Assembly (NCBI GenBank): GCA_009784275.1
Contig: WRCA01000003.1
Coordinates: 38,817 to 70,816 of the forward strand
Length of the DNA: 32,000 nt
DNA from: Alphaproteobacteria bacterium
GTDB taxonomy: Bacteria > Pseudomonadota > Alphaproteobacteria > Rs-D84
Direction: 5' to 3'
Part shown: one piece after another, positions 1 through 32,000 of the stretch
Layout of the letters: every line of letters starts with the position of its first letter
How positions within the stretch are numbered: position 1 is the first letter of the stretch
Translations under genes and position numbers: made by a program
Notes under the pieces: generated by a model
Database searches by the model: none
What the model saw: only the letters and a program-made list of their open reading frames with translations
Told to the model about the DNA's origin: nothing

Positions 1-1198
1 CTATCACCCCACCGTTTGTTAATTCTATCCTTGTAACCAACCTTGCAAATCCGGCGGTCGGCGTACCGATCAAAACCCCGCGTCTGTTTTCATATAATGC
101 CGCTGCCACACCCTCGGCCGCACCTTGGGTAGATCCCGATACCAGAATAATCATCGGCGCATCGGTGACGCTATCACCGCCAGGGATTACTTCAACTTCT
201 TCCCCATTGCCTTCATCGATACGCATTACAGGCACTTGCCCCAGAAATAGCCCAGCCAGCTTTGCCGCCGCGCGTTCGTCTCCGCCGCCAGCCGTGCGCA
301 GATCAAGAATAATTCCATTCGGGTTTTTATAGCTGGCCAGCGCTTGGTTTACAATCTCTACAGAATTTTCAGAAACATTGTTAATGATAATTTCAAGAAC
401 AAAAATTTCGCGTTTTTCATCCGGCACCTCGCGACGCGCAATTATATCCGCATCCGCCATAACGATCGTAGCACGACGCAGTGATAAATCCTTTGTGCCA
501 GATGGCGATGCTACCTTTAACTTCAAAGTGCCAGAGTTAAATCCCGCCAAGGCTGCCGCCAGTTCTGCATCGGACATCTGTGCAACATCCACGCCATTGA
601 TTCCTATAATCAGATCGCTGTCATTGATCCCGGCAACATCAGCTTGGCTGCCCTTGAATACACCAGTAACACGCCAGTACCCACGATTGTCTCGCTTGCC
701 TTGCAGCCCGGCACTGGTCAACACTCGACTGTCTTCAGCCCTGGATGCAACAAATCTGCCGCCTGCATCCAACGCGCTGGTCATTGCCGAAACAGACATC
801 GAATACAGAGTGCTCTGCGATTGACGCCGCAAGCCGGCATCAGCCTCTCGCATTTTCAGTAATAACGCAGTGGTAACTTGCCCAAAGCCTTGCCAGTCCC
901 TATCCACAGGCCGCGCCCAATTCCCAATTATCTGATCGCCCTTTACAATAACAATGCGATGATCCGTTGCGGCAATATGAAGCCCTTTACCCAAAGTTTC
1001 CAAAGATTCGATCGCAGCGCGAATATCTTTCCCGCCAAAGTTTGCAGAGTCCAGCTTTTCAAAAATTTCCGCGAAAGTATCCGATGCTTCAAGAACCTTT
1101 ATCCCATCAATAACAGGTGTTTCCTTGTCGAATAAATCGGCAGCAGGCAATGCGAAAGGCAGAAGACAAAAAGCAAAAATCAAAAATAATTTTTTCAT
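1..1198 (-). CDS. S41-family carboxy-terminal processing peptidase homologue with PDZ region (N-terminal ~399 aa; gene runs off the left edge)
   Basis: Absent from the ORF track because it is truncated. My reverse-strand translation from ATG 1198..1196 stays open to base 1. It reads MKKLFLIFAFCLLPFALPAADL (signal peptide), GINDSDLIIGINGVDV (PDZ-like), GIILDLRTAGGGDERAAAKLAGLF and PMIILVSGSTQGAAEGVAAALYENRRGVLIGTPTAGFARL (S41 core). A GAGGG SD lies 6 nt upstream, and the gene starts 25 nt downstream of secF. Confidence 0.8.
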   Translation of the reverse strand, partial: MKKLFLIFAFCLLPFALPAADLFDKETPVIDGIKVLEASDTFAEIFEKLDSANFGGKDIRAAIESLETLGKGLHIAATDHRIVIVKGDQIIGNWARPVDRDWQGFGQVTTALLLKMREADAGLRRQSQSTLYSMSVSAMTSALDAGGRFVASRAEDSRVLTSAGLQGKRDNRGYWRVTGVFKGSQADVAGINDSDLIIGINGVDVAQMSDAELAAALAGFNSGTLKLKVASPSGTKDLSLRRATIVMADADIIARREVPDEKREIFVLEIIINNVSENSVEIVNQALASYKNPNGIILDLRTAGGGDERAAAKLAGLFLGQVPVMRIDEGNGEEVEVIPGGDSVTDAPMIILVSGSTQGAAEGVAAALYENRRGVLIGTPTAGFARLVTRIELTNGGVI

Positions 1199-1223
1199 TC
1201 CCGACCCTCACAGCTATTGGTTC

Positions 1224-2084
1224 TTAATTCTCTTTTCTCAAGTTAAAATGATAAAGAATAACGTTGGAAATATAGACTGATGTAAGCGTACCCATGACTA
1301 CGGCGAACGCCATAGCGATAGAGAATTCACCCAAGACAGCTCCACCGAATAAATAAAGCCCCAGCATGCAAAGCAAGGTTGACGTGGATGTCAGAATCGT
1401 ACGCATCATCATTTCGTTGATGGACAAGTCTATTAAATCATCCTGTGGCATCTTGTGATATTTCTTTGCGTTTTCTTCAATACGATCATAGTTCACAACC
1501 TTGTCGTTAATAGAATACCCCAGTCCCATAAGAATAACTGCAATCGCGGTCTGATTAAACTCTAGCCCAGCGATACTGAAAAATCCAAACATCAAGACGA
1601 AGTCCAGAACCAGCGACACCAGCGATCCCACGGCATATCCGCCCTTGTATCGTATCCATATATAAATACTCATTAGAATAAACGCAAATAAGACTGCGAG
1701 TATTCCGCCACGAATCAGTTCCCCGCCAATCTTTGGTCCCACAATCTGGACATGGGAATAACTTACCTTGTCACCAAAAATATTCTTAATTTCGCTGACG
1801 ACAATATTCTGCTGATCTTCGGTCGCACCCTTTTCCAACCCGATGCGAACAAGAATATTGCCGCCGGATACAGATTGCAGTTCAGGTTTGAAGCCGGCCA
1901 AGTCATGACGCATCTTGTCGATGGTATATTCCGCGGACATAGGCGTTACTTCCATAGAAATTCCACCGGCGAAATCAATGCCATAATTAAGGCCCTTGGT
2001 TAAAAGCGCAACAACAGACAGCACAACCAACATACCGGAAATCCAGTATGAAAGTTTGCGATATTTCATAAAATGCAAAGTCAT
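1224..2084 (-). CDS. secF: protein translocase subunit SecF
   Basis: 286 aa multi-TM ORF with SecF-type motifs (GIDFAGG, GYSINDKVVNYDRIEEN). It lies immediately downstream of secD. An AAGGA SD sits 6 nt before ATG 2084. Confidence 0.93.
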   Translation of the reverse strand: MTLHFMKYRKLSYWISGMLVVLSVVALLTKGLNYGIDFAGGISMEVTPMSAEYTIDKMRHDLAGFKPELQSVSGGNILVRIGLEKGATEDQQNIVVSEIKNIFGDKVSYSHVQIVGPKIGGELIRGGILAVLFAFILMSIYIWIRYKGGYAVGSLVSLVLDFVLMFGFFSIAGLEFNQTAIAVILMGLGYSINDKVVNYDRIEENAKKYHKMPQDDLIDLSINEMMMRTILTSTSTLLCMLGLYLFGGAVLGEFSIAMAFAVVMGTLTSVYISNVILYHFNLRKEN

Positions 2085-2116
2085 TCGTTTTCCTTATCTT
2101 ATTTTTTTGCAAAAAA

Positions 2117-3676
2117 CTATTTGCTTCTGACAAATCCTATCTTTTTATTTTTCCCATTCATATATATATCTACCATCACGCGGGATAATGCAACACAGGT
2201 AAATAATGTAGTGATGACTCCGATGCTTAATGTTACCGCAAAGCCACGAATTGGTCCTGCGCCGAACTGGAACAAAACCAGCGAGCAAATCAATGTCGTA
2301 AGGTTTGCGTCAATAACGGTCTTAAACGCACGGTCAAATCCGGCATCTACTGCCCTTAATGTGCTGGAACCTCCGCGGATTTCGTCTCGTATTCGCTCGA
2401 ACTGCAGCACGTTCGCATCAACCGCCATCCCCAGGGTTAACGCAATACCAGCAATTCCAGGCAAGGTTAACGTCGCACCAAACAACGCCGTCACCCCGAC
2501 AATCATGGCAAGGTTAACTATCAATGCTACATTAGCAAAAACCCCGAACAAACCGTAAACCAACAGCATAAATACTATGACGAATAAAACAGCAATCGCG
2601 CTACCTAATTTTCCGGCTTGAATTGTATCCGCGCCAAGTCCGGCGCCAACAGTCCGTTCTTCTATCACGCGCAATGGCGCCGGCAAAGCACCCGAACGAA
2701 GAAGAACCGCCAAGTCTTTCGCGCCTTGTAAAGAAAATCCGCCGGAAATCTGTCCACGTCCGCCTGGGATGGGTTCACGTATGGTTGGCGCGGAAAGAAC
2801 CTTGCCGTCTAGAACGATTGCAAATCTTTCCCCGACATGTTCAGTGGTTAATCTCGCAAAACGCCGCGCGCCCTGGCTGTCAAACACAGTTGTCACCACA
2901 GGAATATTATTATTCCCAAAGTCCGCTTGGGAATCAGTAAGCGATTCACCCGAAACTTCCACATAAGTATAAACCGGGATCAGTTGAGCCGGATATTCCA
3001 TCAGCGGCAGGAACTCGGTGCCGCTGGGAGCGCGCCCGCTGGCAATCTGCTCTGCGCTGACGTTTTCATTCACAAGATGAAATGTCATCTTCGCAGTCTG
3101 ACCAATCAGTTCCTTTATGCGTTCCGGATTATCCACGCCAGGCAATTGCACCAGAATATATTTTCCGCCTTGCGATTGAATGCTGGGTTCTTTCGTCCCC
3201 AGCGCATCGATGCGTCGGCGAACAATTTCAATACTGCGGTTCAGCGCATCTCCGACCAGCTCTTCCTTTTGCTTGTCCGAATAAGAAAGAATCATGGTGT
3301 CACCTTTGACATCAATGTCAACGCCGCTGCCCAGCTCGGAACGCAGACGTCCTTTGGCCTTGGAAATGTCGCCCGAATCGCGAACAACGAAAGAAACCCT
3401 GCCGTCGACATTGCGCAAATCGGAAAAGCGAATCACGCCCTTGTCACGATTGATCAAAGCATTGCGCGCACCGTCATACAGCTGAATAGATTTTTCCCGA
3501 AACATAGTGTCGGTATCGACCTCCAGCAACAGCTGCGCGCCACCTTTAAGGTCCAGCCCCAAAGATATAGGTTGAATCCAAGACGGGAAATGCGATGCAG
3601 TATTCGGAAATATAGTTGGCACAGCCAGAATGACGCCGAAAACCGCGACCAAGATAATTGCTAATCTTTTAAACAT
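2117..3676 (-). CDS. secD: protein translocase subunit SecD
   Basis: ORF 2117..3697 (GTG). I prefer ATG 3676 (MFKRLAIILVAV...), which has an AAAGG SD and sits 11 nt after the yajC stop. SecD motifs are present: LGLDLKGG, IAGIALTLGMAVDANVLQFERIRDE. Confidence 0.93.
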   Translation of the reverse strand: MFKRLAIILVAVFGVILAVPTIFPNTASHFPSWIQPISLGLDLKGGAQLLLEVDTDTMFREKSIQLYDGARNALINRDKGVIRFSDLRNVDGRVSFVVRDSGDISKAKGRLRSELGSGVDIDVKGDTMILSYSDKQKEELVGDALNRSIEIVRRRIDALGTKEPSIQSQGGKYILVQLPGVDNPERIKELIGQTAKMTFHLVNENVSAEQIASGRAPSGTEFLPLMEYPAQLIPVYTYVEVSGESLTDSQADFGNNNIPVVTTVFDSQGARRFARLTTEHVGERFAIVLDGKVLSAPTIREPIPGGRGQISGGFSLQGAKDLAVLLRSGALPAPLRVIEERTVGAGLGADTIQAGKLGSAIAVLFVIVFMLLVYGLFGVFANVALIVNLAMIVGVTALFGATLTLPGIAGIALTLGMAVDANVLQFERIRDEIRGGSSTLRAVDAGFDRAFKTVIDANLTTLICSLVLFQFGAGPIRGFAVTLSIGVITTLFTCVALSRVMVDIYMNGKNKKIGFVRSK

Positions 3677-3687
3677 AAAAAAACCTT

Positions 3688-3999
3688 TTATTTGCACTCC
3701 ACGCTTGCGACGGTGCTTTTGCTAACTTCGATAACAACACCTTTGGCAACTTCTAAATCTATGGATTTTTCGTTGATTTTTTTAATAGTGCCATACATAC
3801 CAGCGGCCAGCACGCGACTGCCAACTTTCAGGCTATCCAGCATCTTTTGATATTCCGCCATGCGTTTTTTATTCGGACGAATCATAAAGAAATAAATGAT
3901 TGCGAAAATAATCACAACATAAATGATTAAACCCCAAGTATCATTCTTTGATGTGCTGGGAACCACGTTATTTACAACCTCAACAACTTCTGTATTCAT
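3688..3999 (-). CDS. yajC: preprotein translocase subunit YajC
   Basis: ORF 3688..4023 begins at a TTG. ATG 3999 has a strong AAGGAG SD 7 nt upstream. The protein has a single TM followed by a YajC core (FFMIRPNKKRMAEYQKMLDSLKVGSRVLAAGMYGTI). Confidence 0.9.
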   Translation of the reverse strand: MNTEVVEVVNNVVPSTSKNDTWGLIIYVVIIFAIIYFFMIRPNKKRMAEYQKMLDSLKVGSRVLAAGMYGTIKKINEKSIDLEVAKGVVIEVSKSTVASVECK

Positions 4000-4025
4000 A
4001 TGTTTTCTCCTTTGTTTGTGCAAAA

Positions 4026-4054
4026 AATATAGTAAAAAAATCCGTATAAGTAAA
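4026..4054 (-). promoter_or_regulatory. candidate sigma70-type promoter for yajC-secD-secF
   Basis: On the minus strand: TTTACT (4054..4049), a 17 nt spacer, then TATATT (4031..4026). It lies in the 75 nt gap between the mutL stop and the yajC start. The call rests on pattern match only. Confidence 0.3.
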
Positions 4055-4074
4055 GATGTTTATAGGGGCGAATA

Positions 4075-5739
4075 TTACCCTCGTTCGAACCACCCATCCA
4101 GCTCGCCCGATGGGATGATTTTATAGACAGGACGGCCATGGTTGCATTCGCCGCCACGCTCGGTATTCTCGATATCGCGCAACAAAGCATCCATCTGCAC
4201 CATATCTAATTTCTGCCCCGCCCTCACCGAATGATGACAGGCATAGTTTGCTAGTTTCAAGTGCAATTTCTCCGCAAATTGTACCGAATGCCCGTGTGCC
4301 AAAACCTCATCCGCAACAGCATTCATCAGCGCGCCCCAGTCCAGATCCCAATCGGCTGGTTTTTCCTGAATAGAAATCGTATCATCGCCAAATTGTTCAG
4401 CAATAATCCCACAATTTTTCAGTTCTTCAGCAATCTCCAGAGCAGCTATAACCTTTTCAGGTTTCATCTTGATAACAATGGGCAGCAGTAAAGGCTGGCG
4501 TTTTATCTCATGCCTACGTAGTTTTTCATAAATAATACGTTCGTGCGCTGCATGTTGATCAACGATGACAAGGCCTTGCTCGTTCTGCGCCACCACATAT
4601 TTATTCCCGATTTGCCCTATTGCTTTACCTAACGGCAGGTTAGCAACAGGGGTCGGGAAATCAGGGACCGGTTTATCATCCGGAATAAGTGCTTCATTCT
4701 CAAAATTCAATGTTTCATTTGCTCTATTGCGTACCGCCCAAAAATCAGTATCAAAATTGTTTGAAAAATTATTATCTATATTCTGTGCGCGCAACGGCGC
4801 AGCCAATACATCCCGCAAAGTCTTTATAATAAATCCTCGAACTCGCGCGGGCTCCAGAAAATGTACCTCGGTCTTCGCGGGGGAAACATTGACATCAACT
4901 TCTCGCGGGGACAGTTCCAGATACAGCGCGCACAGCGGAAATTCCCGCGCATGCATTACATCCATATAGGCCGCCCGCAAAGCGCCAACCAGAACCTTAT
5001 CCTTAACCGGACGTCCATTTACAAATAAATATTGATCTATCGATGATGCCCGCCGCAGTATCGGTTCGGAAATAAAACCTGTCAGCCGAAGCGCAGAATT
5101 CGTGCCGCATTCCACACCCAGCATTTTTTCATGAACCTCATCACCCATGACAGAAACAACGCGTTCCAGCAAAGACTGTCCCTTTGGAAATCGCCATTTA
5201 TTATTAAGTGCAAATCCTACATCCGGACGCGCCATCGCCAGGCGCTTTACAACCTCGACAACAGACATCATCTCTGCGCGATCGCCGCGTAAGAATTTCA
5301 ATCTCGCAGGCGTTTTTGCGAATAAGTTTTCAACCCGTACCCGTGTTCCTGAATCCCAAGAAGATGGTTTAATCTCTCCTGTTGTGCAATCCAGTTGCAT
5401 ACCATTCGTATCAATCGCCATCTCACTAACAGATGCAATTGACGGCAAAGCTTCGCCGCGAAATCCCATAAAGTTAATATTCAACAAATCATCGCTGGGC
5501 AGCTTGCTGGTGGCATGCCGCATCACGCTCTTTGCCAAATCCTCACGCGACATCCCCTTGCCGTTGTCGATTATAGAAATCAGTGTCCGCCCGCCATCAG
5601 CAACATCTATTACAATCTGATCGGCGCCGGCATCCAGCGCATTTTCAACCAGCTCTTTCACCACAGACGCAGGCCTTTCAACCACCTCGCCCGCAGCGAT
5701 TTGGTTTATTAAAGAATCAGGCAAAACTCTGACTGTCAT
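4075..5739 (-). CDS. mutL: DNA mismatch repair endonuclease MutL
   Basis: 554 aa. N-terminal GHKL ATPase motifs are present (AAGEVVERPASVVKELVENALDAGA, DNGKGM). C-terminal DQHAAHERIIYE endonuclease-type motif, ACHHSVRAGQKL and CNHGRPV are also present. Its ATG overlaps the greA stop in an ATGA (5739..5736). Confidence 0.95.
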   Translation of the reverse strand: MTVRVLPDSLINQIAAGEVVERPASVVKELVENALDAGADQIVIDVADGGRTLISIIDNGKGMSREDLAKSVMRHATSKLPSDDLLNINFMGFRGEALPSIASVSEMAIDTNGMQLDCTTGEIKPSSWDSGTRVRVENLFAKTPARLKFLRGDRAEMMSVVEVVKRLAMARPDVGFALNNKWRFPKGQSLLERVVSVMGDEVHEKMLGVECGTNSALRLTGFISEPILRRASSIDQYLFVNGRPVKDKVLVGALRAAYMDVMHAREFPLCALYLELSPREVDVNVSPAKTEVHFLEPARVRGFIIKTLRDVLAAPLRAQNIDNNFSNNFDTDFWAVRNRANETLNFENEALIPDDKPVPDFPTPVANLPLGKAIGQIGNKYVVAQNEQGLVIVDQHAAHERIIYEKLRRHEIKRQPLLLPIVIKMKPEKVIAALEIAEELKNCGIIAEQFGDDTISIQEKPADWDLDWGALMNAVADEVLAHGHSVQFAEKLHLKLANYACHHSVRAGQKLDMVQMDALLRDIENTERGGECNHGRPVYKIIPSGELDGWFERG

Positions 5740-6203
5740 TTGAATTTAACTTCTAAAATCTCGTATTCTTTTTCTCCGCCTGGCGTACGAACAATACAAA
5801 CATCACCAACGCATTTGCCCATCAGCGCGCGCCCAACAGGACTGGTGCAAGCAATTACCATCTTGCCATCAGCCTCGGTCTCGGACAATATCCTACATTG
5901 CATCTGAATGCCATCTTGGTCTTCGGCCACAACTGTTGCACCGAACATAACACGATCCCCCGACAGAGAATCGATATCCACCACTTGCGAATCACGAATG
6001 GTGTCTTCCAAGAATCTGATTCGCCGATCTATGATTCTTTGTTTTTCTTTTGCACCGGAATAGTCGGCATTTTCGCTCAAATCGCCCAGCGACCGCGCCC
6101 ATTGTATGGTCTTTATAATATCTGGCCGATCGATTTCTTTCAATCGCTTAAGCTCTACCTGCAAAGCATCGAATCCAGCTTTTGATATGGGCTTTTTTTC
6201 CAT
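5736..6203 (-). CDS. greA: transcription elongation factor GreA
   Basis: 155 aa of typical GreA sequence (GDLSENADYSGAKEKQRIIDRRIRFLE; C-terminal GEKEYEILEV). A GAGGAAAA SD lies upstream of ATG 6203. Confidence 0.95.
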   Translation of the reverse strand: MEKKPISKAGFDALQVELKRLKEIDRPDIIKTIQWARSLGDLSENADYSGAKEKQRIIDRRIRFLEDTIRDSQVVDIDSLSGDRVMFGATVVAEDQDGIQMQCRILSETEADGKMVIACTSPVGRALMGKCVGDVCIVRTPGGEKEYEILEVKFK

Positions 6204-6237
6204 AGATTTTCCTCGTTCCTGGCATTATAATAGAGAA

Positions 6238-7308
6238 ATGTTGAATTTAAAGCCAAAAATTTTGACGATGTTCCTGGCGCGGCGATTTTTATCGGGCGTG
6301 GCCCTGGTATTGCTGATAATTTCAGGCATAATCTTTGCGATAACCTTTGTAGAAAGGCTTCCCGGTCAAGAATCCGCGTGGGATGCGATGAATATATCTT
6401 CTATTTACTTGTTAGAATATATCCCAATTTTTCTGCCACTTGTTATATTTATGGGAACACTGCTGACGGCATATAATCTAACTAGATCATCCGAATCGGT
6501 AATAATATCCGGCGCGGGATTGTCGCCTTGGCAGAAAATGAAGCCTTTTCTTATAACTTCGTTCCTTTTGGGGGTATTTGCAACTTGCGTGATGAATCCT
6601 TATTCGGTTAAGAAGAGCAACGCGAATATCGGGATAAACAGCTTTTCGCTGGCCGATAACGCAATCTGGCTGCGCGAGACAGGTGAAAATGGATCATTTA
6701 TAATACGCGCCGAAGGGGTGTCCCAGCCGAAAAGCGATGAATTAGAATTCTCCAAAGTATCAGTGTTCGTACAAGATAAAAATTCCAAATTTCAAGAACG
6801 TATCGAAGCCAAAACTATGACCCTAAATGATGCGGGGTTCTCAACCAAATCGGCAACGATTTTCGGTGCAGATGGAATGCCACTGAAAACCCAAAATTGG
6901 GCAAGAACGGCAAAAACTACACCGGCAAATTTCCTTGAAAGAAATCTGCTGCCTAACCAAGTCTCGTTCTGGGAACTGCCGAACAAGATTAATAATATGC
7001 GTAAAATGGGATTGCCGATACGCGGGCATCTGATTCAGTTCTGGACACTGCTGTTCCTGCCTTTGACGCTGATCGCGATGACAACGTTGGGCACCGCTTT
7101 CTCCCAAACGCGGGAGCGCCGTAACTTCTCATTCGGAATAAAATTCAGCATAGGAATCCTGGTCTGTTTTGCGCTGTATTTTGTTATGAATGTATTCGGG
7201 GCATTGGGTGCCAGCGGGGCGTTGCCGACAATAATCGCAATCCTTGCGCCGCCATTAATAATCACGGCATTTTCTGCCATGTGGATAGTATCATTCGAGG
7301 CGATATAA
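6238..7308 (+). CDS. LptF/LptG-family LPS export ABC transporter permease
   Basis: ORF 6106..7308. The first 44 codons overlap greA, so I prefer ATG 6238 (MLNLKPKILTMFLARRFLSGVALVLL...). The product is 356 aa with N-terminal TMs, a central periplasmic beta-rich region and C-terminal TMs, as in LptF/LptG. I cannot distinguish F from G by eye. Confidence 0.85.
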   Translation: MLNLKPKILTMFLARRFLSGVALVLLIISGIIFAITFVERLPGQESAWDAMNISSIYLLEYIPIFLPLVIFMGTLLTAYNLTRSSESVIISGAGLSPWQKMKPFLITSFLLGVFATCVMNPYSVKKSNANIGINSFSLADNAIWLRETGENGSFIIRAEGVSQPKSDELEFSKVSVFVQDKNSKFQERIEAKTMTLNDAGFSTKSATIFGADGMPLKTQNWARTAKTTPANFLERNLLPNQVSFWELPNKINNMRKMGLPIRGHLIQFWTLLFLPLTLIAMTTLGTAFSQTRERRNFSFGIKFSIGILVCFALYFVMNVFGALGASGALPTIIAILAPPLIITAFSAMWIVSFEAI

Positions 7309-7432
7309 TGAGGCAAAGAAATCAAAAAAATAAATTTATTAAATTCCTGTGGATAGGCCTGGCCGTGGCGTTGGGGGTTTTGATGCTTATTTCGTTCTCG
7401 CCCACCAGACATGTTACAGAAGTCGTGCTGCA

Positions 7433-8275
7433 ATGAATCATATAGACATTTTTTTAGAGATGTTATCGGCGGAAAAAGGACGCGGTGCAAAGACACTGGA
7501 AGCATACGGCCGCGACTTGCGCATGACCATGGAAGCGGTTGGCGATTTGGGATCAGCAACGACATCGCAGCTGCAAAATTATCTGGCGGGATTGAATGAA
7601 AAACCGGCGAGCATCGCAAGAAAAACCAGCGCTTTGCGCCAGTTTTATAAGTTTTTGAACTTGGAAAAAATAATCTCTGAAAACCCTGCCCTGGGCTTGG
7701 AATTACCGAAAAGACAGAAAAAATTACCGAAATTTTTAACCACGGAAGAGATAGAGTTGTTGATATCGAACGCGGGCGATGTCCGGAATTCCTTGCGTCT
7801 GCGGGCTATGCTGGAATTGCTGTACGCATCGGGTTTGCGGGTATCGGAATTATGCGAATTGCCGCGTTCCGCAATATTGGGCGATAAGTTATTAATACAT
7901 GGTAAAGGCGCGAAAGAACGCATCGTGCCAATGCACACTGGTGCACAGATCGCATTGGAAAAATGGCTGGAAAATTGCCCCGCTTCTAAATATGTATTCC
8001 CCAGCAGTGGCAAAAGCGGCCATATAACGCGCGATGGATTCTTTAAAATCCTGAAGAAATGCGCGGTTTTATCGGGAATTTCGCCAGAAAGGATCAGCCC
8101 GCACGTGCTGCGTCATTCGTTTGCGTCACACTTGTTGGCGGGCGGAGCAAACCTGCGCGCGATACAAATGATGCTGGGGCACGAAGACATCTCTACCACG
8201 CAAATTTATACGCATGTAATGCCAGAAAAGCTGAAAAATGCGGTATATGAACATCATCCATTGGCCAAGAAATGA
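7433..8275 (+). CDS. xerD: site-specific tyrosine recombinase XerD
   Basis: ORF 7349..8275 starts at a GTG. ATG 7433 (MNHIDIFLEMLSAEKGRGAKTLEAYGRDL) matches the usual Xer N-terminus. Catalytic region: ELLYASGLRVSELCEL, HVLRHSFASHLLAGGANLRAIQMMLGHEDISTTQIYTHV. Confidence 0.85.
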   Translation: MNHIDIFLEMLSAEKGRGAKTLEAYGRDLRMTMEAVGDLGSATTSQLQNYLAGLNEKPASIARKTSALRQFYKFLNLEKIISENPALGLELPKRQKKLPKFLTTEEIELLISNAGDVRNSLRLRAMLELLYASGLRVSELCELPRSAILGDKLLIHGKGAKERIVPMHTGAQIALEKWLENCPASKYVFPSSGKSGHITRDGFFKILKKCAVLSGISPERISPHVLRHSFASHLLAGGANLRAIQMMLGHEDISTTQIYTHVMPEKLKNAVYEHHPLAKK

Positions 8276-8781
8276 TAAAGAAATGCGATTTTAAAGGTTG
8301 TGATAAAGCGGGCGTATGTCGTGCCCCTAAATCGCGCGACTTGAAAGAGTATTACTATTTTTGTAAAGAACACGCGGCGGAATATAATAAGAATTGGAAT
8401 TATTACGCCGGCATGACAACGGATGAAATAGAGGAAGACTGGGAACGTGAAACCTTTGGAATCAGCGATAAAGAGCGTGCCGCGCGGGACAAAGCCAATG
8501 CGGAATATGTTACATTTCTGGAGAATTTTCTGACCGGGCGTGATAGTTTTGATCGCGGGGCATCCCAGCGCAAGCCGTCAGTTGCATCAAGAACAGTATC
8601 ATCGGCGTTTGCGGTATTGGACCTGGCGCCGACGGCAACCTGGCGAGAGGTTCAGTCGAAATACAGGGCCCTGGCGAAGAAGTTCCATCCGGACACGGCA
8701 AAGAATAAAAAGTCCGCGGCGGCGGAATTCACCCGCATTTCCACAGCATACGGGGAATTGAAGAAGTTTTTTAAGAAATAA
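8272..8781 (+). CDS. J-domain (DnaJ-like) protein with N-terminal Cys-containing conserved region
   Basis: 169 aa. The C-terminal J domain carries HPD (AFAVLDLAPTATWREVQSKYRALAKKFHPDTAKNK). The N-terminus (CDFKGCDKAGVCRAPKSRDLKEYYYFCKEHAAEYNKNWNYY) matches a small J-protein family I recall as widespread in Alphaproteobacteria. Its ATG overlaps the xerD stop (ATGA at 8272..8275). Confidence 0.85.
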   Translation: MIKKCDFKGCDKAGVCRAPKSRDLKEYYYFCKEHAAEYNKNWNYYAGMTTDEIEEDWERETFGISDKERAARDKANAEYVTFLENFLTGRDSFDRGASQRKPSVASRTVSSAFAVLDLAPTATWREVQSKYRALAKKFHPDTAKNKKSAAAEFTRISTAYGELKKFFKK

Positions 8782-8806
8782 AAACCGCCGTTTCCGGCGG
8801 TTTTTA
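8781..8806. terminator. bidirectional rho-independent terminator between convergent genes
   Basis: AAAACCGCCG-TTTC-CGGCGGTTTTTATT. The 7 bp GC-rich stem (8784..8790 / 8795..8801) is flanked by an A-run on one side and a T-run on the other. It lies exactly between the stop of the J-domain gene (8781) and the stop of the convergent giant gene (8807). Confidence 0.7.
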
Positions 8807-11599
8807 TTAGAACTCCATACCTACACGATATCCAACCTCCGTAGTGTCACCTGCCAGACGGCATTTTATCTTGCTTCCGATGCTGTCATACCATTCTTTA
8901 TATGCTGCATCTTGCTTGTCTTTTTCAAGCTGGTTCGCCTTTTCTTTTATGGCATTGGCTGTTTCAACACCACCCCATATTCCACCGGCAGTTCCCAACG
9001 CACCCAATGTAATCGCACCGGCAGTACCCCAAGCTTTATGCTGCTTTTCACGATCCGACTTAACACCGGCTTCTCGTGCAGTCTTATCTTTCGTCAGTGC
9101 ACTAATCATTCCTCTGATTTTTCCGGCAGTGTTAGCGGCATCATCATCTGATTGCTCTGATTGCTCTTCGCAAGTATAACCAGAGAATTCTCTACCATCA
9201 AGATTGCACATAGCTGGTTCTTTCGCGATTACCTTACTTTTTTTGCCATATTTTTCAGAGCACCAATCCAAATCACGTGCCACAGCATCTGCATTAGTTA
9301 GGCATTGGTTAATTTCTCGCATTTTTTCGTCATTCTTCTGCGCTTTTTTATCACCACTACTGGCGATCTTGTCACCCAGCGTATATCCGCCCCAGGCTCC
9401 CAATCCACCGCCTGCCAGGCCAGCAATGACCCCTACCAGGGAACCAACCTTGTTGGCACGTGCATTATCCTTTTTCACTTCATCTTTTGACCTAGCTTCA
9501 GATTCACGAATTTTTGCTTCTATGTTATCCAAACATGTTTCGGTTAACCATTCCCCACAACCTACAACCAAACCTACATTCTTTTCGCCCCAGAAAGAAT
9601 AGATGCAACCATCAATATTCTTTACAGGTTGATTTTTAATCAATATCGTAAGTGTAGCTTCGCGCTGGCAAGCCCCACCAAAGGTATCTTCGGTCGCTTT
9701 TCGCCTTGTTCCCTGTTTGTCGGTTTGATTCGGCAATGCAGTCCATGCATACCCTTCCCCAGCATCTTTACAAGCAGTCTTGGCTTCATTTGCTTTTCTT
9801 TCAAACATGCTTTGCACGCGCGTGCCTATATCAGCAACCAGAGTTCCAAATATATTACGTTCTTGCTCTGCGCACATTGCAATAAACTTGGCATCCGCAC
9901 TGACTGTTGCAGTGGGCAAGTCACCCAGGGAATATGTATAATTCGGGCTGCAGAATGAAAGCGTGCTGGATGATGACGATGAGGCTGACAACCAAGCATT
10001 TCGTGCGCCACTGGATGTTCCCCAAGAATCTGCACTCGCCCCCGATGATTTCTTTGCATATTCAACGTCGAAAAATTCTCTACAGCTTTTATCTTTCTTT
10101 ACTTCCAGCAAACATAATCCTTTGGCCATTTCTCCGTCAAATCCGCCATTCCAAGCCTTTCCGGTCACAACACCGTTAACAACTGTTTTGCTTTTCATGT
10201 TTTTTGCATCAATACTGGATATAAAGCAAGCGGTATAATCCGGGGCGCATTCATTTGTAACGCAATCTTCTGCCACAGTTTGGCATGCTCGGCGCATATT
10301 AGCAACCATGTCTTCATTAAACATTTCCGACAATTCTGTACTTAGTCCCGAAATCGCGCCAATAGAATCTTGTATCCAAATTTTATCCCATGCCTCCGAT
10401 GGGCTACCGCCCTTACTGACAAAGACATCCAAGCAGCTTTGATTATTTTTAATCACATTTTCGCACTGGGCGGTAATCCCCGCACCTGCTTTGCCTTTTA
10501 TGTCCACTTTGCCGGACTGAACATCTTTGGATAATCCATAACACCGCGCATAACTACCTTCGCCGCAAGCATTAACCGCACAGTTTCGCATTGCGATTTT
10601 ACAAGTATTCGCCGAAGCCAATGCTGCCGTTGCCGCCCATTCTTTTATTCTGGACTGATTCATCTTGAATCGCGCATTAACACCGGTTTCCATTATATTT
10701 CTATATACTCTGTCTATAGAACTACGGTCTATCAGATCGGCTTCTTTTGCCAATGTGCCTTCTACTACCATAAAGCATGATTCATCAGAGCCAATGGTTT
10801 CGCGGCATTGTTCCCTTAAATAGCTATTTACATTGCTGCTGCCCCAACCCAGATTTTTCATATAATTCATTATAATATTGGGATTCAAGCGCAAACCTGT
10901 TTCAGATGAATCAACTATATTCACCATATTATTGGCATCATCATTTGTAAAGCCATCAACATCGATACATTTATGCGGCGAACCGGCACATGCTTGTTTT
11001 ATACAGTCATCCGCAGTTTCGTTACAACTTTTTACAGAATTTGCCGATGCCCAGCTGTTGCCTTCTTTTATCCACATCTGCACCGGGCTGTCCCCCGCAA
11101 CTGCTATATCTTGCAAAGCCGGCGAGAACGAGCGTTTTACAACCACAGATTCTTCTTCGCAAATCGCGCGATTGGCAACAGATGAATCATCACTGGTCGT
11201 TACAGAATTTCCAAACAGCGCCTTTATTCCATCCGCAGGGCATCTAGCCAACTCGTCCTGACACAAAATTCTTTTCTTATTAAATTGCTTTATGTTAGAG
11301 CAAAGCTGAAAATTTTCTTTACAAACATCGCCGCTCCGCAAGCAGCCTTCGTATTCCCGGACGCAATCACTGGTGGAAAATCTTTTCTTCAGTGGTTCCG
11401 CGCAAGTCGCCAACAGTCCGGCATCGACCGAAACCGTGCCGATTGTTCGAATGCCCGAAAGCCCTGCCAAGCTGGGCAGCCGCGCCGCCGTCGCAGGACG
11501 TGCAGTTGGTGTCCCAACATAGCTGACAGCCCCCGCATCACCAAACGAAATGACGGACGCCAACGGCAAAACAAGACCAACAATTAATGCTTTTTTCAT
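8807..11599 (-). CDS. giant cysteine-rich secreted/envelope protein (hypothetical)
   Basis: ORF 8807..11635. I prefer ATG 11599 (MKKALIVGLVLPLASVISFGDAGA, a signal peptide, with an AGGTG SD 5 nt upstream). I count about 38 Cys, including three copies of a C-x6-C-x4-C-x6/7-C module. Two glycine-zipper-like hydrophobic segments lie near the C-terminus (VGSLVGVIAGLAGGGLGAWGG; AWGTAGAITLGALGTAGGIWGG). The protein ends GYRVGMEF. Confidence 0.85.
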   Translation of the reverse strand: MKKALIVGLVLPLASVISFGDAGAVSYVGTPTARPATAARLPSLAGLSGIRTIGTVSVDAGLLATCAEPLKKRFSTSDCVREYEGCLRSGDVCKENFQLCSNIKQFNKKRILCQDELARCPADGIKALFGNSVTTSDDSSVANRAICEEESVVVKRSFSPALQDIAVAGDSPVQMWIKEGNSWASANSVKSCNETADDCIKQACAGSPHKCIDVDGFTNDDANNMVNIVDSSETGLRLNPNIIMNYMKNLGWGSSNVNSYLREQCRETIGSDESCFMVVEGTLAKEADLIDRSSIDRVYRNIMETGVNARFKMNQSRIKEWAATAALASANTCKIAMRNCAVNACGEGSYARCYGLSKDVQSGKVDIKGKAGAGITAQCENVIKNNQSCLDVFVSKGGSPSEAWDKIWIQDSIGAISGLSTELSEMFNEDMVANMRRACQTVAEDCVTNECAPDYTACFISSIDAKNMKSKTVVNGVVTGKAWNGGFDGEMAKGLCLLEVKKDKSCREFFDVEYAKKSSGASADSWGTSSGARNAWLSASSSSSSTLSFCSPNYTYSLGDLPTATVSADAKFIAMCAEQERNIFGTLVADIGTRVQSMFERKANEAKTACKDAGEGYAWTALPNQTDKQGTRRKATEDTFGGACQREATLTILIKNQPVKNIDGCIYSFWGEKNVGLVVGCGEWLTETCLDNIEAKIRESEARSKDEVKKDNARANKVGSLVGVIAGLAGGGLGAWGGYTLGDKIASSGDKKAQKNDEKMREINQCLTNADAVARDLDWCSEKYGKKSKVIAKEPAMCNLDGREFSGYTCEEQSEQSDDDAANTAGKIRGMISALTKDKTAREAGVKSDREKQHKAWGTAGAITLGALGTAGGIWGGVETANAIKEKANQLEKDKQDAAYKEWYDSIGSKIKCRLAGDTTEVGYRVGMEF

Positions 11600-11602
11600 T
11601 CT

Positions 11603-11630
11603 CACACCTACATTTTCATACCTACATTTT
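11603..11630. repeat. tandem 14 bp direct repeat immediately upstream of the giant gene start
   Basis: Plus strand: CACACCTACATTTT (11603..11616) and CATACCTACATTTT (11617..11630), 13/14 identical. In gene orientation these read AAAATGTAGGTATG AAAATGTAGGTGTG AGA ATG. Confidence 0.6.
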
Positions 11631-11668
11631 ATCATAAAAAGATATATAGAAAAAGGGAAAAAGAGAAA

Positions 11669-13432
11669 TTATTTCATCAAACTGTGAACAGCTGCGGCGA
11701 AGTCTGGCGCTTTGGCCAAATAGTTGCCCGATGTCAACATATCCGCGCCCGCATCCCAGCACTGCTTTGCTGTCTCTGGATTTATTCCGCCATCAACGTT
11801 GATTCTAAATTTCAGATTATGCTTCTTTCTGGTATTTGCAAGAGCTGCGACTCGTGACAAAGCCGCCGGCAAAAATTTCTGCCCGCTTGGCCCCGGCACC
11901 ACCGACATAACCGAAACATCGTCCAAGTCCCGCAAGATTGGCGCGATTATATCAATCGGACTTTCGGGGTGCAGCGCGATTCCTGCGCGCTTTCCTGCAG
12001 CCTTTATTTCTCGCAACGCACGCAATACTCCATTTGTACCGCTGGATACGATTATTGTGTCCGCGCCAGCGGCAATTGCCTCAGCCGCCCACTGGGCCGG
12101 ATTCTCGGTCATCAAGTGCACATACAGATGCGCCGTAGTATGCGCGCGAATAAATTTTATCTCGTCAATTCCGCCGAGTATTTTTTCCACATAAAATCCA
12201 TCCATCACCTCTACATGAATTATGCCGATGCCGGCATTTGCGAATTTCGCATAAGTCGCAGCATTGCGCATATCGAAAGACTGGGTGCTGGGCATTATTG
12301 GAATAATTCCGCGATGACGCTTCTTGGTTCTAACTTTGAAGAAAGCAATCACAGCATCGAAAAACTTTTCCCATTTCTTGCGGCGCGCAAGATAGCCTTG
12401 TATTCTGGCGGTTTCGCGATTCCATATAAAATCAGCGAGGGCATTTACCGCCGCAAACGGCCCCAAGTTTTCAACCTTTACGCCAAAAGCTTGCTCTATG
12501 GTATCTGCTAATCCTGGAATACCGGAACCTCCGCCGCTGATAAAGATTTTCTGAACGCGATATTTTTCCAAAGCGGGACTTAATGAAGTCTCTACGACAC
12601 TCATCATCCTGCGGAATATACCCATCGCATTATCGCTGATGTCAAATCTTGAAAATTCATATCTTGCGTCTGCCGGGGTAAACCTGTCCATTTCCGTGGT
12701 TATTAACGTCATCCCTGCGATTTTTAATCTTTCCGCTTCCGACATTGATATATGAAAAGCCTCTGACAATTTCCTGGTAATATCAATCCCGCCAATATCG
12801 AACTTTTTAAGCAGCATCGGACCGCGCGCAGTCCATACTGACACAGTTGTTGATGTTGCGCCAAAATCTATGAACGCCGCAGATTCTTTTGGAGAACGAA
12901 CAGTAGACCCCATCAGAAACATAGGGTCGAAAAAGCCTTCGGATTCCAGATGTGCTTCGCGCAACGCGGATTTCGCAAATGCCATTCCCTCATTAGGATA
13001 AGAAATCGAATGGAACAGAGAATCTAAACTTTTATCAATATGTCCCACCGCGCTGGATACATTTTGAAATCCACCCAGGTCATATCGCAATGGGATGATA
13101 TGCATCGGAAAAAAATCTTCATCCCGCGGCATTATTTGCTCTAAAACATCCTGCGGAAGTATTTTATGTTCGCCGCCCCAACTTGTCTTGCGTGAAAAAA
13201 TCTCGGACCTGACATCACCGAAATTTCCCGTAACATATGCGGAATCAAAACGCGCGCCGATTTGTTCTTCCAGGCTGTCGACCGCGGATTTCACCGCATA
13301 GGCGGCGTCCATTGACTCAAAAAAAACCGTTGCCGAAGACTTTATGCGACCAAAGCTTACACGCGCGCCAACCGCACGTACGCCGGATGATCCGATATCT
13401 AAACACAGAAAAGCCCCGTCAGTCAGATTCAT
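11669..13432 (-). CDS. ftsA: cell division protein FtsA fused to a divergent ribulose-phosphate 3-epimerase-like domain
   Basis: Single 587 aa ORF. Residues ~1-370 are an FtsA-type actin fold (CLDIGSSGVRAV, FIDFGATSTTVSVW, IFISGGGSGIPGLADTIEQAFG). An amphipathic basic helix follows (RRKKWEKFFDAVIAFFKVRTKKR). The last ~210 aa are an Rpe-like TIM barrel (PSTQSFDM, HVEVMDGFYVEK, YVHLM, MSVVPGPSGQKF, NVDGGI). The gene starts 3 nt after the ftsQ stop. Confidence 0.85.
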   Translation of the reverse strand: MNLTDGAFLCLDIGSSGVRAVGARVSFGRIKSSATVFFESMDAAYAVKSAVDSLEEQIGARFDSAYVTGNFGDVRSEIFSRKTSWGGEHKILPQDVLEQIMPRDEDFFPMHIIPLRYDLGGFQNVSSAVGHIDKSLDSLFHSISYPNEGMAFAKSALREAHLESEGFFDPMFLMGSTVRSPKESAAFIDFGATSTTVSVWTARGPMLLKKFDIGGIDITRKLSEAFHISMSEAERLKIAGMTLITTEMDRFTPADARYEFSRFDISDNAMGIFRRMMSVVETSLSPALEKYRVQKIFISGGGSGIPGLADTIEQAFGVKVENLGPFAAVNALADFIWNRETARIQGYLARRKKWEKFFDAVIAFFKVRTKKRHRGIIPIMPSTQSFDMRNAATYAKFANAGIGIIHVEVMDGFYVEKILGGIDEIKFIRAHTTAHLYVHLMTENPAQWAAEAIAAGADTIIVSSGTNGVLRALREIKAAGKRAGIALHPESPIDIIAPILRDLDDVSVMSVVPGPSGQKFLPAALSRVAALANTRKKHNLKFRINVDGGINPETAKQCWDAGADMLTSGNYLAKAPDFAAAVHSLMK

Positions 13433-13435
13433 TTC

Positions 13436-14125
13436 TTATTTTAATTTCACCAGCGGACGCGAAGTATCACGCATGTCCAGCACGCGGATCTGGCGATCCA
13501 GTATTGCATTCTGCTTATGCATTTTCTCTATTTTCTTAACAGCGTCCACGAAATTTTCTTCCGGCAGCATGATGCGAATTCCACCCATCAAGAAAATATC
13601 CCAGCGCCTGTTCTCTACAAACTCCATCTTATCCGTGCGATAAAATAAATCAGGCGCGCGGCGCATTACTGTTAAAACTTCCGAAATATCCGACGGGACT
13701 TTCCCGGAAAAAACAAGAGTGCTTTGCGGGCGCGAATCCAGCTGGCGGCTGATTGGCGTCCCGTTGGAATCCAATGGATAATATTTTTCCCCGTCTGTCC
13801 AAGCCGCAACCACGACACGCATTTTCGCGCGAACCCTAATTTCACTATTTGGCATCCGGCGAACACTGGCAAGCGCAACATCCGGATCCGCCATTATTTT
13901 TGCCAAAGCATCTTCCATATCCAAGGACTTTGCCCCAGGCGCGATATCCAGCCGTCCTGCCAGCTGCCGCGCATCCCCGCCTCCGATGGCATTAACGGAT
14001 ACTTTTTTAATAGTCGACAAAACGCCACCCTGACCCATCAAAACCATAGACATCCGCACAGCGATATAAATCGCGAGCAACACGGCAAAGCCGAACATCA
14101 GCCAAAACAAGAATTTGCTTTTCAT
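13436..14125 (-). CDS. ftsQ: cell division protein FtsQ
   Basis: 229 aa with an N-terminal TM (FLFWLMFGFAVLLAIYIAV) and a POTRA-like region. The FtsQ-type C-terminus is present (RRWDIFLMGGIRIMLPEENFVDAVKKIEKMHKQNAILDRQIRVLDMRD). It lies directly upstream of ftsA. Confidence 0.85.
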   Translation of the reverse strand: MKSKFLFWLMFGFAVLLAIYIAVRMSMVLMGQGGVLSTIKKVSVNAIGGGDARQLAGRLDIAPGAKSLDMEDALAKIMADPDVALASVRRMPNSEIRVRAKMRVVVAAWTDGEKYYPLDSNGTPISRQLDSRPQSTLVFSGKVPSDISEVLTVMRRAPDLFYRTDKMEFVENRRWDIFLMGGIRIMLPEENFVDAVKKIEKMHKQNAILDRQIRVLDMRDTSRPLVKLK

Positions 14126-14166
14126 ACAAAGGCAATTATATCACAAAAATTGAAAATCGTAATCAA

Positions 14167-14556
14167 TTACGAAGCGCGCAGCAAATATCCCCGCCGCATC
14201 ATGCATCTGCGGTAAGCCCCGACGGATTTCGAAGAAGAATTAGGCGGCACCGACATCAGCGCGCGTTGGCCGTTCTCTCTATGCTCATTCGACTGAAAGG
14301 TCACCCATAATCCATCCCAATTCGGCATCTGCGCGGATTGATTTGGACTAAGCAGCTTTGCAACACGGGATCTGGGCATATGTGCCGGGCGCGTAATCCC
14401 CAGGCAGTTTTTGTGATCGCGCACAAATTGTTCCATGGTCACGGCATCGTTTTCCCAGTTCAGCACAGTTGCATTCTCTATAAGCCCGCTGTTTGGCGAC
14501 GCGCAACCAACCAGCAAAGGCAGAATTAAGAAGGCAAAAGGCAGAAGTTTTCTCAT
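14167..14556 (-). CDS. small lipoprotein (hypothetical)
   Basis: ORF 14167..14574. I prefer ATG 14556, giving MRKLLPFAFLILPLLVGC|ASP (signal peptide plus lipobox). The mature part has two further Cys and ends RRCMMRRGYLLRAS. Confidence 0.75.
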   Translation of the reverse strand: MRKLLPFAFLILPLLVGCASPNSGLIENATVLNWENDAVTMEQFVRDHKNCLGITRPAHMPRSRVAKLLSPNQSAQMPNWDGLWVTFQSNEHRENGQRALMSVPPNSSSKSVGAYRRCMMRRGYLLRAS

Positions 14557-14645
14557 TTGCAGGAAGTATATCAAATCCGTTAATACAATAGCAATCTGAA
14601 ATTTTTGCTCTCGCCTTTTTACTTCTGACTTTTACCTTTTTTTAG

Positions 14646-14675
14646 TTGCCCAGCCGCTCGATTTAAGTCTATAAT
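14646..14675 (+). promoter_or_regulatory. candidate sigma70-type promoter for the 14699-19269 plus-strand gene string
   Basis: TTGCCC (14646..14651), an 18 nt spacer, then TATAAT (14670..14675). It lies ~24 nt upstream of an AAGGAG SD and ATG 14699, in the divergent intergenic region. The call rests on pattern match only. Confidence 0.35.
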
Positions 14676-14698
14676 GAACCGGAAAGGAGCCCCCCAGC

Positions 14699-15007
14699 AT
14701 GACCCCGGAAGAGAGATACATAAGAATTGCCGGATTTTACGAAGCGTTGAAAACTTTGTCCGCCGCAATCCGCACTCAAAAAGGCGGCATCGCGCCCGAA
14801 AATTATGCGGGGCGCTTTTTTGCCGCAGACATCTTGGAAATGTTGAATGCATACGGGGAAAAACTGGCTTCGCCGGATGCAAAGCTGAAAGCGCTGATAA
14901 AAAAATATCACATGGAATTCGAAACCATGAAAGATCTGACAACGCCGTCTAGCAAGCCTATTTACGAGATGACATTGGAAGAATTTGAAAAAGTTATGAA
15001 CATTTAA
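14699..15007 (+). CDS. small hypothetical protein (102 aa, helical-looking)
   Basis: It has the most protein-like composition of four overlapping ORFs here; the others are Arg/Cys-rich junk. An AAGGAG SD lies ~9 nt upstream. Its stop is 9 nt before the next gene start. Confidence 0.55.
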   Translation: MTPEERYIRIAGFYEALKTLSAAIRTQKGGIAPENYAGRFFAADILEMLNAYGEKLASPDAKLKALIKKYHMEFETMKDLTTPSSKPIYEMTLEEFEKVMNI

Positions 15008-15016
15008 GGGACAGAG

Positions 15017-16330
15017 ATGAAAAAAACTTTTGCCTTTTTACTTTTGCCTTTTGCGCTGCTCTGCGCTTGCACACAAATGCAATCCCGCAACCAGCCGCAA
15101 TTCGACACTATCGAGGTTATCGAGAATGTTGTCATAGACGAACGATCTGTGCCTATATTCCCGCGCAAGGCCGCGCTGACCACGGATACCGCGCGTCGGT
15201 TTGCGATAGACTTGCCCAAACGCTGTTCGGTGGACTGGGATAATCAAACAATTTTATCCACACTTCCCGCGCAGCCGGTAGAGATTATCAGGCTGAACAA
15301 AGGCGATGACCTGCCGGAATTTGATGTTGAAAATTATTCTTTCTTGAAAAAAACCGTGCCAGATGTTTTGGAAAAATTATTAAAGGGAACCAGAATAAAA
15401 GTCGTGACGACAGAAAATATGCCGGACCTTATCAGCGGGGATATTAATTCCGGAAACTTGGCCGACGCGATAGAGCTGATCTGCAGATTGGGCAAAGTTT
15501 ATTATTCATATGACGATGCGTCGAAAGAGCTGCGCATAACCAGTCGCGGAAAATGGCTGATGAAAATGCCACAGGACGAATATGTCATAATGGCCATCAT
15601 AGATGCGATGCGCGGCGCAGAAATGCGAAGCTTGCTGACGAACTGGCAAGATAAAACTATATCGTTCGAAGGCAATTATCAAACGGAAAGAGAAGTTCGC
15701 GATATCGTGGCGGATGTTGGCTCCAAGAAATATCTGATCGCCTGGGATATGGATGTTTATCGCGTATATCCGCGAACGGACAATCCGATAATCTGGATGA
15801 ATATGCTGCCCGCGTTTGGCGAAAAGAATGTAAGAATGTCGATACCTGGGGTTGTGGGGCGCACACTTGTGGTCAGCCCGGAAATCAATACTAAAACCCT
15901 GCAAGATTTCTTGGCGCAGCAAAGTAATGTGGTACTGATTTCACAGGGAACATTTGTGATACCAAATGGTTGGCAAAGTCGATTTGATATCGGGCAATGT
16001 TCGCGCGAAGACAGACTGGAAACAGATTTGATTATCGGCGCCACTGGAAAATATGGAAATTATGCGGATATGATGAAATTGGATGCAAAGGTAGTACTAC
16101 GTACACATCGCGGTGAACTGGCGTCGTACAATGTTCCAACAACATTAGGCGACAATTATGTGATAATCGGAATCCCAACGCACAGTTTTGTAACAGATCC
16201 GGAAACATTAATCAGTCCATTCGCGGAACTAGTTATATTCATGAGCCCCAGATTAATCTCGATCATAGACCGGAACGAGCCCGCCGAGAAATTATCGGGC
16301 GATGCGTTAAGAGAGTATCTAGAGGACTAA
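15017..16330 (+). CDS. lipoprotein with STN/N0-like region and possible secretin-like C-terminal domain (hypothetical)
   Basis: 437 aa starting MKKTFAFLLLPFALLCAC|TQ (lipobox). The middle region VPDVLEKLLKGTRIKVVTTENMPDLISGDINSGNLADAIELICRLGKVYYSYDDASKELRIT resembles secretin/TonB short N-terminal domains. The C-terminus (LAQQSNVVLISQGTFVIPNGWQSRFDIGQ ... NVPTTLGDNYVIIGIP ... ELVIFMSPRLI) resembles the secretin core pattern. The CDS call is solid; the function is tentative. Confidence 0.85.
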   Translation: MKKTFAFLLLPFALLCACTQMQSRNQPQFDTIEVIENVVIDERSVPIFPRKAALTTDTARRFAIDLPKRCSVDWDNQTILSTLPAQPVEIIRLNKGDDLPEFDVENYSFLKKTVPDVLEKLLKGTRIKVVTTENMPDLISGDINSGNLADAIELICRLGKVYYSYDDASKELRITSRGKWLMKMPQDEYVIMAIIDAMRGAEMRSLLTNWQDKTISFEGNYQTEREVRDIVADVGSKKYLIAWDMDVYRVYPRTDNPIIWMNMLPAFGEKNVRMSIPGVVGRTLVVSPEINTKTLQDFLAQQSNVVLISQGTFVIPNGWQSRFDIGQCSREDRLETDLIIGATGKYGNYADMMKLDAKVVLRTHRGELASYNVPTTLGDNYVIIGIPTHSFVTDPETLISPFAELVIFMSPRLISIIDRNEPAEKLSGDALREYLED

Positions 16331-16334
16331 AGTT

Positions 16335-17588
16335 ATGTTTTCACGCTTAGAAAAGAAAATAGCCTTCCGTTATTTGCGGGCAAAGGGGCGCGGCTTTGGC
16401 AGCGTCATTTCATGGGTGTCATTGCTGGGAATTGCCTTGGGCGTTGCGACCTTGATAGTCGTGATGTCTGTCATGGGCGGATTCCATGACACCTTGCTTT
16501 CGCGCATAATCGGAATGAATGGACATGTAGTTGTATATCACCAAGGTGGCGCAATCGAAGACTATGATTTTCTGATTGAAAAAATGAAACAGAATAAAGT
16601 CGTGGCTGCAAATATTACAGGAATAGTTCCAATACTGGAAGGCCAGGTAATGGTAACCAACGACGGAAATAATTCCGGCGCAATGGTGCGCGGAATCAGA
16701 ATGACGGATCTGGCGAATAAGTTCGCAAACGAAACCAAAGTCTATGGCACACCGATTACGGAAGTAAAAGAAGGTCAGCTGGTTATGGGCAGGGCCTTGG
16801 CCAGAAATTTAAAAATCACATTGATGGATAATGCAACATTGGTATCAGCAAACGGTGGCACAGCAACGGCGTTTGGAACCATGCCGCGAATACAGTCTTA
16901 TCCTGTGGCAACCAGCTTCTTTGCAGGAATGTATGAGTATGATTCTGGCTATATCTTTATGCCATTGGAAACCGCGCAGAAATATTTGAACGCGCCGAGC
17001 GGGGTTTCGCATATCGACCTGTTCTTGAAAAATCCAGAATCTACCGCACGGGTGCGTGACGCGTTACAAGCCAGCCTGCCCGACGGATTTGTGGTGCGCG
17101 ATTGGCGTGATTTGAATCGCGGTTTTGTCGGCGCATTGCAAGTCGAAAGTAATGTGATGTTTCTTATCTTGATGCTTATCGTAATCGTTGCAGCGTTTAA
17201 TATAGTCTCAAGTCTTGTAATGCTTGTAAAAGATAAATCACGCGATATAGCAGTCTTGCGTACATTCGGCGTTTCACGCAAAAGCATGATGAAAATATTT
17301 ATTCTGGCGGGCAGCAGCATTGGAGTAATCGGCGCGTTCTTTGGAACATTGCTGGGTCTGCTGGTTGCGAAGTATATCGAACCTATACGACAATTCTTCC
17401 AGTGGTTAACAAGTCGCGATTTATTCCCCGCGGAATTGTATTACCTTTCAGAATTGCCGAACAAAATAGAATTCTGGAACGTGGCGGGAATTGCGTTTGT
17501 CGCGGTGGCATTGGCGTTTCTTGCAACATTATATCCGGCTTGGAAAGCCGCCAAAACCGACCCAGTGGAAGTGCTAAGGAATGAATAA
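16335..17588 (+). CDS. lipoprotein-releasing ABC transporter permease, LolC/LolE family
   Basis: 417 aa with a typical N-terminus (AFRYLRAKGRGFGSVISWVSLLGIALGVATLIVVMSVMGGF), a periplasmic loop and a C-terminal FtsX-like TM bundle. A GAGGA SD lies upstream, and lolD follows downstream. Confidence 0.92.
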   Translation: MFSRLEKKIAFRYLRAKGRGFGSVISWVSLLGIALGVATLIVVMSVMGGFHDTLLSRIIGMNGHVVVYHQGGAIEDYDFLIEKMKQNKVVAANITGIVPILEGQVMVTNDGNNSGAMVRGIRMTDLANKFANETKVYGTPITEVKEGQLVMGRALARNLKITLMDNATLVSANGGTATAFGTMPRIQSYPVATSFFAGMYEYDSGYIFMPLETAQKYLNAPSGVSHIDLFLKNPESTARVRDALQASLPDGFVVRDWRDLNRGFVGALQVESNVMFLILMLIVIVAAFNIVSSLVMLVKDKSRDIAVLRTFGVSRKSMMKIFILAGSSIGVIGAFFGTLLGLLVAKYIEPIRQFFQWLTSRDLFPAELYYLSELPNKIEFWNVAGIAFVAVALAFLATLYPAWKAAKTDPVEVLRNE

Positions 17589-18156
17589 AACGGAGGAACT
17601 TTTTGATATTTATAATCAAGACGGAACCAAAACAGGACGTATAGCGACAATGAAGGAGGTTATTGCAGAAGGACTAATTATAAATACCGCAAATGTATTT
17701 ATTGTAAATTCTTTAAATCAAGTTCTTTTGCACAAGGATGGAAAACCATCGCATTTATCTTTTAATAAATGGAGGTGTTCTGTCGCCGGAAAGAATAGTG
17801 CTGGCAATGACACATTGGAAACCGCGCGCCGCGAAACATTGGAAGAACTTGGACTTGATATTCCAAAAGATAAATTCCGGTTAATAAAAACGCGTTTTTA
17901 TGATGATGTCGACAGATACAAATTCCTGGTTGATGTTTATGTTGTGGGGAATATTGACAAATCAGAGGGGGGGGTAAATATTTCCTTTTCGATAAACGAT
18001 ATGAAAATAAACAAGGATGAAATTGCGGAAGTAAAATGGTTTAATCAAGACTATTTGCGTAATTGGAAAGAAAATGGCCTTGATGCGTATAACGGAAAGG
18101 GTAGAATTTTCGAAACCCATCTAAACGATTTGCTAGAATGGCTTGATAAAAAATAG
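17581..18156 (+). CDS. NUDIX-family hydrolase
   Basis: 191 aa. The Nudix box core is RRETLEELGL, preceded by GKNSAGNDTLETA. The N-terminus (ELFDIYNQDGTKTGR) resembles many Nudix/IDI-like enzymes. It overlaps the lolC/E stop by 8 nt. GC is visibly lower than in its neighbours. Confidence 0.8.
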   Translation: MNKTEELFDIYNQDGTKTGRIATMKEVIAEGLIINTANVFIVNSLNQVLLHKDGKPSHLSFNKWRCSVAGKNSAGNDTLETARRETLEELGLDIPKDKFRLIKTRFYDDVDRYKFLVDVYVVGNIDKSEGGVNISFSINDMKINKDEIAEVKWFNQDYLRNWKENGLDAYNGKGRIFETHLNDLLEWLDKK

Positions 18157-18166
18157 AGATAAAAAA

Positions 18167-18877
18167 ATGACATCGATATTGAAATCTTTGCAGAGTGTAA
18201 AAAAGCGTGCATCAGTGCTATCCGTGCGCGATATAAAGAAGACTTTTATGGAAGGCGGCCAACCCTTACATATTCTTCGCGGCGGCGGATTTGACCTTAT
18301 GCGTGGGGAAATCATCGCGCTGGTGGGACCATCTGGCTGTGGAAAGTCAACTTTGCTGCAATGCGTGGGATTGTTGGAAAGACCAAGCGGGGGGCAAATC
18401 ATTATCGCCGGCACGCCAACGCATAAAATGACCGAAGACCAACGCACGGCAATTCGTCGTACGAAGTTGGGGTTTGTTTATCAGCGTCATAATTTGCTGG
18501 AAGATTTCACAGCGCTTGAAAATGTAATGCTGCCGATGCTTGCGAATGGAATGGAAGAGGACGAGGCCAAAATCCGCGCAAAGAAATTATTAAAAGCCGC
18601 AAATGTTCTGCATCGCGCAAGCCACCGTCCAGGCGAAATGTCCGGCGGGGAACAACAGCGCACTGCTGTCGCGCGTTCCCTTGCTAATGAACCGGAAATA
18701 GTCCTTGCGGACGAGCCAACAGGTTCGCTTGACCCAGCGCATGCCGCGGGTGTTTTTGATTTACTTTTGAACTTAACAAAGCAAACGCGCATGTCAATGT
18801 TGTTTGTTACGCATGATATGAATCTGGCTAAACGTGCAGATAGAATTATTACGATCAAGAATGGAATAGTGGGCTAG
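18167..18877 (+). CDS. lolD: lipoprotein-releasing system ATP-binding protein LolD
   Basis: ORF 18143..18877. ATG 18167 avoids overlap with the NUDIX gene. Motifs present: Walker A GPSGCGKST, signature MSGGEQQR and Walker B VLADEPTGSLD. Confidence 0.92.
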   Translation: MTSILKSLQSVKKRASVLSVRDIKKTFMEGGQPLHILRGGGFDLMRGEIIALVGPSGCGKSTLLQCVGLLERPSGGQIIIAGTPTHKMTEDQRTAIRRTKLGFVYQRHNLLEDFTALENVMLPMLANGMEEDEAKIRAKKLLKAANVLHRASHRPGEMSGGEQQRTAVARSLANEPEIVLADEPTGSLDPAHAAGVFDLLLNLTKQTRMSMLFVTHDMNLAKRADRIITIKNGIVG

Positions 18878-18879
18878 TC

Positions 18880-19269
18880 ATGAAAAAGATTTTGCCTTTC
18901 GCGTTTTTACTTTTGCCTTTGCTGTGCGGCTGCAGTTGCCCGCAGCAAAAAACAAAACTGTCGCAAGAACAAAGAGATTATTGCGAGCAAAGGAAAGAAT
19001 GTCCGACTTGCGAACACTTCAACTCGGCCATTTTATTTGACGACGATTGCTGTATTAAAGAAGAGTACTTTGATATAGTAAAAGACGATATGGAATGCAT
19101 CGATAAAAACAAAGACGGCTGCGCGTCGCGCAAAGAATATGATGATTTCATGAGTTATTGGGCAAAACACACGCCAGAGTCAGGAATTTCATTGTGTGAA
19201 CAATATCGCGCGCACGTAAAAAACTCTAATCATCTGCGCGCGCCAAATCGTCATAAGCCTTATATTTAG
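18880..19269 (+). CDS. Cys-rich lipoprotein with EF-hand-like loop (hypothetical)
   Basis: 129 aa starting MKKILPFAFLLLPLLCGC|SC (lipobox). DKNKDGCASRKE fits the 12-residue EF-hand loop pattern (D1, N3, D5, G6, E12). The start is 2 nt after the lolD stop. The 3' end overlaps convergent addB by 44 nt. Confidence 0.7.
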   Translation: MKKILPFAFLLLPLLCGCSCPQQKTKLSQEQRDYCEQRKECPTCEHFNSAILFDDDCCIKEEYFDIVKDDMECIDKNKDGCASRKEYDDFMSYWAKHTPESGISLCEQYRAHVKNSNHLRAPNRHKPYI

Positions 19270-21625
19270 CGTCGGTGTTTTCGTAATACTCATAAGGCTC
19301 GGCGTCTTTGGAATATCGCCCGAACAATTCGGAAACCTTTTGAACAGATGTATCTATCATAGCCTGTGCTTGTTCGCCAGAATATTCTATCAGTTTCACA
19401 TCATTATTCTTTAATTGCAAGAATTGTATGATTTTTGCGCCACGCATGTATGCCTCTAGCGGCAATTGCGGCATATTCCCTTGCTCTAACTGGGATTTAT
19501 TGGGCGCAGAACCTGTCTTGATATCCAAAACAACATCATCCCAAACACGATCGGCAATCGCGCGCACTGCCCTGCCTGCAATTATTGTTTCCAATTTGGT
19601 TTCCGATTCTCCGCCCACAGATTCCGCCAGCATTTTTTCAACGGCGGGCGCGATTTCAAGAAACCTTTTATGCCAAAAGTGAAACAAAACACTGTCCGCC
19701 GGCAAGATTTTTTTAGCTTCTGAATCTAATTCTTCAATCAATGATAATTTGTGCTCTGTACTTTGTGCTCTGCGCTCTATAACACTATGCACCAAAGTTC
19801 CGAATTCTTTCGCGCCAGGCTCCGCCCACCAATCATCCTTTGGTTTCAAGCGCAGAATATGCTTGGCATAAAAAGCATAAGGATTATGAATCAGCAATTC
19901 TAATTCCGTGACATAAACAGGTGACCGATCTGCAGGAGGAGTCGGCGGCGAATAATCTAATGGTTTAAATGGGACATTATCGCGCACACGAACTGCTTCT
20001 AAAATTTCTTTTGATATTGCGCTTTTGCTTTCCGCTTTTCTTACAACCTCAATCCGTGATAAAAATCTTGATTCAGTTGTCTGTGCGCCGCCGCTGACTG
20101 TGCTGCGCAGCCAATAAGCTTCTCCGCCGCAAGACAGGTTTATAAAATCCATCGCCATAAGGGACACTTTGCGTTCCGGCGGCGGTAATCCTATTTCTTC
20201 CGCGATACGCCGCGGAAGCCAAGGATTTTCATACCCCAACGCTGGAAACATTCCTTCATTAAGTCCGGTGAGTATCACAATATCCGCGGTCTGCATGCGT
20301 GATTCAATCGTGCCCAAAACACGAACTTTGGCATCGTCATTCAGCGTGGGACGAATCTGAACAGAAGACAAAGAGTCAAGCACAACTGCGCGCGCATCCG
20401 ATGATTCCAACACAATCCCATTGCGTAATAAAATATCCGAAACTTCATTTAATTTCTCGATAACTGGCAAATCAGACTCGGAAAATTCCAAACTCATTTC
20501 ATCAATAAATTCAAATAAATTCCTTATCTTTCCTTTTGCCTTTTCATCAAAATTATTCAGAATCGCGCGACCGAATAAAGTCATGGCACCAGAGATTCCC
20601 CCAGAAAAATCCGCTTGTAAATCGCGATGAGCAAAAGCCTCTCGCAAGCGTTGATTTCCCGCCGCATCCGGGGTAATTACCAAAACAGTTTTATTTTGCG
20701 CGATTGCGCGTGCGACAATTTCTGCGGCAACCTCCGCTTCCTCACTTTCGCGATTACAATCAATTCGCTCGCACCGCAATGGAGTTTTTATGAACCGCGT
20801 GTTATTTGAAAAAGCATTATTAAAAAATTCAATCGCAGATTCGCCAACATCAATTGTATGAATTTCCTCTGGTGCAATTCCGATGCGTTCTAAAAACTTA
20901 ATCTCTGAATAATATGGACTGCAGAGGTTAATATTTTCAAGTTTCTGCTTACTGATTCCGCCCGGCAAAATAATATATCCGTTGTCCAGTCCCGCTACAA
21001 ACTCCATCAAATCCGAAGTGGCCGGAACAGATGCGGTAGAACCACAGATAATAATTCTGCCATTTATGTATTTTTGCAATACTTGAATCCAGTCCCGAAT
21101 ATCTTGATTTCTCTTTTGCGCTTCGGTGATTTTGTCTGGAAAAATACTGGGTAAAATGCTGTCCGCTAAAGTTAGAAATTCTGCCTTTTTCTGAAAGTGT
21201 TTTGCATATTTTTCATCAATCAGTTCAGACCATTTTTGCCCTTTGTTGTCTGTATTTTGCCCTTCGTTTTCGATATAATCCGCCATGCGAACCAAGTCAC
21301 GCGCGACAGTTAACGCCGTAGACAATCCCATGCCCTCTGCCGCATCCAGCATTTTTGCAAGAACCAAAATTCGTTCTTGGTTGGAAACAACATCGACGCC
21401 TTGCACATCTTCTTCTTCAACCTCTTCACCCAGTGCAACCAATTTCGGTAATAAAACTGCGCTGCCGGACTTGTCGGCAATAAATTTTTCAACAGTGCGA
21501 ATTGCGCGACGACTGGGAAGGAAGATTATGTCATCAGAAAAATCTCGACCGACCAGCAGCGACCACAACGCGTCACAAAGCCGTGCAGGATTGGATGCGC
21601 AAAAGATATTTTTATTTGCAGCCAA
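19226..21625 (-). CDS. addB: double-strand break repair protein AddB (alphaproteobacterial type, short)
   Basis: 799 aa. The N-terminus (DIIFLPSRRAIRTVEKFIADKSGSAVLLPKLVALGE) and the C-terminal PD-(D/E)xK-like nuclease region (GRAVRAIADRVWDDVVLDIKTGSAP...MPQLPLEAYM) match my recollection of alphaproteobacterial AddB. Confidence 0.85.
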   Translation of the reverse strand: MAANKNIFCASNPARLCDALWSLLVGRDFSDDIIFLPSRRAIRTVEKFIADKSGSAVLLPKLVALGEEVEEEDVQGVDVVSNQERILVLAKMLDAAEGMGLSTALTVARDLVRMADYIENEGQNTDNKGQKWSELIDEKYAKHFQKKAEFLTLADSILPSIFPDKITEAQKRNQDIRDWIQVLQKYINGRIIICGSTASVPATSDLMEFVAGLDNGYIILPGGISKQKLENINLCSPYYSEIKFLERIGIAPEEIHTIDVGESAIEFFNNAFSNNTRFIKTPLRCERIDCNRESEEAEVAAEIVARAIAQNKTVLVITPDAAGNQRLREAFAHRDLQADFSGGISGAMTLFGRAILNNFDEKAKGKIRNLFEFIDEMSLEFSESDLPVIEKLNEVSDILLRNGIVLESSDARAVVLDSLSSVQIRPTLNDDAKVRVLGTIESRMQTADIVILTGLNEGMFPALGYENPWLPRRIAEEIGLPPPERKVSLMAMDFINLSCGGEAYWLRSTVSGGAQTTESRFLSRIEVVRKAESKSAISKEILEAVRVRDNVPFKPLDYSPPTPPADRSPVYVTELELLIHNPYAFYAKHILRLKPKDDWWAEPGAKEFGTLVHSVIERRAQSTEHKLSLIEELDSEAKKILPADSVLFHFWHKRFLEIAPAVEKMLAESVGGESETKLETIIAGRAVRAIADRVWDDVVLDIKTGSAPNKSQLEQGNMPQLPLEAYMRGAKIIQFLQLKNNDVKLIEYSGEQAQAMIDTSVQKVSELFGRYSKDAEPYEYYENTDAKYKAYDDLARADD

Positions 21626-22175
21626 TGATTTTTCTAATTTCTTCTATGCCTATTTTTTTCTCTGCCGACGTTTCCAAAATCTCTGCGCATGCAGCTGGCC
21701 GCGGGGTTGAAATAATTTCAGTTTTTATATCCGCAATTTTTGACTTGTTAGATTTATCAATCTTCGTCAGAACAATCTGATAAGGCACGCCGTTTGCATC
21801 GCAGAAATCCATGATTTCTTTGTCGGATTTTTTAAGTTCATGCCGGGCATCAATTAAAATAAACAGCCGTTTTAGTTGCCCACGAGTTAATAAATATTCT
21901 TCCAAACGCGCCAACCAGCGTTCAACGTCTACCTTGGAAGTTTTCGCATAACCGTATCCAGGCAAATCCATCAAGGCCAGTCGATCGCCCCAATTGAAAA
22001 GATTCAGCGACTGCGTGCGTCCGGGCGTTTTTGAAGTGCGCGCAATTACGTTGCCCGCGATGGCATTAACCAATGAAGATTTTCCTACATTGCTTCGCCC
22101 GATAAACGCATATTCCGGGAAATGCGTCTTGGGTAAGGATTTAACTGTTTCAAAAGAACCAACAAATTTCACCAT
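21612..22175 (-). CDS. engB: ribosome biogenesis GTP-binding protein YihA/YsxC (EngB)
   Basis: 187 aa. G1 motif is GRSNVGKSSLVNAI, then DLPGYGYA and LTKIDK (G4). It overlaps the addB start by 14 nt. Confidence 0.92.
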   Translation of the reverse strand: MVKFVGSFETVKSLPKTHFPEYAFIGRSNVGKSSLVNAIAGNVIARTSKTPGRTQSLNLFNWGDRLALMDLPGYGYAKTSKVDVERWLARLEEYLLTRGQLKRLFILIDARHELKKSDKEIMDFCDANGVPYQIVLTKIDKSNKSKIADIKTEIISTPRPAACAEILETSAEKKIGIEEIRKIIGCK

Positions 22176-22177
22176 TA

Positions 22178-22630
22178 TTACATCCTATTGAAATATAATA
22201 CATTTTTGAGCGGCCATTGTTTCATAAACGCACGAACTTCTTTTTCAAGCACTGGATCAAGGCCCTTATCAAACTCACTTTTCCTAACCCACATATAGAC
22301 AATTGCATCGAAACCGTCTTTGTCATAAGGAAAAATATAAAAACAGCCCAGACATACTGATTCATCCGGCGACATAACAGTATATGCGAACGAAGTTCTT
22401 TCCTGGAATTCCTTTTGATGCCAGCCCAGATCTATCAAATCCTGTTCTAATGAAATATCAGCCTTTGGCCATGTAGATCCCGGCCCAAATACACCTTGCA
22501 AATGGTCGATAGAAGTGACAACCGCATCATAATCTTTCACGACATCATTTATTGTTAGCATCCTTGCCTTGATTTTATCGGCAAGAAATCCATCTGGAAT
22601 AATAAAGTTGTCAGGTATAAATTTTTTCAT
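22178..22630 (-). CDS. hypothetical protein, possibly GNAT-like acetyltransferase family
   Basis: 150 aa clean ORF, tightly packed between rsmI (4 nt overlap) and engB (2 nt gap). The pattern DYDAVVTSIDHLQGVFGPGSTWP...DLGWHQKEFQERTSFAYTVMSPDESVCLGCFYIFP resembles a family I recall being annotated as GNAT-like. The function is tentative. Confidence 0.75.
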   Translation of the reverse strand: MKKFIPDNFIIPDGFLADKIKARMLTINDVVKDYDAVVTSIDHLQGVFGPGSTWPKADISLEQDLIDLGWHQKEFQERTSFAYTVMSPDESVCLGCFYIFPYDKDGFDAIVYMWVRKSEFDKGLDPVLEKEVRAFMKQWPLKNVLYFNRM

Positions 22631-23427
22631 CTTACGCCCTTTAACACTTTCTCATATGCTTCCGATTTTGATAGACCCGTTCGGACGGAAATTTCAGCGG
22701 CGGCGGTTTTAGTATTCTGCGCACCTTTTACAACATCACGCACAATTTCGCCGATTTCTTCGTCAGACATTTTTGTTTCGGGTGCTGGTTCTATTACAAT
22801 TACGATTTCTCCGCGCCATTCTTTTCGTGGCATTAATTCCGCCGGATATCCTATAACTGTCTCTTCATGAATCTTTGTAATCTCTCGCACTATCGCAACG
22901 CGACGCTCTGGCATGATACGCGCAAGAATCGCCAAGGTATCCGAAACCCGCGCCGGGCTTTCATAGTAAATTATCGTATGGCGAATTTTATTGTCTTCCC
23001 GCAAATGCTTTTCATCTTTGAAAAATCCAAGAAAACTAAACCTGTCGGTTGGAAATCCAGACAACGCCAGCGCAGAAATCGCGGCCACAGGCCCCGGAAT
23101 TACAAACACAGGCAAACTTGCTGCGCGGCATTCACGTACCAACCTGAATCCTGGATCGCTGATGGTAGGCATCCCAGAATCGCTGACAATTGCAATCGCC
23201 ATGCCATTTTGAATCTTTGCAACCAGGTCGCTTGCGACTTCACGCTCGTTATGTTCATGGAATGCCATGCGCTTGGTTTTTATATTAAAATGTGCCGCCA
23301 ATTTACCGAATACACGGGTATCTTCGCAAGCAATCAAATCGACATCACGCAGAACCTCTATCGCCCGCGGCGACATATCCGACAGGTTCCCTATCGGCGT
23401 CCCTACGATATACAAACCGATTTGCAT
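22627..23427 (-). CDS. rsmI: 16S rRNA (cytidine1402-2'-O)-methyltransferase RsmI
   Basis: ORF 22627..23454. I prefer ATG 23427 (MQIGLYIVGTPIGNLSDMSPRAIEVLRDVDLIACEDTR), which has an AAGGA SD 6 nt upstream. It is divergent from an lpoA-like gene, as in the E. coli rsmI(yraL)/lpoA(yraM) pair. Confidence 0.92.
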   Translation of the reverse strand: MQIGLYIVGTPIGNLSDMSPRAIEVLRDVDLIACEDTRVFGKLAAHFNIKTKRMAFHEHNEREVASDLVAKIQNGMAIAIVSDSGMPTISDPGFRLVRECRAASLPVFVIPGPVAAISALALSGFPTDRFSFLGFFKDEKHLREDNKIRHTIIYYESPARVSDTLAILARIMPERRVAIVREITKIHEETVIGYPAELMPRKEWRGEIVIVIEPAPETKMSDEEIGEIVRDVVKGAQNTKTAAAEISVRTGLSKSEAYEKVLKGVR

Positions 23428-23472
23428 TGCGAATCCTTTGTGGTTATAATACACGAATGTAAGGGAATTTCA

Positions 23473-25035
23473 ATGTTTATAAAAAAGATTTTTATGGCCT
23501 GCTGCCTGCTGTTTGCGCTCTGTTCCTGCGGCACCCAGCAACAGTGGGGCACCCGCTATGGCCAAGGACCGGTGGGTGACGCGATAGAGCTGGATGCGCC
23601 ATCCCGCATATATGGCGGCGAAAGGAATATAGCGGTAATACTGCCGGATGGGGCCCTAGGCAAATCTGTGCGAACCGCTGTTGAAATGGCATTTATCCAA
23701 AAGCGCGCAAGCAATGTAAATGTTAATTTTATGGATTTGTCCGGCAGTGCTGATACACGCATGATCGCGATGGAAAACGCATTGAATCAAAGCCCGGACT
23801 TGATTATTGGACCTATATTTGCGGAAGACGCGGACATATTGCGTAATCTTAAATCATCGCGACTGCCGGTATTGTCTTTTACCTCTGACGCGACAGCATT
23901 GGGCAACGGAATTATGACCATGTCATTAATGCCTGCGCAAAGCGTCGAAACAATCGTTCGCCGCATGCCGACTGAAAACAAGCGGGAATTGCTGATCCTT
24001 GCGCCAGATAACGTATCCGGATATATTATGGGAAATGCGGCGCTCGATTCCGCATCAATCTATGGTATGCGTATTGCCGGATTGTATTATTATAAATCGG
24101 GGAATATGGATAGCATGAAGCATGCCGCCGAAGACGCCACTATGTTCAACGCCCGCAGCAATGCCAATACCCGTGCAAAAGAAATCCTTTCAGATATCCT
24201 TATGAAAAAGGAAGTCTCTGCCCCTGAAAAAGCTTTTGTATCCGCACAATTGGATGAAAGGAATAAGTCCGATACAATCGGCGATGTTCCGTATGATGCG
24301 GTCCTGTTCTTGGGGAACGCGGCGGACTCCAAGGCATTAGGGTCTTTCTTGCGGTATTATGACGCACCGGCAAAAAGGGTAAAGTTTTATGGAACCGCCA
24401 TGTGGGATAATGATGCGATGTTTCGCGATATGACATTCAGCGGCGCCAGCTATGCGGCGCTGCCCGCGATTTCGCCAGAGTTTGCAAATGCTTACCGCGA
24501 GATTACCGATACCGATCCGGAAAGAATAAGCTCCATGGGATATGACGCGGCAATGCTGGCAATACGCGCATTGGGGTCGGAAAATAGCGAGATGGAATTC
24601 TTGATGGATCCGTCGGGATTTCGCGGACTGGACGGACTAATAAGACTACGCCCGAATGGCACATCGGAACGCGCTTTGCAGGTAATGACCTTGGACGCCA
24701 GCGGAGCACCTAAAATAGCGGCATATGCGGCGACGAATTTTATAAAACCGCTTTATATGGTGACGGGCCAGAACAGATCAAGACCTTCGGAAATAAGATT
24801 GACCGCAGGGGTTAATCCTTTGGATTATATAAAATTGCCGGCCAGCGTGCGCGGACAGTACAGCGCGAAGACATACAGACAAAACGCTGACGTGCCACGC
24901 CCGATGCAAACCCAAACCGAAGAAGTAACAATATTGCCAGAAGACGATTCAGAACCGATAATCGATACAGAGTTCGAACCAATCGAATTAGAATCCGTCA
25001 GTAGAGTTTTGGTGGATGAGGTGCAGGTTAGATAA
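23473..25035 (+). CDS. penicillin-binding protein activator LpoA-like lipoprotein (periplasmic-binding-protein type I fold)
   Basis: ORF 22867..25035. Its 5' 606 nt are antisense to rsmI, so I use in-frame ATG 23473 (MFIKKIFMACCLLFALCSC|G, lipobox; AAGGGA SD). PBP-like motifs are present: IAVILPDGALGKSVRTAVEMAF, PDLIIGPIF. An acidic C-terminal tail follows. Confidence 0.85.
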   Translation: MFIKKIFMACCLLFALCSCGTQQQWGTRYGQGPVGDAIELDAPSRIYGGERNIAVILPDGALGKSVRTAVEMAFIQKRASNVNVNFMDLSGSADTRMIAMENALNQSPDLIIGPIFAEDADILRNLKSSRLPVLSFTSDATALGNGIMTMSLMPAQSVETIVRRMPTENKRELLILAPDNVSGYIMGNAALDSASIYGMRIAGLYYYKSGNMDSMKHAAEDATMFNARSNANTRAKEILSDILMKKEVSAPEKAFVSAQLDERNKSDTIGDVPYDAVLFLGNAADSKALGSFLRYYDAPAKRVKFYGTAMWDNDAMFRDMTFSGASYAALPAISPEFANAYREITDTDPERISSMGYDAAMLAIRALGSENSEMEFLMDPSGFRGLDGLIRLRPNGTSERALQVMTLDASGAPKIAAYAATNFIKPLYMVTGQNRSRPSEIRLTAGVNPLDYIKLPASVRGQYSAKTYRQNADVPRPMQTQTEEVTILPEDDSEPIIDTEFEPIELESVSRVLVDEVQVR

Positions 25036-25061
25036 ATTATCTTCTCAATAAAGGGCTTACT

Positions 25062-25556
25062 ATGAAAAAATTGATATTTGGTGTTTTTCTATCTTTTTTG
25101 TGTGCTTGTGCTCATGTTGAGCATGATATTGAAAATATAAAACCCAATGAAGCTGGATTTGATGATAGTTTTGTAAACAAAATTTTCAGTATTTCTTGCA
25201 AGGGTACCGATGGTGCCGACCCAAAAGACGTTAGCACAAAATGTCGAGAATATGCTTCTAAATTTGCCTTTGAAAAAGGATATTCGTATTTTTCTGTGTT
25301 GGACGAAAATAGTGGTTCTAATAAATCCATTGGAAGTTACACAACTACAACCCCAGTAACTACATATTCCAACAGCGGTGGACACTACGCCTATGGATAT
25401 GGGACATCAACCACATATGTTCCGCAAACACATATTTACAGCACGACAAGCCACTATAAAAACTATGCATTCGTTCTGATAAATGAAAATGAATTAAAAC
25501 AATGGAAAAATTATTTCAAGGTTTCGGATTATTATATCCCAAAAGAATCACAATAA
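25062..25556 (+). CDS. lipoprotein, Thr/Tyr/Ser-rich C-terminal half (hypothetical)
   Basis: 164 aa starting MKKLIFGVFLSFLCAC|AH (lipobox). It contains a low-complexity stretch, YTTTTPVTTYSNSGGHYAYGYGTSTTYVPQTHIYSTTSHY. GC is about 30 percent in the first 100 nt by hand count. Its 3' end overlaps convergent rluD by 9 nt. Confidence 0.75.
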   Translation: MKKLIFGVFLSFLCACAHVEHDIENIKPNEAGFDDSFVNKIFSISCKGTDGADPKDVSTKCREYASKFAFEKGYSYFSVLDENSGSNKSIGSYTTTTPVTTYSNSGGHYAYGYGTSTTYVPQTHIYSTTSHYKNYAFVLINENELKQWKNYFKVSDYYIPKESQ

Positions 25557-26501
25557 GCTTTGCAGCTCTTTCATGTCTTCCGGCAGTTTTGCTTTGAATT
25601 TCATCTGCTCGCCAGTTGTGGGATGTACGAATTCCAGAACTTCGGCATGCAACATCTGTCCTTGATGAGTCTTTAAAAATTCCAAAAGTTCAGGATTTTT
25701 CACACTGCCTAGGCGTGCATTCCCGCGGCCGTACAAAGGATCACATACAACCGGAAAGCCGTGCGCGGAAAGGTGCACACGAATCTGATGTGTTCGGCCC
25801 GTGAACAAAGTGCATCGCATTTTCGAAATGCCCGCATCAGTCCAAACATTTAAAACCTCTGCCAGTGTCTTTGCTTCTTTTCCCCCGCGATTAAGCATAG
25901 ACATCTTTTGCCGATTGCGTGTTGACCGGCCAATATTGCCTTCTATATCTGCCTCTGTCCAATTCGGAACACCCCAAACAAAGGCAATATATTTCCGAGT
26001 TAAATCATGTTCAGCAAAAACCTTTACCAGCGCACGAAATGCCGTATCAGACTTTGCCAAAATAACAACCCCGCTGGTGTCTTTATCAAGGCGATGCACA
26101 ACCCCCGGCCGTAATTCACCGCCCAATATTGACAATTTCGTATGCGCTAAAACGCTGTGGACCAAGGTATCAGCCTCTCGCCCCGCCCCTGGATACATTG
26201 CAACGCCGCGTGGTTTGTTTACCACAATAACATCATCATCTTCAAACAAAATTTCTAATTTAATAGAAGAAGAGGTATCAAATACAAAAGAAGTCGTAGA
26301 TGTTTTTTCTGGAATGATTACCTCGACAACATCGCCTTCTCTTAATTTAGCCGATAATTTTACTTCTTTTTGATTTTGCTTTATTTCGAATTTTTGAATT
26401 TCGTTGCGGGAAAATTCCGGCATTTTCAAAGCTAAAAATTTATCAAGCCGCAAACCAATATCAGATTCCATGGCGGTAAAAATTCTTGGCTGCTCATTCA
26501 T
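25548..26501 (-). CDS. rluD: RluA-family 23S rRNA pseudouridine synthase (RluD-like)
   Basis: 317 aa. N-terminal S4-like region (RLDKFLA). Catalytic motif HRLDKDTSGVVILAKS, plus TGRTHQIRVHL. Confidence 0.92.
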   Translation of the reverse strand: MNEQPRIFTAMESDIGLRLDKFLALKMPEFSRNEIQKFEIKQNQKEVKLSAKLREGDVVEVIIPEKTSTTSFVFDTSSSIKLEILFEDDDVIVVNKPRGVAMYPGAGREADTLVHSVLAHTKLSILGGELRPGVVHRLDKDTSGVVILAKSDTAFRALVKVFAEHDLTRKYIAFVWGVPNWTEADIEGNIGRSTRNRQKMSMLNRGGKEAKTLAEVLNVWTDAGISKMRCTLFTGRTHQIRVHLSAHGFPVVCDPLYGRGNARLGSVKNPELLEFLKTHQGQMLHAEVLEFVHPTTGEQMKFKAKLPEDMKELQSLL

Positions 26502-26964
26502 TCCAATTTTTGCCCTTGGTGCAATCCTGTAATTTTATGGTGATGTTTCGCCCTTTGCCGGATGGAATATCGCAGATAATTATCCCCGTGGTAGTATTTT
26601 GAAATGCATCGCGTGGAACTTCGCGCCAAGCAAAGCGCACTTGTTCTGGCCGTTGCACACAACTTAATCCCATGGATGCATTACTATCCAGCGCAGCGGT
26701 TCTTGACGGGGAAATCCACTGACGCGCGTCTTCCGCCTGACCTGTGCATGGGAATGAATCCAAGAAATATATTTCCATGCCCCTGGACCCGATAGAGTTA
26801 TCGCGCACAAAACTCAAATTAAATTGCGCATAACGCAGCCCTGTAACGCTTTCCCAATCTGTGCTGGTTGAAAACACGCGCGGACAGAGGGTTCCCGGGG
26901 ACGCCGCATTGACCGAAAAAATAAAAAGAGAGAAAAAGAGAAAAAGAGAAAAAAATCTATTCAT
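26494..26964 (-). CDS. small secreted Cys-containing protein (hypothetical)
   Basis: 156 aa starting MNRFFSLFLFFSLFIFSVNA|ASP (signal peptide). The mature part has six Cys. The start is 3 nt after the upstream stop, and the stop overlaps the rluD start by 8 nt (ATGAATGA). Confidence 0.7.
   Translation of the reverse strand: MNRFFSLFLFFSLFIFSVNAASPGTLCPRVFSTSTDWESVTGLRYAQFNLSFVRDNSIGSRGMEIYFLDSFPCTGQAEDARQWISPSRTAALDSNASMGLSCVQRPEQVRFAWREVPRDAFQNTTTGIIICDIPSGKGRNITIKLQDCTKGKNWNE
26930..26953. repeat. three perfect tandem copies of GAGAAAAA inside a 33 nt all-purine tract
   Basis: 26930..26937, 26938..26945 and 26946..26953 are each GAGAAAAA. The surrounding tract 26923..26955 is purine-only. 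On the minus strand it encodes the FSLFLFFSLF part of the signal peptide of the 26494..26964 gene. Confidence 0.7.
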
Positions 26965-26967
26965 GTT

Positions 26968-27450
26968 TTATTCCTTAAATTCCACTCCGATTTTCGAAGC
27001 ACGGACCGGCGTATCTTTAACTGTTACCGAAAAAGAAATTGATTCGCCTGCATCCAATAAAGGCGCTGGTGGTGGGAAAACCTGCGAGGATAACTCCGCC
27101 CCGTTTGCATCCTTTAATACAACAACAACATCAGGCACGCCATTTAATTTGTCCGACTTGTTGGCTATAACGCCAGAAACAACCATGCCGTCAGCCGTCA
27201 TAACAGCAGAGTCCATTTTAATGCCCAACGGTCCTTGTGTTTCGCGCGGCATGTAACGCACTACGGCGATAAATGACAGCACTGCCAAAACCAAAATCGC
27301 GCAAGCCAGCATAAAAATCCAAATACGCGAATTACGGCGCGGCCGGCTCTCGCGCCAAACATGACCACAAACCGCACATTCAAAACTGCGCGCACCATTG
27401 GCATCCTTAACCGAGTATTCTACTTTGCAAAAAGGACAAACTGTTTTCAT
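26968..27450 (-). CDS. MJ0042-type zinc-ribbon membrane protein with DUF3426-like periplasmic domain
   Basis: 160 aa. The N-terminal zinc ribbon is CPFCKVEYSV...FECAVCGHVW, followed by one TM (IWIFMLACAILVLAVLSFIAVV). A beta-rich domain follows (VVSGVIANKSDKLNGVPDVVVVLKDANGAELSSQVFPPPAPLLDAGESISFSV), as in DUF3426 proteins. The start is 5 nt after the upstream stop. Confidence 0.8.
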   Translation of the reverse strand: MKTVCPFCKVEYSVKDANGARSFECAVCGHVWRESRPRRNSRIWIFMLACAILVLAVLSFIAVVRYMPRETQGPLGIKMDSAVMTADGMVVSGVIANKSDKLNGVPDVVVVLKDANGAELSSQVFPPPAPLLDAGESISFSVTVKDTPVRASKIGVEFKE

Positions 27451-27455
27451 GGGAT

Positions 27456-28772
27456 CTATTGTACACCGTATTTGATCATATTCAAGCCATTATATTTTTG
27501 GCGAACTCGATTCTGTATATCATTCAAAGCCCTGACAAAGTCGGAAACTGTCGCATTGCTGTTTGCTGAAACTTTTCCCATTATATCTTCGGTGACGGTC
27601 TTTGATGCTTTTGATTCGGATTTAACGGCATCCTTCATCATCTTATTTAATATCGCAAAAGAAGAATCATGAAATACCGCGGTATCAGATCGAAAATCCC
27701 AAAAATATCCGGGGTTTTCAGAATCCTCTACTTTTTCGGATACGGATAGCCTGGGTGCGATCGTACCCGCATAGCCAACTGTTATGCTGCGCGCAGTTAC
27801 GCGTCCGCGAACCATATCTATGGTCTGATTAACCCTTAATAATGCCGGTTTTTCCGAACCGCTTATGCTTAATCCCGATAGAGTCAAATCCCGCACCCAC
27901 AATTCTCCCGCATCCAGCCTGGAAAGTCGCGCAGTCGAATTCAGATACAGCTCTGTCCCGACTTCCATACTTCTTGAATCTGATGTTAGCGAGCCGGATA
28001 CAAGCGCTTCGCCAGACACGGCGAAAAAAGTATCCCAATTCGGACGCGGGCTGATCTGAACCTTGCGCGCATTGATAAAACCAGCCTTCATAATCTCTTT
28101 AAATTCTGCATTGTACGCATCAACCAAACCTGCTTCTTTTATATTGTATCCGCCCAAGGAAAGATCTGACAACATAGTGGCATCCGCAGAATCGGGAGAT
28201 GGCAATCGCCACAAGAAATCGCCCCCGGATAAAATAGTGCCAGTGCTTTCCACTATCGCGTCTTTGCCGAATTTTACATCAAATACATTTGTCTTGCTGC
28301 GCCAAGTACCGAATGCACCGTATGCTTCGGATTTTTCGACAAAGCCTGTGGATTCTCCGCCCAACTCTGCAATTTCACGCGTACGAACAGGGGAAATATT
28401 TTCGGAATCAAATACCACCAATCCCGACAGAACTGCACGACCGCCGCGATCCCGGGATTTGAGTATGCGCGCTTGGAATCTGTTATATTCCTTGGGCAAT
28501 GTGCCAAATTCTTTTAAGTCGCTTATTCGGACACGCGTTATGGTGGCACCGATCGGGGTCAGTAATTCCCGCTTATGCAGCTCCATATATTTTTCCAAAG
28601 CATCGCGCACCGATCCGATATCCCGCGCTATGCGAACATTCTCGGCACGTATGGTGCGGGTATCCATTTCACGCAATACAAACGGCAATGCAGCGGCGGC
28701 AATCGCAAGCGACAGCAGAATTTCTACCATCATGCTGCCACGTTGATAAAAATTATTTTTTCTCGCCCTCAT
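27456..28772 (-). CDS. large type IV prepilin-like protein, paralogue 3 of 3 (possible PilV-like minor pilin/adhesin)
   Basis: ORF 27456..28784 (TTG). I prefer ATG 28772, which overlaps the upstream stop in an ATGA and has a GGAAG SD. The N-terminus is MRARKNNFYQRG|SMMVEILLSLAIAAAALPF, with Glu at +5 after the putative cleavage Gly. 438 aa, no Cys. Confidence 0.8.
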   Translation of the reverse strand: MRARKNNFYQRGSMMVEILLSLAIAAAALPFVLREMDTRTIRAENVRIARDIGSVRDALEKYMELHKRELLTPIGATITRVRISDLKEFGTLPKEYNRFQARILKSRDRGGRAVLSGLVVFDSENISPVRTREIAELGGESTGFVEKSEAYGAFGTWRSKTNVFDVKFGKDAIVESTGTILSGGDFLWRLPSPDSADATMLSDLSLGGYNIKEAGLVDAYNAEFKEIMKAGFINARKVQISPRPNWDTFFAVSGEALVSGSLTSDSRSMEVGTELYLNSTARLSRLDAGELWVRDLTLSGLSISGSEKPALLRVNQTIDMVRGRVTARSITVGYAGTIAPRLSVSEKVEDSENPGYFWDFRSDTAVFHDSSFAILNKMMKDAVKSESKASKTVTEDIMGKVSANSNATVSDFVRALNDIQNRVRQKYNGLNMIKYGVQ

Positions 28773-30016
28773 TTCGTCTTCCAATCGCTCGATATTATTG
28801 GCCCAAATTCTTCAATTTTCGGCGCATCTAATGTTGTGCTTAAATCATCGCTTGAAATCTTTCGCAGAACGATCCCGGAAAATTTCGGACCACGTTCCGA
28901 AGGAAAAATCCACGCGCCCAGCTTAATCGGGTTCATACTGGTGGAATACATAAGCTCGCTGGATATGGTCATGCCAAATCCTCCGGCGAAAAATAATTGT
29001 TCTGTACTGACAAATGGAGTCGCCAAAACATGCGCGCGAATTCCCGCAAAACCTGACATAGTTCGAATGCTGTCCGATTTCAGTACCAAGTCGCGCTGGA
29101 CATGTACAGGCCCCGTAACATTAACGCTGTCGACAACCACATCGCCCTTTTGCGACCAAACAGTGCCGGTTGCCCCGGTGAATTTCTTTGCGACGATCCT
29201 CCTGAATCCGCTGATATCGCCACTTACACGGACAGACGCCAGCGTGGCTTTCGAAGGATCGATAGATGCGCCATCGGGGAAATAAGCATCCAACGCACGA
29301 ACCTCTGGCGTTTCGGCAAACCAGATATTCGCATTATTTGCCTTTATGTTTTTCGCAAAGACCGTGCCAACACCCACCATATTCTTCTTTGCCATATTCA
29401 AATCGCGGAACATAGTGTTCATGTCAGGGTCATCAAGGTAAGTCCTGTGCAAATACCTGCTCGCTTCATCTTCGCCCAGAATATCTGAAATTCTGAAAAT
29501 CAAATCGCCGGGTGAAAAAAGATCTGAAGAAATGCTCCATCCTGCGGGACTTACTGCTTCGTTGTTTAACGCGACTATGGCTGCATCGGACCCAATATTC
29601 TTCGCAATGTTTAAAACCCTAACTTCTGAAATATTTTCGGGCCTAAAAGCCAGATAAGCATTAATCATCGCGCCACCCTTGGCCGCGCGCTTTTCTATAA
29701 ACCCGGCATATGGATGTAGCATCCGTCCGGATATACTATTTTCCGAATTCTGTTCGCGAATTAAATCAACCTCGCCCTCATCGAATTCCACTTCGGCATT
29801 ATCGGGCCAGTCGGCTTGATTCCTGCGAACATAAGCCATTATAGGATCGCTCCATTCGGATATTCTCCTTGCTTCCGATGCGTCTACTATGCTGTTGCTC
29901 ATCTCCATCACGCCGTTATAAGCGAATGGCAAAATCGCGCCAATGATGGCGATTGCCAGCAGAACTTCCATCAGTCCTGCTCCGCGCTGCTGCCTCTGAA
30001 AATTACGAGCACTCAT
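28769..30016 (-). CDS. large type IV prepilin-like protein, paralogue 2 of 3
   Basis: ORF 28769..30046 (GTG). I prefer ATG 30016, which overlaps the upstream TGA stop (ATGA, 30016..30013). The N-terminus is MSARNFQRQQRG|AGLMEVLLAIAIIGAILPF, with Glu at +5. 415 aa, no Cys. Confidence 0.8.
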   Translation of the reverse strand: MSARNFQRQQRGAGLMEVLLAIAIIGAILPFAYNGVMEMSNSIVDASEARRISEWSDPIMAYVRRNQADWPDNAEVEFDEGEVDLIREQNSENSISGRMLHPYAGFIEKRAAKGGAMINAYLAFRPENISEVRVLNIAKNIGSDAAIVALNNEAVSPAGWSISSDLFSPGDLIFRISDILGEDEASRYLHRTYLDDPDMNTMFRDLNMAKKNMVGVGTVFAKNIKANNANIWFAETPEVRALDAYFPDGASIDPSKATLASVRVSGDISGFRRIVAKKFTGATGTVWSQKGDVVVDSVNVTGPVHVQRDLVLKSDSIRTMSGFAGIRAHVLATPFVSTEQLFFAGGFGMTISSELMYSTSMNPIKLGAWIFPSERGPKFSGIVLRKISSDDLSTTLDAPKIEEFGPIISSDWKTK

Positions 30017-31485
30017 TTGCAATTTCGACGACCTTCCTCTATGCACTGTTTCATATTTATCCGACGTTCCAAACGCTGCCAGAAAATATATTGGCAGACA
30101 ATATTTTGAGCGACTGATTTTTGTTCATATGACGGCATGCCGGGCAAACTGGTTATGATTGTTTTGCAGCTAACTGTCGTACTGTCATCGCCTTCTGGAT
30201 TTTTTAATATATCTATCTTGTCATTATTGATGGAGTCCAGCAAAATATCCGGCAGAACAGAAACTCCGCTGGGCCGAATATCAAGAAGAATTGCGCCAGT
30301 ATCGCCGGACGCCAGAGCGCTGGAAATCTGATCGCGCAATGTCAGATAAGCCGCAGATATAGTCCTGGTTTCTATACCACTTCTCGCGGAATAACTTATT
30401 TCGTTCTGGTCGATAAAAACATCTTGTCCGCGCGAAGCATTTATAAATCCTGATATTTCCATCATCTCGGTATTCAGCGACACATTGTTTAAAATAACAT
30501 CCCCACCAACATCCCAGTCATAAGAACCGGTGAACCCGGCGCGCCCCACTGCCATGGTTAAAGAGTTCAATGATACACTCTCTGCCTCTATACTTCCGGG
30601 CAGGCCATATTTAAAAATAGAATAAGTCGATACCAGTTTCGAACGCAGGTCTCCGCGCGTTATATTCAAAGCGCCAGAACCTTCTCGGGATTGAAATACC
30701 GCCTTGCTAACGGACAGCAGTTCTATCTTGTTCTTGAACCTGCGGTCGGTGCTGGAACCGGAAATCGCCAAGGTTCCAAAATCTGCAAAATCAACTTCTG
30801 CATTCTTTGCCGAAAAAGAAGATATATTTTTTATCGTATAACCGCCCATATCCAAATCGGTATGAAATCTGTTTCTTTCGGGATCGTTTGCATTGCGCCT
30901 GATTAGTTCGGAGAAATCATCGTCTGACGGGATTAGAACATAAAAGGCTTCCTTATCGGGCTTGATTTTAAAGTCTTTCAGATTCTTCTCCCACCCGCCT
31001 ATGCCATGCAGAATACCATCCTTGCCCGAATCCGCGGCATCAGGCCCGATACGAGCCATCAGCTCACGCCGCTTTTGCGGGGACAGATTCCCGCCACGAA
31101 TGACCAGCAGCACCAAAGCTTCGCCATTGTCGTTTTTCGACGCGATCATTGATATCTTCTGCCCTTGCGCGGTCTGGGGGACAAAGCCCAGCGGTAAACC
31201 AAAGGGTTCCAGCAAGTCGGAGAGTGCTTCGCCATTCAGGGAAGATACGCCATATTTGATATTATCTTTGTTGAATCGCACAAAAACGCGGGCAGCACGA
31301 GCAGCATTATTTATATGCTGGGCAGAAACAGAAAGCCCCAGATCACTCTTTCGGGTCGCCAGCTTTTGCGCCAGCATAGGCATAAAGGCCATTACCAGGG
31401 CGATTGCCAGCAGCGCCTGCAATAAAAAATTTCCGCGGCTCTGTTCTGACAAAACAACCCCTCCTACACTCACCATCATAGCCAT
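30013..31485 (-). CDS. large type IV prepilin-like protein, paralogue 1 of 3 (Gln at +5; C-terminal Cys pairs)
   Basis: 490 aa from ATG 31485. The N-terminus is MAMMVSVGGVVLSEQSRG|NFLLQALLAIALVMAFMP. An alternative start is TTG 31452, preceded by a perfect AGGAGG (31465..31460) at 7 nt, which would give a 7 aa leader, MSEQSRG. Four Cys lie in the last ~55 residues. Confidence 0.8.
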   Translation of the reverse strand: MAMMVSVGGVVLSEQSRGNFLLQALLAIALVMAFMPMLAQKLATRKSDLGLSVSAQHINNAARAARVFVRFNKDNIKYGVSSLNGEALSDLLEPFGLPLGFVPQTAQGQKISMIASKNDNGEALVLLVIRGGNLSPQKRRELMARIGPDAADSGKDGILHGIGGWEKNLKDFKIKPDKEAFYVLIPSDDDFSELIRRNANDPERNRFHTDLDMGGYTIKNISSFSAKNAEVDFADFGTLAISGSSTDRRFKNKIELLSVSKAVFQSREGSGALNITRGDLRSKLVSTYSIFKYGLPGSIEAESVSLNSLTMAVGRAGFTGSYDWDVGGDVILNNVSLNTEMMEISGFINASRGQDVFIDQNEISYSARSGIETRTISAAYLTLRDQISSALASGDTGAILLDIRPSGVSVLPDILLDSINNDKIDILKNPEGDDSTTVSCKTIITSLPGMPSYEQKSVAQNIVCQYIFWQRLERRINMKQCIEEGRRNCK

Positions 31486-31493
31486 TTGAAAAA

Positions 31494-31524
31494 ATTATTG
31501 CAATTGATTTTCAGGCAGTGTAAA
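31494..31524 (-). promoter_or_regulatory. weak candidate promoter for the prepilin-like operon
   Basis: Minus strand: TTTACA (31524..31519) and AATAAT (31499..31494). The spacer is 19 nt, which is longer than ideal. It lies in the only sizeable intergenic gap (31486..31597) upstream of the operon. Confidence 0.2.
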
Positions 31525-31597
31525 CTATACAAAGTAACAGGATTATTTTGATGTTTTCCTGTGATTATTTTCCACTATTTAATAAGAAAGACTAACT

Positions 31598-31891
31598 ATG
31601 CAAAACAATAATAATAAAAAGCAAATGTCCGTTGGGCTTATGATCCAGCGATGCCACCGCTGGCGCCAAAAGCGCAAGCAATACATGGACCAAGCGCGGC
31701 AAACACCGGACGAGATAGAGCGCGAGCGTATTCTGCAAATGGCGGAACACTATGGAAGGATAGTGAATGAAGAGCAATCCAAGATAGACACGTCGCGTGA
31801 TCCAAGGGATAAATCTTTCACACGGGAAGAGCCTGATGAAAAGCTGGACGACGAAGATGGCGGCTTTCCTGATTTCATTTCACAGTTGTAA
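31598..31891 (+). CDS. small charged protein, DUF4167-like (hypothetical)
   Basis: 97 aa. QYMDQARQTPDEIERERILQMAEHYGRI resembles the Y..LAR.A...GD....E...QHAEHY.RI core that I recall for DUF4167 proteins of Alphaproteobacteria. The tail is acidic. Confidence 0.6.
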   Translation: MQNNNNKKQMSVGLMIQRCHRWRQKRKQYMDQARQTPDEIERERILQMAEHYGRIVNEEQSKIDTSRDPRDKSFTREEPDEKLDDEDGGFPDFISQL

Positions 31892-31903
31892 GGGGGCGTA
31901 ACG

Positions 31904-32000
31904 ATGCTGGATATAAAATTCATTCGCGAAAATCCTGACGCGGTGCGAAATGCTTGTACCGTAAAAGGCTTTGCAGATTACACGGATGCAATCTTGGAAT
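31904..32000 (+). CDS. serS: seryl-tRNA synthetase (first 32 codons; runs off right edge)
   Basis: ATG 31904 is preceded by an [41 protein letters not shown] matches the canonical SerS N-terminus (MLD.K.IR.NP..V). Confidence 0.85.

Follow-up and report, generated by a model that had tools for sequence, protein, structure and literature searches.

The window, a 32,000-nt stretch of contig WRCA01000003.1, carries on its minus strand a gene whose product from the MKKAL start is 930 residues long (Table 1). An alternative in-frame ATG at 11635 would give a 942-aa product. The start codon at 11599 is supported by an AGGTG Shine-Dalgarno-like sequence upstream, by the MKK/MRIKK starts of homologs, and by the 930-aa public annotation. 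The sequence TGnTAAAAT at 11626–11633 is a possible extended -10 promoter element and was absent from the list of a consensus promoter scan. An Rfam search of the window found zero RNA.

Table 1 Features of the gene and its product, in window positions.
Feature	Position	Strand	Basis or remark
Shine-Dalgarno-like AGGTG	11605..11609	minus	5–9 nt ahead of ATG
Whole gene	8807..11599	minus	930 codons plus stop codon; identical to public protein P0001
Signal peptide, aa 1–24, MKKALIVGLVLPLASVISFGDAGA, A-G-A cleavage site	11528..11599	minus	hydrophobicity and family AxA sites
Conserved motif at mature N-terminus, aa 25–45, ..TARPATAARLPSL	11465..11527	minus	family comparison
Low-complexity flexible linker, aa 46–60	11420..11464	minus	pLDDT <40; 17% identity, 0–32 aa in family
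N-module, aa 61–170, 8 Cys	11090..11419	minus	pLDDT 79–97
Repeat 1, aa 171–310, helical, 6 Cys (192, 199, 204, 211, 265, 275)	10670..11089	minus	
Repeat 2, aa 311–426, helical, 6 invariant Cys (333, 340, 345, 353, 379, 389)	10322..10669	minus	
Repeat 3, aa 427–520, 6 invariant Cys (439, 446, 451, 458, 496, 506)	10040..10321	minus	
Domain 4, aa 521–717, 7 Cys	9449..10039	minus	long helix, beta-sheet, proximal helices
Glycine zipper 1, aa 718–742, VGSLVGVIAGLAGGGLGAWGGYTLG	9374..9448	minus	
Hypervariable head between zippers, aa 743–855, 4 Cys	9035..9373	minus	two ~37-aa helices and beta-hairpin
Glycine zipper 2, aa 856–878, AWGTAGAITLGALGTAGGIWGGV	8966..9034	minus	
Return helix, aa 879–906, and conserved beta tail, aa 907–930, with single Cys913	8810..8965	minus	
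Bidirectional intrinsic terminator AAAAACCGCCGtttcCGGCGGTTTTT	8780..8806	.	common to convergent DnaJ-domain gene

AxA-type (SPase I) signal peptide sites were present throughout the family. The query signal peptide contained no Cys, and the ..VSEIC of relatives was not a lipobox. The mature N-terminus carried a motif conserved family-wide, with the consensus TARPSV..SR(M/L)PT(L/M), that was disordered in the AlphaFold model. Between the L018 paralogs, codons 26–51 had accumulated 10 synonymous and 0 non-synonymous changes, while the proteins were 39% identical elsewhere. A search of 18 loci and of the window's remaining ORFs found the motif confined to this family. The linker that follows was S/T-rich in most relatives.

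The initial annotation had described a secreted protein of about 930 residues rich in disulfides, with about 38 cysteines in a recurring four-Cys module, and our counts agree: there were exactly 38 Cys (4.09% of residues vs 0.93% in 25 further ORFs of the window), and export is borne out by hydrophobicity and the family AxA sites, disulfide richness by the Cys parity described below. The three modules lay at aa 192 (CNETADDCIKQACAGSPHKC), 333 (CKIAMRNCAVNACGEGSYARC), and 439 (CQTVAEDCVTNECAPDYTAC), and when the protein was shuffled 20,000 times, just 85 of the shuffled sequences contained at least one such module. The related C-x6-C-x6-C-x6-C stretch, also proposed near the N-terminus, was located at aa 79 within the N-module (Cys 66, 79, 86, 93, 100, 113, 120, and 147), which was duplicated in distant relatives (12 Cys). 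The four-Cys pattern itself held, but the annotation had missed a C-x9-C pair behind every module (265/275, 379/389, 496/506), and the true repeat unit is therefore one of 6 Cys. Profile-profile alignment over ~68 columns matched repeat 1 to repeat 2 (E 3.6e-4) and repeat 2 to repeat 3 (E 6.9e-4), and each full-length relative had exactly three modules (73 of the 75 matches of at least 850 aa), supporting the module as a genuine repeated domain. The Cys pattern was conserved among relatives, with 30 of the 38 Cys retained in at least 69 of 78.

Cysteine numbers followed a parity rule domain by domain, which we counted in 73 full-length relatives and, for the head and tail, in 78 sequences. The N-module count was even in 70/73; repeats 1, 2, and 3 held 6 Cys in 67, 70, and 73 of the 73; domain 4 was odd in 72/73. 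Between the zippers the count was even (0, 2, 4, 6 or 8) in 76/78 with unconserved spacing, and the C-terminal tail held exactly one Cys in 74/78. This result, which we regard as tool-independent, indicates that disulfides form inside the domains to either side of each zipper and that a further bond joins domain 4 to the tail, about 19 disulfides in all stapling the exported protein. Given this parity, every part of the protein, the inter-zipper segment included, would be extracytoplasmic, in an oxidizing compartment, and disulfide-bonded. We rejected a C766–C913 disulfide between two conserved C-terminal Cys, as the inter-zipper count was even by itself and domain 4 was odd. A zinc site between the zippers, considered for the CxxC...C...C of close relatives, was also rejected, since Cys number (0–8) and spacing were unconserved.

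The protein is the founding member of a previously undescribed family that belongs to uncultured Alphaproteobacteria from guts and the environment. Searches of Pfam, NCBIfam, PADLOC, and PDB sequences with the single sequence or a 78-sequence profile gave nothing significant, and PHROGs returned one weak, non-significant match (E 0.38). At relaxed thresholds Pfam had no family for the query (E ≤ 10) or for 13 relatives (E ≤ 1). The family had not been recognized in the initial annotation either, and these searches found no match to a well-characterized family. The family profile did return prion-protein and YaxA/XaxA rows from the PDB, all non-significant, which are compositional (Gly-rich hydrophobic, coiled-coil). 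An exhaustive profile search collected 183 relatives, all unnamed and each derived from a MAG or a metagenome. The samples came from gut, termite, and groundwater, and the sources that carried a name were labeled Alphaproteobacteria or Rickettsiales. The literature we searched contained no account of this family. The query and full-length relatives shared a defining set consisting of the signal peptide, the TARPS..SRMPT motif, three repeats (C-x6-C-x4-C-x5-8-C...C-x9-C), two zippers, and a CYIGG..YGD tail.

The gene usually occurred as a single chromosomal copy in synteny with housekeeping genes, and its neighborhood consisted of housekeeping, envelope, and division genes. The groups of the query and of P0014 had it in an ftsQ-ftsA::rpe context; it lay with a ybeY::lnt fusion in P0021, and with a pilin-like cluster and rluD in P0047 and P0051. 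No conserved operon partner was found across family loci, and since context differed among groups it points to no partner. We rejected a mobile origin because tblastn against plasmids and phages found no relatives and the GC content of the gene matched that of its surroundings. Some lineages had two divergent paralogs with a shared inverted 5' repeat; in L018 the inverted repeats enclose a 334-bp segment within positions 7394–8167. Relatives' loci encoded PBP, MraY, FtsW, and MurG, so peptidoglycan is present, and the hosts carried LPS machinery as well.

A confident AlphaFold model from the 78-sequence alignment (pLDDT 79, pTM 0.61) was mainly helical with two small sheets. Residues 61–460 had pLDDT >90, and both zippers had pLDDT <50. 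The order of elements was symmetric: helix 687–718, zipper 1, helix 751–787, hairpin 788–812, helix 821–858, zipper 2, helix 884–906, and strands 911–929. Zipper pairing and Cys-Cys proximity were read from this secondary-structure order and are putative. Foldseek searches of the model against PDB and BFVD gave no match. An earlier model had listed ClyA at a non-significant E of 5.6–6.1, and ClyA was unlisted with the better model.

Both zippers were recognizable family-wide as uncharged runs of 21 ± 2.4 aa in which GxxxG spacing (spacing 4) was the most enriched (z 7.7 and 7.9 vs within-segment shuffles). Pro made up less than 1% of zipper residues, Trp was found at segment edges, and mean Kyte-Doolittle hydropathy was 1.4–1.5 in the family. 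K/R residues flanking zipper 1 numbered 3.4 on the N side vs 1.9 on the C side, and thus gave no positive-inside signal for a cytoplasmic loop. The segment between the zippers was ~40% charged over residues 751–852 (20 K/R and 20 D/E in 102), in agreement with the charged C-terminal region interrupted by two glycine-zipper segments that had been noted initially. Two readings of this region fared less well. The zippers exist, but they are not the C-terminal anchors that had been suggested: between them lies a hypervariable segment that contains disulfides, and the far C-terminal end probably returns to pair with domain 4, which argues against a tail anchor. The terminal GYRVGMEF had been likened to an outer-membrane beta-signal, an idea we abandoned: ending in F was limited to the query and a few relatives, the majority of relatives having K, E, D or Q as last residue behind a conserved ...CYIGG..VG.YGD.I.. 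motif, and the model contained no barrel.

The head was the least conserved part of the protein. It was 13% identical and 39–284 aa long across the family, compared to 29–41% identity for other domains, and in close pairs it was 31–42% identical vs 62–99% for the N-module to domain 4. Its dN/dS was 0.39–0.68 vs 0.01–0.15 elsewhere, a comparison limited by dS values that were ~1 or saturated and in which all ratios were below 1. Relaxed constraint on a spacer could account for this hypervariability. The protein as a whole evolves fast: it was only 46–47% identical in genomes where SecD was 80–83% identical.

We favor, at a probability of roughly 40%, an envelope protein whose paired glycine zippers are embedded in the outer membrane as in SlyB, with the variable head exposed. 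Sec export would yield a wholly extracytoplasmic envelope protein of separately disulfide-stapled, mostly helical domains, namely one N-module, three 6-Cys repeats, and the helix/beta domain 4. A long helical arm with antiparallel strands would extend from the last of these, each strand of it broken equally far from the base by a ~21-residue uncharged GxxxG zipper, and the coiled-coil/beta-hairpin head would sit past this zipper belt. The chain would then return, and its C-terminal beta tail would be locked to domain 4 by a disulfide from Cys913. The two zippers most likely pack together as a membrane-embedded helical pair, and the membrane is most likely the outer one because paired cysteines lie on both sides of the belt. 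The conserved Cys-rich body would then be periplasmic and the variable head surface-exposed, and the conserved N-terminal peptide, on its flexible S/T-rich tether, may bind a further component of the envelope. The protein would thereby serve as a structural tether of the envelope and at the same time display a rapidly evolving element at the surface. No pathway is known to us that would move a hydrophilic stretch of 39–284 aa, disulfide-bonded and flanked by two alpha-helices, through the outer membrane.

The protein could instead be a soluble or peripheral periplasmic scaffold in which the Gly-rich belts act as oligomerization zippers or hinges of a disulfide-stabilized lattice or spacer. We consider this unlikely: a scaffold would agree with the extracytoplasmic appearance of all parts, with the weak hydrophobicity and low pLDDT of the zippers, and with our finding neither an outer-membrane targeting signal nor a lipobox, but conserved length, GxxxG periodicity, freedom from Pro and charge, and edge Trp typify membrane-embedded zippers and not linkers, and hypervariability past the belt is left unexplained. 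An inner-membrane protein with two classical TM helices, holding the Cys-rich N-domain and the tail in the periplasm and the charged 105-aa inter-zipper segment in the cytoplasm, is what the suggested C-terminal anchors would mean if taken literally, and is in our estimate quite unlikely. Two ~21-aa uncharged segments have a TM-like length, an odd N-domain Cys count and a single tail Cys are also compatible with this topology, and the position after ftsQ-ftsA in two sub-lineages would suit a divisome-linked bitopic protein. The supposed cytoplasmic segment, however, had the even Cys count in 76/78 whose free number (0–8) and spacing fit disulfides and not a metal site. Furthermore, the loop side lacked K/R enrichment, hydrophobicity was modest (KD 1.0–1.5), and it would be unusual for the most variable part to be cytoplasmic.

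Two further alternatives we regard as improbable. A secreted pore-forming toxin or adhesin would insert its arm into a foreign membrane, as in ClyA/XaxA/YaxA or VacA-like glycine-zipper channels. Fast evolution, the ClyA Foldseek matches of the first model, and weak matches of the C-terminal arm of the family profile to YaxA and XaxA (E 0.087–0.095) are in its favor, but every one of these matches was non-significant, the hydrophobic belts lie mid-arm and not at the tip, and the examined loci contained no partner subunit or secretion-system gene. Single-copy chromosomal genes in housekeeping synteny, without plasmid or phage relatives and with zero defense or toxin family matches, also count against a toxin. 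In a Chlamydia-like Cys-rich lattice, disulfides between molecules would stiffen the envelope of a bacterium with an intracellular lifestyle. This reading has a very high Cys content for an envelope protein (4.1%) and the Rickettsiales label on some source MAGs behind it. The likeness to chlamydial cysteine-rich envelope proteins drawn in the initial annotation stands as an analogy, but not as homology, since no Pfam family was matched, the chlamydial cysteine-rich families included. Parity was satisfied per domain and per molecule, which favors intramolecular bonds. Peptidoglycan and LPS machinery is present in the hosts, whose gut, termite, and groundwater sources showed no sign of intracellular life.

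Building on the outer-membrane reading, we tentatively raise, as a somewhat unlikely extension, a new class of alpha-helical outer-membrane-spanning proteins, with a split zipper pair, a hypervariable, disulfide-bonded coiled-coil head at the surface, and a Cys-rich periplasmic body of ~650 residues whose N-terminal peptide ties the outer membrane to another layer. The inverted 5' repeat could then switch paralog variants (antigenic/phase variation). In any case, a ~1000-residue protein that Pfam, NCBIfam, and PDB do not cover is conserved in a widespread, uncultured clade of Alphaproteobacteria sampled from guts, termites, and groundwater. Zippers that span the outer membrane would make it one of the rare alpha-helical proteins of that membrane, displaying a large variable domain. 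Its insertion route would then become a question, and it would be a candidate surface antigen or phage receptor of common animal-gut bacteria. Should the zippers not span this membrane, the family would still provide a well-defined new disulfide-stapled helical repeat domain together with its conserved N-terminal peptide motif.

Several known systems share parts of this architecture. OmcB and OmcA are exported envelope proteins of unusually high Cys content, to which a mechanically stabilizing role through disulfides is attributed. The present protein is likewise exported and unusually Cys-rich, but it has no sequence similarity to them, its body is helical and built of repeats, parity indicates intramolecular bonds, and its hosts have peptidoglycan genes. 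Twin Cx9C/CHCH and saposin-like 6-Cys domains, in which Cys pairs pin helix-turn-helix units, serve as a working analogy for the repeats: in each repeat one C-x9-C spans a helix-turn-helix and the 6 Cys fall within ~100 aa of helices, although the pattern differs (C-x6-C-x4-C-x6/7-C...C-x9-C) and Foldseek matched no PDB structure. With ClyA, XaxA, and YaxA the family shares a long antiparallel helical arm with hydrophobic segments, on which the weak matches fall (E ≥ 0.087, non-significant), but here the belts interrupt the arm midway and a large head follows them, the body is large and Cys-rich, and partner toxin genes are not linked.

A further comparison is with the glycine-zipper outer-membrane lipoproteins, including SlyB, YfgH, OsmB, YiaD, the Pfam "glycine zipper 2TM" and Gly-zipper_Omp families, and the Rickettsia 17-kDa antigen family. 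The glycine-zipper helices of SlyB and YfgH cross the outer membrane, where SlyB forms ring-shaped transmembrane complexes (bioRxiv 10.64898/2025.12.22.696046; PMC13067283). The query zippers had no hit at E ≤ 10 to Pfam glycine-zipper models, SlyB was not retrieved in PDB profile and segment searches, and 2 of 10 homolog segments reached 17.7–18.5 bits against Gly-zipper_Omp (gathering cut-off 25), each matching one helix of that model. Unlike SlyB, the family has no lipobox or lipid anchor, and in place of one ~45-aa hairpin with a tight turn its helices are 39–284 aa apart, separated by a hypervariable disulfide-bonded insert. The small beta domain of the group is replaced by a ~650-aa Cys-rich body, probably periplasmic. 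What the family has in common with the SlyB group is two helical GxxxG segments per protein, each of ~21 uncharged residues rich in G, A, L, and V, and a proposed role in stabilizing the envelope.

The Cys-rich protein and its family profiles had no significant match in Pfam, NCBIfam, PADLOC, PHROGs or PDB sequences, which bears out the initial annotation's view of an unrecognised family, and plasmid and phage collections held no relative. A word-indexed search returned 13 relatives at 33–69% identity; each was annotated as "hypothetical" and came from a MAG carrying the label Alphaproteobacteria or Rickettsiales. An exhaustive profile search across 1.84 billion cluster representatives gave 183 members at E ≤ 1e-3 (89 at E ≤ 1e-30), mostly 900–1200 aa, with termite-gut MAGs among the sources and no functional name beyond "hypothetical protein". 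The Cys pattern, on whose conservation in orthologues the initial annotation had made its proposal depend, was retained: every full-length representative combined a signal peptide with exactly three modules (73/75 matches of at least 850 aa). The analysis confirmed the feature and showed its family to be undescribed, with an architecture unlike anything in searchable libraries. The Cys-rich protein was 46–47% identical where SecD of the same contigs was 80–83%, and by this comparison its evolution outpaces that of housekeeping proteins by far. Four loci with the gene and its syntenic neighbours (L008, L009, L011 and L013) were TPA contigs titled "uncultured Muribaculaceae bacterium", probably a taxonomic mislabel.

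Starting at an alternative in-frame ATG (11635) would lengthen the protein by 12 residues; we favored the 930-aa form because an AGGTG Shine-Dalgarno sequence before 11599, homologue starts and public annotation agree. Just 5' of the start codon, an 11-nt direct repeat, AAAATGTAGGT, occurred in two copies 14 nt apart (11606–11630, minus strand) and overlapped both the Shine-Dalgarno sequence and a potential -10 element.

Features of the Cys-rich gene (window coordinates) and its product (aa), with Cys counts in 73 full-length relatives and AlphaFold2 elements
Feature	Position	Cys count	Details
Cys-rich gene	8807–11599, minus		930 aa from MKKAL
Perfect bidirectional terminator	8780–8806		End of Cys-rich gene; common to convergent DnaJ-domain gene
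N-module	aa 61–170	Even in 70/73, mostly 8 or 12	C-x6-C-x6-C-x6-C at 79
Repeat 1	aa 171–310	6 in 67/73	Module at 192; C-x9-C 265/275
Repeat 2	aa 311–426	6 in 70/73	Module at 333; C-x9-C 379/389
Repeat 3	aa 427–520	6 in 73/73	Module at 439; C-x9-C 496/506
Domain 4	aa 521–717	Odd in 72/73	Helix 568–612; sheet 617–680
Zipper 1	aa 718–742		After helices 687–718; then helix 751–787, beta-hairpin 788–812
Zipper 2	aa 856–878		After helix 821–858; then helix 884–906, strands 911–929

Among the compared loci, no partner gene was conserved across the whole family, and the neighbors are chromosomal housekeeping and envelope genes. The window and close relatives shared the order [128-aa ORF]-ftsQ-ftsA::rpe fusion-Cys-rich gene, with a DnaJ-domain gene, a XerC/D-type recombinase and lptF/G convergent on the 3' side. 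The P0014 lineage also had ftsQ-ftsA::rpe next to the family gene, plus a divergent paralogue, and in other lineages the gene followed a ybeY::lnt fusion or a cluster of genes for large pilin-like proteins together with rluD.

The ftsA::rpe product (11669–13432, minus; 587 aa) joins an FtsA/PilM-like actin-fold N-terminal half to a complete ribulose-phosphate 3-epimerase as C-terminal half (Pfam FtsA 8.4e-12, Ribul_P_3_epim 2.7e-43), and every close relative kept this fusion 3' of ftsQ. The slot after it, which in dcw clusters usually goes to ftsZ, is taken by the Cys-rich gene, and ftsZ is absent there. The ybeY-lnt fusion of locus L017 (6125–7945; 606 aa) combines YbeY, the rRNA maturation endoribonuclease, with apolipoprotein N-acyltransferase (LNT_N + CN_hydrolase), immediately upstream of family member P0021. 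In the window, the pilin-like cluster (25548–31485, minus) comprised five uncharacterised genes (490, 425, 442, 160 and 156 aa) and an RluD-like pseudouridine synthase, with weak pilin signatures (Shufflon_N 1.2e-4; N_methyl 0.03; Zn_ribbon_4 with DUF3426); the same cluster was directly upstream of the Cys-rich gene in distant members L015 and L016. Divergent from the ftsQ operon, and kept so in relatives, a 437-aa protein without Pfam match (15017–16330, plus) precedes a MacB_PCD/FtsX permease (second interval of the set, 16335–18877, plus), and a NUDIX protein and ABC ATPase also follow. The group resembles a LolCDE-like set in which one permease has diverged. A TP_methylase-family ORF (22627–23454, minus) overlapped by ~590 nt a 722-aa LppC/Peripla_BP_6 (LpoA-like) ORF (22867–25035, plus), which probably starts further downstream.

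The protein contained exactly 38 Cys ("about 38" in the initial annotation), or 4.09% of residues versus 0.93% in the 25 other window ORFs, and the three C-x6-C-x4-C-x6/7-C modules and the N-terminal C-x6-C-x6-C-x6-C stretch were all located. A single module arose by chance in 85/20,000 shuffles. Every module was followed by a C-x9-C pair, and the repeat unit therefore has six Cys. Profile-profile alignment related repeats 1 and 2 (E 3.6e-4) and 2 and 3 (E 6.9e-4) over ~68 columns, and distant members had a second N-module. In the 78-sequence alignment the 12 Cys of repeats 2 and 3 and Cys610 were invariant, and 30/38 Cys were retained in at least 69/78 sequences.

Both glycine-rich hydrophobic segments were confirmed as genuine family features, uncharged over 21 ± 2.4 residues (mean hydropathy 1.4–1.5) and composed of G (27–31%) together with A, L, V, I and T; Pro stayed below 1%. 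Gly-Gly spacing 4 was most enriched and spacings 2 and 6 were depleted; helical periodicity was clear, though kinship among the sequences inflates its z-scores. Pfam glycine-zipper models gave no hit for the query segments, while 2/10 homologue segments reached 17.7–18.5 bits (cut-off 25), each aligning to one helix of the two-helix model. The AlphaFold2 model built from the 78-sequence alignment (mean pLDDT 79.2, pTM 0.61; >90 across most of residues 61–460; mean pLDDT 64.7 with 13 sequences only) has a mostly helical body. Its order of elements after domain 4 is symmetric and suggests a long antiparallel hairpin, the arm, in which an uncharged belt breaks each of the two strands at equal height; we infer in-register zipper pairing from this order rather than from coordinates. 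The GYRVGMEF end is present as described, and its reading as an outer-membrane beta-signal failed, as the terminal Phe was not conserved and there was no barrel.

Cys counts from N-module to domain 4 were compared in 73 full-length relatives, and those of the inter-zipper segment and tail in 78 sequences. The inter-zipper count was even (0, 2, 4, 6 or 8) in 76/78 sequences, and the tail had exactly one Cys in 74/78. This parity therefore points to internal disulfides in each domain and to a bond between tail Cys913 and the leftover Cys in domain 4, which would close the arm at its base. Even parity likewise indicates that the inter-zipper segment lies in an oxidising compartment. A metal site there was rejected in favor of disulfides, since neither Cys number nor spacing was conserved.

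The inter-zipper segment, or head, averaged 13% pairwise identity across the family and varied from 39 to 284 aa, against 29–41% identity for other domains. Close pairs were 31–42% identical in the head, with indels, where N-module to domain 4 was 62–99% identical. Nei-Gojobori dN/dS was 0.39–0.68 in the head versus 0.01–0.15 in N-terminal domains (rough values, dS near 1) and demonstrated no positive selection on the head. The mature N-terminus carried a family-wide motif, TARPSV...SR(M/L)PT(L/M), then an S/T-rich linker; the motif was absent outside the family from other window ORFs and the 18 loci compared. Two paralogues at locus L018, 39% identical overall, shared the motif region, with 10 synonymous and 0 non-synonymous changes over codons 26–51, a mark of strong purifying selection on the peptide. 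AlphaFold left it disordered, and conservation with disorder is as expected of a docking motif. Within 7394–8167 of L018, these divergent paralogues (P0025 and P0014) have a 220-nt inverted repeat (93% complementary) that spans the 5'UTR and first ~56 codons and encloses a 334-bp AT-rich segment; their first 75 coding and 53 UTR nt are identical. Gene conversion could account for the repeat, as could an invertible promoter that switches between variants.

The function that we infer, with a probability of about 0.4 as a whole, is built from parts of differing strength. The protein is very likely Sec-exported, fully extracytoplasmic and multi-domain, held by ~19 intramolecular disulfides, and the zippers probably pack as a membrane-embedded helical pair. 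We tentatively assign that pair to the outer membrane because both belt faces appear oxidising; in that membrane, SlyB and YfgH are known examples of transmembrane assemblies made by glycine-zipper helices. The conserved body would lie in the periplasm with the hypervariable head exposed at the cell surface, and the flexibly tethered N-terminal peptide would dock either to peptidoglycan or to another envelope protein. A periplasmic scaffold with both zippers outside the membrane seems unlikely. A two-TM protein of the inner membrane is a slightly weaker candidate still: the apparent oxidation of the inter-zipper segment argues against a classical topology with a cytoplasmic loop, and flanking K/R gave no support for such a loop by the positive-inside rule (N versus C side, 3.4 versus 1.9 for zipper 1 and 3.1 versus 2.8 for zipper 2).

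A secreted pore-former or adhesin is improbable, and the protein shows no homology to ClyA-type toxins. We give equally little weight to a chlamydia-like lattice, which would be built on intermolecular disulfides; chlamydial cysteine-rich proteins also showed no homology to the Cys-rich protein. It is not a SlyB-type member, since Pfam score, contiguous hairpin and lipobox were tested and all were lacking, and it may work in a manner similar to the SlyB-type glycine-zipper proteins.

Follow-up and report, generated by a model that had tools for sequence, protein, structure and literature searches.

Fused gene and its family

The 32,000-nt stretch of DNA analysed here (the window) contains an ATG-started open reading frame of 587 codons plus stop at 11669..13432 on the minus strand. 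One unbroken frame encodes the Pfam domains of both the cell division protein FtsA and ribulose-phosphate 3-epimerase (Rpe), and the gene is referred to as ftsA::rpe. The FtsA actin-fold core occupies residues 1-340 (12413..13432, minus strand), a junction spans residues 341-376 (12305..12412, minus strand), and a complete Rpe TIM barrel forms residues 377-587 (11672..12304, minus strand). Upstream on the same strand lies ftsQ (13436..14125; Pfam FtsQ_DivIB_C, E 1.7e-11), and 3 nt separate its stop codon from the start codon of ftsA::rpe. Because of this spacing, the two genes probably share a transcript and are coupled in translation. The neighbourhood of ftsA::rpe consists of ftsQ and lolC/D-like genes; it is not a pilN/O/P/Q context. 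Pilin-like genes are present elsewhere in the window. Neither ftsZ nor a second rpe was found in the window, nor at distances of up to 10 kb in the 83 related loci.

Relatives of the fusion are encoded in 352 species-representative genomes. The carriers are Candidatus Enterousia and other Alphaproteobacteria of the order Rs-D84 with genomes below 1 Mb, and they include human and livestock gut bacteria. The 120 database homologues listed cover 98-100% of the query at 47-84% identity, the closest being P0002 (84%). These homologues are 579-602 aa long, and the frames of the 83 related loci 587-604 aa. All 83 related loci of the first set have the two halves in a single frame without an intervening stop, and in each of them ftsQ immediately precedes the gene on the same strand (median gap 8 nt). 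Even deep members of the family, whose FtsA part is only 26-31% identical, join FtsA to Rpe, and in one of them (locus L084) the gene follows ftsI-ftsQ. None of the loci and proteins examined had a split version. Conservation is highest in Rpe: among the 120 listed homologues, the mean pairwise identity is 70% there, compared with 54% in FtsA and 33% in the junction. The fusion is ancient and clade-wide; it is neither a recent event nor an assembly event. The existing annotation of the listed homologues reads only "ribulose-phosphate 3-epimerase" or "hypothetical", and automated reconstructions may therefore count Rpe in these genomes and miss FtsA.

The first-pass annotation of this DNA had described FtsA and Rpe as joined in frame, apparently by loss of the ftsA stop codon and spacer, and had pointed to relatives as a check. 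The relatives carry the fusion throughout, and the single frame in 83/83 loci together with the query coverage of the listed homologues rules out an assembly or frameshift artefact. A complete FtsA (core and tail) directly before a complete Rpe fits the proposed loss of stop codon and spacer, as an ancient, clade-wide event. Rpe is unlikely to be translated separately from a start codon inside the gene, since 46 of the 120 listed homologues have Leu in place of the sole nearby Met (M380). No Shine-Dalgarno-like sequence was seen upstream of M380 in the window sequence.

FtsA core and its probable internal tail

The conserved protein FtsA tethers the bacterial division ring to the membrane, and its membrane-targeting helix normally lies at the extreme C-terminus. 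At the sequence level, the match of the window protein to FtsA is weak. Pfam FtsA (PF14450) is detected at residues 186-325 with 46 bits (cut-off 31.8), the TIGR01174 equivalog scores 47.8 bits, which is below its cut-off of 175.85, and identity to solved FtsA structures is only 14-17%. Several relatives have a Pfam SHS2_FTSA match, which the window protein lacks. In the AF2 model (pLDDT 91), the core has an actin-like fold in which subdomain 1C (the SHS2 insert) replaces 1B. When this model was compared with the PDB by Foldseek, the best 16 matches were all FtsA chains (including 7q6i, 3wt0 and 1e4g), with TM scores on the target of 0.67-0.75 over about 380 columns; the pilus protein PilM (5eox) ranked 48th with a TM score of 0.52. 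The ATP-binding motifs are LDIGSSG (D12, G14), FIDFGA (D189, G191) and ISGGGSG (G300-302). Among the 120 listed homologues D12, G14 and G300 are invariant, conservation of D189, G191, G301 and G302 is 90% or more, and the window protein has all of these residues. By predicted fold, PF14450, ATP motifs and ftsQ synteny, the recognisable FtsA actin-fold region reported at first pass is borne out, and in structural modelling residues 1-340 match FtsA and not PilM.

The junction appears to be the former FtsA tail. AF2 predicts a 28-residue helix (residues 341-368) in which pLDDT declines from about 90 to 60; it is followed by a disordered polybasic stretch, with pLDDT below 50 at residues 368-373. 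An amphipathic, membrane-targeting-like segment, RRKKWEKFFDAVIAFFKVRTKKR, spans residues 350-372 (12317..12385, minus strand). Its best 15-mer, KKWEKFFDAVIAFFK, has a hydrophobic moment (muH) of 0.59, compared with a protein-wide mean of 0.26 +/- 0.13, a family mean of 0.64, and 0.57 for the tail of E. coli FtsA, computed on what we take to be its sequence. Among the 120 listed homologues the net charge of the junction ranges from +7 to +13, and its length is nearly fixed. The predicted helix, its hydrophobic moment and the basic charge agree with the earlier suggestion that the junction resembles the amphipathic membrane-targeting helix of FtsA, and we infer that it binds the membrane. The junction helix is not universal in the family, as four deep members lack an amphipathic helix at this place; a membrane helix shifted to the C-terminus was looked for in these relatives and not found. 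The full-length AF2 model has a pTM of 0.61, so the relative placement of the FtsA and Rpe domains is not confidently predicted.

Rpe barrel and its active site

Pfam Ribul_P_3_epim (PF00834) matches residues 380-571 with 148 bits (E 2.7e-43; cut-off 21.1). The domain scores 167.7 bits with the NF004076 subfamily model, just over the cut-off of 165, and 161 bits with the TIGR01163 equivalog, below the cut-off of 212.6. The model for D-allulose-6-P epimerase gives 133 bits. The Streptococcus pyogenes enzyme 2FLI is 35% identical over 209-211 residues (E 1.7e-38) and is aligned over its residues 4-214. I377 pairs with residue 4 of 2FLI in this end-to-end alignment, in keeping with the earlier observation that the Rpe part starts almost at its own N-terminus. 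The predicted structure is a complete Rpe fold that superimposes on 2fli with a TM score of 0.92 and an rmsd of 1.4 A.

All motif strings quoted at first pass are found in the window protein: the junction string and the five Rpe motifs HVEVMDG (residues 406-412), YVEK (414-417), YVHLM (437-441), PGPSGQ (513-518) and VDGG (546-549). The non-canonical appearance of some of these reflects real remodelling in the family. Sixteen of the 57 positions that are identical across four canonical Rpe structures are altered family-wide. FVPN is changed to YV(D/E)(R/K), including P416D and N417R; D437H, H463S and E545S are also found; and PGFGGQ is changed to PGA(A/G/S)GQ, including F515A and G516A, where the window protein reads PGPSGQ. 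The AGS phosphate loop is SGS in the family and SGN in the window, while VDGG is kept in both. The conserved positions at YVEK and PGPSGQ, which the first-pass annotation had counted among the deviations, are however non-catalytic. A limited literature check found no published role for the Pro-Asn of FVPN. In the Leishmania enzyme, the active-site residues include Phe and Gly of the PGFGG loop (PMC8756792). Since the domain falls below the TIGR01163 cut-off and carries these changes, its substrate or metal preference may differ.

Rpe enzymes require a His-Asp-His-Asp metal site whose two Asp residues are the acid/base catalysts, and a cushion of three methionines surrounds the enediolate (PMC9978339, a review). 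In the window protein the metal and acid-base set is H406-E408-H439-D547, with three residues identical and one conservatively replaced. Glu408, encoded by GAG at 12209..12211 on the minus strand, occupies the site of the first Asp involved in catalysis and metal binding. Among the 120 listed homologues, H406, H439 and D547 are found in 120/120 and D408 in 119/120; of the methionines, M441 is found in 120/120, M410 in 119/120 and M509 in 118/120, and the window protein has all three. Glu at position 408 is private to the window (1/120 listed homologues; 1/90 in an alignment of the window and 89 related loci, where 87/90 have Asp). The full H-D-H-D set occurs in 119/120 listed homologues and in 87/90 sequences of that alignment. 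Glu408 is the sole change among seven catalytic or cushion residues. At 76 highly conserved columns the Rpe domain of the window has three deviations, all conservative, whereas the 95th percentile of the family is 4; relaxed constraint is thus not seen. E408 is either a real change or a base-calling error, and it could cripple catalysis in the window protein. In the family, conservation of the active site suggests that the Rpe domain is probably catalytically competent. The earlier impression of non-canonical catalytic or ligand-binding positions is only partly right: E408 is confined to the window protein, YVEK and PGPSGQ reflect family-wide change, and the catalytic set of the family is kept. 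The further proposal of a "degenerate barrel" does not fit the window protein, because the family retains the catalytic set and Rpe is the best-conserved part.

That proposal finds real support elsewhere in the family. In a very AT-rich sublineage, represented by P0133 and P0270, the four catalytic positions read Y-T-H-C, the phosphate loop is lost, and the FtsA ATP motifs are lost as well. These proteins are 589-590 aa long with unchanged synteny, and both folds are still modelled by AF2 for P0133. For this one pair of sequences (20% GC), dN/dS is 0.20 in the barrel and 0.36 in the FtsA part. In P0129 the Rpe domain likewise persists with its catalytic residues gone. As the barrel is still under purifying selection after the loss of its catalytic residues, it seems to have a structural role in FtsA also. 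The option that the barrel was recruited as an FtsA domain, also raised at first pass, is hence supported in this sublineage.

Proposed function of the fusion and known systems

We propose an ancient, clade-wide bifunctional FtsA-Rpe protein, a reading to which we assign a probability of about 0.6. Residues 1-340 would be the cell's FtsA, an actin-like ATP-binding protein encoded after ftsQ that anchors the FtsZ ring at the membrane. Residues 341-376 would be FtsA's own C-terminal tail, now internal, lying on the inner face of the cytoplasmic membrane as both anchor and linker. Residues 377-587 would be a complete Rpe that, judging from its conservation, most likely still interconverts ribulose-5-P and xylulose-5-P. 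The genomes of Rs-D84 bacteria are reported to encode the non-oxidative pentose-phosphate pathway except transaldolase, and Rpe is counted in most of them (PMC12306168); the epimerase step would serve this truncated pathway. Joined to FtsA in this way, the enzyme would be kept at the membrane and the divisome. The barrel would in addition have turned into a structural part of FtsA, as the sublineage that retains it without catalytic residues suggests. An extension that we regard as speculative is that the barrel is a ligand-sensing module of FtsA, whose occupancy by pentose phosphates or whose dimer or hexamer state sets the oligomerisation or membrane engagement of FtsA. These partner-dependent bacteria would then divide only with imported sugar-phosphate precursors for LPS and peptidoglycan, and the doubly "dead" P0133 lineage would be an end state in which the scaffold function alone is left.

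It is possible, though rather unlikely, that the barrel of the window organism no longer epimerises and only gives FtsA an extra domain for structure or oligomerisation, for instance one that clusters FtsA at the membrane by the usual contacts of Rpe enzymes, which are dimers or hexamers (PMC9978339). The replacement of the first acid/base Asp by E408, the SGN and PGPSGQ loops of the window (SGS in the phosphate-binding loop of the family, PGFGGQ in canonical enzymes) and the family-wide remodelling of the second shell point this way, and P0129 and the P0133/P0270 lineage are a clear precedent for a domain kept without its catalytic residues. The exchange of Asp for Glu is however conservative and isolated, P0002 and 118 other listed homologues have Asp, and the few deviations at conserved Rpe columns reveal no relaxed constraint. 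The same remodelling, co-ordinated across the family at invariant canonical positions that include the active-site Phe and Gly of the Leishmania loop, together with the sub-threshold TIGR01163 score and the match to the D-allulose-6-P epimerase model, would suit an active epimerase for another sugar phosphate or with another metal, one that may supply a pathway for envelope precursors at the membrane. We consider this doubtful to a similar degree, since the best sequence and structure matches are all bona fide Rpe, the first-shell catalytic residues of the family are unchanged, and the published reconstruction finds Rpe in most Rs-D84 genomes.

A neutral "Rosetta-stone" fusion, in which adjacent essential genes merged during genome compaction and the tether between two independent halves is meaningless, is improbable. 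The host genomes are indeed compact (below 1 Mb, about 90% coding density; PMC12306168), and a complete FtsA and a complete Rpe separated by nothing but the tail fit simple loss of a stop codon. Against it, the fusion persists to the deepest members of the family, was never split in the loci and proteins examined, and is retained, with purifying selection acting on its barrel, in the lineage without catalysis; this is hard to explain if the barrel mattered as an enzyme only. We give almost no weight to a chimera produced by assembly or frameshift, or to a PilM-type pilus protein as the N-terminal half. The former is refuted because the fusion was assembled independently in 83 loci and in over 120 protein clusters from NCBI, JGI, ENA and Logan. 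The latter draws on sequence comparison, in which PilM structures outscore FtsA (3jc8, E 1.5e-9 vs 7q6f, E 2.3e-5) and Pfam PilM_2 also matches the window protein, and on the pilin-like genes of the window; it is ruled out by the fold ranking and by the constant position of the gene after ftsQ, or after ftsI-ftsQ in L084, and SHS2_FTSA is detected in relatives.

The FtsA-Rpe protein is a genuine, probably bifunctional fusion of known parts, and a description of the combination was not found in the searchable literature; the main text of the published account of Rs-D84 metabolism does not mention it (PMC12306168). In the Rs-D84 copies checked, the helix of FtsA is internal and is followed by an enzyme of central metabolism, except that four deep members have no amphipathic helix. 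If the fused Rpe is the only Rpe of the cell, every molecule of this pentose-phosphate enzyme would be at the membrane or divisome, and carbon metabolism and division would be hard-wired to each other. The family series, from a presumably active enzyme through a remodelled second shell to a dead but conserved barrel, could show a path by which an enzyme becomes a structural domain.

The fusion resembles canonical FtsA of E. coli, Thermotoga maritima and Vibrio maritimus (1e4g, 4a2a, 7q6f) in its actin fold with subdomain 1C, its ATP motifs, its position directly after ftsQ, and a predicted amphipathic basic helix that follows the core at about the distance of the E. coli membrane-targeting sequence. 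It differs in its low identity to these structures and its score far under the TIGR01174 cut-off, in that its helix is internal and followed by a 211-residue enzyme domain, and in that ftsZ is not the next gene. With canonical Rpe of S. pyogenes (2FLI), Synechocystis (1TQJ) and human (3OVP), the family shares a full-length (beta/alpha)8 barrel, the His-Asp-His-Asp set, the three Met, VDGG and a Gly-Ser loop (SGS; SGN in the window). Unlike these enzymes, it is fused to FtsA, has motifs remodelled family-wide and falls below the Rpe equivalog cut-off, with Glu in place of Asp in the window alone.

Moonlighting division regulators include UgtP of B. subtilis, OpgH of E. coli, and KidO and GdhZ of Caulobacter, which are separate proteins that bind FtsZ reversibly. 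To our knowledge, metabolism and division are linked in model bacteria only by such reversible moonlighting interactions. The fusion is like them in that it physically connects the FtsZ/FtsA machinery with a protein that is, or resembles, an enzyme of carbon metabolism. In contrast to theirs, the link described here, known from sequence, is covalent and permanent, and it joins a pentose-phosphate enzyme to FtsA.

Fold and identity of the fused protein

The ftsA::rpe fusion gene (11669..13432, minus strand) is an uninterrupted ORF of 587 aa with an ATG start that lies 3 nt after the ftsQ stop codon. Pfam places FtsA (PF14450) at residues 186-325 with 46 bits and Ribul_P_3_epim (PF00834) at residues 380-571 with 148 bits (E 2.7e-43). 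Against NCBIfam models, the C-terminal part scores 167.7 with the Rpe subfamily NF004076, just over the cut-off of 165, and 161 with the rpe equivalog TIGR01163, under the cut-off of 212.6. The N-terminal part scores 47.8 with the ftsA equivalog, far under the cut-off of 175.85. The sequence strings cited in the first-pass annotation were all found in place. In alignment, I377 pairs with residue 4 of Streptococcus pyogenes Rpe (2FLI) and the barrel therefore begins almost at its own N-terminus.

AF2 models the protein as two globular domains (mean pLDDT 91.1), the orientation of which to each other is uncertain (pTM 0.61). The C-terminal domain matches 2FLI with a TM of 0.92 and an rmsd of 1.4 Å. 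PilM had outscored FtsA for the N-terminal part in a sequence-only comparison. In a fold search against the PDB, the top 16 matches are FtsA chains (7q6i, 3wt0, 3wqt, 1e4g, 4a2a, 7q6d; TM 0.67-0.75 on target over about 380 columns) and PilM appears at rank 48 with a TM of just 0.52. This ranking, together with ftsQ synteny, rules out a PilM identity and favours FtsA. The protein keeps its actin-type ATP motifs: D12, G14, and G300 do not vary across the 120 listed homologues, and conservation is at least 90% at D189, G191, G301, and G302.

Between the domains, AF2 places a helix at residues 341-368, along which pLDDT drops from about 90 to 60, followed by a basic disordered stretch (pLDDT below 50 at 368-373). 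Residues 350-372 read RRKKWEKFFDAVIAFFKVRTKKR. The best 15-mer of the junction has a hydrophobic moment of 0.59, against a protein-wide mean of 0.26 +/- 0.13; the E. coli FtsA tail gives 0.57. The junction keeps its length in the 120 listed homologues, with a mean best hydrophobic moment of 0.64, a net charge of +7 to +13, and a sequence identity of just 33%. Such conservation of character over sequence would be expected of a lipid-binding helix, and the junction probably binds the membrane. The helix ends about as far from the FtsA core, which closes near residue 340, as it does in E. coli FtsA. Residues 1-372 therefore have the look of an entire FtsA, tail included, with Rpe directly after it. 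This fits the earlier proposal that an ftsA stop codon and the intergenic spacer were lost. Four deep relatives (P0137, P0138, P0143, and P0148) have short basic Pro/Gly linkers and no such helix, and a C-terminal tail looked for in these proteins is absent.

Spread and genomic setting of the fusion

All 120 database homologues listed, from assemblies of NCBI, JGI, ENA, and Logan on contigs as long as 848 kb, have 98-100% query coverage, lengths of 579-602 aa, and 47-84% identity. The two halves share one frame with no stop between them in all 83 related loci examined first (ORFs of 587-604 aa), and each of these has ftsQ as its immediate upstream neighbour in the same orientation, at a median gap of 8 nt. 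The in-frame fusion claimed by the first-pass annotation is thus shared by relatives, and this clade-wide architecture rules out an assembly artefact. Of the genomes scanned, one for each GTDB species, 352 encode a relative, and the best 80 of these matches all span residues 1 to 583-587. The carrier records bear the titles Candidatus Enterousia or Alphaproteobacteria/Rickettsiales MAGs; their sources are the guts of ruminants, humans, chickens, and termites, and one record is a closed chromosome of 958,618 bp. Five GTDB representatives with the ftsQ-ftsA::rpe locus (L005, L006, L008, L027, and L069) are titled "uncultured Muribaculaceae bacterium", which is probably wrong MAG taxonomy.

When residues 1-376 were searched against 1.84 billion representatives, 17 matches fell below 1e-30. 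Matches stronger than about 1e-14 are mostly 540-623 aa long and the shorter ones are fragment-like; ordinary FtsA of 400-440 aa does not appear until about E 1e-13, where identity is 24-28%. Among ten divergent representatives scanned for domains, eight full-length members carry Ribul_P_3_epim, most of them with SHS2_FTSA and/or FtsA as well. The other two look truncated: P0122 (487 aa) matches Rpe just partially, and P0121 (430 aa) not at all. One divergent member, P0134, sits after ftsI-ftsQ. The architecture is clade-wide and divergent members are still fused; therefore, the fusion is old. A split version was never seen among the loci and proteins examined.

The division and cell-wall cluster is fragmented in this clade and only ftsQ (13436..14125 in the window) and ftsA::rpe stay joined, preceded by ftsI in the related locus L084. 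A second rpe, a second ftsA, and ftsZ were looked for and not found, either in the window or up to 10 kb away in the 83 related loci; ftsZ is likewise absent within 10 kb in all loci L001-L090, and neither the window nor any annotated locus has ddl upstream. The fusion gene is followed, 33 nt downstream, by an ORF of 942 aa (8807..11635, minus strand). Its product begins like a signal peptide, is very rich in Cys, carries Gly-rich hydrophobic stretches near its C-terminus, and has no Pfam match. Of the 83 related loci, just 10 have a homologue (e.g., a 920-aa gene in L003), and tsaE-uvrB takes this position in other relatives. Two lipoprotein-like ORFs of 437 aa (15017..16330, plus strand) and 135 aa (14167..14574, minus strand) have no Pfam match. 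ORFs of similar size recur in L001, L003, and L087, beside a lolC/E-like permease (about 435-444 aa) and ahead of ftsQ (about 126-128 aa), and this likeness in size and position suggests conserved clade-specific envelope proteins. Three large ORFs of 442, 425, and 490 aa (27456..31485, minus strand) give faint pilin-like signals (N_methyl E 0.031, Shufflon_N E 1.2e-4, both under cut-offs) and could encode surface proteins of the type IV pilin-like or pseudopilin kind, in a genome described as dependent on contact with partner cells. A tetrapyrrole-methylase-family ORF (275 aa, 22627..23454, minus strand) overlaps an LppC/periplasmic-binding-like ORF (722 aa, 22867..25035, plus strand) by about 590 nt. 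The LppC-like gene of L001 is just 544 aa long and has no overlap; therefore, the true start in the window is probably further downstream.

Active site and degenerate barrels

Rpe needs two His and two Asp on a metal, with the Asp residues acting as acid/base, and three Met cushion the intermediate (PMC9978339). In the 120 listed homologues, H406, H439, D547, and M441 are present in all, D408 and M410 in 119, and M509 in 118. The sole exception at position 408 is the window protein, which has Glu (GAG, 12211..12209). When the window and 89 related loci were aligned, 87 of 90 sequences had H-D-H-D; the others are the window (H-E-H-D) and two loci of one lineage (Y-T-H-C). Glu408 is seen only in the window protein and is thus a conservative change private to it, or a base error; the family as a whole does not share the main catalytic departure reported earlier. 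The Rpe domain is the best-conserved part of the fusion (mean pairwise identity of 70% vs. 54% for the FtsA core). The window protein deviates three times, each time conservatively, at the 76 Rpe columns of high conservation and shows no sign of relaxed constraint.

The remaining motif departures noted by the first-pass annotation are real and family-wide. The family consensus differs at 16 of 57 positions that are identical in four canonical Rpe structures, with changes that include F414Y, P416D, N417R, D437H, H463S, F515A, G516A, and E545S. For another Rpe, the published active site includes Phe and Gly of the PGFGG loop (PMC8756792). The catalytic residues are kept alongside these changes, so the first shell appears conserved and the second shell remodelled. 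Judged from these residues, normal Rpe chemistry is most likely, and a shifted substrate or metal preference of the barrel is conceivable.

A very AT-rich sublineage (L087 8001..9770, L088 8001..9770, and L090 5001..6773) includes P0133 (589 aa) and P0270 (590 aa), with 25% GC in the loci and 20% GC in the genes. Their synteny, ftsQ ... tsaE-uvrB, is that of other Rs-D84 loci. In a gapless 209-residue alignment, their barrels have lost H406 (Y), D408 (T), D547 (C), G549 (D), and the phosphate loop. The FtsA ATP motifs are also lost (D12S, D189N, G191E, and GGG to GSN/GSD with a two-residue deletion). The whole architecture is kept, including the basic amphipathic junction. By pairwise Nei-Gojobori comparison of the two proteins, dN/dS is 0.29 overall (75% identity), 0.20 for the barrel (81%), and 0.36 for the FtsA part (73%). 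As read from sequence, this would in effect be a doubly "dead" FtsA-Rpe that is still conserved. AF2 models both folds for P0133 too (pLDDT 89.8), although most of its input alignment consists of catalytic relatives. The barrel of P0129 is degenerate as well, with N-D-N-Y and a deleted loop. That the barrel is kept at a dN/dS of 0.20 despite its lost catalytic residues indicates, for one sequence pair of extreme base composition, that it is needed for something besides catalysis.

A possible role at the membrane

Beside the observed architecture, conservation, folds, motif content, and synteny, a mechanism can be proposed. The N-terminal part would be the cell's FtsA, and the internal helix would keep the fusion on the membrane. 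The barrel would be the cell's Rpe, hence working at the membrane or divisome. It may also add structurally to FtsA function, possibly via the usual Rpe dimer/hexamer contacts (PMC9978339).

Enterousia has been placed in the order Rs-D84, with genomes below 1 Mb, incomplete glycolysis, no respiration, a non-oxidative pentose-phosphate pathway minus transaldolase, and a proposed partner-dependent lifestyle (PMC12306168). This 2025 paper does not mention the fusion. Speculatively, in bacteria that lack upper glycolysis yet make LPS and peptidoglycan, as that reconstruction has it, Rpe could stand between imported pentose phosphates and Kdo/amino-sugar precursors, and its tether to FtsA could link precursor supply to division. 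LptF/G, LpxC, and LpxK genes occur in the fusion loci.

A literature search found no paper describing an FtsA-Rpe fusion, and database homologues are named "ribulose-phosphate 3-epimerase" or "hypothetical". As background rather than precedent, E. coli cells with an rpe deletion are small and slow-growing, and in pentose-phosphate mutants Z-ring frequency is uncoupled from growth rate (PMC5825171). Both domains are members of well-known families; what sets the fusion apart is that it joins a divisome protein covalently to a metabolic enzyme, with the probable membrane-targeting helix made internal.

Follow-up and report, generated by a model that had tools for sequence, protein, structure and literature searches.

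The 32-kb stretch of DNA analysed here (the window) contains three consecutive minus-strand genes, designated A, B and C, which probably encode three paralogous PilV-family minor pilins of a chromosomal type IVb pilus. A fixed, co-expressed set of PilV-type minor pilins is the best reading of the data, that is, a variant of a known system and not an orphan new fibre. The host lineage is the order Rs-D84, which includes Ca. Enterousia and is represented by gut metagenome-assembled genomes of less than 1 Mb. A preliminary description of this DNA had correctly recognized the class III signals, the coupling of the genes and the lack of local assembly machinery; the uncharacterised kind of protein and the unusual size that it also proposed did not hold, nor, for the lineage, did the detachment from any assembly locus.

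Layout of the gene block

Gene A (30013..31485, minus strand; 490 aa from ATG 31485), a candidate PilV-like type IVb minor pilin gene, is followed on the same strand by those of its PilV-like minor pilin paralogues, B (28769..30016, 415 aa) and C (27456..28772, 438 aa), all three ORFs being found at the coordinates first reported. The stop codon of each gene overlaps the start of the next in an ATGA, at 30016..30013 (A/B) and 28772..28769 (B/C), which supports the suggested translational coupling of A-B-C. For gene A, the TTG at 31452 (479 aa) is a more likely start than the ATG at 31485, as the TTG has an AGGAGG box 7 nt upstream of it, the public gene call has 479 aa, and the leaders of homologues are 5-7 residues long.

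The A-B-C run is real, but the operon proposed earlier is too short: the run continues on the minus strand through gene D (26968..27450), gene E (26494..26964) and rluD (25548..26501; RluA-family pseudouridine synthase; TIGR00005, 246 bits). The C-D gap is 5 nt, the D-E gap is 3 nt, E and rluD overlap by 8 nt, and rluD is the last gene of this tightly packed run; the flanking genes rluD and serS had been named correctly. Upstream of A, a divergent intergenic region (31486..31597, unstranded), presumably the promoter region, separates it from a plus-strand gene for a conserved small protein of 97 aa (31598..31891). A sigma-70-like match was found at 31503..31475, promoter matches in the scanned region being no commoner than in shuffled sequence. 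The 97-aa protein weakly matches DUF4167 (E 7e-4, below cut-off); its best matches share 57-90% identity in 84 of 84 loci, and wherever both are listed its gene lies directly 5' of A, on the other strand. It is part of a conserved seven-gene block, in which it is followed by A-B-C, the ZitP-like gene, E and rluD, and whose order is kept almost everywhere in the lineage: A, B and C are all retained in nearly every genome, D lies downstream of C in 80 loci, E is present in 79, and rluD is 3' of E in 79.

Gene D encodes a 160-aa bitopic protein with an N-terminal CxxC zinc ribbon (Pfam Zn_ribbon_4, 25.9 bits), one transmembrane segment (aa 39-57 by hydropathy window) and a periplasmic DUF3426/FxLYD domain (Pfam DUF3426, 27.9 bits with a cut-off of 27.7; NCBIfam FxLYD, 30.4 bits with a cut-off of 23). 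By domain architecture it resembles ZitP of Caulobacter crescentus, in which pilus biogenesis depends on the DUF3426 domain of that protein (PMC5182063), and this resemblance counts in favour of the pilus reading; ZitP, however, is 311 aa long, binds PopZ and serves the Tad (type IVc) pilus via CpaM. Gene E codes for 156 aa, with several cysteines and, at the N-terminus, a hydrophobic segment that resembles a signal peptide; the protein matched no known family in Pfam and NCBIfam. The linkage of D, E and rluD to A-B-C could be unrelated in function.

Prepilin-type N-termini and homology to PilV

In each of the three proteins, a polar leader with a terminal Gly precedes a hydrophobic helix. The register described earlier (Gly at -1, Glu or Gln at +5, Leu-Leu at +7/+8, Ala at +11 and Pro at +18) is exact in all of them, and the N-termini, in this pilin register, are strongly conserved signals of class III (prepilin type), delimited here from sequence and conservation. 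In A (31378..31452, minus strand; leader, Gly-1 and hydrophobic segment to Pro+18), the leader MSEQSRG, read from the TTG start, precedes the putative mature N-terminus NFLLQALLA with Gln at +5. In B (29927..30016, minus strand; residues 1-30) and C (28683..28772, minus strand; residues 1-30) the leaders MSARNFQRQQRG and MRARKNNFYQRG precede the putative mature N-termini AGLMEVLLAIA and SMMVEILLSLA, respectively, both with Glu at +5. When all stop-to-stop ORFs of the window were scanned for G-x4-[EQ] with an uncharged hydrophobic run, at most 80 residues from the upstream end of the ORF, only A, B and C were returned, and the motif in them is far beyond chance. It is kept in the orthologues from about 80 species-level genomes, whose overall identity falls to 35-45%, with Gly-1 throughout and, at +5, Glu in B and C and Gln in A. 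Among the 120 listed homologues of A, G↓NF..Q (the arrow marks the presumed cleavage site) is present in every one whose gene call extends far enough to include it; G18, N19, F20 and Q23 are invariant in alignment A1 of this family, as are the C-terminal C440, C464, C481 and C489, and these four cysteines fit an extracytoplasmic location. In B, G12 and E17 do not vary among 24 orthologues; in a 37-sequence alignment of C, G12 and E17 are nearly invariant (at least 90%). The Pfam N_methyl model matched only B, at E 0.03, below its cut-off; this result is uninformative on A, B and C, as bona fide PilV and PilS fail too.

Far from being of an uncharacterised kind, all three proteins are clearly, if distantly, homologous to the PilV of I-complex plasmids, which serves the type IVb thin pili of IncI plasmids as minor pilin and tip adhesin (PMC9045228). 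The NCBI pipeline names A 'pilus tip adhesin PilV', and every match of A in a tblastn search was to pilV, from 1543 plasmids (best E 9e-6). Aligned to PilV by hhalign, the families of A (97.9%, E 5e-13, aa 12-234), B (96.5%, E 8.6e-10) and C (97.9%, E 5e-13, 232 columns) all match from the signal peptide on, over the PilV constant region. This homologous module has about 230 residues. The motif L.R..(6-8)..N.(M/F)(H/x)T.(I/L)DM.G..I.N, with its DM.G..I.N part, is shared with the plasmid proteins, and the N-terminal register is likewise common to PilV of IncI1/IncI2 plasmids, R64 and TP114 (RG↓N(M/F)LLQA..., Pro at +18) and of an Erwinia plasmid (RG↓NMLLQAGIALAVVLILTP). The three families are also related to each other, with hhalign values of 97.4-99.5% (B versus C, 99.5%, E 1e-22) and BLASTP E-values of 1e-4 to 3e-8, and diverge most after residue ~230. 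The length of 415-490 aa, earlier called giant, is ordinary for PilV: the reference proteins have 396-450 aa, the I-complex type as a whole sharing the 400-490 aa size, and PilV of TP114 consists of 345 constant and 69-113 variable residues (PMC9045228).

The three proteins differ from plasmid PilV in several respects. They score below the gathering threshold of Pfam Shufflon_N (PF04917; A, 22.1 versus 27.5). Three fixed tandem paralogues are present instead of one gene with a shufflon, and neither sfx repeats nor a nearby rci-type recombinase gene were found around A-B-C. The genes are chromosomal, show synteny across the ~80 related genomes covered and lie beside rluD and serS, whereas plasmid pilV lies beside the prepilin peptidase gene in the transfer region. 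Finally, conservation is even along A, B and C, their C-terminal halves being as conserved as the N-terminal ones, while those of plasmid PilV are variable; such evenness is not what fast-evolving adhesins show and counts against the proposed reading.

AlphaFold2 models predict an N-terminal helix of about 55 residues packed on a beta-sheet domain (pLDDT 75-93), with the helix at residues 20-75 in A and 5-65 in C; confidence is low (pLDDT 30-45) in the middle part of both proteins (~200 residues in A, ~150 in C). The C-family profile matched the N-terminal helix of the Geobacter pilin in PDB (E 0.0026), and a Foldseek search of PDB gave nothing significant.

Pilus machinery of the lineage

The absence of assembly genes from the window was confirmed and extends to about 60 kb of its contig; the detachment from any assembly locus inferred from it does not extend to related genomes. 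These encode a type IVb set comprising a PilS-type major pilin, PilO, PilP, an ATPase, a platform protein and a PilN-type secretin, i.e., the companions (PilN/O/P/Q/R/S) and the O-P-Q-R gene order of the I-complex. In 63 of 84 loci, some 2 kb separate the PilS-type pilin from A, and PilO, PilP, the ATPase and the platform protein each recur in 66-80 of 80 metagenome loci. In one locus (L076) the set is adjacent to the block, with pilin, PilO, PilP, ATPase (T2SSE) and platform protein (T2SSF) 2-8 kb from A; the pilin starts with MKSQSG↓RSLIE, and PilP scores above the TIGR03021 cut-off. The same PilO-PilP-ATPase-platform order was found in L092 and L093, and L145 contains a fragment of a PilN-family type IVB secretin. 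Across genomes of the lineage, a pilin and an assembly ATPase are retained with 72-100% identity; for ATPase P0165, the longest listed contig (315,805 bp) is of the same size as the contig of L031 that carries A-B-C. In loci of the closest clade no pilus machinery was seen, and serS replaces pilin-dnaX upstream of A, as in the window. The sequences sampled (two neighbourhoods per genome) contained no A24 prepilin peptidase. In a published analysis of Rs-D84 genomes, another lineage was the only one for which type IV pili were reported (PMC12306168).

Alternative readings and the proposed role

Two groups of co-assembling or tip-located pilins are of use for comparison. CofB of the ETEC CFA/III pilus and TcpB of the Vibrio cholerae TCP are type IVb minor pilins of 420-520 aa, in which a pilin module is followed by beta-rich domains, and which form a trimer at the tip and initiate assembly. 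They are proposed as a functional model for A, B and C, by analogy and not by membership: they are homotrimers of one gene product, whereas three paralogues are present here, and neither sequence nor Foldseek comparison matched them to A, B or C. The minor (pseudo)pilins GspH-I-J-K and FimU-PilVWX of T2SS and type IVa pili are co-operonic, prime the filament and form tip complexes, with GspK, a tip-capping pseudopilin, lacking Glu5 as A does (Gln). These are small subunits of about 130-330 aa from other families, and Pfam and NCBIfam profiles of Gsp minor pseudopilins gave no matches for A, B or C.

The three proteins might instead be alternative adhesins, one per pilus tip, a hard-wired substitute for the shufflon that widens the range of partners. 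In I-complex plasmids alternative PilV C-termini confer different recipient specificities (PMC9045228), the region beyond residue ~230 is where A, B and C differ most, and neither shufflon repeats nor a nearby rci-type recombinase gene are present. We nevertheless consider this unlikely, as the ATGA coupling implies co-expression rather than choice, all three genes are retained together, the C-terminal halves are no less conserved than the rest, and the systematic difference of A (Gln+5, short leader) from B and C suggests distinct structural roles. Less probable still is the priming of a short periplasmic pseudopilus for T2SS-like secretion, or for DNA uptake serving nucleotide salvage. The accessory proteins are of type IVb (PAP_PilO, the PilP family, a PilN-family type IVB secretin and a PilS-type pilin), and no GspC/L/M or GspG-K family matches were detected, although the ATPase and platform protein score best against the GspE and GspF models, and the names 'type II secretion system protein' and 'pseudopilin PulG' have been given to one C homologue and to a distant relative, respectively. 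ComEC adjoins the block, but on a single contig, and Rs-D84 lacks nucleotide biosynthesis (PMC12306168), both of which would favour this alternative.

It is very unlikely that A, B and C are relict pilin-like proteins, uncleaved and bitopic, whose helix is only a signal anchor independent of any pilus. The missing peptidase in the sampled neighbourhoods, the ~60 kb free of machinery and the location in a housekeeping operon with rluD would agree with it; however, Gly-1 and Glu+5 are kept over deep divergence and an ordinary anchor needs neither, a charged Glu in a membrane anchor is costly unless used as in pilins, and the lineage maintains its pilin and assembly ATPase at high identity.

As PilV-type minor pilins, A, B and C would each be made as a prepilin, with a polar leader up to Gly and a hydrophobic alpha-1 helix, and would be cut by a prepilin peptidase just past the Gly. 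Through the helix they would be able to enter a pilus with a body of PilS-type major pilin via the PilQ-type ATPase, PilR-type platform, PilO, PilP and PilN-type secretin, the set that the lineage encodes elsewhere. The first ~230 residues would form the PilV-like pilin module, and the beta-rich C-terminal halves the exposed, presumably ligand-binding parts. From the coupling and co-occurrence of the genes and from Gln+5 of A (cf. GspK), we infer that the three may co-assemble at the tip, possibly 1:1:1 by analogy, with A outermost and B and C beneath. A-B-C would thus be a fixed set in place of the DNA-shuffled PilV variants of plasmids, and its likely job in a genome-reduced, probably partner-dependent gut bacterium, given the lifestyle described for Rs-D84 (PMC12306168), would be attachment to other cells.

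A translationally coupled operon of prepilin-like genes

The minus strand carries three adjacent prepilin-like genes, designated A (30013..31485, an ORF of 490 aa), B (28769..30016, 415 aa counted from ATG) and C (27456..28772, 438 aa counted from ATG). The two ATGA stop/start overlaps reported in the preliminary description agree exactly with the sequence, and translational coupling of the three genes is right. The prepilin-type N-termini described there are borne out as well: every one of the proteins opens with a polar leader whose last residues are Arg-Gly, followed by an uncharged segment with Glu or Gln at +5, Leu-Leu at +7/+8, Ala at +11 and Pro at +18. The leaders read from the sequence are MSEQSRG in A, MSARNFQRQQRG in B and MRARKNNFYQRG in C. 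MSEQSRG is probably the real leader of A, since a TTG at 31452 is preceded, at a distance of 7 nt, by an AGGAGG box, the public gene call for A is 479 aa long, and the leaders of A homologues have 5-7 residues. When every stop-to-stop ORF in the window was scanned, the signal motif turned up near the upstream ORF end in A, B and C only.

The packed run of genes continues beyond C: gene D (26968..27450), which encodes a ZitP-like protein, starts 5 nt after C, gene E (26494..26964) starts 3 nt after D, and rluD (25548..26501) overlaps E by 8 nt. Antisense ORFs on the plus strand of the operon (e.g., 28063..28746 and 28575..29285) were discounted as by-products, conserved homologues all matching the minus-strand frames.

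Register and conservation of the signal agree across the three families. Family A is characterized by G↓NFLLQALLA, with invariant G, N, F and Q(+5) and a leader usually of 5-7 residues; family B by RG↓(A/S)xxxE(V/T)LLA, with invariant G-1 and E+5; and family C by G↓xM(L/M)xELLLS, with G-1 and E+5 conserved in at least 90%, the leaders of both B and C having 12-16 residues. The Glu+5 expected of type IV prepilins is thus present in B and C, whereas A has an invariant Gln+5 instead. The motif is kept in all three families though overall identity falls to 35-45%, and is therefore under strong selection rather than a chance resemblance. Four invariant cysteines near the C-terminus in the family A alignment fit an extracytoplasmic protein. 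A, B and C are conserved evenly along their length. Diversifying adhesins would fit this pattern less well than proteins that build a structural complex or bind a conserved ligand.

In the closest relative of the window (locus L001, genes at 11631.. and 13070..; L005 is the same), the leaders of B and C are identical over 11 residues (MKRKNKYLRSE); the 5' ends may recently have been duplicated or undergone gene conversion. The genes of this genome are separated by gaps of ~190 nt and have no ATGA overlaps.

Homology to the PilV tip adhesin

Pairwise BLASTP showed A, B and C to be paralogous over ~230 N-terminal residues, and profile-profile comparison of the three families gave probabilities of 97.4-99.5%, with similarity reaching into the middle regions. 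When A was compared by tblastn with 72,556 plasmids, 1543 records matched; those shown were all annotated as pilV, the match always covering residues ~11-230 of A. Against an alignment of four bona fide PilV proteins, families A and C each scored 97.9% (E-value 5e-13) and family B 96.5% (E-value 8.6e-10) in hhalign, the match beginning at the signal peptide in all three cases. The N-terminus of an Erwinia plasmid PilV, RG↓NMLLQAGIALAVVLILTP, shares the register of A down to Gln+5 and Pro+18, and the DLDMGG..I.N region motif is common to A and PilV. The Shufflon_N model (PF04917) matched A as a single sequence with E-value 1.2e-4 and 22.1 bits, below the gathering threshold of 27.5, and matched 4 of 37 C-family members with E-values down to 3.7e-7. 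Finally, A is 100% identical to a protein of an 'Alphaproteobacteria bacterium' MAG, named by NCBI 'shufflon system plasmid conjugative transfer pilus tip adhesin PilV'. Judged by the tblastn, hhalign and N-terminal comparisons, the assignment of A, B and C as homologues of the PilV constant region is solid.

In I-complex plasmids, PilV is the minor pilin of the type IVb thin pilus and acts as its adhesin; it has ~345 constant residues and a shufflon-encoded variable tail (PMC9045228). The preliminary description took A, B and C for giant proteins of an uncharacterized kind, but they have known relatives, and their size is therefore normal for the PilV family. Two differences from the plasmid systems are clear. 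Plasmid pilV lies in a pilN-O-P-Q-R-S-T-U-V operon, while A, B and C are chromosomal, located between rluD and serS, and syntenic in ~80 genomes. The 3' end of pilV in I-complex plasmids lies in a shufflon, with sfx repeats and the Rci recombinase, but A, B and C have none: no sfx-like repeats and only three short, chance-level inverted repeats were found in 26400..32000, and rci is absent from the vicinity of the operon, the sole tyrosine recombinase in the scanned window ORFs being a XerD-type gene 20 kb away.

The preliminary description had treated lack of a match to the prepilin methylation domain (PF07963/TIGR02532) as grounds for dropping the pilin assignment. No protein matched above threshold: TIGR02532 gave no match in A, B or C, and the N_methyl model (PF07963) reached only an E-value of 0.03 with B alone (14.4 bits against a threshold of 21.2) and had no match at E-value ≤ 0.01 among 24 B-family and 37 C-family members. 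However, the four bona fide PilV proteins and PilS, the major pilin, likewise had no N_methyl match at E-value ≤ 1, so this test is without power; nor does any NCBIfam model recognize genuine PilV.

Structures of A and C predicted by AF2 had moderate overall confidence (pLDDT 60 and 65, respectively). The first ~190 residues were modeled better (pLDDT 75-93), with an N-terminal helix of 55-60 residues (20-75 in A, 5-65 in C) followed by a beta-sheet domain of 5-7 strands and two short helices, which is the layout of a pilin. Prediction was poor in the middle (~190-410 in A, ~185-340 in C) and better over the last ~80-100 residues. The C-family profile also matched the Geobacter pilin helix (E-value 0.0026), while PDB sequence searches with the single proteins A, B and C returned nothing. 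The monomer models of A and C thus support a pilin-like helix and sheet, but the fold of the head was not confirmed by any Foldseek match.

Conserved gene block and pilus machinery of the lineage

Relatives of A were found in 243 genomes in a scan of one genome per species. The best 80 of these are MAGs recovered from the guts of termites, ruminants, mice, birds and humans, many of them labeled Candidatus Enterousia, a member of the GTDB order Rs-D84 that is uncultured, has genomes below 1 Mb and no flagella, and probably leads a partner-dependent lifestyle (PMC12306168). Shared synteny and 40-68% identity probably place the window's genome in this order as well. In an exhaustive profile search, 1.84 billion cluster representatives yielded 112 related clusters only; plasmid PilV aside, the family is therefore small and lineage-restricted. 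Ten distant clusters were checked, and the five with a named organism came from uncultured Alphaproteobacteria or Proteobacteria MAGs, including two adjacent genes in one MAG.

In essentially all of 84 loci the operon belongs to a conserved block, in which a 97-aa gene of opposite orientation precedes A to E and rluD. The product of D has an N-terminal CxxC zinc ribbon, a single TM segment (aa 39-57) and a DUF3426/FxLYD domain (DUF3426, 27.9 bits with a cut-off of 27.7; FxLYD, 30.4 with a cut-off of 23; Zn_ribbon_4, 25.9, below the cut-off of 30.3). Caulobacter ZitP has this architecture, and its periplasmic DUF3426 domain is needed for pilus biogenesis (PMC5182063); by analogy, D may act in a pilus, a role that its architecture fits without proving it. 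The product of E (156 aa) has a signal-peptide-like N-terminal segment and several cysteines and belongs to no known family. D-E-rluD could be an older linkage. The 97-aa gene (31598..31891, plus strand), divergent from A, encodes a protein with a basic N-terminal half, an acidic tail (…DDEDGGFPDFISQL) and a weak DUF4167 match; its homologues, present in 84 of 84 loci at 57-90% identity, are conserved better than A, B or C.

The operon was initially described as detached from any assembly locus. This holds for the window and for ~60 kb of its 87.5-kb contig, where the neighbors are housekeeping genes, but not for the lineage: related genomes encode a type IVb pilin, PilO, PilP, an ATPase, a platform protein and a secretin. 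In locus L076, from an Enterousia-type MAG, the region 2-8 kb upstream of A contains genes for a PilS-type major pilin (MKSQSG↓RSLIE), PAP_PilO, a PilP-family protein, a T2SSE ATPase and a T2SSF platform protein; the pilin scores above cut-off with PF08805, and the PilP-family protein with TIGR03021. The PilO-PilP-ATPase-platform order is the same on two long contigs and corresponds to the pilO-P-Q-R order of IncI plasmids; each of the four recurs in 66-80 of 80 further metagenome loci, which include termite-gut samples, one of them also the source of a relative of the window's clade. The end of a gene for a PilN-family type IVB secretin was found in one locus. A PilS-type pilin gene lies ~2 kb from A in 63 of 84 loci, followed by dnaX and the divergent 97-aa gene; in the window's clade, serS stands where the pilin gene is elsewhere. 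Homologues of the pilus ATPase are very numerous, and all of the 120 listed are 85-100% identical. The longest contig listed for one of them (P0165) is 315,805 bp, and the A-B-C block also occurs on a 315,805-bp contig. Across the lineage the ATPase is 72-100% identical, and essentially all genomes examined have the three-gene PilV block.

No A24 prepilin peptidase was detected in 173 loci and the window, covering two neighborhoods per genome, by phmmer with two PilU (prepilin peptidase) sequences, by an HMM built from three PilU sequences (--max), by a TM-filtered scan for GxGD[x]K, or by Pfam searches of 10 of 18 clusters of multi-TM ORFs. Twelve loci encode, 2-9 kb upstream of A, a candidate family of 199 aa with six predicted TM segments (e.g., L067:2313..2945), which was rejected as a divergent peptidase for want of a GxGD motif; it is conserved, has no Pfam match and looks like a Yip1-type protein.

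Several further genes were noted in these loci. Just before pilO in L092 (6319..7840) are genes for a 138-aa lipoprotein and a 311-aa outer-membrane protein that resembles a beta-barrel; neither belongs to a known family, and they may be pilus accessory or pilotin-like components. The lipoprotein is found again in 56 of 80 ATPase loci. An Enterousia-type contig encodes a VirB4/TrbE-type type IV secretion ATPase (L093:1..1873) ~8 kb from the pilus ATPase cluster, so the lineage may carry a conjugation-like T4SS beside its conjugation-type pilus.

The window itself contains secDF, mutL, greA, lptG, xerD, ftsQ/ftsA, lolCDE, an alphaproteobacterial-type addB, ysxC, rsmI, rluD and serS, among other genes; Rfam and tRNA scans of it were empty. 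Matches to PilM models (TIGR01175/PF11104) at 11669..13432 (minus strand) represent FtsA, as ftsQ lies directly upstream and the FtsA Pfam model scores higher. In this 587-aa ORF, FtsA (aa ~110-330) is fused in frame to ribulose-phosphate 3-epimerase (aa 379-585). A single ORF covers both parts in a second genome of the lineage (L038:20860..22005), and the fusion is therefore conserved and not an assembly error. No ftsZ follows ftsA in the window; directly downstream (8807..11635, minus strand) is a 942-aa ORF without Pfam or NCBIfam match (public gene call, 930 aa).

Proposed organization and role of the pilus

We propose that A, B and C are PilV-family prepilins that would be cleaved at the conserved Gly and enter a chromosomal type IVb pilus via their alpha-1 helices. 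They could also be uncleaved bitopic relics, but the conserved Gly-1 and Glu+5 are hard to reconcile with this, and we regard it as very improbable. A pseudopilus for secretion or DNA uptake is unlikely, too, as the accessory proteins are of the type IVb pilus type. A gene for the DNA-uptake channel ComEC (L003:7504..9513, minus strand, divergent) does adjoin A-B-C in one termite-gut genome only; L003 and L014, the sole loci with this arrangement, are one and the same contig, and a link to competence was rejected on this one-off.

Within a pilus, the three proteins might serve as alternative tip adhesins, a hard-wired substitute for the shufflon. This is doubtful, since translational coupling, constant co-occurrence and systematic differences between A (Gln+5, short leader) and B and C (Glu+5, long leaders) point instead to one fixed tip complex, in which A would be outermost. 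The Gln+5 of A recalls GspK, the capping pseudopilin, which lacks Glu5. A more far-reaching reading, possible but less likely than not, is a 1:1:1 PilV-type tip heterotrimer of A, B and C with the Gln5 subunit on top, carried by a domesticated conjugation-type type IVb pilus that would be a conserved Rs-D84 attachment organelle with which these metabolically dependent bacteria hold partner cells, three fixed paralogues having replaced shufflon variation. PilV binds recipient-cell LPS (PMC9045228), and by analogy attachment to cells is the most plausible use of the pilus in a partner-dependent bacterium.

A-B-C is a triplicated PilV set that lacks a shufflon, is inherited vertically on the chromosome and has been kept in very small genomes. 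It shows that the IncI-type PilV pilus system also exists as a vertically inherited chromosomal system, in which gene triplication, and not DNA inversion, appears to provide adhesin diversity. Automated annotation already labels A as PilV; the pilus is not reported in the published genome analysis of the lineage, which mentions type IV pili for a different lineage only (PMC12306168). A, B, C and the PilS-type pilin are testable targets for antibodies or tags in the search for partner organisms in enrichments. Rs-D84, a gut lineage that is widespread but uncultured, probably lives off other cells (PMC12306168), and a pilus that persists in genomes of this size would offer a concrete candidate for its attachment or uptake device.
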